This document shows positions 1-39,524 of a stretch of 39,524 nucleotides of DNA, piece after piece. A program made the translations under genes and the position numbers. The DNA comes from a virus: the IMG/VR virus record IMGVR_UViG_3300045988_026467; one strand, given 5' to 3'. The notes under the pieces were generated by a model that worked only from the letters and a program-made list of their open reading frames with translations, had not been told where the DNA came from and did no database searches. Every line of letters begins with the position of its first letter. The first letter of the stretch is position 1.

Positions 1-55
1 CGTCAGTGTATCCTTGCAATCTCCAACACTCTCGCTCTGTCAAATACCGATACCG
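1..55. repeat. Terminal direct repeat, copy 1 (identical to 39470..39524); assembly overlap of a circular contig
   Basis: cgtcagtgtatccttgcaatctccaacactctcgctctgtcaaataccgataccg occurs at both window ends. Confidence 0.95.
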
Positions 56-826
56 CCCATCACCTCGGTCGATAACCTGTGCAGGCGTCCGGTCTTGGCG
101 TGTTGTGATGGTGTATGCATAATCTTGAATGACTGTCGCTCGTCTGATGCCTTTTGCTCCGATGCATTCAAGGACTGACGGCTGTGTCACGTCATAGACA
201 TCCGGAACATCGCTCTCAAGGAAGTCCTGCAAGTTCTGCATCGGTGTCCGAATGAGGTCATCGAATTGGAACGGTTCTCCATCCAGTACCGACACCGTGA
301 ACACTCGTTCCCTTGCCTGTGGCAATCCGAACTCTCTTGCATCCAGTGTCTCGTGATTGTTTGAATATCCCAATCGTTCCATTTCGCTCATATACCTGTC
401 GAAATTCGGTCTCATGTACTTCGATTTCACATTCTTGACGTTTTCCCATATAACATACTTAGGACGCCATTCTCCCATGTTCTCGATGATATGTATTGTT
501 TCCCACATAAGTGAGGAACGTGTTCCGCTGCCCTCGTCTGAACCTTTTCCTCGGTTGATTCTCTCCTCGCCTGTCGCCTTGCCTTGGTGTCCGGCGATGC
601 TCATATCTTGGCAAGGCGAACCATGAATCAGAATGTCCGGCTTGAGATTCCATCCAACGACTGTCTGTGTCTTGTATTCGAGTTCATCTCTGAACATGGA
701 ATTGTAGGAATGGACTGCCTTTTCATTGATTTCCACATAGTCGATTGCTTTGGTTGGTATGTTGAGATTTCTCAATGCACATCTCGGCGAGCCGATTCCT
801 CCAAACAACTCAAGAATCTGAACCAT
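1..826 (-). CDS. DNA (cytosine-5)-methyltransferase, 5' portion; the gene crosses the circular junction and ends at 39321
   Basis: Own translation from ATG 826..824: MVQILELFGGIGSPR (motif I FxGxG), ILIHGSPCQDMSIAG (motif IV PCQ), YVIWENVKN (motif VI ENV), FGLPQARERVF (motif VIII QxRxR). The ORF stays open to position 1. Confidence 0.9.
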   Translation of the reverse strand, partial: MVQILELFGGIGSPRCALRNLNIPTKAIDYVEINEKAVHSYNSMFRDELEYKTQTVVGWNLKPDILIHGSPCQDMSIAGHQGKATGEERINRGKGSDEGSGTRSSLMWETIHIIENMGEWRPKYVIWENVKNVKSKYMRPNFDRYMSEMERLGYSNNHETLDAREFGLPQARERVFTVSVLDGEPFQFDDLIRTPMQNLQDFLESDVPDVYDVTQPSVLECIGAKGIRRATVIQDYAYTITTRQDRTPAQVIDRGDGRYRYLTERECWRLQGYTD

Positions 827-1643
827 TGAGACCGCCTCCTCTCGTCGCATAATAGAACATGTACTGTTGAATGATTCCGGCATATCCGTCATACTTCTCG
901 ACCGGAAACTTACCACCATACTGCTGCTTGATGATTTTATTTATCCATGTATCCACCGGAAAAGCGTCAACCTCGTGCATCCCAAACAGCCGGATGCAGT
1001 TGGCGACCTTTTGTCCTATCCCGTAGATGCTCCGGAGGTTCTTGTCACTATCTCCGGATGATAGTGTTCTGAGGTCAATCTTGCCATCCAGTACGTTCCG
1101 GACGAGACCCTCAAGGTATTTATTACGGTATCCAACGCCACAGGCTCGGAAATCTGCATCTCTTAACTGCTCCGGCGATGGGAATGTATATTGTGGCTGA
1201 TTCTGCCCGTATCCGTCCGGTATCGTGAGCCTGCTGCCATATTTCTCACACAGTGTCTCGATGCTCTGCTTTATCTTCGGGATGTTATTGTTCTGTGAAA
1301 TCATGAACGAGACAATCGTTTCCCACAGAGGTTGATTGAGTATCCGGATGCCTCTGCCGTATTCTGCTGCATCCATAAGAAACCTGTCCTCTTTGTCGAT
1401 GCTGTCAATGATTTTCTTGTATCCGGTCGGTATATCAAAATAATTCGCCCACTTATTTGCAAATGTGTCCTTGTTGCAGGATAGCTCAATCGAGTGACTG
1501 CCTGCTGCCTGTGTTATCTCTATGTAGTCAACCCCGACCACCACTGTGAACGTGTCCTTTTTGGTCGGATGCTCTTTCATCCGGAAACACTGACCGGAAT
1601 CCGCAATCTGCCGGATGTCAAAACAATCAACTTTGATTTCCAT
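810..1643 (-). CDS. ogg: OGG1-family 8-oxoguanine DNA glycosylase/AP lyase (HhH-GPD superfamily)
   Basis: 277 aa. DSGQCFR near the N-terminus. ILNQPLWETIVSFMISQNNNIPKIKQSIETLCEKYG resembles the OGG1 core. HhH-GPD element IYGIGQKVANCIRLFG...AFPVDTW keeps the catalytic Lys and Asp. A Q-x3-F pair (IIQQYMF) matches the OGG1 lesion-pocket pattern. RBS GGAGGGAGG lies upstream. Confidence 0.8.
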   Translation of the reverse strand: MEIKVDCFDIRQIADSGQCFRMKEHPTKKDTFTVVVGVDYIEITQAAGSHSIELSCNKDTFANKWANYFDIPTGYKKIIDSIDKEDRFLMDAAEYGRGIRILNQPLWETIVSFMISQNNNIPKIKQSIETLCEKYGSRLTIPDGYGQNQPQYTFPSPEQLRDADFRACGVGYRNKYLEGLVRNVLDGKIDLRTLSSGDSDKNLRSIYGIGQKVANCIRLFGMHEVDAFPVDTWINKIIKQQYGGKFPVEKYDGYAGIIQQYMFYYATRGGGLNGSDS

Positions 1644-2430
1644 GTTCAGAGCCTCCCTCCATATCTTTCAAGAGTTCAAATACAATATTACGATAGTCCT
1701 GTGTTGCAATACATCTCGGTGAGAATCTCGGCAACGGCATCATGTTGATGGTTGCTTTCTCTGCGATGATTGAACGTCTCACCGGAGTGACGAACACATC
1801 GAATCCGGATTGTTCCTTGAGCCACTCCTCGAACTCAAGAGATGTCTTATTCTTCTGTCTCATGGTGCATACTGCTTTGATTGTTAAGTCCGGATTGATT
1901 TCTCTCATGTTCTCAATCTGCTCTGCGAGGCTGTTGATTGCCCTCACCTCGAATCCTCCGACCTTTACCGGAACGATGACGAGTTCTGCTGCCATGAGGA
2001 CGTTAATGACCACCATGTCGAACAGTCGTCCGCAATCACAAATACAATAATCATATGCCTGCTGCACCTCGTCCAGTGCATCCCTCAGACGGAGAATCTG
2101 ATTCTCGTCCGACTTCATGAGCAGATTCATGTCCGTTTTCATGAGATAGCCATTCGCCGGAATAATATCAATGTGTGGATACTCTGTCGGTCTTATGAGG
2201 TCGCTTGTCTGATAGTGACCTCCCTGTGACACATGGTGCTCAATCAATTCGCTCATTCCGATTCCGTCCGGCTCATAGCATCCGAATGTCTCTGAGGTGT
2301 CGCCCTGTTGGTCTCCCTCAAGAATTAAGACACGCTTTCCATGCTCCTCGCCCAGTATGTAGGCGATGGAATCTGACGTCGTTGTTTTTCCGATGCCTCC
2401 CTTTGGAGACATAACTGCAATAGTTTTCAT
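1627..2430 (-). CDS. parA: ParA/Soj-family ATPase
   Basis: 267 aa. Deviant Walker A motif MSPKGGIGKTTT, then LILEGDQQGD and a hydrophobic strand plus Asp (YCICDCG). RBS AGGAGG 7 nt upstream. Its 3' end overlaps the ogg start by 17 nt. Confidence 0.85.
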   Translation of the reverse strand: MKTIAVMSPKGGIGKTTTSDSIAYILGEEHGKRVLILEGDQQGDTSETFGCYEPDGIGMSELIEHHVSQGGHYQTSDLIRPTEYPHIDIIPANGYLMKTDMNLLMKSDENQILRLRDALDEVQQAYDYCICDCGRLFDMVVINVLMAAELVIVPVKVGGFEVRAINSLAEQIENMREINPDLTIKAVCTMRQKNKTSLEFEEWLKEQSGFDVFVTPVRRSIIAEKATINMMPLPRFSPRCIATQDYRNIVFELLKDMEGGSEHGNQS

Positions 2431-2458
2431 CCTGTTTCCTCCTGTTATCTTTTCCCTG

Positions 2459-2593
2459 TTATCTTCTGCGGTTCTGACCGCTCATGCACGTTCTGAACTG
2501 ATTCATCTCTTTCCCGACTTCATAAAGCACTTTGATGATTGTGACGCCTGCTGCCAGTGCGGTCGCTGCGATGATGATGCCTGCTGTTCTCAT
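2459..2593 (-). CDS. Small membrane protein (44 aa), hypothetical
   Basis: Own translation: MRTAGIIIAATALAAGVTIIKVLYEVGKEMNQFRTCMSGQNRRR, with one hydrophobic helix. ATGA start/stop overlap with the upstream ORF 2590..2814. Below the ORF-track size cutoff. Confidence 0.5.
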   Translation of the reverse strand: MRTAGIIIAATALAAGVTIIKVLYEVGKEMNQFRTCMSGQNRRR

Positions 2594-2814
2594 GCTATCA
2601 CCTCCCCGATAAAATATTCGTTGTGCTCACAGGTGCAGCAATATGATTCGAGTTCATTGTCATCCGGATTCCTGCAACCGGAACACTGCCCCATCCCATT
2701 GATGACGGGTTCTTTGAATCCGCATCCGGCATATTGTTTCGCCATGGTACAGGATTTCAATGCTTTCTTGGTTTTCTTCTCCTGCTCTCTAATCAAATCC
2801 CATCTCGTCCTCAC
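2590..2814 (-). CDS. Cys-rich small protein (74 aa), hypothetical
   Basis: ORF track. Several CxxC/CxC pairs (GCGF, CSGC, CCTCEH). ATGA overlap with the VRR-NUC stop. Confidence 0.55.
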   Translation of the reverse strand: MRTRWDLIREQEKKTKKALKSCTMAKQYAGCGFKEPVINGMGQCSGCRNPDDNELESYCCTCEHNEYFIGEVIA

Positions 2815-3305
2815 TTGACCTCACCGCCTTTCAAGATGCTGTTGTTCGGTATATCCATGACCATCTTTTCGATTGCGTCCTGCTTTCCACTCGCTCGCCC
2901 CATCACAATCATGACATCATTCATCCTCCAACTATTGAGAGATAAATATTTCTCGATGACCTTGATTGCCTCCTCTGCCGAATAACATGTCGCCACGAAA
3001 TGACCTGCCTCTGCCATATCTCTGAGGAACTCTTTCTGTGTTGCCTGCTGCCTGTTGTCACCGTATTTCATCTCGATGAACAATCCGCAATACATCCCTC
3101 TCGGATATGGGAGGCACAAGTCGGACACGCCTGCCTTGACGCCCATCTGTTTGAATTTCACTGCCTCCTGTTTGTTCCTGCTGCCACCATTCGGAACGTG
3201 ATACAACCATCTCAATTCCGGATACCTGTTCATGTTCCAGTTCGCCCATGAGATGACGTTGATTTGCTCCGTGTCCTCACTTCTCAATGCATATTTCATA
3301 TTCAT
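2811..3305 (-). CDS. VRR-NUC domain nuclease (PD-(D/E)xK fold)
   Basis: GVKAGVSDLCLPYPRGMYCGLFIEMKYG contains the D...E-x-K motif. Start moved to MNMKYAL (ATG 3305), which forms an ATGA overlap with the upstream 43-aa ORF. Confidence 0.75.
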   Translation of the reverse strand: MNMKYALRSEDTEQINVISWANWNMNRYPELRWLYHVPNGGSRNKQEAVKFKQMGVKAGVSDLCLPYPRGMYCGLFIEMKYGDNRQQATQKEFLRDMAEAGHFVATCYSAEEAIKVIEKYLSLNSWRMNDVMIVMGRASGKQDAIEKMVMDIPNNSILKGGEVK

Positions 3306-3433
3306 TTTTCTGATTCCTCCTCTATTAGTTCTGCCCTGCATTGCTCATAAAACTCGCAGAACAGGCAAATGCTCCGGCAGTCTTTGACCTTGAGCATCCA
3401 TCTCAGTCTTGCGACTGCCTCTCTGAACCTCAT
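3302..3433 (-). CDS. Small hypothetical protein (43 aa)
   Basis: Own translation: MRFREAVARLRWMLKVKDCRSICLFCEFYEQCRAELIEEESEK. ATGA overlaps at both ends place it in a translationally coupled chain. Confidence 0.4.
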   Translation of the reverse strand: MRFREAVARLRWMLKVKDCRSICLFCEFYEQCRAELIEEESEK

Positions 3434-3738
3434 TTGTCACACTCCTCCATCTCCATCACCATGTATCCGTGAATCAAGATGGTTTTCTCTTTCTTCCCGA
3501 ACTGGTTTCTCGGAGGCTCATTCTCACGCAGGTTCGGCATGTTTCTCTTTGCCTCCCACCACTTTTTCGTGTTGCCTGCCCTGTGAAACGGCGTGAGAAA
3601 TACTTTCATTTTCTGCCCCTGCACTCCGAACGAGGTCTTGTCAATCTTGAGGAAGTCTGTGAATCCTGCTGCCTCAATCTGCTGTTCGGCTTTTATGAAA
3701 TACTTTTCTTTTTCTTCATCCGTCCATCCGAATCTCAC
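3430..3738 (-). CDS. Hypothetical protein (102 aa)
   Basis: ORF track. Sits in an operon with 4-nt overlaps on both sides. No motif recognised. Confidence 0.6.
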   Translation of the reverse strand: MRFGWTDEEKEKYFIKAEQQIEAAGFTDFLKIDKTSFGVQGQKMKVFLTPFHRAGNTKKWWEAKRNMPNLRENEPPRNQFGKKEKTILIHGYMVMEMEECDK

Positions 3739-4520
3739 TGCTCAAGTTCCTCCTCAATCTCTTTCATCCGTTGTATAATGGTCTCATTGTATTCATAGAC
3801 ATATATTCCATTGCTCCACAGATGTGTGTATGCTCCACGCTCGCCGTAATTGTATGCAGCAAGTGCATCTTGAATCGTGCCATATTTCTCAATCAGTCCG
3901 GAAATATAGTCGATGCCGACGTGTATGTTCTGATATGGGTCGAGCAGGTTCGTCGCCCCCAGTTCCTCCATTCGGTCGATATGTGCTGACTGCCATATCT
4001 GCATATATCCCATGGAATGACCATCGTCTCCGATGCGGTCGTACTGGTATCCGGATTCACGCTCAATCATCGCCACCACGAGGCTATATCTCACGCCGTA
4101 CTGTTTGCACAGGCAATATGTGTATATCTGTGCCTCCTCCGGAAAATAGCCTCCGGTCGCTTGATATTCCTCCGGTATCTCGTAGAACACGAAACCATCC
4201 TCCTCGCCACCGTAGTCCATCGACATGGTGTCGAATGCTCCGATGTTCTCAATGTCCGCATCCAGTATCGCCTGCTCTCCGGTCTCAATTCCTGTCATTG
4301 TTCCATTGAGTGCCCTTGCCACTCCTGCGGACAGGTCTGCCAAACTGTCGGCGTTCTCAATTCTTTCTCTGATTTCCTGCTTTCGCTGTTCCTCCTGTCG
4401 CTTTCTCTCGCTTGCTCCTCTGACTGCTGCCACTGCCGTGTGTACCATGAGCACCGCTCCGATTATCAGAACGATTGCGAGGCATATTCTGTCGTGTTTT
4501 CTTGCCTGCTTTCGTGTCAT
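3735..4520 (-). CDS. Membrane-anchored lytic transglycosylase (SLT domain)
   Basis: N-terminal TM helix ICLAIVLIIGAVLMVHTAVAAV. SLT motifs MIERESGY (catalytic Glu), GYMQI and AYNYG. RBS AGAGGAGG 7 nt before ATG 4520. Confidence 0.8.
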   Translation of the reverse strand: MTRKQARKHDRICLAIVLIIGAVLMVHTAVAAVRGASERKRQEEQRKQEIRERIENADSLADLSAGVARALNGTMTGIETGEQAILDADIENIGAFDTMSMDYGGEEDGFVFYEIPEEYQATGGYFPEEAQIYTYCLCKQYGVRYSLVVAMIERESGYQYDRIGDDGHSMGYMQIWQSAHIDRMEELGATNLLDPYQNIHVGIDYISGLIEKYGTIQDALAAYNYGERGAYTHLWSNGIYVYEYNETIIQRMKEIEEELEQ

Positions 4521-5442
4521 GTTCTGACCTCCTCTTTCTCATTCGTGCATGTATGTAGAACATGCAGTTGAAATCGTTGTAATAGACTGCGGAATCCGTG
4601 AACTCATAATCGGGATACCATTTCGCCAACTGCTCCGGAATGCTTTCTCTGTTCTTGACCATCCCGTCGACGAATGAGCCTATCTGTTTATAGTTGCCCC
4701 CTGCTGCCGGACGCTTTGAGTGAACCACTCTGATTCTCGGCTGCGTGAGGTTCTGTGAACTGTTCCATCTCTTTTCTGACTTGACCCTCTCTTTTTCCTT
4801 GACGATATAGTTCGCCATGCCGGACAGACCGAACTTGTCCTTTTCCAGTCTGCGGACTTCGTTCCTGCTGCCACATTTCCATGCCTTTTCAACTGCATCC
4901 ATGTCAAGGTCTCCATCCATCACGAGATGATGATGCCATCTGATTTCCTCGTCCGGATTGTATTCCGTGACGTATATGTATTTGCAATTTCCGAAACCCT
5001 GCTTTTTCCGCTGATAGTTGATTCTGCGGATATAGTTCTGCATGTTCTTGATTGCTGCATCAATATCTCCATCCGGAGGCAGATGCTCGTCATCATAGGT
5101 CAGCGTTATCCAAATGTCTCGGTCTGTGAAATTCTCATTGATAAGACGCTCAACGTATTTCCTCGCATTCTTATCATTCAGATTCTTTTGAGCCTTGGTG
5201 TTGTCCTTTTTCAATCCCTCCGGAGGAACTTCATCCATGCTCCGGAACTGCGGATATATCTCAACCTCGAACTGCTCTCCTGCTGTTATCTCTTTGAGTG
5301 CATACACGACTTTCTTTCTGTGATTGAACATCTGCTCCACAAACCACTCATGCATGTCCTCAAGGCTTTTCGCATACGCTGCCTCATAGTCATACGGGAT
5401 GAAACCCCTCCTCGGTTTCTTCCTTTTCTTGCCCTGCTCCAT
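4357..5442 (-). CDS. HUH-superfamily rolling-circle replication initiator (Rep)
   Basis: 361 aa. Motif 1 IWITLTYDD, motif 2 RWHHHLVMD (HUH), motif 3 GMANYIVKE (catalytic Tyr). The last ~55 codons overlap the SLT gene out of frame and are low-complexity, so the true C-terminus is uncertain. Confidence 0.75.
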   Translation of the reverse strand: MEQGKKRKKPRRGFIPYDYEAAYAKSLEDMHEWFVEQMFNHRKKVVYALKEITAGEQFEVEIYPQFRSMDEVPPEGLKKDNTKAQKNLNDKNARKYVERLINENFTDRDIWITLTYDDEHLPPDGDIDAAIKNMQNYIRRINYQRKKQGFGNCKYIYVTEYNPDEEIRWHHHLVMDGDLDMDAVEKAWKCGSRNEVRRLEKDKFGLSGMANYIVKEKERVKSEKRWNSSQNLTQPRIRVVHSKRPAAGGNYKQIGSFVDGMVKNRESIPEQLAKWYPDYEFTDSAVYYNDFNCMFYIHARMRKRRSEHDTKAGKKTRQNMPRNRSDNRSGAHGTHGSGSSQRSKREKATGGTAKAGNQRKN

Positions 5443-5574
5443 ATTCTGACACGTTCCTCCTGTTGCCCTTATATTCTTACTTTCAAGGTTTCGTTGAGTT
5501 GTTACTATCCATTACAAGGTCGACAAAACCTTGCGAATCCCTTGAAAATAAAGGCTTTCTTGCCTCCGTTTTTC

Positions 5575-5603
5575 TTGCATTCCCGTGTCAGATTTGTTAT
5601 AAT
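5575..5603 (+). promoter_or_regulatory. Near-consensus sigma-A type promoter on the plus strand, antisense to the rep leader
   Basis: TTGCAT (5575..5580), 17-nt spacer, TGtTATAAT extended -10 (TATAAT 5598..5603). Confidence 0.6.
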
Positions 5604-5609
5604 ATTTAT

Positions 5610-5674
5610 AGGTTTTCAAATATGACACGAACTTTTGAATCGGGTGACCACTGCAATGGTCACCCTTTTCTTTT
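5610..5674 (+). ncRNA. Candidate ~65-nt antisense sRNA (countertranscript) complementary to the mRNA upstream of rep
   Basis: Starts just after the promoter at 5575..5603. Ends at an intrinsic terminator: GGGTGACCA (5642..5650), loop ctgcaa, TGGTCACCC (5657..5665), then TTTTCTTTT. No RBS-preceded ORF inside. Confidence 0.5.
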
Positions 5675-5696
5675 GCCCTTTTATGAGATTGTGCTG

Positions 5697-5894
5697 TTAT
5701 GCACCCTGCAACTGCCGTTTGTAGGTGTCGAGTAAACCTCGATAGATATAATATGCATGACGGGTCTTGCCGTCTTTCTTGAGAGCGTATCCAATCGGCA
5801 GGCGGTCGTTTCTCATGAGGTACTGCAATGCCTCGACATCCATATTCAACTCTTTCGCTGCCTGTTTGGTTGTCACCCTTTCCATGGAATCCAT
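5697..5894 (-). CDS. Excisionase-like / MerR-type helix-turn-helix DNA-binding protein (65 aa)
   Basis: VTTKQAAKELNMDVEALQYLMRNDRLPIG is a typical Xis-family HTH. RBS GGGAGGTG upstream. Confidence 0.65.
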   Translation of the reverse strand: MDSMERVTTKQAAKELNMDVEALQYLMRNDRLPIGYALKKDGKTRHAYYIYRGLLDTYKRQLQGA

Positions 5895-5979
5895 ATCCTT
5901 TCACCTCCCTGTCTATGATAAAAGGCTCACGCCTGTGTTTTCTGATGTCCTGCCATCGCTGACAGGACGTATCTGTCTG

Positions 5980-6138
5980 CTATGCTGTGGCAACTGCTGC
6001 CTCTTTTCTCTCCCACTGCTGCCGTTCCTCCTGTTTTCCCATCATGTACCCAACAATGAAAGATTTGTCGTTCTCCTCCAATCCGGTGAACTTCTCAGCC
6101 ATTGCCTCAATCATGCGTTTTTTCTCGTCCTTTGACAT
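5980..6138 (-). CDS. Small hypothetical protein (52 aa)
   Basis: Own translation: MSKDEKKRMIEAMAEKFTGLEENDKSFIVGYMMGKQEERQQWERKEAAVATA. RBS AAGGAGAG upstream. Confidence 0.5.
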   Translation of the reverse strand: MSKDEKKRMIEAMAEKFTGLEENDKSFIVGYMMGKQEERQQWERKEAAVATA

Positions 6139-6219
6139 GGTTTTCTCTCCTTTCGTGACCTGTCATCATCAGCGTATGGCGGTCAATCCATACGGACGGG
6201 CAACTACTGCCCGTTTCGA

Positions 6220-6519
6220 CTAAAAATCAAATGTATATTCCCATGTGGGTTCTGCTCCGGTGACCTCGATGTCACCGTGATGTATGTACGCTTTGCACTG
6301 AAAAAAGTGCTCGTTGTGGTCGTGAGATTCCTCGACCTCGCTTTCATCCAGTTCAACCTCAACCACAATCATTCTCTTGATGCCTCTCAGTATCAAAAAC
6401 TTGCAGGCATCAACTGCCGTCGTGCATAGATACACGCATCCATCCCACGATTTCCGGATTGCTCCATCCGTGAAAATCTTCTCCATTGTTTTCTCTGTTG
6501 TTGCGTGGTAGTATTTCAT
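6220..6519 (-). CDS. Hypothetical protein (99 aa); weak pattern resemblance to DUF952 / H-Y-E ADP-ribosyltransferase-like fold
   Basis: Start moved to MKYYHAT (ATG 6519), preceded by AGGAGGAAATC. The upstream part of track ORF 6220..6690 has no RBS. YYHATT...GCVYLCTT...MIVVEVELDE matches only at pattern level. Confidence 0.6.
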   Translation of the reverse strand: MKYYHATTEKTMEKIFTDGAIRKSWDGCVYLCTTAVDACKFLILRGIKRMIVVEVELDESEVEESHDHNEHFFQCKAYIHHGDIEVTGAEPTWEYTFDF

Positions 6520-6537
6520 GATTTCCTCCTGTTTTTC

Positions 6538-6567
6538 TTGTCCTGCTGTTCCCTCCTGCCATATAAT
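6538..6567 (+). promoter_or_regulatory. Candidate promoter for the plus-strand gene 6608..6826
   Basis: TTGTCC (6538..6543), 18-nt spacer, TATAAT (6562..6567). Confidence 0.45.
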
Positions 6568-6607
6568 GAATGTGCAACCATTTCCGACTGACAGGAGGTG
6601 AGGACTT

Positions 6608-6826
6608 ATGAAAATTGATGTTGACTTTGACGAATTGATGCAAACTGCTTTGAACGGTAGCATTGAGGCAAGCGAAAAACTCGCAGACAAATCTCCGGAT
6701 GCTGCCGGATATGCTGAACAGTTCGAGCGTATCGCAAAGATTTCGGCAGGTGTTACAGTGGGGATTCTCCGTGAGTATCACGCTGCCCTTGAGATTGCTC
6801 TTGATGCAATTTCAACCACTCGTTGA
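6608..6826 (+). CDS. Hypothetical helical protein (72 aa), opposite orientation to the surrounding early operon
   Basis: Strong RBS ACAGGAGGTGAGG before the ATG. Has its own promoter candidate and a downstream intrinsic terminator. Confidence 0.6.
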   Translation: MKIDVDFDELMQTALNGSIEASEKLADKSPDAAGYAEQFERIAKISAGVTVGILREYHAALEIALDAISTTR

Positions 6827-6845
6827 GAATTTCATCATCGTCCAC

Positions 6846-6878
6846 GGGCAGGGATTTCAGAAATCTCCTGCCCTTTTT
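6846..6878 (+). terminator. Intrinsic terminator for 6608..6826
   Basis: GGGCAGG (6846..6852), 14-nt loop, CCTGCCC (6867..6873), then TTTTT. No U-run on the opposite strand. Confidence 0.6.
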
Positions 6879-6910
6879 CAATATTGTTTTGATTGCTTTG
6901 AGTATCTTCA

Positions 6911-7129
6911 TCAATCTGCCTCCGGCATCTCAATGAAATAGTTTTCACTATTCCATTCGTCTCTCATGAATATGTATCTCTTGCCGTTCCACTCATTAAG
7001 TATCTGAATGAACTTGACCTCTCCGAGTGAATCATCTTTCTTTTTGGCATCCAGTTCCTCGAATGTTGTGACTGTTCCCCAACAACTGCCGACTACCTTA
7101 TCATTGACACAAAAATCATTTTTTCTCAT
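6911..7129 (-). CDS. Hypothetical protein (72 aa)
   Basis: ORF track. RBS AGGAGG 8 nt upstream. Confidence 0.6.
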   Translation of the reverse strand: MRKNDFCVNDKVVGSCWGTVTTFEELDAKKKDDSLGEVKFIQILNEWNGKRYIFMRDEWNSENYFIEMPEAD

Positions 7130-7178
7130 TTTCCTGTCCTCCTGTTCTTTGGTCGGGAGGCTTTCGCCTCCCTGCGGT

Positions 7179-7595
7179 TTATTCTGCTAGTGTTATCTTT
7201 CTGCCTTTCAAGTCGATGCAGTTCTCATAATCGAAATCAAATTCAGTGTTGAGGTTCAAGTCATGACCCTCTTTTTGCAGTTTCATGAAATCCTGTTCGT
7301 CGAGTGCATCAATGACGTATTTCCCTGTTGCGATGTCGATGTCAACCAGTTCCACATATTTGATATGGTAATAACATCCGTTTGGGGTTTTTCTGTATCC
7401 ACTGCGGTCTCTCACGCACATTCTTTTGATATTTTTCTCTTTTTTCGGCTGTGGGATTGCTTTGAGTATCTGTTTGATACTTTTCACGAAATCCTGCTGA
7501 TTGAGGTTGCTGTTCATGTATAAAGTCTCGAATGCGTCGTACTGTTCTGTCGTGACTTCTCTGCCTGCCATTCTTTCAAATTCGTGTTTCATCAT
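7179..7595 (-). CDS. Hypothetical protein (138 aa), first gene of the early leftward operon
   Basis: ORF track. RBS AGGAGG upstream. Lies downstream of the consensus promoter at 7787..7815. Confidence 0.65.
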   Translation of the reverse strand: MMKHEFERMAGREVTTEQYDAFETLYMNSNLNQQDFVKSIKQILKAIPQPKKEKNIKRMCVRDRSGYRKTPNGCYYHIKYVELVDIDIATGKYVIDALDEQDFMKLQKEGHDLNLNTEFDFDYENCIDLKGRKITLAE

Positions 7596-7786
7596 GGTCT
7601 TGTTCCTCCTGTTCTTTTATAAATGAAACAGTGCTGTGTCATCTCGCTCCCTCGCATAAGTGTTGAACTCTCCATCATAAGCCGTTCGCCTTTTCAAAAC
7701 CGAGGCATTCAATGGGGTATGTCGACCATCGTTTTCACTTCTCTCAAATCCCATCTTCCTGCTTGCTGTTTCTTAACTCTGTAATA

Positions 7787-7815
7787 ATTATATTCGACAC
7801 AGTCGACTGTGTCAA
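7787..7815 (-). promoter_or_regulatory. Early (PR-like) promoter, perfect consensus
   Basis: The minus strand reads TTGACA (7815..7810), 17-nt spacer cagtcgactgtgtcgaa, TATAAT (7792..7787). Confidence 0.7.
7796..7813. promoter_or_regulatory. 18-bp perfect palindromic operator overlapping the -35 and spacer of the early promoter
   Basis: GACACAGTCGACTGTGTC. A related element ACAGTGCTGTGTC lies at 7628..7640. Confidence 0.6.
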
Positions 7816-7834
7816 TACTTTTTTCATGTTTTTC

Positions 7835-7863
7835 TTTACTCTGTCGATTTTTTGTGATATATT
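7835..7863 (+). promoter_or_regulatory. Candidate promoter for the cI-like gene
   Basis: TTTACT (7835..7840), 17-nt spacer, TGaTATATT extended -10 (TATATT 7858..7863). Confidence 0.45.
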
Positions 7864-7885
7864 CGAGACATAAGGAGGTGATTGA

Positions 7886-8260
7886 ATGAATGAAAGATTG
7901 AAAGACTTGCGAAAAACATTGAACTTGTCGCAGGATGCATTCGGTGAAAGAATCGGAATGTCCGGCGGTGCTATTTCTTTATTAGAAAAAGGAAAGCGAA
8001 ACGTCACTGAGCAGGTTGTCAAATCAATCTGCCGTGAATATTCCGTTGATTATATGTGGTTGACCACCGGAGACGGTGAGATGTTCGTGGAGAGCGATGA
8101 CGATTTCATGGAAAAGATTGACCGCATCATGGCAGGTGAGAACGACGCCCGAAAAAATATGATTAAGACGCTCTTGAATGCATCTGATGCAGACATCGAG
8201 GCTCTTGACAATCTGATTGATTATTATATTGAATTGCGTGGAAATAAAGAAAAAGACTGA
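7886..8260 (+). CDS. XRE-family HTH transcriptional regulator, cI-like repressor candidate (124 aa)
   Basis: LKDLRKTLNLSQDAFGERIGMSGGAISLLEKGKRN is a canonical XRE HTH. RBS AAGGAGGTG. Divergent from the early promoter. Confidence 0.75.
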   Translation: MNERLKDLRKTLNLSQDAFGERIGMSGGAISLLEKGKRNVTEQVVKSICREYSVDYMWLTTGDGEMFVESDDDFMEKIDRIMAGENDARKNMIKTLLNASDADIEALDNLIDYYIELRGNKEKD

Positions 8261-8416
8261 CAGTCTTTCAACTGCCAGTCTCGTGGGTGTAAAGGTACGA
8301 AACGAATTTGTATATCCTCTTGAGGGTTTTTTCACTTCGTATCTTTCCGACCATCTCGATGATGATGTCTCTGTACTTGATAGTGACCACCCCTTTCCGA
8401 TTCCGATTATACCACG

Positions 8417-8469
8417 GATTTCCACAATCATGGAAATATTGCAGGCGATTTCCACAATCATGGAAATAT
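8417..8469. repeat. Two tandem 23-bp repeats (30-bp period), each holding the palindrome ATTTCCA-N6-TGGAAAT
   Basis: GATTTCCACAATCATGGAAATAT occurs at 8417..8439 and 8447..8469, in the gap between the convergent cI-like and XRE genes. Confidence 0.85.
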
Positions 8470-8508
8470 ATCCACCTGCTGCCCGTCGTCAATCATACTA
8501 TGGTATGA

Positions 8509-8706
8509 TTATTTGTATTCGGATTCAAAAAGGTCGGTGATTTTAACATCCAGTGCAATGGCAATCAGTTCGAGTTGAAACAGTGTCGGAGACACTTTCC
8601 CGTTTTCGATGTTGTTGAGCGTAGATTTTCCGAGACCGGATTTCTTTGCCAACTCCATCAATGTGAGACCCTTTTCGGTTCTCGCATTCCATGTCAAAAT
8701 CTTCAT
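8509..8706 (-). CDS. XRE-family HTH regulator (65 aa)
   Basis: LTLMELAKKSGLGKSTLNNIENGKVSPTL. Start moved to ATG 8706 (MKILTW), which has GGAGGTG 6 nt upstream. The track start at 8715 is a GTG inside the RBS. Confidence 0.75.
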   Translation of the reverse strand: MKILTWNARTEKGLTLMELAKKSGLGKSTLNNIENGKVSPTLFQLELIAIALDVKITDLFESEYK

Positions 8707-8772
8707 CGTTCTCACCTCCTCTCCGCAGAGATTCAGTGTATACGATGAAAAATAGAGAATGGAGGTGCTGTG

Positions 8773-9303
8773 ATGTTACGTTGCAAGCAATGCCACAAAC
8801 TTGGATTGTTTCGCACTATCGACCCAAACACAGGAGTATGCCTTGAATGTGAGCAAAACAATATGAAACACCCCGATACTCCGAGAGAAATCATCCCAAT
8901 GGTTTCCACAATACATGTTCCTCGGTATTACATCGGGAATGGAATGAGATATATACAGACGGATTCTTTTGATTCTGTTCCCGTCCGTGTCAAGCAAGAC
9001 CTTAAGTTCTCTGCATTAAAACTCCGAGAGAAATGCAGATGTGATATAGAAAACGACGAGGTGTCTGTTTTTGTAAACTGGGATTGTTTGATTGGATATT
9101 TGGATGATAAAGAAATTCAAGAAATGGTTCGACGGTCGCTGAACAATAAACTCCCTTTATTTATACAGATATGTGGGATTGACAGCAGTTCAAAATCAAT
9201 CGAATTATGTATCGGATTTTATAAAATTGAAAAGTATGATTATTCACCGGACTATGACAGTCAATTTGATGATATAGATTTCGACGATATTGCATACTGC
9301 TAA
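8773..9303 (+). CDS. Zinc-ribbon protein with a possible HIRAN-like C-terminal domain (176 aa); lysogeny-module cargo
   Basis: N-terminal CKQCHK...CLEC. LKLREKCRCDIENDEVSVFVNWDCLIGYLDDKEIQEMV fits the HIRAN pattern (L.L.re...D.n.v.V....iGYl) only loosely. RBS GGAGGTG 5 nt before ATG 8773. Confidence 0.6.
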   Translation: MLRCKQCHKLGLFRTIDPNTGVCLECEQNNMKHPDTPREIIPMVSTIHVPRYYIGNGMRYIQTDSFDSVPVRVKQDLKFSALKLREKCRCDIENDEVSVFVNWDCLIGYLDDKEIQEMVRRSLNNKLPLFIQICGIDSSSKSIELCIGFYKIEKYDYSPDYDSQFDDIDFDDIAYC

Positions 9304-9310
9304 TAAAAAA

Positions 9311-9344
9311 AGGACGACCCCCACTGCAATGGGAATCGCCTTTT
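9311..9344 (+). terminator. Candidate intrinsic terminator after 8773..9303
   Basis: Imperfect hairpin AGGACGACCCCCA-ctgcaa-TGGGAATCGCCT followed by TTTT. It shares the 12-mer CCACTGCAATGG with the hairpin at 5642..5665. Confidence 0.45.
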
Positions 9345-9473
9345 GAAACATTATTCACACCTGCAAATGCACGGTATTAAATAACGCCTCTGCAAGCCTT
9401 ATTTTATCATAAAACCGTGCTACTGCATAGGTTTTTTCTTTATGCCCTTTTATGAGAAAGTGAGGTTTTTATC

Positions 9474-10571
9474 ATGAAAATGCCGAATGGATACGGCAGT
9501 GTTGTCAAACTGTCCGGAAAACGTCGCAAGCCTTGGGCGGTTCGCATCTCCTATATGGATGAATCACCCGACGGTGTCATCAAACGCAAACAGAAATACC
9601 TTGCATATTTTGTCAAGCAAGAATCCGCTTTGCAGTATCTTACCGAATACAACAACGGCTCTGTTGTTGCTGAACACATCAAATTCTCTGACGTTCCCAC
9701 GTTCGCCGAACTGTATGGGAAATGGAAGAAATACAAGAAATCACTCAAAGACAAATTATCAGATAGCACATGGAAGAATTATGAGATTGCTTTCAACCAT
9801 CTCGCTCCGCTGCATCCGGTCAAAATAATCAATATACGAGCGAATGACATGCAGGAATGTCTCAACGCCCACAATCATCAAAGCAAGTCCACCATCGGAA
9901 ACATGAGGGCATTGCTCAAGGGTGTGTATGCGTATGCGGTCATGAATGAATATGTCGAGCAGGACTTGACCCAGTTCCTGCAATTTGAATACACTGAGAC
10001 ATCCACATCCATTCACTCCCGTTTTTCCGACGAGGAGATTGAACTCCTGTGGCAGAAATTGTATGTCGTCAACAACGTGGATATTGTTCTCATATACATT
10101 TACACCGGAATGAGACCGACTGAGTTGCTTGAGGTGCTGACCGAGAACGTCCATCTTGATGAAAAATACATGGTCGGCGGTCTCAAGACTGAGAACGGAT
10201 ACGACCGACTGATTCCTCTCTGTGACAAGGTGCTGCCACTTATCCGGAACAGGTACAATCCCGACCGGAAATATTTAATCAATAACAAATACGGCAATCA
10301 TTACACATATGGAACATATCAAAATGGAAATTGGAACACTGTCATGGGAAAACTCGGATTGCAGCACACCCCTCACGATGGTCGATATACATTCGCAGCA
10401 CTCGCAGACAATGCCGGAATGAATATCGTGTGTCAACATGTCATTATGGGTCATGTGATGTCGGACGAGGAAAAGAAGAATTTCAAATCACGCACCGGAC
10501 AGGACATCACAAAAGGCGTATACACTCAGAAAACCATGAATGAACTGCTCAAAGAGGTCAATAAATTATGA
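9474..10571 (+). CDS. int: Tyrosine site-specific recombinase (phage integrase)
   Basis: 365 aa. GMRPTELLEV (Arg I), HTPHDGRYTFA (His-x-x-Arg), VIMGH, GVYTQKT (catalytic Tyr). Confidence 0.9.
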   Translation: MKMPNGYGSVVKLSGKRRKPWAVRISYMDESPDGVIKRKQKYLAYFVKQESALQYLTEYNNGSVVAEHIKFSDVPTFAELYGKWKKYKKSLKDKLSDSTWKNYEIAFNHLAPLHPVKIINIRANDMQECLNAHNHQSKSTIGNMRALLKGVYAYAVMNEYVEQDLTQFLQFEYTETSTSIHSRFSDEEIELLWQKLYVVNNVDIVLIYIYTGMRPTELLEVLTENVHLDEKYMVGGLKTENGYDRLIPLCDKVLPLIRNRYNPDRKYLINNKYGNHYTYGTYQNGNWNTVMGKLGLQHTPHDGRYTFAALADNAGMNIVCQHVIMGHVMSDEEKKNFKSRTGQDITKGVYTQKTMNELLKEVNKL

Positions 10572-10580
10572 TTCCGGTTT

Positions 10581-10646
10581 TGTCGCTCACCTGTCTCTCA
10601 CGGGAAAAATGGCGTGTCGCTCACCTGTCTCTCACCTGTCGCTCAC
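10581..10646 (+). repeat. Arm-type repeat cluster: TGTCGCTCAC x3 (a fourth copy at 10823..10832)
   Basis: TGTCGCTCACCTGTCTCTCAC at 10581..10601 and 10615..10635. TGTCGCTCAC at 10637..10646 and 10823..10832. TCTGACAAT also occurs at 10698..10706 and 10849..10857. Confidence 0.7.
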
Positions 10647-10711
10647 TTGTCACCATCATGGTTCTGTGAACGTCGTTGTACTTCCGTTTGAAACAATTCT
10701 GACAATAAGAA

Positions 10712-10746
10712 AACCCCACAGATTCGCCATCCGTGGGGTTCTTTTT
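10712..10746 (+). terminator. Intrinsic terminator downstream of int
   Basis: AACCCCAC (10712..10719) pairs with GTGGGGTT (10733..10740), followed by cTTTTT. Confidence 0.65.
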
Positions 10747-10883
10747 ATAAAATTAGCATACACCTTGTGCGAGCATAGCAATGGCACAATGTACGGCGTG
10801 GTTGCTGCATCTGCGAGAATTTTGTCGCTCACCAGTATACAGTCATTGTCTGACAATTCATTTTTGCACCCGTGAACTCCGGT

Positions 10884-11054
10884 CTATCTTTCCACTACTA
10901 CGAATCGCCTTTCCTCTTTTGGTCGCTCCGTTTCCTCGACACCGCAGACCGTGACATTTGCTCGTTGTGCCTTGCGTTCTGCATTGCATCGAATTTCATT
11001 CCCGTGACCGCAGAGGCATTTCATCTTTGTATCATATACATAGAAATATGCCAT
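10884..11054 (-). CDS. Small Cys-containing hypothetical protein (56 aa)
   Basis: Start moved to MAYFYVY (ATG 11054), preceded by GAGGAGGAGTGAG. Confidence 0.5.
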   Translation of the reverse strand: MAYFYVYDTKMKCLCGHGNEIRCNAERKAQRANVTVCGVEETERPKEERRFVVVER

Positions 11055-11129
11055 CTCACTCCTCCTCAGCTTCACGTTGCAGTTCCCATCCTCGTGTCTC
11101 TGCCTCTTTCTTGGTGTCAGCAGTATCCA

Positions 11130-11303
11130 TCAAACCGCCTCTCGCCCTCTGAGAATCTTCTCAACAATCAGTTTTTCGATATACGCCGGACACGCTCTCT
11201 CTCCGTTCTCCCATCCGCTCAATGTCCGGTATGGAATTTCTAACCATTCAGAGACCTCACGCCTTGACATATTCATCTGTTTCCGTGCATCTTCTATTGT
11301 CAT
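11130..11303 (-). CDS. Small HTH DNA-binding protein (57 aa)
   Basis: Own translation: MTIEDARKQMNMSRREVSEWLEIPYRTLSGWENGERACPAYIEKLIVEKILRGREAV. This is an XRE-like HTH with the W-E-x-G-x-R-x-P pattern. RBS GGGAGTGAG. Confidence 0.65.
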   Translation of the reverse strand: MTIEDARKQMNMSRREVSEWLEIPYRTLSGWENGERACPAYIEKLIVEKILRGREAV

Positions 11304-11418
11304 TCGTTCTCACTCCCTTGACTTTCTTTTTTTCTCCTGCTATGATTCGTTTATAGCACTTGGGGAGACTAGCAGGATGTTTCGGGATGTCTCCCCTCGT
11401 GTGACCCTTTATTCTATT

Positions 11419-11526
11419 TTATTCAAGCAATTCTGATAAGTATTCAATCAACTCCTCTTTCGGAGTGTCATTCCTAATTAGTGCAATTATCATCTTGATT
11501 ATTCCTCTGAACTGGTTATTTGTCAT
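11419..11526 (-). CDS. Possible 35-aa ORF, first in the mini-operon
   Basis: Own translation: MTNNQFRGIIKMIIALIRNDTPKEELIEYLSELLE. RBS GGAGAG 7 nt upstream. Very short, so weakly supported. Confidence 0.3.
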   Translation of the reverse strand: MTNNQFRGIIKMIIALIRNDTPKEELIEYLSELLE

Positions 11527-11579
11527 TTGATTGCTCTCCATGCTTTTCTCCTTTCCTGCTATTCCCTTGTTACAATTAT

Positions 11580-11608
11580 ATTATATGCTCATTGAGCCAC
11601 TTTGTCAA
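11580..11608 (-). promoter_or_regulatory. Perfect-consensus promoter driving the attP-proximal mini-operon
   Basis: The minus strand reads TTGACA (11608..11603), 17-nt spacer aagtggctcaatgagca, TATAAT (11585..11580). Confidence 0.65.
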
Positions 11609-11629
11609 CACTTTTTTTGCTCATTGAGC
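11587..11629. promoter_or_regulatory. Two copies of the 11-bp palindrome GCTCATTGAGC, one inside the promoter spacer and one upstream
   Basis: Copies at 11587..11597 and 11619..11629, 32 bp centre to centre. Confidence 0.6.
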
Positions 11630-11641
11630 AACTTTTTTTGC

Positions 11642-11676
11642 ATAGAAAAAGGGCAACAGGAATCAACCTGCTGCCC
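11642..11676 (-). terminator. Intrinsic terminator ending the late (structural and lysis) operon
   Basis: The minus strand reads AGGGCAGCAGG-ttgatt-CCTGTTGCCCT then TTTTTCTAT, 13 nt after the stop of 11689..12474. A T-run on the plus side also allows bidirectional action. Confidence 0.7.
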
Positions 11677-11688
11677 TCTGTTTTTTCA

Positions 11689-12474
11689 TTATCCGACTTT
11701 CTCAATGCTGACGTGACATGCTGCTGCCGACAGGAACAATCCGTCGATAGTCTCCACCATCGGCAGACCGTCGCACATGAATATTCTCTTGCCGATATAG
11801 GTCTGACCCTTGGATGCACGACCGCACTCGTTGTCGATGGTGAACGATGCAGAACGTCTCAGTCTGAGACTGCCCTCACACACAACCGTGATGTTGAATC
11901 GTCCGGTCTGTTCCTTAACCCGTTCCGGTTCATTGCCCTGTTGCACATCTTCTCCTCCGGTGCTCTGTGGCTGTGCATTCGCCCCATTCTCGTCCTCTCC
12001 TGCATCCGGCTGAGTATTTGCCTGCTCAGTGTTCTCCGTGCCGTTCTCGACGGTCTCAGCGTCACCCTGCTGCATCATATTCTCTCCTCCGGTGCTCTGT
12101 GGCTGTGCATTCGCCTCATTCTCGCCGTTTTCTCCGTTGGTTGGTTCATCTGTGCCCTGTGAGGCATTCTCGCCCTCTGTGTCGCCCTGTGGCTCGTTTC
12201 CTGTGACTGCTGCCACGGTTGCAGCAGTGGCAACTCCGACCTGCTGACCATCTGCATTGTAGGAGTTGACGCTGCCGTCTGCATTCGTTGCGAGTGCTCC
12301 ATCGGGAACATTATCGGTCAATGACCCGATGACGTTTCCATTTTCATCCCACACCACGAGGCTCTCGTCCTTGGCTGCTGCCTTGAGTGCTCCCTCGATG
12401 GTCTTGTATGGCTTACACTGTGCCTTGATGAACTCTGTTCCTGTTCCGAGATAGTACATTGTTGTTTCGCTCAT
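11689..12474 (-). CDS. Hypothetical protein (261 aa) with an acidic tandem-repeat linker and an SH3b-like C-terminus
   Basis: ORF track. Internal DNA repeat tctcctccggtgctctgtggctgtgcattcgcc at about 11951 and 12083 encodes ANAQPQSTGGE twice. The C-terminal LRLRRSASFTIDNECGRASKGQTY looks SH3-like. Confidence 0.65.
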   Translation of the reverse strand: MSETTMYYLGTGTEFIKAQCKPYKTIEGALKAAAKDESLVVWDENGNVIGSLTDNVPDGALATNADGSVNSYNADGQQVGVATAATVAAVTGNEPQGDTEGENASQGTDEPTNGENGENEANAQPQSTGGENMMQQGDAETVENGTENTEQANTQPDAGEDENGANAQPQSTGGEDVQQGNEPERVKEQTGRFNITVVCEGSLRLRRSASFTIDNECGRASKGQTYIGKRIFMCDGLPMVETIDGLFLSAAACHVSIEKVG

Positions 12475-12486
12475 GATAGTTTCCTC

Positions 12487-13248
12487 CTATTTTTTTAAGT
12501 ATTTTGAAGATGCAAAACCTGTCTGTCCGTTGTAGGCAATGAGCAACCATTTAATTCCGGACACGGTCGTATAATATCCGTAACATTTGACCTTTGAACC
12601 TTTCGGCATGGATGCAAGTTTTGTCTTGTTCTGTCCTGCTCCGGCTCTCAACGTCAACGGGTCTGTGTTAGTGCTGACCGTGTATGTGCCTGCGAGTGAT
12701 TTATTGAACGACTTCGCCGAATCCACTTTCGTGCTCGATGTGGTTTCGCTTGATGACATCTGATTGCTCGTCGTACCGCCTGCAAAATCTGCCACACGTC
12801 CGTATCCGATGATGTACTTGTCAGATACGTTGATGTTTCTGTATCCGACTGCATCGTTCTTGTTGCCCTCGATGGCTTTGATTGTGCTGCCGGATACACT
12901 CACCACATATCCCACATGAGTGGAATCTGCTTGCGTATGTTTGGATGAATAGAAAATCACATCACCACGTTTCGGTGTGTATGTGCCTCCGTAGTATTTC
13001 GCCTTTTCATATCTTCCTTTGTTCTTGAACCATTTCACTCCTGCGTCGCATGAGGCGAATGTCGGAATGAGGCTCGTCGGTGCTCCCACCAGTCTCGCAA
13101 TCGCTGTCACGAAAATCGCACACCATGCCACTGACATGGAAAACCCTGCTCCTGTCAATTCATTGTATAATTTGATGAACTGGTCATCACCAGTCGGCTC
13201 ACTCACTCCGAGGAATGAGATTGCCTTTTTGATAATTTTTTCAATCAT
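12487..13248 (-). CDS. Endolysin: N-terminal CHAP amidase/peptidase plus C-terminal SH3-like wall-binding domain
   Basis: SVAWCAIFV (catalytic Cys), STHVGYVV (His), AIEGN. C-terminal LTLRAGAG...GIKWLLIAYNGQTGFASSKYL. Start moved to MIEKIIKK (ATG 13248) with GAGGAGGAA upstream. Confidence 0.8.
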   Translation of the reverse strand: MIEKIIKKAISFLGVSEPTGDDQFIKLYNELTGAGFSMSVAWCAIFVTAIARLVGAPTSLIPTFASCDAGVKWFKNKGRYEKAKYYGGTYTPKRGDVIFYSSKHTQADSTHVGYVVSVSGSTIKAIEGNKNDAVGYRNINVSDKYIIGYGRVADFAGGTTSNQMSSSETTSSTKVDSAKSFNKSLAGTYTVSTNTDPLTLRAGAGQNKTKLASMPKGSKVKCYGYYTTVSGIKWLLIAYNGQTGFASSKYLKK

Positions 13249-13579
13249 TATCCTGTTCCTCCTCTGTGTCGTCTCCGAAATCTCCCATGAGTTCCGGAAA
13301 TTTCTCGTCAATAATTCCAAATAGCCACACGCCGATGAATATGAGCGGTGCTCCTATCCATATCGCACTCAGCAACACGGATATTCCTATCCCTACGACC
13401 CACGAGAGGAACGCTCCTGCATTCCCCTCCGGATACGCCTCCGGATACATTTCCCTGTCCTCGTCCTCTGCTTTTCCTATCCAGTAGAAAAACGCAATCA
13501 GACCGATGAATGTCAGCACCGCTCCCACGATGTAGATGGTCAACAGTATGTGCCAGTTGTTCATGAAAAACTGATACAT
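13241..13579 (-). CDS. Holin candidate (112 aa, three predicted TM helices, acidic C-tail)
   Basis: Hydrophobic segments HILLTIYIVGAVLTFIGLIAFFYWI, AFLSWVVGIGISVLLSAIWI and APLIFIGVWLFGII. Sits immediately upstream of, and overlapping, the endolysin start. Confidence 0.6.
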   Translation of the reverse strand: MYQFFMNNWHILLTIYIVGAVLTFIGLIAFFYWIGKAEDEDREMYPEAYPEGNAGAFLSWVVGIGISVLLSAIWIGAPLIFIGVWLFGIIDEKFPELMGDFGDDTEEEQDND

Positions 13580-13593
13580 TCACACCGCCTCCT

Positions 13594-13950
13594 CTACTGG
13601 GTATCGCCGGACACATATTCCTGTGCGGATTTATTTGTCTTGAGCATCGCTCTCATGCTCTCAAGTGCCTCGTCCACCCACATGGAGAACGTCGCAAATG
13701 AGACAATCTTTGCTGCCACCGGAAACCTGCTGATGAATAGGTCGTACACATATCTGAGTTTGAGTTGACCTGTTCCGTTTCCGAGTTCCTTTTCTGCTGT
13801 GGTTACCGCAAGTAATAACCACTGTTTGATTTTTGCCACCTGTTCCTTTGTTGGAAGTCCTGCAAATTTATATATGGCACATGCAACGCCTCCGGCAACT
13901 GCTGCCAGTGCGACGATGATGAACCAGTTTTCAACAATCCATTCTGCCAT
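13594..13950 (-). CDS. Holin, LL-H-like family candidate (118 aa)
   Basis: A single N-terminal TM helix (FIIVALAAVAGGVACAIY) is followed by an amphipathic helical region typical of that family. Confidence 0.5.
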   Translation of the reverse strand: MAEWIVENWFIIVALAAVAGGVACAIYKFAGLPTKEQVAKIKQWLLLAVTTAEKELGNGTGQLKLRYVYDLFISRFPVAAKIVSFATFSMWVDEALESMRAMLKTNKSAQEYVSGDTQ

Positions 13951-13952
13951 TT

Positions 13953-14324
13953 TTATTCCTCCTCTGTCTCTGCCGTGGTTTCTGTTTCCTCCGGCTCTGC
14001 TTGTGGAGTTTCCGTCTTTGGTTTCATGACCGTTTTGGATACCTTAATGAGTGCCATCGCACCGCCCTCAACTGAGAGAAAACGGAATACATTCTCAATC
14101 AGTGTCGACGGTTCTGAGCCTGTCTTTGCAAATAACACAATCATAACGACCGTAAAGATTAAGGCTGCAAGGATGTCACAGATAACCACACGATTCATGA
14201 ACTGACCGGAAACCTTGTTCTTTGCTTTTGCCTTTTTCAGTTGAATCCGTCTGAGTTTTCTCTCGTGCCGGATTTTCGCCTGCAATCGTCTTTTTGTTTC
14301 CCTGTTCACTTTTATCGCCTCCAT
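13953..14324 (-). CDS. Membrane protein (123 aa), hypothetical
   Basis: Basic N-terminus, TM helix VVICDILAALIFTVVMIVLF, acidic T/E-rich tail. Confidence 0.55.
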   Translation of the reverse strand: MEAIKVNRETKRRLQAKIRHERKLRRIQLKKAKAKNKVSGQFMNRVVICDILAALIFTVVMIVLFAKTGSEPSTLIENVFRFLSVEGGAMALIKVSKTVMKPKTETPQAEPEETETTAETEEE

Positions 14325-14356
14325 TCGTGACGTTGCCTTGCCCTGTCGCCCTCCTG

Positions 14357-14686
14357 TTAATCAATCGGATGGATGGTTTCACCGTCCAGTCGCTTGTGAT
14401 AACTCTTGAGTGATGATTCGACTTTTGCAACCCGTTCTCGCAGGGTCGCAATGTCCTCTCTGAAATTGCGGTTTTCGGTTTTAATTTCTTTCAAATCATC
14501 CGAAATCATTTCCAGTTTCATCATCACAAGAGTGTCGTTCTTTGTCTCCTCTTTGGTATCGCTGACCGCTTTCTCTGCTTCTGCCTTGGTGTCGTTCTTT
14601 TCATTCCTCTTTTTCGTACTCAGTCCGAAATACAACGCTCCGGCGACAGAGATGCCAGTCAACAGGATTGAAACCTCAATGGTCAT
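14357..14686 (-). CDS. N-terminally anchored coiled-coil protein (109 aa), hypothetical
   Basis: Start moved to MTIEVSILLTGISVAGALYFGL (ATG 14686) with GAGGAGGGAG upstream. Coiled-coil segment LKEIKTENRNFREDIATLRERVAKVESSLK. Confidence 0.55.
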   Translation of the reverse strand: MTIEVSILLTGISVAGALYFGLSTKKRNEKNDTKAEAEKAVSDTKEETKNDTLVMMKLEMISDDLKEIKTENRNFREDIATLRERVAKVESSLKSYHKRLDGETIHPID

Positions 14687-14915
14687 CTGCTGCTCCCTCC
14701 TCAAGCGGTTCGCCGTCGTCGGTGTCAATAATGTGACGGAGGTGGTATTCATTCACATCCATCTTTCTCTCTGCCTCTGAGACCATGCCTCTGAGTTCTT
14801 TCTTGACCTGCTCCTCGACTTTCGACCGCTCAATCTCTGTCTGTTGTCTTTTCACGATGTCCGACAGGGTGTTGATGATGTCGCACATCTCTGAAATCAA
14901 TTCAAGCGGTCTCAT
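14676..14915 (-). CDS. Hypothetical protein (79 aa)
   Basis: ORF track. ATGA overlap with the XkdX-like ORF stop. Confidence 0.55.
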   Translation of the reverse strand: MRPLELISEMCDIINTLSDIVKRQQTEIERSKVEEQVKKELRGMVSEAERKMDVNEYHLRHIIDTDDGEPLEEGAADDH

Positions 14916-15055
14916 GATTCCGTTCTTTCCTCTCCGGTGATGTAGGTGTATTCTGCATCGGTAATCTTGCCGGATGCAGCACGTTCCGCAATCTGTTCTT
15001 TCGTGAGTTTTCCTGCCTCATACAGTCTCTTGAAACTTTCTACGACGATTCGCAT
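14912..15055 (-). CDS. XkdX-family small phage protein (47 aa)
   Basis: Own translation: MRIVVESFKRLYEAGKLTKEQIAERAASGKITDAEYTYITGEERTES. Fits the XkdX pattern (...G.iT.eeY..ITGe). Confidence 0.65.
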   Translation of the reverse strand: MRIVVESFKRLYEAGKLTKEQIAERAASGKITDAEYTYITGEERTES

Positions 15056-15408
15056 TATAACAATCCCTCCTCTACCAGTTGCAAGGTGTACTCGTCAATC
15101 ACTGCGGATTTCTGAAAATCTGTCACACTGCTGACGATTTCGCTCTTGTTGGTGTTGACAACCTCCTGCACAAGTTTCATCTGCTGATACTCGTCCAGTG
15201 TCAACTCACGCTCCTCACGTTCCCATCCGACGACCTTTGTTCCATCCTCCTCAACCTTGGTCTTTTCCACGACATTGCGTCTCTGATAGACCGTTGTTGG
15301 AGAGAGTGTCTCGTCGAACTCCTGCGGTTTCTCCGGTTCTGTTCCGAATACTGTTCTCCACTCTTTCACGCTTTTCTTTCTCCTTTCGCCTTGAATGCTT
15401 GCTGACAA
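15055..15408 (-). CDS. Acidic hypothetical protein (104-117 aa)
   Basis: The track ORF starts at TTG 15408. A GTG at 15369 with AAGGAGAAAG upstream is a better start. Overlaps the RT 3' end out of frame. Confidence 0.5.
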   Translation of the reverse strand: MSASIQGERRKKSVKEWRTVFGTEPEKPQEFDETLSPTTVYQRRNVVEKTKVEEDGTKVVGWEREERELTLDEYQQMKLVQEVVNTNKSEIVSSVTDFQKSAVIDEYTLQLVEEGLL

Positions 15409-16504
15409 TCCGTTTCAGTTTCTTGACATTCACATACGGCTTGACCCTGTCTTGATACATGCCATAAGTGTCCGTGTGGGTGAGGTATCCCATGTATGAC
15501 AGGATTGCCGTTGCGTCATACCATGTGATTTTGTCTTTCTTCGCCACCCTGTTGACTTTTCTTGTGCAACTGAGCATGATTGATTCTCTCAGAATCGTCC
15601 GGTCTTGGTGGAACTCAAAACCCATAAAGTCGAGCGGTCTGCCCTTGACCTTTCCGGTCTTTCTTTCCACATACTCAAACCGGAATACCTGCCAGTTGTC
15701 TTTCATTTTTAAGTTGAGACGTTCTCTCAAAAAATCATCAATCGCAATCCGCATCCGGTGCAATTCTTTTTTATTCCTGCCGAACACGACCATGTCATCC
15801 ATGTATCTGATATAGTGTGCAGCATGTAACTGTTCTTTGATGTAGTGGTCGAGTGGCTGCAACATGAAATTCGATAGCCACTGCGATGTGTAGAAACCGA
15901 GTGGCAATCCCTGCTCGCTGCCGTCGATAATCAAGAACAGGATGTTGAGCATCCTTTTGTCTCTGATTTTCTTCTCAAGCCACGCCTTGAGGGCGTCATG
16001 GTCGACACTCTCGAAAAAGTGCCGTATATCCATCTTGAGGATATATTTGCAATTCTTGAGGTCAGTATGTATCCATCTTTCGATGTACTTCTTTCCGTAG
16101 TGAGCACCCCTGTTCGGAACGCTCCCACATGAGAACTCATACATGCCTTGCATAAATATGTCATAGCAAGCCGACACCACTATATGATGAACCACTTGCT
16201 CATAATTGTATCGAGGTTTCTCAATGAGCCTCTGTTTCTTGCTCGTTCCCTCGTTGATTCTCACCTTGCCATGTTTGGCAGGTCTCCACGCCTTTTCCGG
16301 ATTCGGTACGTCATACCCCTCCGGTGCTGTGTTGGATAGTTGCTCGATGACCGTTTCAACGTGTCTCTGAATGTTTTCCGGTTTCAGTATCACGGCAACG
16401 TCAGACCGCTCGGTCTTTCCCTTTGCTGCAATGTGAAACTTTTTCTCTACGTTGCTATGCTCAAGCATAGGTTCAAACAGGTTGTTGACGGATTTCTTTC
16501 CCAT
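15251..16504 (-). CDS. DGR-type reverse transcriptase
   Basis: 417 aa. YIRYMDDMVVFG (YxDD catalytic motif). GLPLGFYTSQWLSNF carries the DGR signature [LIV]GxxxSQ. Starts 141 nt downstream of the template repeat. Confidence 0.9.
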   Translation of the reverse strand: MGKKSVNNLFEPMLEHSNVEKKFHIAAKGKTERSDVAVILKPENIQRHVETVIEQLSNTAPEGYDVPNPEKAWRPAKHGKVRINEGTSKKQRLIEKPRYNYEQVVHHIVVSACYDIFMQGMYEFSCGSVPNRGAHYGKKYIERWIHTDLKNCKYILKMDIRHFFESVDHDALKAWLEKKIRDKRMLNILFLIIDGSEQGLPLGFYTSQWLSNFMLQPLDHYIKEQLHAAHYIRYMDDMVVFGRNKKELHRMRIAIDDFLRERLNLKMKDNWQVFRFEYVERKTGKVKGRPLDFMGFEFHQDRTILRESIMLSCTRKVNRVAKKDKITWYDATAILSYMGYLTHTDTYGMYQDRVKPYVNVKKLKRIVSKHSRRKEKEKRERVENSIRNRTGETAGVRRDTLSNNGLSETQCRGKDQG

Positions 16505-16645
16505 TTCTTTCTTATCACCTCAAGGTCTTTCTTTTCCAATACTCGACCCTGCCTGCATCGGTATCATTTTCACTGGTTAGCAGTGTCTCAACTGCCTGCG
16601 GTGTAGGAATGCGGTGTGCTTTTGGTTATACGCTCCGTCATTTGA

Positions 16646-16757
16646 TAAGATTGGCTCGCCCCGATGTTCGTGTTCACGTTCGTCGCAAGGTTGTTCAAAT
16701 TCCAGTACGAGAGACCGCACTTCGACCCGTTGCCACGGTTGCCACCGAACAGGGCAA
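16646..16757 (-). repeat. DGR template repeat (TR), 112 bp
   Basis: Aligns without gaps to 16987..17098 (offset 341). Holds 26 adenines on the coding (minus) strand. In the target frame it encodes 7 AAC and 1 AAT codons. Confidence 0.9.
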
Positions 16758-16814
16758 GGACGCACACCGAATCCCCTCATGTATAGGGTCATCATTTTTA
16801 TAATCACGTCGGAG

Positions 16815-16823
16815 ATTCTACCA
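16815..16823 (-). promoter_or_regulatory. Candidate extended -10 promoter for the TR-RT transcript
   Basis: The minus strand reads TGGTAGAAT, about 58 nt upstream of the TR. No good -35 element. Confidence 0.35.
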
Positions 16824-16857
16824 CGAAAAAGTCGCTTTGTGTCGTCTCCTCGTCCTG

Positions 16858-16876
16858 TTTCCAACATCGTGGAAAT
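16858..16876. promoter_or_regulatory. Third copy of the TTTCCA-N6-TGGAAA palindrome
   Basis: The minus strand reads ATTTCCA-cgatgt-TGGAAA. The arms match those of the tandem sites at 8417..8469. Confidence 0.6.
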
Positions 16877-16896
16877 TCTACTCAGTGGCGAGACAC

Positions 16897-16974
16897 TCGG
16901 AGGGTAAACCCTCCGAACCTCCCTTTGCGGATGGGGAAACCCCCTCCGTTCCTCCCCCTGCTGCTTACGCAGCA
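16897..16974 (-). promoter_or_regulatory. Three consecutive GC-rich hairpins between the target-gene stop and the TR
   Basis: 16959..16974: TGCTGC/GCAGCA with a 4-nt loop that overlaps the TAA stop (loop 16965..16968, stop 16965..16967). 16928..16948: CGGAtGGGG/CCCCcTCCG. 16897..16916: TCGGAGGGT/ACCCTCCGA. None has a U-run. Confidence 0.6.
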
Positions 16975-18197
16975 ACAGGCGGTTTGCAAGAAAGGCTCGC
17001 CCCGATGATCGTGTCCACGACCGTCGCAAGGTGGTGCAAAAGCCAGCACGAGAGACCGCACCACGACCCGTCGCCACGGTCGCCACCGAACAGGGCAACA
17101 TCCAACTGAGCGTTGTTGAACCAAAAACCATCACACTCGTATGTGGTCTCGCTTCCGGATGCTTTCACCGGAACTCTGCCTCCGTCCGTCATACGCATCT
17201 CAGACAGGTATCCTCCGGATGTTCCGGCAGGCACAAGACCCGTGCTGATGTATCCTGCTCCGGTGCTGTCGTATGGTGGAACGAATTTCACTTTGATGTT
17301 TCCGTTGTCGTTGATAAGTCCACGGATTCGTTTCCAGTAGTTGCCATAGAAATTCTCACAATAGAACATCTTGACACCTGCTGCCGTTCCGCTTGTTCCA
17401 TAGAACTGACCCTTGCCGTTGAGTGTTCCGGTTGCAAGGAAATTGTCTGATGTGCTGCATCCCATGCCGAACTTTGTCTGCGAGTTCGTGTTCTTTGAAA
17501 TCAGAGTACACATCTCATACATGAGGTTGCATTCTGAAAATGAGAGTTTATCCCATCTGTCGCCGTTCTGCTGTGCTGCTGTGGTTTCCTGTGCATCTGT
17601 AAGCGATGCCGATACCGTCTGACCGGACAGCGAACGCATACGGTTGTTGATAACTGAACCCTCATACATAGGGAAATATGTCACAGGCAGGACATTTCCG
17701 TCTGCATCTGTGTGAGCGTATGCGTGATAGGTGTCATCATACTGAGTTTCGCAGAATACAACGAAATCATAATTGTTCTGAGACCATCTCTTGACCCAAA
17801 TCAGTGGAATCTCAGACATTGCATTCCCACCGTAGGCAGTGGATGCGACTGCGGATGGAGTGCCATCCAGTTTCAAGGCGTGATTCTCATGATTCAATTC
17901 ATAGTCCACTGTTCCGTCGGTTCTCAGCATGACCGGACGGTTATTCTTTACAAACCACAAGTCTCCCCAGTCGCCGTAATCAAACGCCCCTGCACTGTAA
18001 TTCATTCCGGCAGGTGTCATCCCGACGGCATCAAAAAGATATGTGACACGGGTTGCCGGATTGCTGTCGAGCCTGTTGATTCTCATGCCGTATCTTTTAG
18101 GTTTCTCTGCTGCTCCACTGATGATTTTTTCTGTATTTGCGAGAATCTTCTGCGAGGTCGATTCTTTCGCCATGAATATTCTGTCTCCTGCTGCCAT
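16965..18197 (-). CDS. DGR target: receptor-binding tail-fibre protein with a C-terminal variable region (C-type-lectin-like fold inferred)
   Basis: 410 aa. The last 44 codons include the VR (ALFGGDRGDGSWCGLSCWLLHHLATVVDTIIGASLSC). Positioned after the BppU-like and Mtd_N-like tail genes. Confidence 0.85.
   Translation of the reverse strand: MAAGDRIFMAKESTSQKILANTEKIISGAAEKPKRYGMRINRLDSNPATRVTYLFDAVGMTPAGMNYSAGAFDYGDWGDLWFVKNNRPVMLRTDGTVDYELNHENHALKLDGTPSAVASTAYGGNAMSEIPLIWVKRWSQNNYDFVVFCETQYDDTYHAYAHTDADGNVLPVTYFPMYEGSVINNRMRSLSGQTVSASLTDAQETTAAQQNGDRWDKLSFSECNLMYEMCTLISKNTNSQTKFGMGCSTSDNFLATGTLNGKGQFYGTSGTAAGVKMFYCENFYGNYWKRIRGLINDNGNIKVKFVPPYDSTGAGYISTGLVPAGTSGGYLSEMRMTDGGRVPVKASGSETTYECDGFWFNNAQLDVALFGGDRGDGSWCGLSCWLLHHLATVVDTIIGASLSCKPPVAA
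16987..17098 (-). repeat. DGR variable repeat (VR), 112 bp
   Basis: 96 of 112 positions match the TR. All 16 differences correspond to TR coding-strand adenines. Confidence 0.9.
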
Positions 18198-18583
18198 TAT
18201 TCTGTTACCTCCTCTGTAATTTCCTCAAAGTACAACGTGCCGTTCGAGATACCCATTCGGTACTTGATAGCCGTTACATCGTCCTCAAGTTCGACCGTGG
18301 TCGCCAGTGCTTTCATTTCTGCCAGTAGCTCCGTGCCTTTAGCGACAAGATTGTTGTAATAGGTCTGAGAATCCACATCCATTCCGGTCTTGATTTCTCT
18401 GACCTCCTCGATGTCGAATGTGACAGGCAAGTCCATGAACTCACTTGCTCCATTTCCCACTCTGATGATTCGGTGACCGTCCGCTGTGGTTTCAAGTCCG
18501 AGTTCTCCGTCGTCAAGAACTCGCTTGCTCTCCGTCCATTCGGCGGTCGTTCCTTTTTTTAACGTGATTGTTGCTGTTGCCAT
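18197..18583 (-). CDS. Tail fibre / baseplate protein with an Mtd_N-like (hyaluronidase-type) N-terminal motif (128 aa)
   Basis: ITLKKGTTAEWTESKRVLDDGELGLETTADGHRIIRVGNGASEFMDLP fits the l.lRRGt.aeW...NpvL..GE.g.EtDt...KiGDG...w..Lp pattern. Confidence 0.65.
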   Translation of the reverse strand: MATATITLKKGTTAEWTESKRVLDDGELGLETTADGHRIIRVGNGASEFMDLPVTFDIEEVREIKTGMDVDSQTYYNNLVAKGTELLAEMKALATTVELEDDVTAIKYRMGISNGTLYFEEITEEVTE

Positions 18584-18599
18584 CTGTTTTCACCTCTTT

Positions 18600-19442
18600 C
18601 TATATTGTGTGAGACGTTCCGGCTATGTATTTATCATAGTCGGTCGTGAACGGTGTTCCTCCCTTTACAAGCAGGAGTTCGGTACTGGTTGGCGTTCCCC
18701 CGTCCACATTGATGTTGATGTCTGTTTCGAGTTGCTGAATGCGTTCATAGTAGTCTCTGACTGCTGCAAGGATGGCATCAAGACCGCTCTGCTCGATGAT
18801 GATTTTGTTTGCCTCCTCGGTTGCCTTGAGACACGCTGCTGTCTGCTCTGCTGCCTTGGCGATTTCCTCGGCACATTCTACAATGATTTTCGCCGTGGAA
18901 TCCTCTCTCCGGCTCTCTTTGATTTCTCTTGCTTTCTCAGCAGTCTCTCTCGCCTTTTCTGCTGCTACACGCAACGCCTCGGCTGCGTCGATGCTGTTCT
19001 GAGTATCCTGTGCAATTTGGAGAGCCTCTCTTGCTGCTGCAATCGTGTTCTCAAGTCTTGTGTATTCTCCGGAGTGGACGATTTCTGATTCATCTCTCTG
19101 TGATGGAAATATCTCCATCTCGAACGTGGCACTTGTCAGCAACGCACCGTTTTGGTATAACTGAATTTCACATTGAGCAGTGCCGTGAACCATGAGCATT
19201 CCTCTCGTTAATGGAACGAGTGCCTCGTTTCCGGACTTTTCTCCGTCGTTGTGAACGTGGGTCTTGTCCGGCTTTGTCATATTGATGATAATTTCGGCAT
19301 TGTCCGGAATCTCATAGACGACGCCGTCCTCCAATAAAGTGACGCCGACGTATCTTGTTCCCATATCCATCTGCTTGGCTGCCACCGCAAAATGTTGAGT
19401 GTCGCCATATAAATCCACTTTGATGTGTCTAATGATATTCAC
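18600..19442 (-). CDS. BppU-like baseplate upper protein (280 aa)
   Basis: N-terminal Ig-like module (AKQMDMGTRYVGVTLLEDG...INMTKPDKTHV...CEIQLYQNGALLTSATFEMEIFPS) followed by a coiled coil. Start moved to GTG 19442 with GGAGGTGAGAAA upstream. Confidence 0.6.
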   Translation of the reverse strand: MNIIRHIKVDLYGDTQHFAVAAKQMDMGTRYVGVTLLEDGVVYEIPDNAEIIINMTKPDKTHVHNDGEKSGNEALVPLTRGMLMVHGTAQCEIQLYQNGALLTSATFEMEIFPSQRDESEIVHSGEYTRLENTIAAAREALQIAQDTQNSIDAAEALRVAAEKARETAEKAREIKESRREDSTAKIIVECAEEIAKAAEQTAACLKATEEANKIIIEQSGLDAILAAVRDYYERIQQLETDININVDGGTPTSTELLLVKGGTPFTTDYDKYIAGTSHTI

Positions 19443-19458
19443 TTTCTCACCTCCATTC

Positions 19459-20451
19459 TCACGAGAGTTCCTGCTCGGTCTTTTGAACCTCCTCGAATGA
19501 CAATCTCGTATTTGCCAGTTCAACCTTGTTTCGTTCCTTGGTTAGCGGATATTCATAGAATTTCACGACCCTGTGTTTCTCTCTGAGGTTTGTTGATTTT
19601 GAAATCAGCAGCACCGTGTCTCCCAGTCCGACCGAGAACACCTCTTTGTATTCCTCAGATACCTCGGCGAGATTGATGACGTCTGCGGTGTAGGACTTGT
19701 ATGGTTTTGAGAGTTCATCCAGTTTCGCCTCGCCGTCCTCCTGCAATGATTCTCGAACGGTGTATCGTTCATCTTTCCATGTGCAGGTCTTGACTTTCTT
19801 TGAATACTGATAGTTTTCGACGTAGTTCTTGCCATCTATATCAAGCATCAAGCCATCTTTCCCGATGCATATTAGTCTCGTGCAGAAATCGTATGAGTTC
19901 GACTGAATCTGCAATCGTTTGAGATTCAATCTCTCCATGAAATACGCTCCTTTGTCCTCGCCTATCTTTTCATAGATTGCGATTGTTTTAGCAATCGAAT
20001 CGAATTTGATTTCGCATCTGTATGTAGTGATGACCGATTGAATGATGCTCCATGCGGAACAGTTGGAATCCGATGACACCGTCCTTTTTTTGGTTGGCTC
20101 GCAAAGAATCACTTTCCACTCCGTTCCATCAATCGCCGTTTCGACACATTCCTCTGCCGTGACCTCTGTTGTCTTGAATCCTGTCGGGAACTGTTTCCCC
20201 TCAAGGCTCTCCACATTCATCGCTGCGGTGCATTTATACCATGAATCTGACGGCTCAATCTGTTTGATGACAAACTCGTCGCTCTGTGTCCGGATATACC
20301 CCTCCTCTTTGATTGAGGACGCATACGGGTTTTCTTTCCGGAACATGAATGTCAATTCCTTGTCTCCGGTTTTCAGTGTACTTGTGATGCATATTTCTTT
20401 CACTCCGAACAGATTGCACACTTTTATGTGCATATCATTGAATAGTTCCAT
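19459..20451 (-). CDS. Tail-associated (Tal-like) baseplate hub protein, short form (330 aa)
   Basis: Lies directly after Dit. RBS AGGAGGTG. The call rests on position and size. Confidence 0.6.
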   Translation of the reverse strand: MELFNDMHIKVCNLFGVKEICITSTLKTGDKELTFMFRKENPYASSIKEEGYIRTQSDEFVIKQIEPSDSWYKCTAAMNVESLEGKQFPTGFKTTEVTAEECVETAIDGTEWKVILCEPTKKRTVSSDSNCSAWSIIQSVITTYRCEIKFDSIAKTIAIYEKIGEDKGAYFMERLNLKRLQIQSNSYDFCTRLICIGKDGLMLDIDGKNYVENYQYSKKVKTCTWKDERYTVRESLQEDGEAKLDELSKPYKSYTADVINLAEVSEEYKEVFSVGLGDTVLLISKSTNLREKHRVVKFYEYPLTKERNKVELANTRLSFEEVQKTEQELS

Positions 20452-20461
20452 CCTGCACCTC

Positions 20462-21169
20462 CTAGAGCCACATTGGATTGTATTCCAGTGTCACAATGAT
20501 GTTCTTGTCTGAAAATATGAGATGATGTTCTCTGTCCTCTCCGGTTTTCAAGAATGGAAACTCCATCATGCCGTCGACATCCCCGAACTTGTTTGCTCCG
20601 TCCATCGTGATGAATCCTTTGGTCGAATCAATCACGACTGTCGCTCCTCTCGGAATAACATTGATTGTCAACTCGTCGGAGAAACCGTTGATTTTCAACA
20701 CCTCGATGTATTCCAGTGCCGTGATGCTCAGTTTGCACGGTGACCACCTGTTCCCTGCTGCCTCGAATTTTGCCTCATGTACTTCCTGCCATGTGAGTGT
20801 CACTGTATCGCTGAACCAGTATCCGTTGAATGTGAACTCTGCTTTGTACCTCGTTCCGGTGATGGTCTTGTTGAGTGTGTTGCCCGTCATGTATGCCTTG
20901 AATTTTCTCTCGTATCCATCCAGTGTCAAAATGACACCTTTTTGCAACATGGCATTGAAATCACTGACATATCTCTGTATTTCATTTCTTGTCTGCCCTC
21001 TGAAATAAATCTCAACCGTGAGTTCTGACAGTGGTGTGTATGTCTCAGATTCCGACGGGGTCAATGCCCCGTCGAATAGTTCCACGTTCACGGCTGTGGA
21101 TGGAGGTGTGTATGAGACTTTTAACTGCTTGGCACTGAATGTCCGAATGTCCGTGTTGTTAATCTGCAT
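20462..21169 (-). CDS. Distal tail protein (Dit, siphovirus tail component)
   Basis: 235 aa, immediately downstream of the tape measure gene. RBS GAGGAGGT. Confidence 0.65.
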   Translation of the reverse strand: MQINNTDIRTFSAKQLKVSYTPPSTAVNVELFDGALTPSESETYTPLSELTVEIYFRGQTRNEIQRYVSDFNAMLQKGVILTLDGYERKFKAYMTGNTLNKTITGTRYKAEFTFNGYWFSDTVTLTWQEVHEAKFEAAGNRWSPCKLSITALEYIEVLKINGFSDELTINVIPRGATVVIDSTKGFITMDGANKFGDVDGMMEFPFLKTGEDREHHLIFSDKNIIVTLEYNPMWL

Positions 21170-21172
21170 TTT

Positions 21173-24100
21173 TTACCTCCTCTTTTTTGTTTCAATGGCA
21201 AGTTTGTCGCTGACCTTTTCGGTCGTCCTGCTTGCGACTTCGTCGCCGTCAATATAGTTGTGTGTTTCCACATATACATTTGTTGTTGCTTTTAATGCCT
21301 GCAACTTGTTATCAAGCATCATATTCAATCTCGTGTAGAATGGTTCGAGAGGGAGAACTGCCTCTGCACCTGCCTCACCGCCTATCATGAAATTGTTTCC
21401 ATTCGCTCCGAATATCGTCGGTTGTAACATGATACCGCCTGTTTTGTACCACTCCACTCCGAACGACGGAACTGACGGAGGGTTCAAACTGAATGAGCCG
21501 GAGATACTGAAATGTGGCAGTTTCAAACTCGGCAGTGACCACTCGAAATTGAATTTTTCTTTTATAGCATCAATCGCATTCGATACGGCTGTCTTTGCAG
21601 CATTTATCGGTGTCTCGATGGCTGATTTGATGCCGTTCCATACTGTTGTGACTGTTGATTTCAGTGCATTGAATACAGTGGTCACAGTGGTTTTCACTGC
21701 ATTGACTGCGGTCGATACCGTGTTCTTTGCCGTGTCGATTGCTGTCTCAATGGCTGACTTGATGCCGTTCCATATAGATGACGCTGTCATTTTCACAGTT
21801 GTGAACACTGTTGTCACCACTGTCTTGATGGCATTGACCACAGTTGTGATTTTGGTCTGAATCGCCGTCCATACTGTATCAATTACCGTCTTGATGGCAT
21901 TGACCGCAGTTGTCACGGCTGTCTGAATCGCCGTCCACACTGTCGTGATGACCGTCCGGATTGCCTCAAGAATCGTCTGCACATTTGTTTTGATGTTCGT
22001 CCATACCGTCGTGATAACTGACAGGATTCCGGTCAATATGAACTGAATCCTTGCAAGGAAAAAGTCGAACACCGTCATGATGATGGTCTTGAGGTTTTCA
22101 AGCACTGTCTGAATCTTTGTCTTAATGGCATCCCATATCGTCGTGACTATGGTCTTGATGGCGGTCAGTACCGTACTGATGACCGTTTTCACGGTATTGA
22201 TTGCGGTCTGTACCTTTGAGGTGATAGCATTCCACACCTCGATGATGATGTCTTTGCAGTTTTCCCAAATGAACCGGAATGGCAACGTGATGATTGTCAC
22301 CGCTGCATTGATGATTTCTTTTATTGCCATGAACGCCACCGTGATGACGTTCTTGATTGTCTCGAACACCGTCGTGACAATCTCTTTGCATTTCCCGAAC
22401 GCATTGGAAAAAGCCTCTTTTATCGGTGCGAGTTTCTCGCTGACCGCTGCTTTCATCTCTCCCAGTTTGTCCGAGAATGCTTTTTTGATTTCGGTGAGTT
22501 TGCCTCCGGTTAGTTTATCCACAAAAGAGAGACCTGCGGTGTAATATCCTTTGATTCCCTCCCATGCTCCGGCGACAACGCCCTTGATTCCTCCACCGTT
22601 CTCCTCGTAGGCTGATTTGATATTGTTTAATTTCTCGGATACTGTTTCTTTTGCAGCACCGAGAACAGTTCCCATTGTTTCCTTGACCTTATTGAATGCA
22701 CCGGATACCGTCTCTTTGAGGCTTGAGAGTTTCTCGCTCGTCGCCGTCTTGACTTTATCCCATGCACCGGATACCGTCTCTTTGACTTTTCCGAATACAT
22801 TCGAGACGACCTCGGCAATCTTGCCGAATGCCTCTTTGACCGCCGTCCATAATTTATTGACGGCATTTCGGAACGTCTCTGAGTTTTTATATAAAGCGAT
22901 GAACCCTGCGACAAGTCCTGCGATTGCAAGGACAACAATGCCGATAGGATTCGCCGACATCGCTGCATTCAACAACCACTGTCCGGCTGCTGCTGCCTTG
23001 GTTGCGACCGTGTGTGCGAGTGTTGCTGCCGTTCCTGCTGACGTTGCTGTCGTGTTGGCTGCTGATGCCACCGTGGAGGCGGTTTCTGCTGCTGCATCCG
23101 CTGTCGTCGCTGCTGTCTTGGCTGCTACCTTTGCAATCACTTTCGTGACCACATCTCGCATCGCCTTGAACCCGTTGACTGCTCCTTTGACGCCCTGCCC
23201 CACTTTACCGAGGGCAATGGATAGCGGTGCAATCGCTGCCACGAATAACCCGACTTTGATGATTGTCTGCTGTTGCCCCTCGTCCAGTGAGCCGAACCAT
23301 TCACACAACGCTTTGACTTTATCTGAAAACTGGTCAATGATTGGTGCTGCCGATGTGAGAATCGTCTGACCAAACTGCATCACGGTGTTTTTCAACTCAT
23401 TGAGTGTCACCTTGGTGTCGTATGAGGTTGTTTTCATTTTGCCGAACGCCGTATCTGTCGCACCCGTGGAGTTCCGCATCTGTCCGAGGGTGGTGTTGAA
23501 CGTGTCCGCACTATCACCCAGTAGAATGAGACCTGCTTTTGCTGCCTCTGATGACGAGAACATATCGCTCATTGAGAGGTTCTGTTCCTTTGCTGCTCCG
23601 TCTACGATGGCAAGAACATCCGAGAGACTTGCTCCATCTGCCATCAATTCCTTGAATGACTTTCCGGTCTTTTCTCTCAGAATCACGTCGGTCGTGCTGC
23701 CAGTCTTTCCCAACTCGTTGAGCATCGAGTTCATGTATGTCGTCGATTCTGCTGTCGCAACACCGTTCGCTGTCATGATTGCATATCCTGCACATAACTG
23801 GTCGAGTGCTACGCTGTTAGCATTCGCCGTCGGGATGACTTTACCCATTGCAGACGATAACTCTCCAACGGTCGTTTTGCCGAGATTCTGTGTCTGAATC
23901 AACATGTCCGACACGTTTGTGACCTGCTCTGCCGATAGACCGTAGGCATTCATGATTGTGGTCAGCACATCGAGGGTGTCTCCGGATTCCGCAAAACCTG
24001 CCGTCGCCAGTTTTGTGGACTGACGAACGAAATTGACAGCATCTCCCGTTTTCTGACCTGCACTGATGGCGTTGTATACGTTGTCAGCAATGTCTCCTGC

Positions 24101-24865
24101 TGCAATTCCTGTCTCATTTGACAGGTCTGTGATTGCGGTCGACATGTCTCCGGTTGACATTTCTCCGGTATCCATAATCGTGGAGACCTTTGCCATCGAA
24201 TCCTCAAAATCAACTGCCATCTTTGCAGCAGAAATTCCAAATGCTGCTATACCTGCCGAAACAATGGTCATTTTCTGACCGAACGCCTCAAGTTTCTGTC
24301 CTGCTTTATCACATCCGCTTGCAAATGCATCCAGTTTATGATTTTGCAGTTCCTTGTTGACATTCTTGAGTTCCCCCTCCATTGAATAGAGTTTTGTCTC
24401 CGCATTATTGCAGGCGGTCGCCTGTTTGTTTAATGCGGTCTCGGTCTTGCCGATGGAACTCTCATTTGCTTTCAGTTCGGTCTCAAGTTTCGTCAGTTCC
24501 TCTTTGAGTTTCTTTGACTGCTCTGAGTTTTTTCCCGTTGCGGTCGCTGAATCTTCATAGGCTTTTCTTGCTGCATCGACTTTCGTCTTGAGACTTTCAT
24601 GCTCTGCTTTCTGTTCTGACAGTTTTGTGGAAAGTTTTCCGTATTGGTCTCCTGCCAGTTTTACAATTTCTTTTTGCAGCTTTATCTTGTCCGATAATGC
24701 TGTCGCCTTGGTTGTGAGGACTTCGGTTTGTGAACCGAATGCTTTTGCTTTTGCCTGTGTCGCCGTCCATTGGCTTGCCAGTGCTTTCGCCTCGGCTGCC
24801 ATGGACTTCATTGTTTTTTGATATGAATTAGCGTCCGCAGTCGCTTTCACGCTTACATAAGCCAT
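21173..24865 (-). CDS. Tail tape measure protein
   Basis: 1230 aa. N-terminal coiled coil. TP901-type core (LSNETGIAAGDIADNVYNAISAGQKTGDAVNFVRQSTKLATAG). TM-like Ala-rich segment. Trp-periodic repeats. Confidence 0.9.
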   Translation of the reverse strand: MAYVSVKATADANSYQKTMKSMAAEAKALASQWTATQAKAKAFGSQTEVLTTKATALSDKIKLQKEIVKLAGDQYGKLSTKLSEQKAEHESLKTKVDAARKAYEDSATATGKNSEQSKKLKEELTKLETELKANESSIGKTETALNKQATACNNAETKLYSMEGELKNVNKELQNHKLDAFASGCDKAGQKLEAFGQKMTIVSAGIAAFGISAAKMAVDFEDSMAKVSTIMDTGEMSTGDMSTAITDLSNETGIAAGDIADNVYNAISAGQKTGDAVNFVRQSTKLATAGFAESGDTLDVLTTIMNAYGLSAEQVTNVSDMLIQTQNLGKTTVGELSSAMGKVIPTANANSVALDQLCAGYAIMTANGVATAESTTYMNSMLNELGKTGSTTDVILREKTGKSFKELMADGASLSDVLAIVDGAAKEQNLSMSDMFSSSEAAKAGLILLGDSADTFNTTLGQMRNSTGATDTAFGKMKTTSYDTKVTLNELKNTVMQFGQTILTSAAPIIDQFSDKVKALCEWFGSLDEGQQQTIIKVGLFVAAIAPLSIALGKVGQGVKGAVNGFKAMRDVVTKVIAKVAAKTAATTADAAAETASTVASAANTTATSAGTAATLAHTVATKAAAAGQWLLNAAMSANPIGIVVLAIAGLVAGFIALYKNSETFRNAVNKLWTAVKEAFGKIAEVVSNVFGKVKETVSGAWDKVKTATSEKLSSLKETVSGAFNKVKETMGTVLGAAKETVSEKLNNIKSAYEENGGGIKGVVAGAWEGIKGYYTAGLSFVDKLTGGKLTEIKKAFSDKLGEMKAAVSEKLAPIKEAFSNAFGKCKEIVTTVFETIKNVITVAFMAIKEIINAAVTIITLPFRFIWENCKDIIIEVWNAITSKVQTAINTVKTVISTVLTAIKTIVTTIWDAIKTKIQTVLENLKTIIMTVFDFFLARIQFILTGILSVITTVWTNIKTNVQTILEAIRTVITTVWTAIQTAVTTAVNAIKTVIDTVWTAIQTKITTVVNAIKTVVTTVFTTVKMTASSIWNGIKSAIETAIDTAKNTVSTAVNAVKTTVTTVFNALKSTVTTVWNGIKSAIETPINAAKTAVSNAIDAIKEKFNFEWSLPSLKLPHFSISGSFSLNPPSVPSFGVEWYKTGGIMLQPTIFGANGNNFMIGGEAGAEAVLPLEPFYTRLNMMLDNKLQALKATTNVYVETHNYIDGDEVASRTTEKVSDKLAIETKKRR
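21545..22240 (-). repeat. Tandem repeats in the tape measure with Trp spacing in multiples of 11 residues
   Basis: Successive W-to-W distances are 33, 44, 22, 22, 33, 44 and 33 aa, with an 11-aa step just before the array. DNA-level repeat gatggctga(t/c)ttgatgccgttccata occurs at about 21616 and 21751. Confidence 0.7.
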
Positions 24866-24881
24866 TCAGTTCCCTCCTCTC

Positions 24882-25406
24882 CTACTGCTTATCGTTTATT
24901 GTCTTGATTGCAAATTTCATGTAATCAAGCAATGCCACGATGTCAGTCTCAAGGCATTGACTGTATGAATTATTCAATAATTTTATTGCTATCTGAATCA
25001 CTCGGTCGATATTGTCTGAGCACACCTCCCACATGTTTCTTTTCTGTTCGTCTGTATCCTCATACCCGTTCTCACGGTCATATTCGTCGAATGCTGATGT
25101 TTCCTGTTCCACAGGTTCGTCATCCATCAATTCCAAAAACTTCGGTGTGATGACGTTCTGCATCACAAAATGAATTGATTTCGCTGCAACCATCACCTCG
25201 GTGATGTCTGTTTCTCCCAGTTCCTCAAGTGACATCCTGCTGTCGAATACATCCTGCACAATCTTTTGATTGAAAAACAGGGCATCCGACAGTTTCTCGC
25301 TGCTATTTATTTTCATGAGTTGAGCATATTTCCGATATTGCCCGACTGTTATGCTATTCACGAAATACTTTTCATCTTTGCAGGGGATGTATATTTCCGG
25401 CATCAC
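24882..25406 (-). CDS. Tail assembly chaperone, T-like portion (may be expressed alone and/or as a G-T frameshift fusion)
   Basis: 174-aa ORF in the -1 frame relative to 25403..25729. Located between the major tail and tape measure genes. Confidence 0.6.
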   Translation of the reverse strand: MMPEIYIPCKDEKYFVNSITVGQYRKYAQLMKINSSEKLSDALFFNQKIVQDVFDSRMSLEELGETDITEVMVAAKSIHFVMQNVITPKFLELMDDEPVEQETSAFDEYDRENGYEDTDEQKRNMWEVCSDNIDRVIQIAIKLLNNSYSQCLETDIVALLDYMKFAIKTINDKQ

Positions 25407-25729
25407 TTGACGACGGTAAAATTTTCTTGAATCTTCTCCATTTTTTTCTGAATCTTTTCTGCGATGTCGATGTCGACCATCATAAACTCGGTGATTATCT
25501 CGTCAGCAGAAAGACCGATTTCCGGATTTTTCAATTCCTCAATCGTGAACTGGTCGCCGTAGAGACGGACAATCCACTCACACATCAACTGAATGTGCTC
25601 TCTCTTGTATCCGCTCTGTTGTGTGCCGTTTATTGTCTCAGATGCATCCAAATAGTCCATGTAGTCATCTGCCCCGATTTTAGGCATCGTGTACTTTTTC
25701 TGATTGATTACAATTTCATGTTTTGCCAT
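25403..25729 (-). CDS. Tail assembly chaperone (G-like, 108 aa)
   Basis: Conserved position directly downstream of the major tail protein gene. Confidence 0.65.
   Translation of the reverse strand: MAKHEIVINQKKYTMPKIGADDYMDYLDASETINGTQQSGYKREHIQLMCEWIVRLYGDQFTIEELKNPEIGLSADEIITEFMMVDIDIAEKIQKKMEKIQENFTVVK
25418..25424 (-). promoter_or_regulatory. Candidate -1 programmed frameshift heptamer A_AAU_UUU
   Basis: Zero-frame codons GAA AAU UUU ACC lie 12 nt before the G stop. A -1 slip reads AAA UUU UAC CGU CGU CAA GUG AUG CCG, entering ORF 24882..25406. Confidence 0.5.
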
Positions 25730-25758
25730 TTTATTTCCCTCCTGTTATCTGTTGCTGA

Positions 25759-26376
25759 CTAACCTTTAACCGCTGCCTGTTCTTTTTCCTGCACCTTGCT
25801 GAACCAGTCCTTGATTGCTGTCGCTGCATCCACATCCTCGGCGACGAGGTTGCTTTCATCGACTACAATCTGATAACGACCATCTTTCTGACGGTCATAG
25901 AAATCGCCCTTGATGGTGTTGCTCTTGACTGCGATTTTTTCTGCCTGTGTCTCAAATTCGTCATCGAGACCCTGTCCGAATTTTCCGCAGTAAAGCCATG
26001 TAAATTCATACTTTCCATTGCGTCGTTTGGTTCTGAATCCGAGGGCGAGTTCCGGTGCAAGGTCGTCCTTGCTCTTGATAAGGAATCCGTTCTCAAATAA
26101 CTGTCCGAACAGCATTGCTCTGTCCTGTGGTGCAAGGGATGCGAGTTCGATTTCCACCTCTGTTCCCTCGTATGATGTGATTGTGTCCTCTGTACCGTCG
26201 TCAGAGTAGACCTTTTCACTTGACCATTTGTCTGAAATTTTTGCATTGACCGCTCTTGCCAGTTTGACCGGAACGTCTGCTGCATACGCTGTCTGTGTGT
26301 TCTGAGTTAATAATGCAGCATAGATGTCTCTCAATCCGCAATATCTGCTCCTTACGATAGGTGTTACCTCTGCCAT
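25759..26376 (-). CDS. Major tail protein
   Basis: 205 aa, positioned between the head-tail joining genes and the chaperones. RBS GTGAGGAA. Confidence 0.7.
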   Translation of the reverse strand: MAEVTPIVRSRYCGLRDIYAALLTQNTQTAYAADVPVKLARAVNAKISDKWSSEKVYSDDGTEDTITSYEGTEVEIELASLAPQDRAMLFGQLFENGFLIKSKDDLAPELALGFRTKRRNGKYEFTWLYCGKFGQGLDDEFETQAEKIAVKSNTIKGDFYDRQKDGRYQIVVDESNLVAEDVDAATAIKDWFSKVQEKEQAAVKG

Positions 26377-26378
26377 TT

Positions 26379-26735
26379 TTATTCCTCACTTTCTTCGTAA
26401 AATTTATTGAATCGTTGTGCTTTCATGTATATTCCATTTTGAGGTTTGGAATCGTCTGCATTCCTTGCCTCAAATAAGAATCCACTTGCTTTCATAAGTT
26501 TCTTGATTTTCGCTGCAAGTTCAACCTCGTCATTCCGAGAAAAGATTGTCACCTGCACCGTAATTTGAACGCCCTCGGCAGTGTCATCCGAATAGCTGTC
26601 CTCAGTTTCACCGCAATCCCACAATGTCACATGTGTCTCTTTGATGTCCTCTCTGTACCATCCTTGCACTACTTGTATGCCGGAGTTTTCTACCTCCTGC
26701 AACGCCTCGGCTGCGTCCTTGATGATGTCACTCAT
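26379..26735 (-). CDS. Tail terminator / tail completion protein (position-based)
   Basis: 118 aa, between the HK97 gp10-like gene and the major tail protein gene. Confidence 0.5.
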   Translation of the reverse strand: MSDIIKDAAEALQEVENSGIQVVQGWYREDIKETHVTLWDCGETEDSYSDDTAEGVQITVQVTIFSRNDEVELAAKIKKLMKASGFLFEARNADDSKPQNGIYMKAQRFNKFYEESEE

Positions 26736-26739
26736 TGAA

Positions 26740-27189
26740 TCACCCCACAGTCTTGTTCAAATAGTCTTGATATTCACTTTCTGCGATGCTCTGAATCTGC
26801 CCCTCAACCGCACGACCTGCCTTGTATACGAACTCTTGAGGCGGTCTTTTTACCGTTCCCCAGTTTATGAATTTCACATAAAAGTGTTCACTGTTGTCTG
26901 CTTTCGTCCATCCCACATCTGCCTCGGCTCTCGTTCCGCTCACTTTGACCTTTTCAAGCGGAATCGCATCTGCTGCATGACCGGACGGGTGTGACTTTGA
27001 CCCGAATCCTCGACCGGACAGGTTTTGATTTCTTGATTTTGGCATCTTGCTCGACATCTCTTTTTGAATGATTGGTTGTGCCTTGGTGACGATGTTCTTG
27101 TTCAGACCTTGAATCTCTTTCTCGGTCGCACATTGTTCCAGTGCTTTGACAAGTTCGTCGATGCCTTGAAACTCCATCTCAATCCGCAT
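26740..27189 (-). CDS. HK97 gp10-family head-tail joining protein
   Basis: 149 aa. Fits by size and position, and by the pattern ...VGWTKADNSEHFYVKFINWGT. Confidence 0.6.
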   Translation of the reverse strand: MRIEMEFQGIDELVKALEQCATEKEIQGLNKNIVTKAQPIIQKEMSSKMPKSRNQNLSGRGFGSKSHPSGHAADAIPLEKVKVSGTRAEADVGWTKADNSEHFYVKFINWGTVKRPPQEFVYKAGRAVEGQIQSIAESEYQDYLNKTVG

Positions 27190-27218
27190 TTCATCGCCTC
27201 CGTGTCATATTCTGACAC

Positions 27219-27539
27219 CTACGAAACCCGATTACATTTAAGGAGATACTTGCTCTCGCTCTCCACGGGAATCATGGAAAAGATGTCATATTTTTCACCC
27301 TTGAAGATGACCGAATGCTCTTTGTGATGCATCCACATCGCCTCTGTTTTTCTGCATCTTCTCACCTTGAAAACTGCTGTTTCCTCAAGTGACTGCTGCA
27401 ATGCCTCATATTTCTCATTGCTCAACAGGTCAGATACATCGCACCAACATTTGAAATACTCCTCCGATGTGGTTTTGTTTCTTCCATCCACCACGGTGGT
27501 GGTCTCTTTCATGATTGTGATTCTGCCTGCTGCCATCAT
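27219..27539 (-). CDS. Head-tail adaptor / head closure protein
   Basis: 106 aa. Conserved position. N-terminal AGRITIMKETTT and C-terminal KGEKYDIFSMIP fit that family's pattern. Confidence 0.6.
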   Translation of the reverse strand: MMAAGRITIMKETTTVVDGRNKTTSEEYFKCWCDVSDLLSNEKYEALQQSLEETAVFKVRRCRKTEAMWMHHKEHSVIFKGEKYDIFSMIPVESESKYLLKCNRVS

Positions 27540-27838
27540 GCACCTCCGTACATCTCTTTGAGTAACATTGAGGAAACTGCATGTTGCATCACCCTCGTGT
27601 CCTTGCTGAATTTTTCTCGGTTGTCATATAAATCTTTGACCGAAACGAGCAGGAGGAGGCGTTGCCGTGATGACAGGTTCTCGGAATTAAAAGTCGGAAT
27701 CAGTTCCGACATTTCCTCAAGGGTTGTGTCAATCATCAATTCAAGAATATCGTCGTCGTCCTCGTAGTCGATGCGACTGTATTTTTTGCAATCCTCAAGT
27801 ATTTTCGCACGATATTCTTTCAATTCTTCATCCGTCAT
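27536..27838 (-). CDS. gp6-like head-tail connector protein
   Basis: 100 aa, directly downstream of the capsid gene. Acidic helical N-terminus typical of that family. Confidence 0.6.
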   Translation of the reverse strand: MTDEELKEYRAKILEDCKKYSRIDYEDDDDILELMIDTTLEEMSELIPTFNSENLSSRQRLLLLVSVKDLYDNREKFSKDTRVMQHAVSSMLLKEMYGGA

Positions 27839-27861
27839 CGTTGCACCTGCTTTCTATGAAT

Positions 27862-27882
27862 GGGCGGTCACAATGACCGCCC
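27862..27882 (-). promoter_or_regulatory. Stable hairpin just after the capsid gene (mRNA stabiliser or partial terminator)
   Basis: GGGCGGTCA-caa-TGACCGCCC: a 9-bp stem with no U-run. Confidence 0.5.
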
Positions 27883-27892
27883 TGCTCTCTTG

Positions 27893-29125
27893 TTAGCCTG
27901 CAACATTCTCGGTGATTTCGCCCTTGATGACTGCTGCCTCGTCAACAGGCTGCACATCGAAACGGTCACGCACCTTGATTCCGGTCATATCTTTCTCCCA
28001 CAATCCTGCTGCCTTGTCATTCATGTCGATGGTCATGACATTGCGGTCAAATAATGTGATAGCCTCTTTCAAGTCACCGATATACACCGGATGCTTGTAT
28101 CCTGTCACCGCTTCGCCGGTTTTGATTTCTGTGGACTTGATGACCTTATTGGATACCTTGACAATCGGATACTTGCCGAATAACAACATCTGAGTTGCCA
28201 TTGTCGGATTCGGCTGCAAGATGTACTTGCCATCTGTATCCTTTAACTTGTCAAGATAGTTGTATCCGCTCTGATTGGTGATGACCATGGAACTGGTTGC
28301 GATTGCAGGGTCGAGGGATACGTTGAACACATCCTTGAGGCTGTCGATTGTAGAGATAACGACCTCTTTTCCTGCTGTCATGGTATTCAGTACCTTGAGA
28401 ATCATGGCGTTTCGGGTTGCCTTTGTCTTTTTAGCAATCCATTTGTTGATGTACGCCATGACATTGGTTGCTGTGTCCTCAAAAAGTTCGGCGGTGAGTT
28501 TTAAGATACCGCCCTTTTTCTTGATGGCATACTTAATAGCCTTGAACTTAGGTTCATCCATTTCGGGAAAGTCTGCCTCCTCCTCCACGTTGTCGAACGG
28601 TACGGATTCCGCATCAACCTCGATATTTCTCGAACCGCTCTTTGTGGTTACGTTCTCAACATTGACATACTGCTCAAGGTTGTCATCTGAGCGTCTCAGT
28701 TCGATGATGTCCGTTCTGATGTCCTCCGGAATGGTGACGCCGATTCCCATTTCTCCGTCCTTGTTCGCTGTGGTATCTGAGGACAGTGCGTCCTTGTAGA
28801 CCGTCACGTCTGCCTCGTCCGGTTCTCTCTTTAAGAAACCACACTTGACAATATTGACGAACGCTTTCACAAGGTTCTTTTTCTTTGTTACCTTGTCAAC
28901 CGCTCCTCCGGTGATGTCTTTTGCTCTGCCATCGTTGAGGCTGCCCTCGATGCCATCGAGGTCATCATCCTCAAGGTCTGCCAGTAAATTGAACTTGTCC
29001 TGTAATTCCACAAGTTCGGCTTTTGCTTTCCTTGCCTCGTCCATCTTGCCCTCGTTTGCAAGAGAACGAACGGCGTTCTTTTTGTCGTTAATCTGCTTGA
29101 GCAGTTTCTGCATTTCTTTATTCAT
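27893..29125 (-). CDS. Major capsid protein, HK97 family, with an N-terminal coiled-coil delta-like domain
   Basis: Start moved to MNKEMQKLLKQ (ATG 29125) with GAGAGGAG upstream. The track extension to 29251 overlaps the protease gene. Confidence 0.85.
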   Translation of the reverse strand: MNKEMQKLLKQINDKKNAVRSLANEGKMDEARKAKAELVELQDKFNLLADLEDDDLDGIEGSLNDGRAKDITGGAVDKVTKKKNLVKAFVNIVKCGFLKREPDEADVTVYKDALSSDTTANKDGEMGIGVTIPEDIRTDIIELRRSDDNLEQYVNVENVTTKSGSRNIEVDAESVPFDNVEEEADFPEMDEPKFKAIKYAIKKKGGILKLTAELFEDTATNVMAYINKWIAKKTKATRNAMILKVLNTMTAGKEVVISTIDSLKDVFNVSLDPAIATSSMVITNQSGYNYLDKLKDTDGKYILQPNPTMATQMLLFGKYPIVKVSNKVIKSTEIKTGEAVTGYKHPVYIGDLKEAITLFDRNVMTIDMNDKAAGLWEKDMTGIKVRDRFDVQPVDEAAVIKGEITENVAG

Positions 29126-29144
29126 TTTGAATCTCCTCTCGTTT

Positions 29145-29963
29145 TTAGATTCCGTACTCGTCCAAATCGGCGAGCAACTGTTCCTTTTCCTGTTGCATTG
29201 CTTTTTCCTTTGCATCTTTCTCTCGTGCATCCAGTGCAGCGATGACGGCATTCACAACGTCCTGTGTGCTCGTCTTTTTCAGATTCTCCGGAATATTGTT
29301 GTATTTCTCAAAGAAATCGGATGCACATGCTGCAACTGCTGCCTGCTCCTCAATCTCGACGTTGAAATACTGTGCGACCTCATTGCCATTCATCCATGTT
29401 TCATTTTCCACAAGCGACTGAATTGTCTCTCTTGACACTCCGTCCTTTGCGTGTTCCATGTAGATGTCGAGAATGGATTCCTCACATTTATCTAACTGAG
29501 CAATCACATCCTTGAAGTCGTTGGCGTTACCCCATGCAATACACAACGGCTTGTGTACCATGCACTGAGCACCGGATGCGAAATGTAATTCGTCGCAGGC
29601 GAACATGATGACTGATGCGATACTTGCTGCCATTCCGTCCACATATCCGGTCTTGTGACCCTCGTGTCGTCTCAACTGGTTATAGATTGCCAGTCCTGCA
29701 AACACATCACCGCCTCCGGAATTGAAATAGATGTCGATGTCCTCGAAACTATCCAACTGATGCAGGAAATCAGCTATATCCTGTGGACACTTGTCCTCCT
29801 CGTACCACTCAGATTCCCATGTTGCTGATACAATGTCGCCGTAAAAGTAGAGCGAGCATTTCTTTTTTTCCTCGTCCTCTTTCAAGTCCAAATATCCAAC
29901 TTTATCCACCTGTCCGGTTCGTTTGTTTTTCTTTGTAAAATCAAACCTTTTCATCTTCGGCAT
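29145..29963 (-). CDS. ClpP-like (S14) prohead maturation protease
   Basis: IDIYFNSGGGDVFAGLAIYNQL, GMAASIASVI (catalytic Ser region), MVHKP (His). Start at ATG 29963 with GGAGGTG 6 nt upstream. Confidence 0.85.
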   Translation of the reverse strand: MPKMKRFDFTKKNKRTGQVDKVGYLDLKEDEEKKKCSLYFYGDIVSATWESEWYEEDKCPQDIADFLHQLDSFEDIDIYFNSGGGDVFAGLAIYNQLRRHEGHKTGYVDGMAASIASVIMFACDELHFASGAQCMVHKPLCIAWGNANDFKDVIAQLDKCEESILDIYMEHAKDGVSRETIQSLVENETWMNGNEVAQYFNVEIEEQAAVAACASDFFEKYNNIPENLKKTSTQDVVNAVIAALDAREKDAKEKAMQQEKEQLLADLDEYGI

Positions 29964-31296
29964 TCCCCTCACCTCCTTTCACGTCATCCTCCTCGGTCGT
30001 TTGCTGACCATCTTTTTCGGCGTATTGAACGCCTGCTTTTTCAAGAGGAATCACGTTTCCATTTGCATAGAGACGGTCACCTCCCTCGGCATTTGACATG
30101 TCGAGTTTTCTTCTTGCCTCGTTTGGCGTGACAATACTGTTCTTGACGCCGTTGGAGAGGTACTCCATCTGTGTCTTTGAATCAGTTCGGAATAATACTT
30201 TTTCATTGAATTTGTAATACTTACCCTCGTCCTGTTGGTCGGGTGTCAACAGTTTGTAGTTGATTTCCTCCTCGTACTGTTTGATGACAAACAATTCCGT
30301 GTCGACGTAGAATGACAACTGCTGCATTTCCGAGTTACTGTATGACGATTTTTCATAGTCATTTATCTGATTCGGTTTGACACCGAATGCTGCTGCAATT
30401 TGCAGTGATGTGTATTTTTTCAGTTCAAAGAACTGCGAATCAGTCAACTTGATGTCGAGCGGTGTCAATTTCATTCCGAGCGGAACAGGCAGGATTCGTC
30501 CGGTGTTCTTTGCACCGCTGCCGAACTCCTCGAATGATTCTCGGAGTGCCTCTTTTGCATTCTTGTCAAGAGTTCCTGTGTATTCCAGTACCGCCTTTGC
30601 GGATAGTCCGGATTCATACATCTTATTCATGAAATCCTGTGACGCACCTGCACCGTTGACCGTATCCCTCAATATTTCCTGCACTGGTAGTCCTGTGATG
30701 CCATTGAGACTGTGTGATGTCTTAAAATGCAGTACCTCGTCAGTATTGAAAATGTATCTCTTTCCGGACGTCGGGTCTGTGTAGACGTACCACAACCGCC
30801 CTGCTCCGGCGAATATTCCTGCATCGTCGACAATTATCTGAACACAGTTCGACTGCATCACCCACAGGTCAAGTGTTTTCAATTCTCCTCCGAACTTTTT
30901 CCGGTCGAATTTCCTGCGTACATATACATACGCATTTCCGAAATGGTTTCGATTCATCTCGACCGTATTCCAGAAAACCGTCGGCGTCATGAACGGATTC
31001 GGTCTCGTCTTGAGCAGACGTGAGACATCCGTGTCCTCCGGTTCAATGATGCCCTCCTCTGTCTTTTGATAGTATTTGACGGGCATCTTTGCCAGTGTTT
31101 CAGACAACATCTTGAGGCAGGTGAAATATGTCACCTCTGAGGTTGGTTTTCTCCTAGTCGCCCCGAAAAGTCCGAGGAACGTATCTGAGTTGATTGAGAA
31201 CGTCTTGTATGACGATGGTTCTGCCACATTTGACACCACATTCCTGCTCCTCCACTTTTCCAGTAAGTTGCTATATGCTGTTTTGAATGGATTCAT
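29941..31296 (-). CDS. Portal protein (HK97 family)
   Basis: 451 aa, between the large terminase and the protease. ATGA overlap with the terL stop. Confidence 0.85.
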   Translation of the reverse strand: MNPFKTAYSNLLEKWRSRNVVSNVAEPSSYKTFSINSDTFLGLFGATRRKPTSEVTYFTCLKMLSETLAKMPVKYYQKTEEGIIEPEDTDVSRLLKTRPNPFMTPTVFWNTVEMNRNHFGNAYVYVRRKFDRKKFGGELKTLDLWVMQSNCVQIIVDDAGIFAGAGRLWYVYTDPTSGKRYIFNTDEVLHFKTSHSLNGITGLPVQEILRDTVNGAGASQDFMNKMYESGLSAKAVLEYTGTLDKNAKEALRESFEEFGSGAKNTGRILPVPLGMKLTPLDIKLTDSQFFELKKYTSLQIAAAFGVKPNQINDYEKSSYSNSEMQQLSFYVDTELFVIKQYEEEINYKLLTPDQQDEGKYYKFNEKVLFRTDSKTQMEYLSNGVKNSIVTPNEARRKLDMSNAEGGDRLYANGNVIPLEKAGVQYAEKDGQQTTEEDDVKGGEGNAEDEKV

Positions 31297-33113
31297 CGGT
31301 TCTCACCTCCGTTCTCTGTGTATTTTTCTTTCATGGCAAGCCATTCATTGACGAACTCATTTGCATCCGGCTTGTATTCGTCTTTCATTGCGAGTTTCCA
31401 TGCGTCGATAATCGCATCAATCGGGTCGATTCTGTCCTCGCTGATGTCCTTATCAATCTTGATTTCGCCGTAATTGTTCGAGATTGTCTTTGCGTTTGCG
31501 ATTGACCATGTGAGCAATTCATCGACCGGAACGACTTTCTTTCGTTCTTTTCCGGTCTCCACGCCCTCAATTTCAATATTGCCTGTGAGAATTTCCAGTC
31601 TGAAATCGACAGTCGCATCGTTCAATTCTTTCGCTGTCTGTGTGATAGAGATGGAATCCCATCCCATCGCCTCAAGGTCTGAGAGGAACGCCGATGCGTT
31701 GTGTGGGTCATAACAAATCATCTGAGGCTTGAGGTTGTATTCCTCAATGAGCATCTGCAAATATGACAAGATGTACTTGTAATCTGTCTTAATGCCTCCC
31801 AGTGTGTAGGTCGGTGTCACAAGACCTTTTTCAATCCATACGTCATATGGTACTTTGTCCGTCTTGATATGCTCGTCGACCCTGCTCGCAGGAATGAACG
31901 AGTGTGTCTTGACGAAATATTTCTTGTTTCCATCTTCATCCGTGAACGGAATGACGATGGCGATTGATGTGAGGTCACCGCCGGACGATAAGTCAACGCC
32001 GACATAACACTTTGAGCCTTTGAAATTCGCCAGTGTTTTGAGGACTGCAAGGCGTTTCCACTTCTTAATGTCCTTGATGTACTGGTGATTTGACCACTGA
32101 ATCCACTGATTCAACTGTTTGACAAGGAAATCTCTCAAGTCCTCGCCACCCATGTCCTTGGCAGTGGATGCAACCGGAATCATGTTCTCAAGAGCATCCA
32201 CATCGAACTCAAGAATCGGGTTCGCTTTTATCCAGTTTTCCGGTTTCCAAATGTCATCATCTTCATCCATCTGAGCGATGTATGCGAACTGTGCATCGTT
32301 CTCAAAAACTCCCTTGAGCAGATTGCAGCAATACTCATACAGTTTGTAACACGGCGACTTGAGGTCGAATCCTGCCGTCGTGATGACGGAAATCAATGCG
32401 GATTTCAATTTCTTGATACCACCCTCAAGCAGTTTATACATCTGATTTGTCTTGTGAGCATGGTACTCGTCGACAATTCCGAGGTATGGTCTGAAACCAT
32501 CCATTGACTTGGTGTCTCCGGATACTGCCTTGATGATTGAGTGTGTCAACAAGCAATCAATCGTGTTGTTATGCTCGTGAACCTTGAACCACTCCTGCAA
32601 CTCCTCGTCGCTGTTTATGAACTTGATGACCTCCTGCAATACAATGTTTGCTTGGTCTTGCTTTGTCGCAGTACAGAACACTTTGCCATATTTGTATCCG
32701 TCAAAATTGCCGTAAAACGCTGCAAGAATACCATTGATGAATGATTTTCCGTTCTGCCTGCCTAATTGAACATATGACGTTCTGAATCTTCTGTGATGGA
32801 TTCCCGTTTTCGGGTCTGCTGCTTTCTTTCTCCATCCATTCAGAGAGCCTAAAATGAAACACTGGAACGGGTAACATGTGACCTGTTCCTCCTCGTCGCC
32901 CTCTGCGATGACGAGTTCCTCTGCGAAATTGATGATTCTTTCTGACTGCTCGACATCAAAATAATAGATATAGGGTGCTGCTTTGGACTTCTCCAAATCA
33001 TCAAGATGCCTTTGACACGCCAGTCTGACGTATTCTCCGGCATTTATCTTCCCTGCGACGACGTCAACTGCGTACTGTGTGCAGCGGTCTACGGTTTCAA
33101 CTGTCTTTGCCAT
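31293..33113 (-). CDS. terL: Terminase large subunit
   Basis: 606 aa. Walker A-like VQLGRQNGKS. Nuclease-domain Asp motifs (VGVDLS, CYDPHN). Confidence 0.9.
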   Translation of the reverse strand: MAKTVETVDRCTQYAVDVVAGKINAGEYVRLACQRHLDDLEKSKAAPYIYYFDVEQSERIINFAEELVIAEGDEEEQVTCYPFQCFILGSLNGWRKKAADPKTGIHHRRFRTSYVQLGRQNGKSFINGILAAFYGNFDGYKYGKVFCTATKQDQANIVLQEVIKFINSDEELQEWFKVHEHNNTIDCLLTHSIIKAVSGDTKSMDGFRPYLGIVDEYHAHKTNQMYKLLEGGIKKLKSALISVITTAGFDLKSPCYKLYEYCCNLLKGVFENDAQFAYIAQMDEDDDIWKPENWIKANPILEFDVDALENMIPVASTAKDMGGEDLRDFLVKQLNQWIQWSNHQYIKDIKKWKRLAVLKTLANFKGSKCYVGVDLSSGGDLTSIAIVIPFTDEDGNKKYFVKTHSFIPASRVDEHIKTDKVPYDVWIEKGLVTPTYTLGGIKTDYKYILSYLQMLIEEYNLKPQMICYDPHNASAFLSDLEAMGWDSISITQTAKELNDATVDFRLEILTGNIEIEGVETGKERKKVVPVDELLTWSIANAKTISNNYGEIKIDKDISEDRIDPIDAIIDAWKLAMKDEYKPDANEFVNEWLAMKEKYTENGGENR

Positions 33114-33116
33114 AGT

Positions 33117-33656
33117 TTAGTTCGCATACTTTGCAAACTTATTCTCCGGTTTTGGCTGTTGTGCTTTTGGCACGACAATCCGGCATCTGCTTGATACCGT
33201 CAAACCGAAATCGCCTGCTCCCTGCCTGCACTGTTTCCAACATCTATCTTGAATTATCAAGAGACGCTCATGCTCTCCATTCACGACCTCTCGTTCTCCG
33301 ACCTGCACTTGAACTATCGTTCCGGTCTCCTCGTCTTTCTCAGACTTGAAAATCGGTATCATTTCAGTGAGTGGGATTTCTCCCAGTTTCTTGGTCACCT
33401 CAAGATATTTCTCTTGAGCAATCAGCAGTCTTGCGAGTGCGTCACAGTCCACATTCGCAATCAGTTTGATTTCGAGCAGTTCTTTCGCAAGTTTCCGGAA
33501 TTTCTTTTTGAGTTCCGGCGACAGATATGTCGGCGGTCTGACCTTGTCACTTGGTGCAGTGACCTCGGCGTTTTTTCGCTGCTCAATTTCTGCTTTTGTG
33601 AGGTGTTTTTTGCCTTTCAAAACCACCAAATCAGTGGGTTGTCTTGTTCCTGCCAT
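33117..33656 (-). CDS. terS: Terminase small subunit (P27-like)
   Basis: Start moved to MAGTRQPTDLVVLKGKKHLTKAE (ATG 33656), the typical P27-family N-terminus. Sits directly upstream of terL. Confidence 0.75.
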   Translation of the reverse strand: MAGTRQPTDLVVLKGKKHLTKAEIEQRKNAEVTAPSDKVRPPTYLSPELKKKFRKLAKELLEIKLIANVDCDALARLLIAQEKYLEVTKKLGEIPLTEMIPIFKSEKDEETGTIVQVQVGEREVVNGEHERLLIIQDRCWKQCRQGAGDFGLTVSSRCRIVVPKAQQPKPENKFAKYAN

Positions 33657-33784
33657 GCAACAACAAACCCCCTTTCCGTCTAGTGTTCGCCGATGTTGTG
33701 TCACATTCTGACACCCCTTTCGGATTTGACCCTCTACTGAAATTCTCGTGGGGAGTTTTCTCCGAACCGAATGGGGGGTGCGAC

Positions 33785-34372
33785 TTAGAAACGGTTACCG
33801 AAAACTTTTTCGATACCCCCTGCCTCTTTGAAATGACGTTCAATCACCTGCCGAATCCTCGCTTGTGTTGCTCTCATGCTTGCCTTGTCCTTTTTGTATA
33901 GTGCTGTGATAGTGTTGTGTGTCGCTATGCTTAAAGGTATAAGGTTCAAAGGATTGAGCCTCTGTTGCCAGTCCTCCTCAAGTTCTATGATGTGATGAAT
34001 CGGGTCTGATTCTTTGAGCGTTATCAACTCGCCCATCTCGTACAGTGCATAGATGTCAATGTAATCATAGACACTCATAATCACCGGACGAATCTCTCGC
34101 CATTCCTTTGACACATAGAACTCTGCTGCTCTTTGGTCTCTCCGTGTGTTGTTATATATCACATGCCTCGACTGCTCTCGTTCCTCACACTGCTCACACA
34201 GTCTCATGGTCTGCGGTATCAACTTCCCACACCTGCACACTTTGTATAGCAAACTCTCACCCCTTTCATTGCCTGCTGCCTGTTGTCTCTTTATATAGGG
34301 CAGTGGTTTCACATGGTGTCCTGCTGCCCCGATAACAGGAGGGCGAACAGGGCAAGAAAAAAGCGACTGCAT
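33785..34372 (-). CDS. Terminase-associated HNH endonuclease
   Basis: CRCGKLIPQ...CEQCE zinc ribbon, then DPIHHIIELEED...LNLIPLSIATHN (H-N-H). The start is uncertain: ATG 34372 has AAGGAG 11 nt upstream. Confidence 0.75.
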   Translation of the reverse strand: MQSLFSCPVRPPVIGAAGHHVKPLPYIKRQQAAGNERGESLLYKVCRCGKLIPQTMRLCEQCEEREQSRHVIYNNTRRDQRAAEFYVSKEWREIRPVIMSVYDYIDIYALYEMGELITLKESDPIHHIIELEEDWQQRLNPLNLIPLSIATHNTITALYKKDKASMRATQARIRQVIERHFKEAGGIEKVFGNRF

Positions 34373-34407
34373 CTCTGCAATCGCTCCTTACAACTGTTCA
34401 CGCTACT

Positions 34408-34416
34408 ATATTACCA
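34408..34416 (-). promoter_or_regulatory. Candidate late promoter (extended -10, no -35)
   Basis: The minus strand reads TGGTAATAT, 28 nt downstream of the CGTGAAAA repeat array and about 35 nt upstream of the HNH start. Confidence 0.45.
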
Positions 34417-34443
34417 CTTGAAAACGACCTTTTGTTCCCCATC

Positions 34444-34495
34444 TTTTCACGGCATTTTCACGCACTTTTCACGGCATTTTCACGCCCTTTTCACG
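34444..34495. repeat. Five direct repeats TTTTCACG (minus strand CGTGAAAA) at exactly 11-bp period
   Basis: Copies start at 34444, 34455, 34466, 34477 and 34488. Confidence 0.9.
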
Positions 34496-34514
34496 ATATT
34501 CCTGCAAATATTTG

Positions 34515-34934
34515 CTATTTATCAATAGCCTTTGCACCGAATAATTTGATTGATAACCGCTCAACCATAGTCTTGCACCACTGTTTCGGTGCATTCTTTC
34601 CGCAGTTCCATTTGTCTCTGATGTCCTCGTATGTCTTGCCCTCAATGTATTTCATCTTGAGAGCATCGAACTTGTACTCCTCACCTGCTGCATTCGCCTC
34701 TTTCTCCAATGCCTCAAGGCTCTTGTTGATATGCTGAAACAGGATGACCGTCTCTGCCTTACATTCTCGAATGGACTTGAGGAACGCTTTCTCTGCCGAT
34801 ATGTTGTAGAGTTCTGCATTCTCCACCTGCGAGGTTTCACTGACCGCCTCCGATATATACCTCTGCATCTCGTTGTAGTTCTCAAGATACATATATGTTT
34901 TATCAATGACGGTGACTGTTGCCTGCTCTGCCAT
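34515..34934 (-). CDS. ArpU/RinA-like late transcriptional regulator (sigma region-4-like HTH)
   Basis: 139 aa, last gene before the packaging module. C-terminal YIEGKTYEDIRDKWNCGKNAPKQWCKTMVERL resembles a sigma-70 region 4 HTH. Confidence 0.55.
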   Translation of the reverse strand: MAEQATVTVIDKTYMYLENYNEMQRYISEAVSETSQVENAELYNISAEKAFLKSIRECKAETVILFQHINKSLEALEKEANAAGEEYKFDALKMKYIEGKTYEDIRDKWNCGKNAPKQWCKTMVERLSIKLFGAKAIDK

Positions 34935-35277
34935 TCCTGTTCCCTCCCTTTCTTCTCATAGGCAATCCGTGCATCTTTCGCCAGTTGTTTGATTCCCTGC
35001 GGACTGCTGCCTCAAGTGATGCTCTGCCTGCTGCTGATATGACCACACTCACCGGAGGATGCTGTCTGTTGTATTCATCCATTTCGTCGACGGGTGGCAT
35101 ATCTCTCAAATAGTCGTTTTCCTTTTTCCATACGGTTTCCGGCTCTGAATCCCGTTTCGCCCTGTTGACTGTTGCTTTGTCTGCTGCCTGCTCGACTATC
35201 GCCTCGATTTCCTTTTCGCTCTTTCCTGTTGCTCTCAGTCCTTTGACCATATCTGTCAGAACGTCAATCCATCCCAC
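34903..35277 (-). CDS. Hypothetical protein (124 aa, GTG start)
   Basis: ORF track. AAAGGGGAA lies 5 nt before GTG 35277. The 3' end overlaps the next gene by 32 nt. Confidence 0.55.
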   Translation of the reverse strand: MGWIDVLTDMVKGLRATGKSEKEIEAIVEQAADKATVNRAKRDSEPETVWKKENDYLRDMPPVDEMDEYNRQHPPVSVVISAAGRASLEAAVRRESNNWRKMHGLPMRRKGGNRNGRAGNSHRH

Positions 35278-35292
35278 ATCAATTCCCCTTTC

Positions 35293-35724
35293 TTAGTTGA
35301 ACGGCAATTCCTCGTCGATGCCGTCCGGTATATTCATAAACCCGTCGTTATCTGTCGGGTGTTCTTGCGACTGCTGCCTGTTTCCGGATGATTCTCCCTT
35401 GCTCTCAGCGAACTCCTGCTCCTCGATTACCACGTCAGTGGTATATACTTTCTGACCGTCTCTATTGGTGTATGAGCCTGTTTGAATGCGTCCGGTGATT
35501 ACTACTTTCATGCCTTTCTTGAAATACTTCTCAGCAAATTCTCCGGTTCGTCCAAATGCCACGCACCCGATGAAATCTGCTGACTGCTGCCCGTCTCTAT
35601 TTCCACGACGGTCGACTGCCAGTGTATAGCGTGTGATGCACATGGATTCCTGTGAACTGTTGCTCTGTGTGTATCGTGATTCGGGGTCTCTTGTCAATCG
35701 CCCCATCAATATGACCTTATTCAT
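35293..35724 (-). CDS. ssb: Single-stranded DNA-binding protein
   Basis: MNKVILMGRLTRDPE...VVITGRIQTGSYTNRDGQKVYTTDVV (OB fold), with the acidic tip DGIDEELPFN. Confidence 0.9.
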   Translation of the reverse strand: MNKVILMGRLTRDPESRYTQSNSSQESMCITRYTLAVDRRGNRDGQQSADFIGCVAFGRTGEFAEKYFKKGMKVVITGRIQTGSYTNRDGQKVYTTDVVIEEQEFAESKGESSGNRQQSQEHPTDNDGFMNIPDGIDEELPFN

Positions 35725-35741
35725 GAATATCCTCTCTTTTC

Positions 35742-35909
35742 TCAATCCTGTCTGTGATTGCCGTTGTTGATGTCCTGTCTGTTGCTCTTATCCTTGCCTA
35801 TCTGTCCGAATGCCTTTACCAGTTCCACCAAAAAGGCAAGCAATACCGTCAAGACAATCAGTCCGACCACGATTCCGATTCCGGTCAATATCATGCTCAA
35901 TATGCTCAT
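35742..35909 (-). CDS. Small membrane protein (55 aa)
   Basis: Own translation: MSILSMILTGIGIVVGLIVLTVLLAFLVELVKAFGQIGKDKSNRQDINNGNHRQD. Strong RBS AAGAGGAGGAG. Confidence 0.55.
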   Translation of the reverse strand: MSILSMILTGIGIVVGLIVLTVLLAFLVELVKAFGQIGKDKSNRQDINNGNHRQD

Positions 35910-35923
35910 TTCTTCTCCTCCTC

Positions 35924-36481
35924 TTATGCGTGATTATTGAGTTCTTTTGAGAGGTTGAAAAATTTCTCTTTGAACTCCTCATTGCTGCCATTCATGCAGG
36001 TTTCAAACATGTCCTCGTAGAGTTCACGGCTCTCGCAGATGAATCTCTGCTGTCCGATGGTGTATCTATTCTTGAAAAACTGTTCTTTGAATCCCTCAAG
36101 GATGACAGTCCATGAATCTCTCTGTTTTTGGTCGACATCCGGATATTTGTCGAGCATCCGGTTCACGACCGTGTCAACTGCCTCAGAAATGACCTTTTTC
36201 CAATCCGGACGGTCTTGCAGCAGGAGGAACTCAATATCTGCGAATGTGTCGCCTGCTGCCACTGCTGTGATGCGAATGTCTTTCTTTCCCTTGGCTGCCA
36301 CAAGAATCAAGTCCTCGTCATAGGCTGCACGATAGTATTTCAGTTTCTCCTCGAAATTCTCTGCCGGATTGATGATGATTTCCGGTTGACTGCTGCCCTC
36401 TGTCTGAATAGCCACACCGATGTATCCGGCATGTGCAGCAATCGCCTTTTTGAATATGTCTGCAAACTCTTTTTTTCGCAT
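35924..36481 (-). CDS. Hypothetical protein (185 aa)
   Basis: ORF track. RBS GAGGAG. No motif recognised. Confidence 0.6.
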   Translation of the reverse strand: MRKKEFADIFKKAIAAHAGYIGVAIQTEGSSQPEIIINPAENFEEKLKYYRAAYDEDLILVAAKGKKDIRITAVAAGDTFADIEFLLLQDRPDWKKVISEAVDTVVNRMLDKYPDVDQKQRDSWTVILEGFKEQFFKNRYTIGQQRFICESRELYEDMFETCMNGSNEEFKEKFFNLSKELNNHA

Positions 36482-36497
36482 TTCGTCATTCTCCTCT

Positions 36498-37097
36498 CTA
36501 TGATGCCATCACTTTGGCGAGCAGGCTCTCGTATAACTGTTTGAATGTGTCTCGTTCGGTCTCAAGTCGAATCATGCTCTCCTGTGATGCACTTTGTTCC
36601 ACTTTCTTATTTTCCTCGACATGCACTGCTGCTTCCTGTTCAATCTCTGCGATTGCATCCTCATACTCCTGCTGCAAATCAGCAATCTCTGCCTTGAGAC
36701 GTTCAATCTCGTCATTCTGCTGTTTTATGGTCTCGTTGTACTGCTTTGAGGTCTTGGTGTCTCCGTCCAGTGCAAGGGAAATCATGAGAGCGATGTCAAT
36801 GTTCTTTTGCTCCTGCTCTGATACCTGTCCGATATATCCTGCGATTCTATCCACGGATACAGAAACAATCTGCTCGCATAATACAGTTGAGACTCTGCCC
36901 GTGCTCCGGATGACCGTATGTGTCGGCAGGTCTGTCTTTGGCTGAGTGGTCAAATATACCACCTCGACCACTCCACTGTTTTCATTGTTCTTTTCATTGC
37001 TGACGATGACCGCCGGACGGTCTGCCTGCTGCTCATGACCGTATGACACCCCCCCTCTGCTGATATAATAGATTTCACCTCTATGCAAATCATTCAT
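36498..37097 (-). CDS. MazF/PemK-like domain fused to a ~90-aa C-terminal coiled coil
   Basis: Start moved to MNDLHRGEIYYI (ATG 37097). RGEIYYISRGG...ADRPAVIVSNEKNN...VVEVVYLTTQPK...STVLCEQIVSVSVDRI fits the PemK pattern (GdIy..d....G.E....RPvvVvS.d..N.....v.v.plTs......s.v...Qi.tvdk.Rl). Confidence 0.65.
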   Translation of the reverse strand: MNDLHRGEIYYISRGGVSYGHEQQADRPAVIVSNEKNNENSGVVEVVYLTTQPKTDLPTHTVIRSTGRVSTVLCEQIVSVSVDRIAGYIGQVSEQEQKNIDIALMISLALDGDTKTSKQYNETIKQQNDEIERLKAEIADLQQEYEDAIAEIEQEAAVHVEENKKVEQSASQESMIRLETERDTFKQLYESLLAKVMAS

Positions 37098-38496
37098 TGT
37101 CCTTTTCCTCCTGTTCTGCCACTTCGATTCCTGCCACGGATACGAGTTTCGTTCCCATGATGCAATATCCATCCTCAAGTCCGGTATAATTCTCAAGCAG
37201 GTATGTTACAAGCACTCTCACGGAGCGTCCTGTGTTCTTTCCGTCCTTGAACTCCATCATCTCAAGGATGTCGCCTTTTTTATAGCCTCTATCATTCTTC
37301 CGGAGTTCAAATGTCTTTTCTCCGGATGCAACCTCCTCAAAAGATGTCGCTCCCAGTTTAATGTGATGCACTTTCTGACCGTTCTCCTGTGTGTCTGACG
37401 GGAGGTTGTTCATCTTCTCCTCCTCTGCCTGTTCACGGAGTTTCTTTTTTGTCTCACGGTCGATTGCATCCTGCTCCTCGTTATATCTCTGCTCCTCGGT
37501 CTTGTAAGCCTCTGCACGGTTCTTGTACTGGTCGCATGAGGTACATGTTCCGGTCTTTACGTTGCAAGTCTCGTATTCGGTGCAGGAATAACACAGAGAG
37601 GTGATTCCCTCCGGATGCGGTGTCTGATAGTCGTCGCCTGCTGCCGTCTCGGTCTTTTCTCCGGAGGTGTCTGAATCTGACACCTGTTCCTCTGCCTCTC
37701 CGATAACCTCGCCGTGATATGAGAGCGGTGTTTCCTGCTCTGCTGTGGTCTCGCCTGCTGCCTTTGCCTCTTTCATGCCCTTGACCTCTTTGTATGAGAG
37801 TTCTCCGGTCTCCATGTATTTTCCCAGTGCCTCACGCTGTTCCTCTGCCGACATCCCACTGAGTTCGTATGCAGCGGAAAACGTGAGACGTTCCTTTGTG
37901 AGTTCCTCTCTGAACTCCGGAATCAGATTGTTGCTGACGCTCTCCATCTGTGCAATCTTGGTCTTTGATGTCTTGAGCATCGTGGCGATGACATCTCTCA
38001 GTCTGCCGGATTGCAGGTCATATCCCTTGATTGTGCCTCCTGCTGCCTTTATACGCTCAAGGGATGCCTTGAGACGCTGTTCCTCCTCGATTAAGTCCTT
38101 GACGCTCTTGATTCGGTATGCGTTGGCGATGATGATTTCCACCTGCTCCTCGTCCGAATCCTGTGGCGTTGTCAGTTTGCAGGTCGCCATCTCAAACTCT
38201 TTGTATCCCTTTTCGACGAGCATCTTGAGAGCGAGCCATCTGCGTTCTCCTGCGATGATTCTATATTCGCCCTGCTCATTCGGCTCATAGACGAGTTCGA
38301 GGTTCTGTTTCAATCCGTACATGAGGATTTCTCCTGCCAGTTCCTCGATGCCACTGAGGTCATAGAAATTCATTGTATTCCGGTACATCTTGAAAATTGA
38401 AATGTCTCTCGTTCTGAATCTCGCTCTCGGTGTCTCGTCAATGCCTGCTTTTGTATTCTTATTCAGTGCATCCATCACACTATATCCTGTTGCCAT
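37090..38496 (-). CDS. ParB N-terminal-domain protein fused to a Cys-rich linker and a C-terminal DUF3850/ASCH-like domain
   Basis: 468 aa. YRIIAGERRWLALKML (ParB GERR box). CYSCTEYETCNVKTGTCTSC. HHIKLGATSFEEVASGEKTFELRKNDRGYKKGDILEMMEF fits the DUF3850 pattern. Confidence 0.7.
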   Translation of the reverse strand: MATGYSVMDALNKNTKAGIDETPRARFRTRDISIFKMYRNTMNFYDLSGIEELAGEILMYGLKQNLELVYEPNEQGEYRIIAGERRWLALKMLVEKGYKEFEMATCKLTTPQDSDEEQVEIIIANAYRIKSVKDLIEEEQRLKASLERIKAAGGTIKGYDLQSGRLRDVIATMLKTSKTKIAQMESVSNNLIPEFREELTKERLTFSAAYELSGMSAEEQREALGKYMETGELSYKEVKGMKEAKAAGETTAEQETPLSYHGEVIGEAEEQVSDSDTSGEKTETAAGDDYQTPHPEGITSLCYSCTEYETCNVKTGTCTSCDQYKNRAEAYKTEEQRYNEEQDAIDRETKKKLREQAEEEKMNNLPSDTQENGQKVHHIKLGATSFEEVASGEKTFELRKNDRGYKKGDILEMMEFKDGKNTGRSVRVLVTYLLENYTGLEDGYCIMGTKLVSVAGIEVAEQEEKDNE

Positions 38497-38511
38497 GTCT
38501 GTTCCTCCTGT

Positions 38512-38907
38512 TTATTCGGTCAATTTCTGTTTCTTGGTTTCGGTGCGTTCCACATTGATTTCACCCTTGGCATTCTGAGAAACCGATGCCTTGACCCCCC
38601 CCCCTCTGAGGTTCAACGTGACCTTTGCCAGTCCTCCGGTGTATATCTCCTCGACTGCTGCCGACAATATGCTCACAATCTCCTCGCCGACACGTTTCTC
38701 CGGTGCTGCATCCTGTCCGAACAGGACGGAGACGTTTTTCAATGCTTTCTCTTTTCTCTGCTTTTCTTTCTGATACTCGACCGCCTGCTCGCAGGTGCAT
38801 CTCATTGTTGCCTCCTCTGCGAGTTGAGGAGATGTCAAACTCTCCTCGGTTTCGATTGCTATTGTCTGACCGCAAAATCTGCACGCTCCCGTGTTCAACT
38901 TACTCAT
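38512..38907 (-). CDS. Hypothetical protein (131 aa) with an N-terminal Cys cluster; contains a G10 tract
   Basis: ORF track. RBS AGGAGG. CRFCGQ...CTCEQ. Confidence 0.6.
   Translation of the reverse strand: MSKLNTGACRFCGQTIAIETEESLTSPQLAEEATMRCTCEQAVEYQKEKQRKEKALKNVSVLFGQDAAPEKRVGEEIVSILSAAVEEIYTGGLAKVTLNLRGGGVKASVSQNAKGEINVERTETKKQKLTE
38595..38604. repeat. Homopolymer C10 (G10 on the coding strand) inside CDS 38512..38907
   Basis: ttgaCCCCCCCCCCtctgag, encoding RGGGV. Confidence 0.95.
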
Positions 38908-39181
38908 TTTCGTTTTCCTCCTTTGCCTTTACTGCCTCCTGCCTCTTTTTCAACTCCTCTTTCGCCAGTGGAATGAAATCTTGCAGGTCGTCGATTCTTT
39001 TCTCATAGTTCTCGTATGCCTTGACTGCATTATCACGTTGCCATTTCAAAAATACCCGTTTCTGAGAGTTTTCCTTTTCTCTCAACTCTCTTTCCGCTGC
39101 TTCGATTGCATCGCTCAACCCTCCGGAGAACGTGAATGTCTTTCCACCGCCTTTTGATTTCTTCGTCCTCATTCCTGCCAT
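38900..39181 (-). CDS. Hypothetical coiled-coil protein (93 aa)
   Basis: Start moved to MAGMRTKK (ATG 39181) with AAAGAGGTG 5 nt upstream. The track ORF extends to 39463, which would overlap the methyltransferase 3' end. Confidence 0.5.
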   Translation of the reverse strand: MAGMRTKKSKGGGKTFTFSGGLSDAIEAAERELREKENSQKRVFLKWQRDNAVKAYENYEKRIDDLQDFIPLAKEELKKRQEAVKAKEENENE

Positions 39182-39320
39182 GTTTGCACCTCTTTTTCTC
39201 TCAAAATCAAATCCGGACACCCATCGCACTGCTGCCCGTTTTCCTCGCATTGCTCCTGCTACACTTCTGTGACATCTCTGAGTGGCTTTTCGTACCATCT
39301 GCAAAATGCCTCGTTTTTCA

Positions 39321-39524
39321 TCAAACCGCCTCCCTTGTTTCTCCGAGAATGATTTTTCGGAACATGCTTTCAAATATCGGAACGGCGATGCTGTTCCCTG
39401 CTTGGTCATATAATGCCTTGTAATATTTCCCGATTCTTTGCTGTGCCTCTCTCGCCCTCTCAAAGTCCTCGTCAGTGTATCCTTGCAATCTCCAACACTC
39501 TCGCTCTGTCAAATACCGATACCG
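39321..39524 (-). CDS. DNA (cytosine-5)-methyltransferase, 3' portion (continuation of 1..826 across the circular junction)
   Basis: TERECWRLQGYTDEDF and AGNSIAVPI correspond to C5-MTase motifs IX and X. Codon phase is continuous with 1..826 through the 55-bp overlap. Confidence 0.9.
   Translation of the reverse strand, partial: RYRYLTERECWRLQGYTDEDFERAREAQQRIGKYYKALYDQAGNSIAVPIFESMFRKIILGETREAV
39470..39524. repeat. Terminal direct repeat, copy 2 (identical to 1..55)
   Basis: Exact 55-nt identity with the window start. Confidence 0.95.

Follow-up and report, generated by a model that had tools for sequence, protein, structure and literature searches.

Evidence for an active diversity-generating retroelement without a known accessory gene in a temperate siphovirus of Lachnospiraceae

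Organization of the cassette

The window, by which we mean the whole 39,524-nt stretch of DNA analysed, is the complete circular genome (39.5 kb) of a temperate siphovirus from the human gut, with hosts among the Lachnospiraceae. A first-pass annotation made from the sequence alone had already called the phage temperate, and both a tyrosine integrase and a copy integrated beside host genes bear this out. Megablast returned no near-identical phage from GenBank, the only match being 45 nt long and lying in the IMH/hairpin region described below. The same annotation had proposed a diversity-generating retroelement (DGR), in which a target gene containing a variable repeat (VR), a template repeat (TR) and the gene for a reverse transcriptase (RT) follow one another on the minus strand.

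The RT gene (15251..16504, minus strand) is an intact ORF of 417 aa ending in a basic 67-aa C-terminal tail (pI 10.7). As first annotated, it starts 141 nt past the TR and encodes YMDD and LGFYTSQ, so that the [LIV]GxxxSQ motif is kept. Profile searches matched RVT_1 (3.7e-16) and phrog_1423 (3e-98), and the best PDB match was 8ub7_A (E 5e-25, 91 bits), which we assigned to the Bordetella phage bRT from its residue numbering. The catalytic D138, D215 and D216 of bRT correspond in the alignment to D159, D236 and D237 of the RT, and its R74, I181, G182 and Q187 to R92, L202, G203 and Q208.

When asked whether it groups with group II intron or retron enzymes, the RT proved nearer to bRT and had kept its catalytic residues; the PDB matches to GsI-IIC, an RT from a group II intron (1e-13, 54 bits), and to a chain named as a retron-type RT (1e-9, 41 bits) were weaker. 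With cut-offs of 300 and 200 bits, the group II RT/maturase model TIGR04416 (group_II_RT_mat) reached 87.9 bits and Drt3a 77.6 bits. Matches to retron, DRT and Abi models in NCBIfam and PADLOC were all partial, confined to the RT domain and well below their cut-offs, and a scan of Rfam found RT-18 and RT-4 alone, with no group II intron RNA and no retron RNA.

The target gene (16965..18197, minus strand) encodes a 410-aa protein that matches phrog_5302 ('tail protein', 1e-112) and which we class as a variable protein of the tail tip, of the Mtd/TaqVP type. The gene follows Dit, Tal-like and BppU_N-like genes and ends the series of structural genes in the tail-tip module. The AF2 model of the protein (pLDDT 91.5) gave significant Foldseek matches in the PDB only to two variable proteins of DGRs, TaqVP (5vf4, E 4e-11, probability 1.0) and Mtd (1yu0, E 4e-4), with modest TM-scores of 0.45 and 0.31 that refer to the whole chain and not to single domains. 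A C-type-lectin-like fold had been forecast for the C-terminus, and the predicted structure agrees in its match to both proteins; DGR variable proteins display their variable residues on a C-type-lectin (or Ig) scaffold, and the predicted fold is C-type-lectin-like. Gene position and fold together suggest that the target is a receptor-binding protein.

Directly upstream lies a 128-aa ORF (18197..18583, minus strand), also in tail-module context, whose stop codon overlaps the start of the target (TAATG). Its N-terminus is weakly Mtd_N-like (PF18454, 24.5 bits where the cut-off is 26.3), and no relatives of it were found in the PDB. The idea that it is a split-off N-terminal part of the target was rejected, as it has no similarity to the N-terminal extension of 528-aa homologues.

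The repeat pair and its natural variants

The TR (16646..16757) and the VR (16987..17098), both read on the minus strand, form an ungapped 112-nt alignment with an offset of 341 and 16 mismatches. A base-by-base recount gave the same coordinates as the first-pass annotation, and an independent repeat search of the window placed the pair as its top family. At each of the 16 mismatches the RT-proximal copy has a T on the plus strand (seven T>C, six T>A and three T>G). On the coding strand this corresponds to 16 of the 26 TR adenines and to none of the 86 non-adenine positions (hypergeometric P = 5.6e-13 for all 16 falling on the 26 adenines), exactly as had been counted before. Within the window, neither a third copy nor a remote target was found on either strand, even with any base allowed at the TR adenines. 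The VR occupies codons 367-404 of the target, within its last 44 codons, and ends 19 nt before the stop; seven AAC codons and one AAT codon in the TR and 12 amino-acid differences between the copies were likewise confirmed. The 229-nt gap between VR and TR contains no ORF. Adenine-only repeat differences, a DGR-type RT and a VR inside a coding target with the TR beside the RT are all defining features of DGRs, and all are present here.

At its 3' end the VR is IMH-like (16987..17004, minus strand), with GC-rich CGGGGCGAGCC (16994..17004) followed by TTTCTTG. Its counterpart in the TR, IMH* (16646..16663, minus strand), reads ...AATCTTA, and 22 of the 26 TR adenines lie upstream of it. These differences between TTTCTTG and AATCTTA are fixed in all variants, and relatives carry non-adenine differences too at the IMH site. 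The three 3'-most mismatches (16646, 16651 and 16652; ..SQSY in the TR, ..SLSC in the VR) are the same in 13 of 13 natural VR variants, and for this reason we regard them as fixed IMH/IMH* differences and not as products of mutagenesis. Mutagenic homing had been held responsible for the whole pattern; the adenine-only signature stands, but homing accounts for 13 of the 16 mismatches.

A 9-bp hairpin, CCTGTTGCT-GCGTA-AGCAGCAGG (16957..16979, minus strand), follows the VR at a distance of 8 nt, and its loop contains the target stop codon TAA. It occurs after the VR only, so that the sequence shows the IMH/IMH* pair and the GC-rich inverted repeat in the arrangement characteristic of DGRs. Of 21 relatives inspected here, about 16 possess a GC-rich hairpin whose loop is GTA/GTAA and whose stem sequences differ, and we consider the hairpin of the present phage a candidate target-recognition hairpin or cruciform.

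Over the 2947-nt cassette, four independent gut metagenome contigs of the same phage differ by 3-4 SNPs outside the VR, by none in the TR and by 10-14 in the VR. Among contigs of this phage 17 VR positions are polymorphic, and all 17 are TR adenines; the TR itself did not vary among the copies examined. The part that varies in nature is 17006..17081 (codons 373-398). Thirteen full-length members were taken from the 415-member 90% cluster of the target protein, and eight of them are identical outside residues 373-398 and carry 8-12 residue differences inside. Each natural copy has its own full-length VR, free of stop codons, and this diversity was observed between samples rather than inside one read set. 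The earlier expectation that VR heterogeneity would be restricted to adenine-templated positions is therefore met by natural copies of the same phage. As near-identical genomes (3-4 SNPs per 2.9 kb) differ at 10-14 VR positions, homing must be more recent than almost any point mutation, and the cassette is a currently active DGR at the level of the population.

The same layout extends to relatives. VR, TR and RT in this order, with mismatches at adenines only, were found in 40 of 53 loci scanned, most of which had been fetched via the RT and some of which duplicate one another. Loci L049 and L050 have kept the VR and TR, with 17 of 18 mismatches at adenines, and have no RT gene. The closest cultured relatives are the Butyrivibrio phages Arawn and Idris (Arawnvirus; NC_048848 and MN882554), with 49% RT identity. 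They share with the present phage the order of tail protein with VR, TR, spacer and RT, the duplex bracketing the TR, an RT-4-like spacer, XkdX-like and lysis genes downstream, and a Lachnospiraceae host. Unlike it, they are 31-kb rumen phages with another target protein (523 aa), and the small ORF after their RT does not overlap the RT gene. The two isolates differ almost only in the VR, where all 13 differences are templated by TR adenines, so that an invariant TR and a hypervariable VR among otherwise identical copies are seen in this pair as well as in the present phage. An active cassette of the same kind is present in Arawn and Idris. The publication describing the two (PMC7372960) reads the Arawn RT as prophage immunity and does not mention a DGR.

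RNA around the template and the absence of Avd

The TR is bracketed by a long-range 13-bp duplex, H1, predicted to form between a 5' arm at 16762..16774 and a 3' arm at 16607..16619 (both minus strand), the latter 26 nt downstream of the TR. The arms were found as an inverted repeat (I10) and, independently, by RNAalifold, and across 29 relatives nine of ten pairs show compensatory changes. Between TR and RT, the spacer RNA (16508..16605, minus strand) matches Rfam RT-18 (44.0 bits, gathering threshold 41.3) and falls short of the threshold for RT-4 (69.8 against 73.5 bits), with covariation in H2-H4. Taking the 23 RNAalifold pairs together, 95% are paired against about 40% in slid controls, none of 500 shuffles reaches the observed value, and compensatory changes occur in 21 of the 23. 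The single-sequence fold of the whole RNA is no better than shuffles (z = -0.47), and the predicted structure is thus backed by covariation only and not by thermodynamics. A bracketing duplex together with structured spacer elements is a hallmark of DGRs, indicated here by covariation and by the RT-18 match. No convincing template:primer duplex was recognised in the spacer; constrained folding of the 26-nt segment between TR and H1 yielded no structure shared consistently by relatives. Scans for promoters and terminators gave nothing beyond shuffle expectation.

Pfam searches of neighbouring ORFs and of about 40 individual ORFs detected no Avd, HRDC or other known accessory gene, and 83 concatenated ORFs of 60-200 aa gave no match to Avd even at E <= 1; the first-pass annotation had passed over this absence. 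Avd is essential in the BPP-1 model system, where it braces the N-terminus of the RT and keeps hold of the spacer RNA. The Avd or HRDC gene missing here is typical of DGRs (74% have avd), not universal. Wu et al. 2018 (PMC5758913) found no accessory genes in 29% of DGRs, and the cassette can therefore be placed in their Architecture A (TR-RT core, no accessory gene; 75 of 372 DGRs) and still be a DGR. They also described an avd-less 'Lineage 3' and proposed Avd-independent homing. In its layout (target with VR, TR and RT on one strand, without Avd, HRDC, MSL or CH1) the present cassette agrees with these groups. Unlike Architecture A as described, it combines the Avd-less state with direct population evidence of activity and a covariation-supported RNA scaffold.

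Overlapping the 3' end of the RT gene is a conserved small acidic ORF (15055..15369, minus strand; phrog_20201, pI 4.5) of 104 aa from a GTG start, or 117 aa if read at its longest, up to 15408. In most related loci a homologue adjoins the RT, and this is so even where RT identity is 37%. Its AF2 model (pLDDT 73) has a beta domain and a long helix. An Avd-like protein seemed worth considering and was set aside, the model being no helical bundle and having no fold match in the PDB; PADLOC, Pfam and NCBIfam gave no matches either. The ORF may be just a syntenic phage gene. L049/L050 was looked at as a possible DGR-free phage carrying a homologue, and since it retains VR and TR without an RT, it supports neither independence of the small ORF from DGRs nor dependence on them.

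Interpretation and relation to known systems

The DGR of Bordetella phage BPP-1 (mtd-avd-TR-brt) is among the known systems nearest to the locus. Both transfer sequence adenine-specifically from TR to VR, into a C-terminal CLec-type domain of a tail protein. Their RTs share YMDD, the IGxxxSQ-type motif, R74, G182, Q187 and the catalytic aspartates, with a conservative change of I181 to L202 here. Both have a GC-rich IMH followed by a hairpin, a structured TR-RT spacer RNA and a duplex in which the upstream flank of the TR pairs with the downstream one, H1 being the analogue of the avd:Sp 'cPRT Stop' duplex (bioRxiv 10.1101/2023.10.23.563531). In contrast to BPP-1, there is no avd and the VR-TR gap is free of ORFs; the RT is 89 aa longer, with its basic 67-aa C-terminal tail, and of low identity (E 5e-25); the spacer RNA belongs to the RT-18/RT-4 family and not to RT-10; the Mtd_N-like segment is a separate upstream ORF; and the host is Gram-positive. 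The best structural match of the target, Thermus aquaticus TaqVP, likewise has a CLec fold and is the variable protein of a DGR, but has only 12% sequence identity to it and is a cellular and not a phage tail protein.

We are highly confident that the locus is a complete, currently active DGR without accessory genes, made up of target with VR, TR and RT, in a temperate siphovirus of Lachnospiraceae. The DGR interpretation offered in the first-pass annotation is upheld by the RT, the target fold, the spacer RNA, the TR-bracketing duplex, the VR hairpin and the natural variants. By analogy with BPP-1, an RNA spanning about 16505..16780 (minus strand) would be produced and would fold, the TR becoming a loop closed by the 13-bp duplex and the RT being bound by the RT-4/RT-18-type structure downstream. 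The RT would then copy the TR into cDNA, misincorporating opposite adenines, and the cDNA would replace the VR, with the GC-rich IMH and the hairpin beside it as the 3' boundary. Thirteen codons, eight of them AAY, would be recoded, and the ligand-binding face of the C-type-lectin-like tail-tip protein could in this way take on some 8.5e12 different protein sequences. Priming in cis and termination at the duplex belong to the proposed scheme, as does a chemistry independent of Avd.

Diversification most likely alters receptor specificity, with host-range switching as its putative outcome. It is rather unlikely that a real DGR here serves another ligand (capsule variants, mucus or glycans) or the host of the prophage; such a role draws on the fact that the function of the target rests on gene position, the PHROG label 'tail protein' and fold, but the target closes the tail-tip module and is similar to Mtd, in which VR residues touch the receptor on the bacterium (PMC5758913), and the different full-length, stop-free VRs of natural copies suggest selection for function. 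That the repeats record past activity of a now inert element is very improbable: relics do exist in the family, as L049 and L050 demonstrate, but here the RT is encoded by an uninterrupted ORF that keeps every catalytic residue, and near-identical genomes show 10-14 adenine-templated differences in the VR. A defence or abortive infection system, retron or group II intron beside a coincidental repeat is scarcely credible, for the generic RT-domain matches to Drt3a, UG families, retron and group II models, like the immunity reading of the homologous Arawn/Idris RT, are outweighed by scores far under the family cut-offs, by the Rfam result and by an adenine-specific TR/VR signature and population behaviour that would be left unexplained.

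DGRs are well documented in gut phages, and a specialist would find nothing startling in this one as such. What gives it value is that it is a clean, demonstrably active case of a poorly understood Avd-less class. The covariation-backed TR 'stop' duplex and spacer RNA extend structural conclusions hitherto drawn from Avd-containing DGRs only, the orphan Rfam motifs RT-18 and RT-4 can now be assigned a place in a working DGR, the spacer between TR and RT, and the natural variants fix the exact positions rewritten and the IMH boundary. Arawn and Idris are cultured relatives suited to the direct study of Avd-independent homing. More tentatively, and with the balance of our own judgement against it, this lineage of Lachnospiraceae phages may retrohome without any Avd-like protein, the tasks of Avd falling to the RT-4/RT-18 RNA scaffold specific to the lineage and to the conserved, basic C-terminal extension of the RT, or else to the small acidic ORF. 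If true, this would be a minimal two-component DGR of RT and RNA, which would offer targeted mutagenesis in vivo a simpler chassis and be attractive for engineering.

The repeat pair and its variation in nature

The element is an active diversity-generating retroelement (DGR). A base-by-base recount aligned the template repeat (TR, 16646..16757, minus strand), the copy proximal to the reverse transcriptase (RT), with the variable repeat (VR, 16987..17098, minus strand) without gaps at an offset of 341, and the pair is the top direct-repeat family in a repeat search of the window. Every one of the 16 mismatches sits at a plus-strand T of the RT-proximal copy, an A on the coding minus strand. 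Over the 112 positions, 16 of 26 TR adenines thus differ from the VR, against 0 of 86 other bases, a pattern with P = 5.6e-13 if the mismatches were scattered randomly. No third copy was found in the window on either strand with any base allowed at the adenine positions. The VR lies within the last 44 codons of the target, a 410-aa tail-protein ORF (16965..18197, minus strand). Seven AAC codons and one AAT codon are present in the TR, 12 residues change between TR and VR, and the 22 adenine-templated positions within 17006..17081, spread over 13 codons, give a computed repertoire of about 8.5e12 proteins. The first-pass annotation had described this 112-nt pair and its adenine-only mismatches, and had proposed the pairwise alignment that we ran. 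The counts agreed, with no mismatch at a non-adenine template position, and recomputation reproduced its details (peptide translations, codons, residue changes, VR placement, TR-RT gap and the RT motifs YMDD and LGFYTSQ).

Evidence for activity comes from natural variants. The target's 90%-identity cluster holds 415 distinct sequences, and 8 of the 13 full-length members read match the window protein at every non-VR residue, differing from it at 8-12 residues that all fall in positions 373-398. Across the 2947-nt cassette, four independent metagenome contigs of the phage showed 3-4 SNPs outside the VR and none in the TR, against 10-14 differences in the 112-nt VR. All 17 polymorphic VR positions in this four-contig comparison correspond to TR adenines. 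A stable TR combined with adenine-confined VR polymorphism is the pattern that ongoing mutagenic homing leaves in a population. The VR heterogeneity that the first-pass annotation had proposed to look for in mapped reads was therefore seen in a weaker form, as adenine-confined variation between samples and not at the read level. Its identification of a DGR was correct, given the adenine-only TR/VR differences and a hypervariable VR with an invariant TR. Separately, in the cluster member P0132 (422 aa, on a 2214-nt contig) the target ORF reads into TR-downstream sequence (..GASQSYQMTERITKSTPHSYTAGS), a VR/TR collapse caused either by misassembly or by genuine recombination or deletion between VR and TR.

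The reading of all 16 mismatches as mutagenesis stood for the adenine-only pattern but not for the three nearest the VR 3' end (16646, 16651 and 16652; TR ..AATCTTA vs VR ..TTTCTTG). These are constant in every variant, which rules them out as mutagenesis products, and relatives carry non-adenine differences at the same 3' site. They are therefore differences between IMH and IMH*, the 3' end regions of VR and TR, marking the 3' limit of information transfer as such differences do in BPP-1 (PMC5758913). The A of an AGC codon within the GC-rich CGGGGCGAGCC is also invariant in all variants.

The stop codon sits in the loop of a 9-bp hairpin (16957..16979), eight nucleotides beyond the VR. About 16 of 21 relatives checked also have a GC-rich hairpin at this site; its loop is GTA or GTAA, and its stem sequences differ yet stay complementary. 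By analogy with the target-recognition hairpin of BPP-1, which it parallels, the window hairpin is a candidate target-recognition element. The sole megablast match of the window to GenBank phages covers this IMH-proximal hairpin region (16940-16984 vs 21779-21823 of MT835666, 45 nt, 93% identity). As MT835666, a human-faecal phage, has an RT just 40% identical, the non-coding element is unusually conserved. Just past the VR hairpin lies a second G-rich stem-loop, CGGAGGGGG-TTT-CCCCATCCG (16928-16948, minus strand), with equivalent G-rich/C-rich hairpins in most relatives; it could be a target-gene terminator or part of the 5' region of the DGR RNA.

Reverse transcriptase and target protein

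The 417-aa RT ORF (15251..16504, minus strand), separated from the TR by 141 nt, matches Pfam RVT_1 (3.7e-16) and phrog_1423 (3e-98 over residues 3-387), and contains YMDD and LGFYTSQ. Among solved structures its closest relative is 8ub7_A (E 5e-25), which we identify as the Bordetella phage RT (bRT) because the residues named in the cryo-EM paper on bRT (R74, I181, G182, Q187, D138 and D215/D216) occur in it under exactly those numbers. Group II intron, retron and DRT RTs score far below 8ub7_A against the window RT. The window RT retains the catalytic D159, D236 and D237 together with R92, G203 and Q208, whereas I181 of bRT is replaced by L202 at the aligned position. The proposed DGR-type assignment of the RT from its two motifs is thereby upheld.

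The target protein has no Pfam match and belongs to phrog_5302 ('tail protein'). Its AlphaFold model, built on a 38-sequence alignment (pLDDT 91.5, pTM 0.89), gave only two significant PDB fold matches, TaqVP (E 4e-11) and Mtd (E 4e-4), both of them DGR variable proteins.

RNA scaffold and absence of Avd

The TR-RT spacer coincides exactly with a match to Rfam RT-18 (16508..16605, minus strand; 44.0 bits, gathering score 41.3); RT-4 also hits this spacer, at 69.8 bits, below its gathering score of 73.5. The RT-1..19 motifs were found near RT genes by Weinberg et al., who tied RT-10 alone to a DGR (that of BPP-1) and speculated that others might be DGR-associated too (PMC5737381). Run on an alignment of 29 non-identical relatives that spans TR-50 to TR+175, RNAalifold gave four helices lying outside the TR. 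Helix cells were paired in 95% of cases, vs about 40% with the partners slid, compensatory changes occurred in 21 of 23 pairs, and none of 500 shuffles matched the observed structure. One helix, H1 (16762..16774 with 16607..16619), closes the entire TR into a loop and is positioned like the avd:Sp 'cPRT Stop' duplex of BPP-1, which terminates cDNA synthesis and is required for it (bioRxiv 10.1101/2023.10.23.563531). The survey of that duplex covered Avd-containing DGRs only (bioRxiv 10.1101/2023.10.23.563531); here a TR-bracketing duplex is seen in a lineage without Avd, the accessory protein of BPP-1-type DGRs. The search for a convincing template:primer duplex found none. Conserved adenosines directly precede the H1 3' arm, and the priming A56 of BPP-1 is likewise conserved, but the comparison goes no further than analogy.

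No Avd-type Pfam family was detected in the neighbouring ORFs, nor in 83 ORFs of 60-200 aa at E <= 1, and the 229-nt VR-TR gap contains no ORF. In relatives this gap spans 68-243 nt, with one locus (L051, 590 nt) as the sole exception. 'Architecture A', with no accessory gene, accounts for 29% of DGRs in Wu et al., who suggested an Avd-independent mechanism and noted an avd-less 'Lineage 3' (PMC5758913). Two features might, speculatively, compensate for the missing Avd. One is the basic C-terminal tail of the RT (67 aa, pI 10.7), which is kept in relatives. The other is a small acidic ORF (104-117 aa, pI 4.5) that overlaps the 3' end of the RT gene and stays with it in relatives whose RT identity is as low as 37%; its model, a beta domain with a long helix, gave no fold matches, and its linkage to the RT may be plain synteny. 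The overlap (15251-15408, in another frame) measures 119 nt from the GTG start of the 104-aa form or 158 nt in the longest reading, and is comparable in most related loci but not in the Butyrivibrio phage Arawn.

Phage genome and relatives

A 55-nt exact terminal direct repeat (1-55 and 39470-39524) shows that the assembly closes into a circle and that the window holds a whole genome of about 39,469 bp. The target gene closes a tail-tip module that comprises Dit (20462..21169), a Tal-like gene (19459..20451), a BppU_N-like ORF and a 128-aa ORF with a weakly Mtd_N-like N-terminus. Beyond the DGR lie an XkdX-like gene, holin-like ORFs and a CHAP/SH3 endolysin. The phage had been called temperate, which a tyrosine integrase (9474..10571, plus strand), an HTH_3 repressor-like ORF and a copy integrated beside an ABC transporter in a 166-kb contig all support. 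Other genes include an 8-oxoguanine DNA glycosylase (OGG_N + HhH-GPD; 810-1643, minus strand), an unusual repair gene for a siphovirus, which adjoins ParA-like, VRR-NUC, SLT and Rep (ORF2/G2P) genes. An ORF with a PemK/MazF-like toxin domain (36498-37196, minus strand; 7.5e-22) is overlapped by an upstream ORF with ParB_N and DUF3850/ASCH domains (37090-38496, minus strand), and a C-5 cytosine methylase fragment at the window end probably continues over the circular junction.

The window's target protein was found verbatim in a human-gut metagenome, and RT relatives of 77-80% identity lie on contigs of a Roseburia MAG, Lachnospiraceae MAGs, Clostridia assemblies and an unclassified isolate. 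Of 53 loci scanned, most of which were retrieved by way of the RT and some of which duplicate others, 40 share the VR-TR-RT layout, with repeats of 98-125 nt and 7-21 mismatches, all or all but 1-2 at TR adenines. A near-identical phage was not found in GenBank. The closest cultured phages are the rumen Butyrivibrio phages Arawn (NC_048848) and Idris (MN882554), at 49% RT identity, both with an unannotated Avd-less DGR at 2989-4643. Arawn has its VR in tail protein gp17 (9 of 9 TR/VR mismatches at adenine), and a TR-bracketing duplex and RT-4-like spacer as in the window. The two phages differ at 15 sites in 5 kb, 13 of them in the VR and all of these at TR adenines, and their TRs are identical. 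The paper describing them says nothing of a DGR and suggests prophage immunity as a possible role of the RT (PMC7372960).

Three further observations concern other loci. L049 and L050 (3993-4501), from a related phage, have a VR (3993-4105) and TR (4242-4354) with 18 mismatches, 17 at A, and lack an RT gene. Just 147 nt lie between the TR and a homologue of the small acidic ORF, and the spacer motif has degenerated; the locus is either a relic that has no RT or a DGR whose RT is supplied in trans. The DGR of a MAG assigned to 'uncultured Holosporaceae' (Alphaproteobacteria; CAZEAT010000001.1, 43% RT identity) has a layout almost identical to that in the Lachnospiraceae MAGs, for which misbinning or mislabelling is a more probable cause than a cross-phylum host. 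Another related phage (L008, 8037-8329, equal to L009, 6263-6555) has two 131-nt direct repeats beyond its lysis region; they lie 162 nt apart and show 5 mismatches that are not adenine-specific.

The window element belongs to a known class, the accessory-less DGRs of gut Firmicutes phages. To this class our analysis adds population proof of activity, a refined IMH boundary and a covariation-supported RNA scaffold in an Avd-less lineage; it also gives Rfam RT-18/RT-4 a functional setting and points to a cultured model system. We infer that diversification of the VR would allow the phage to switch host range.
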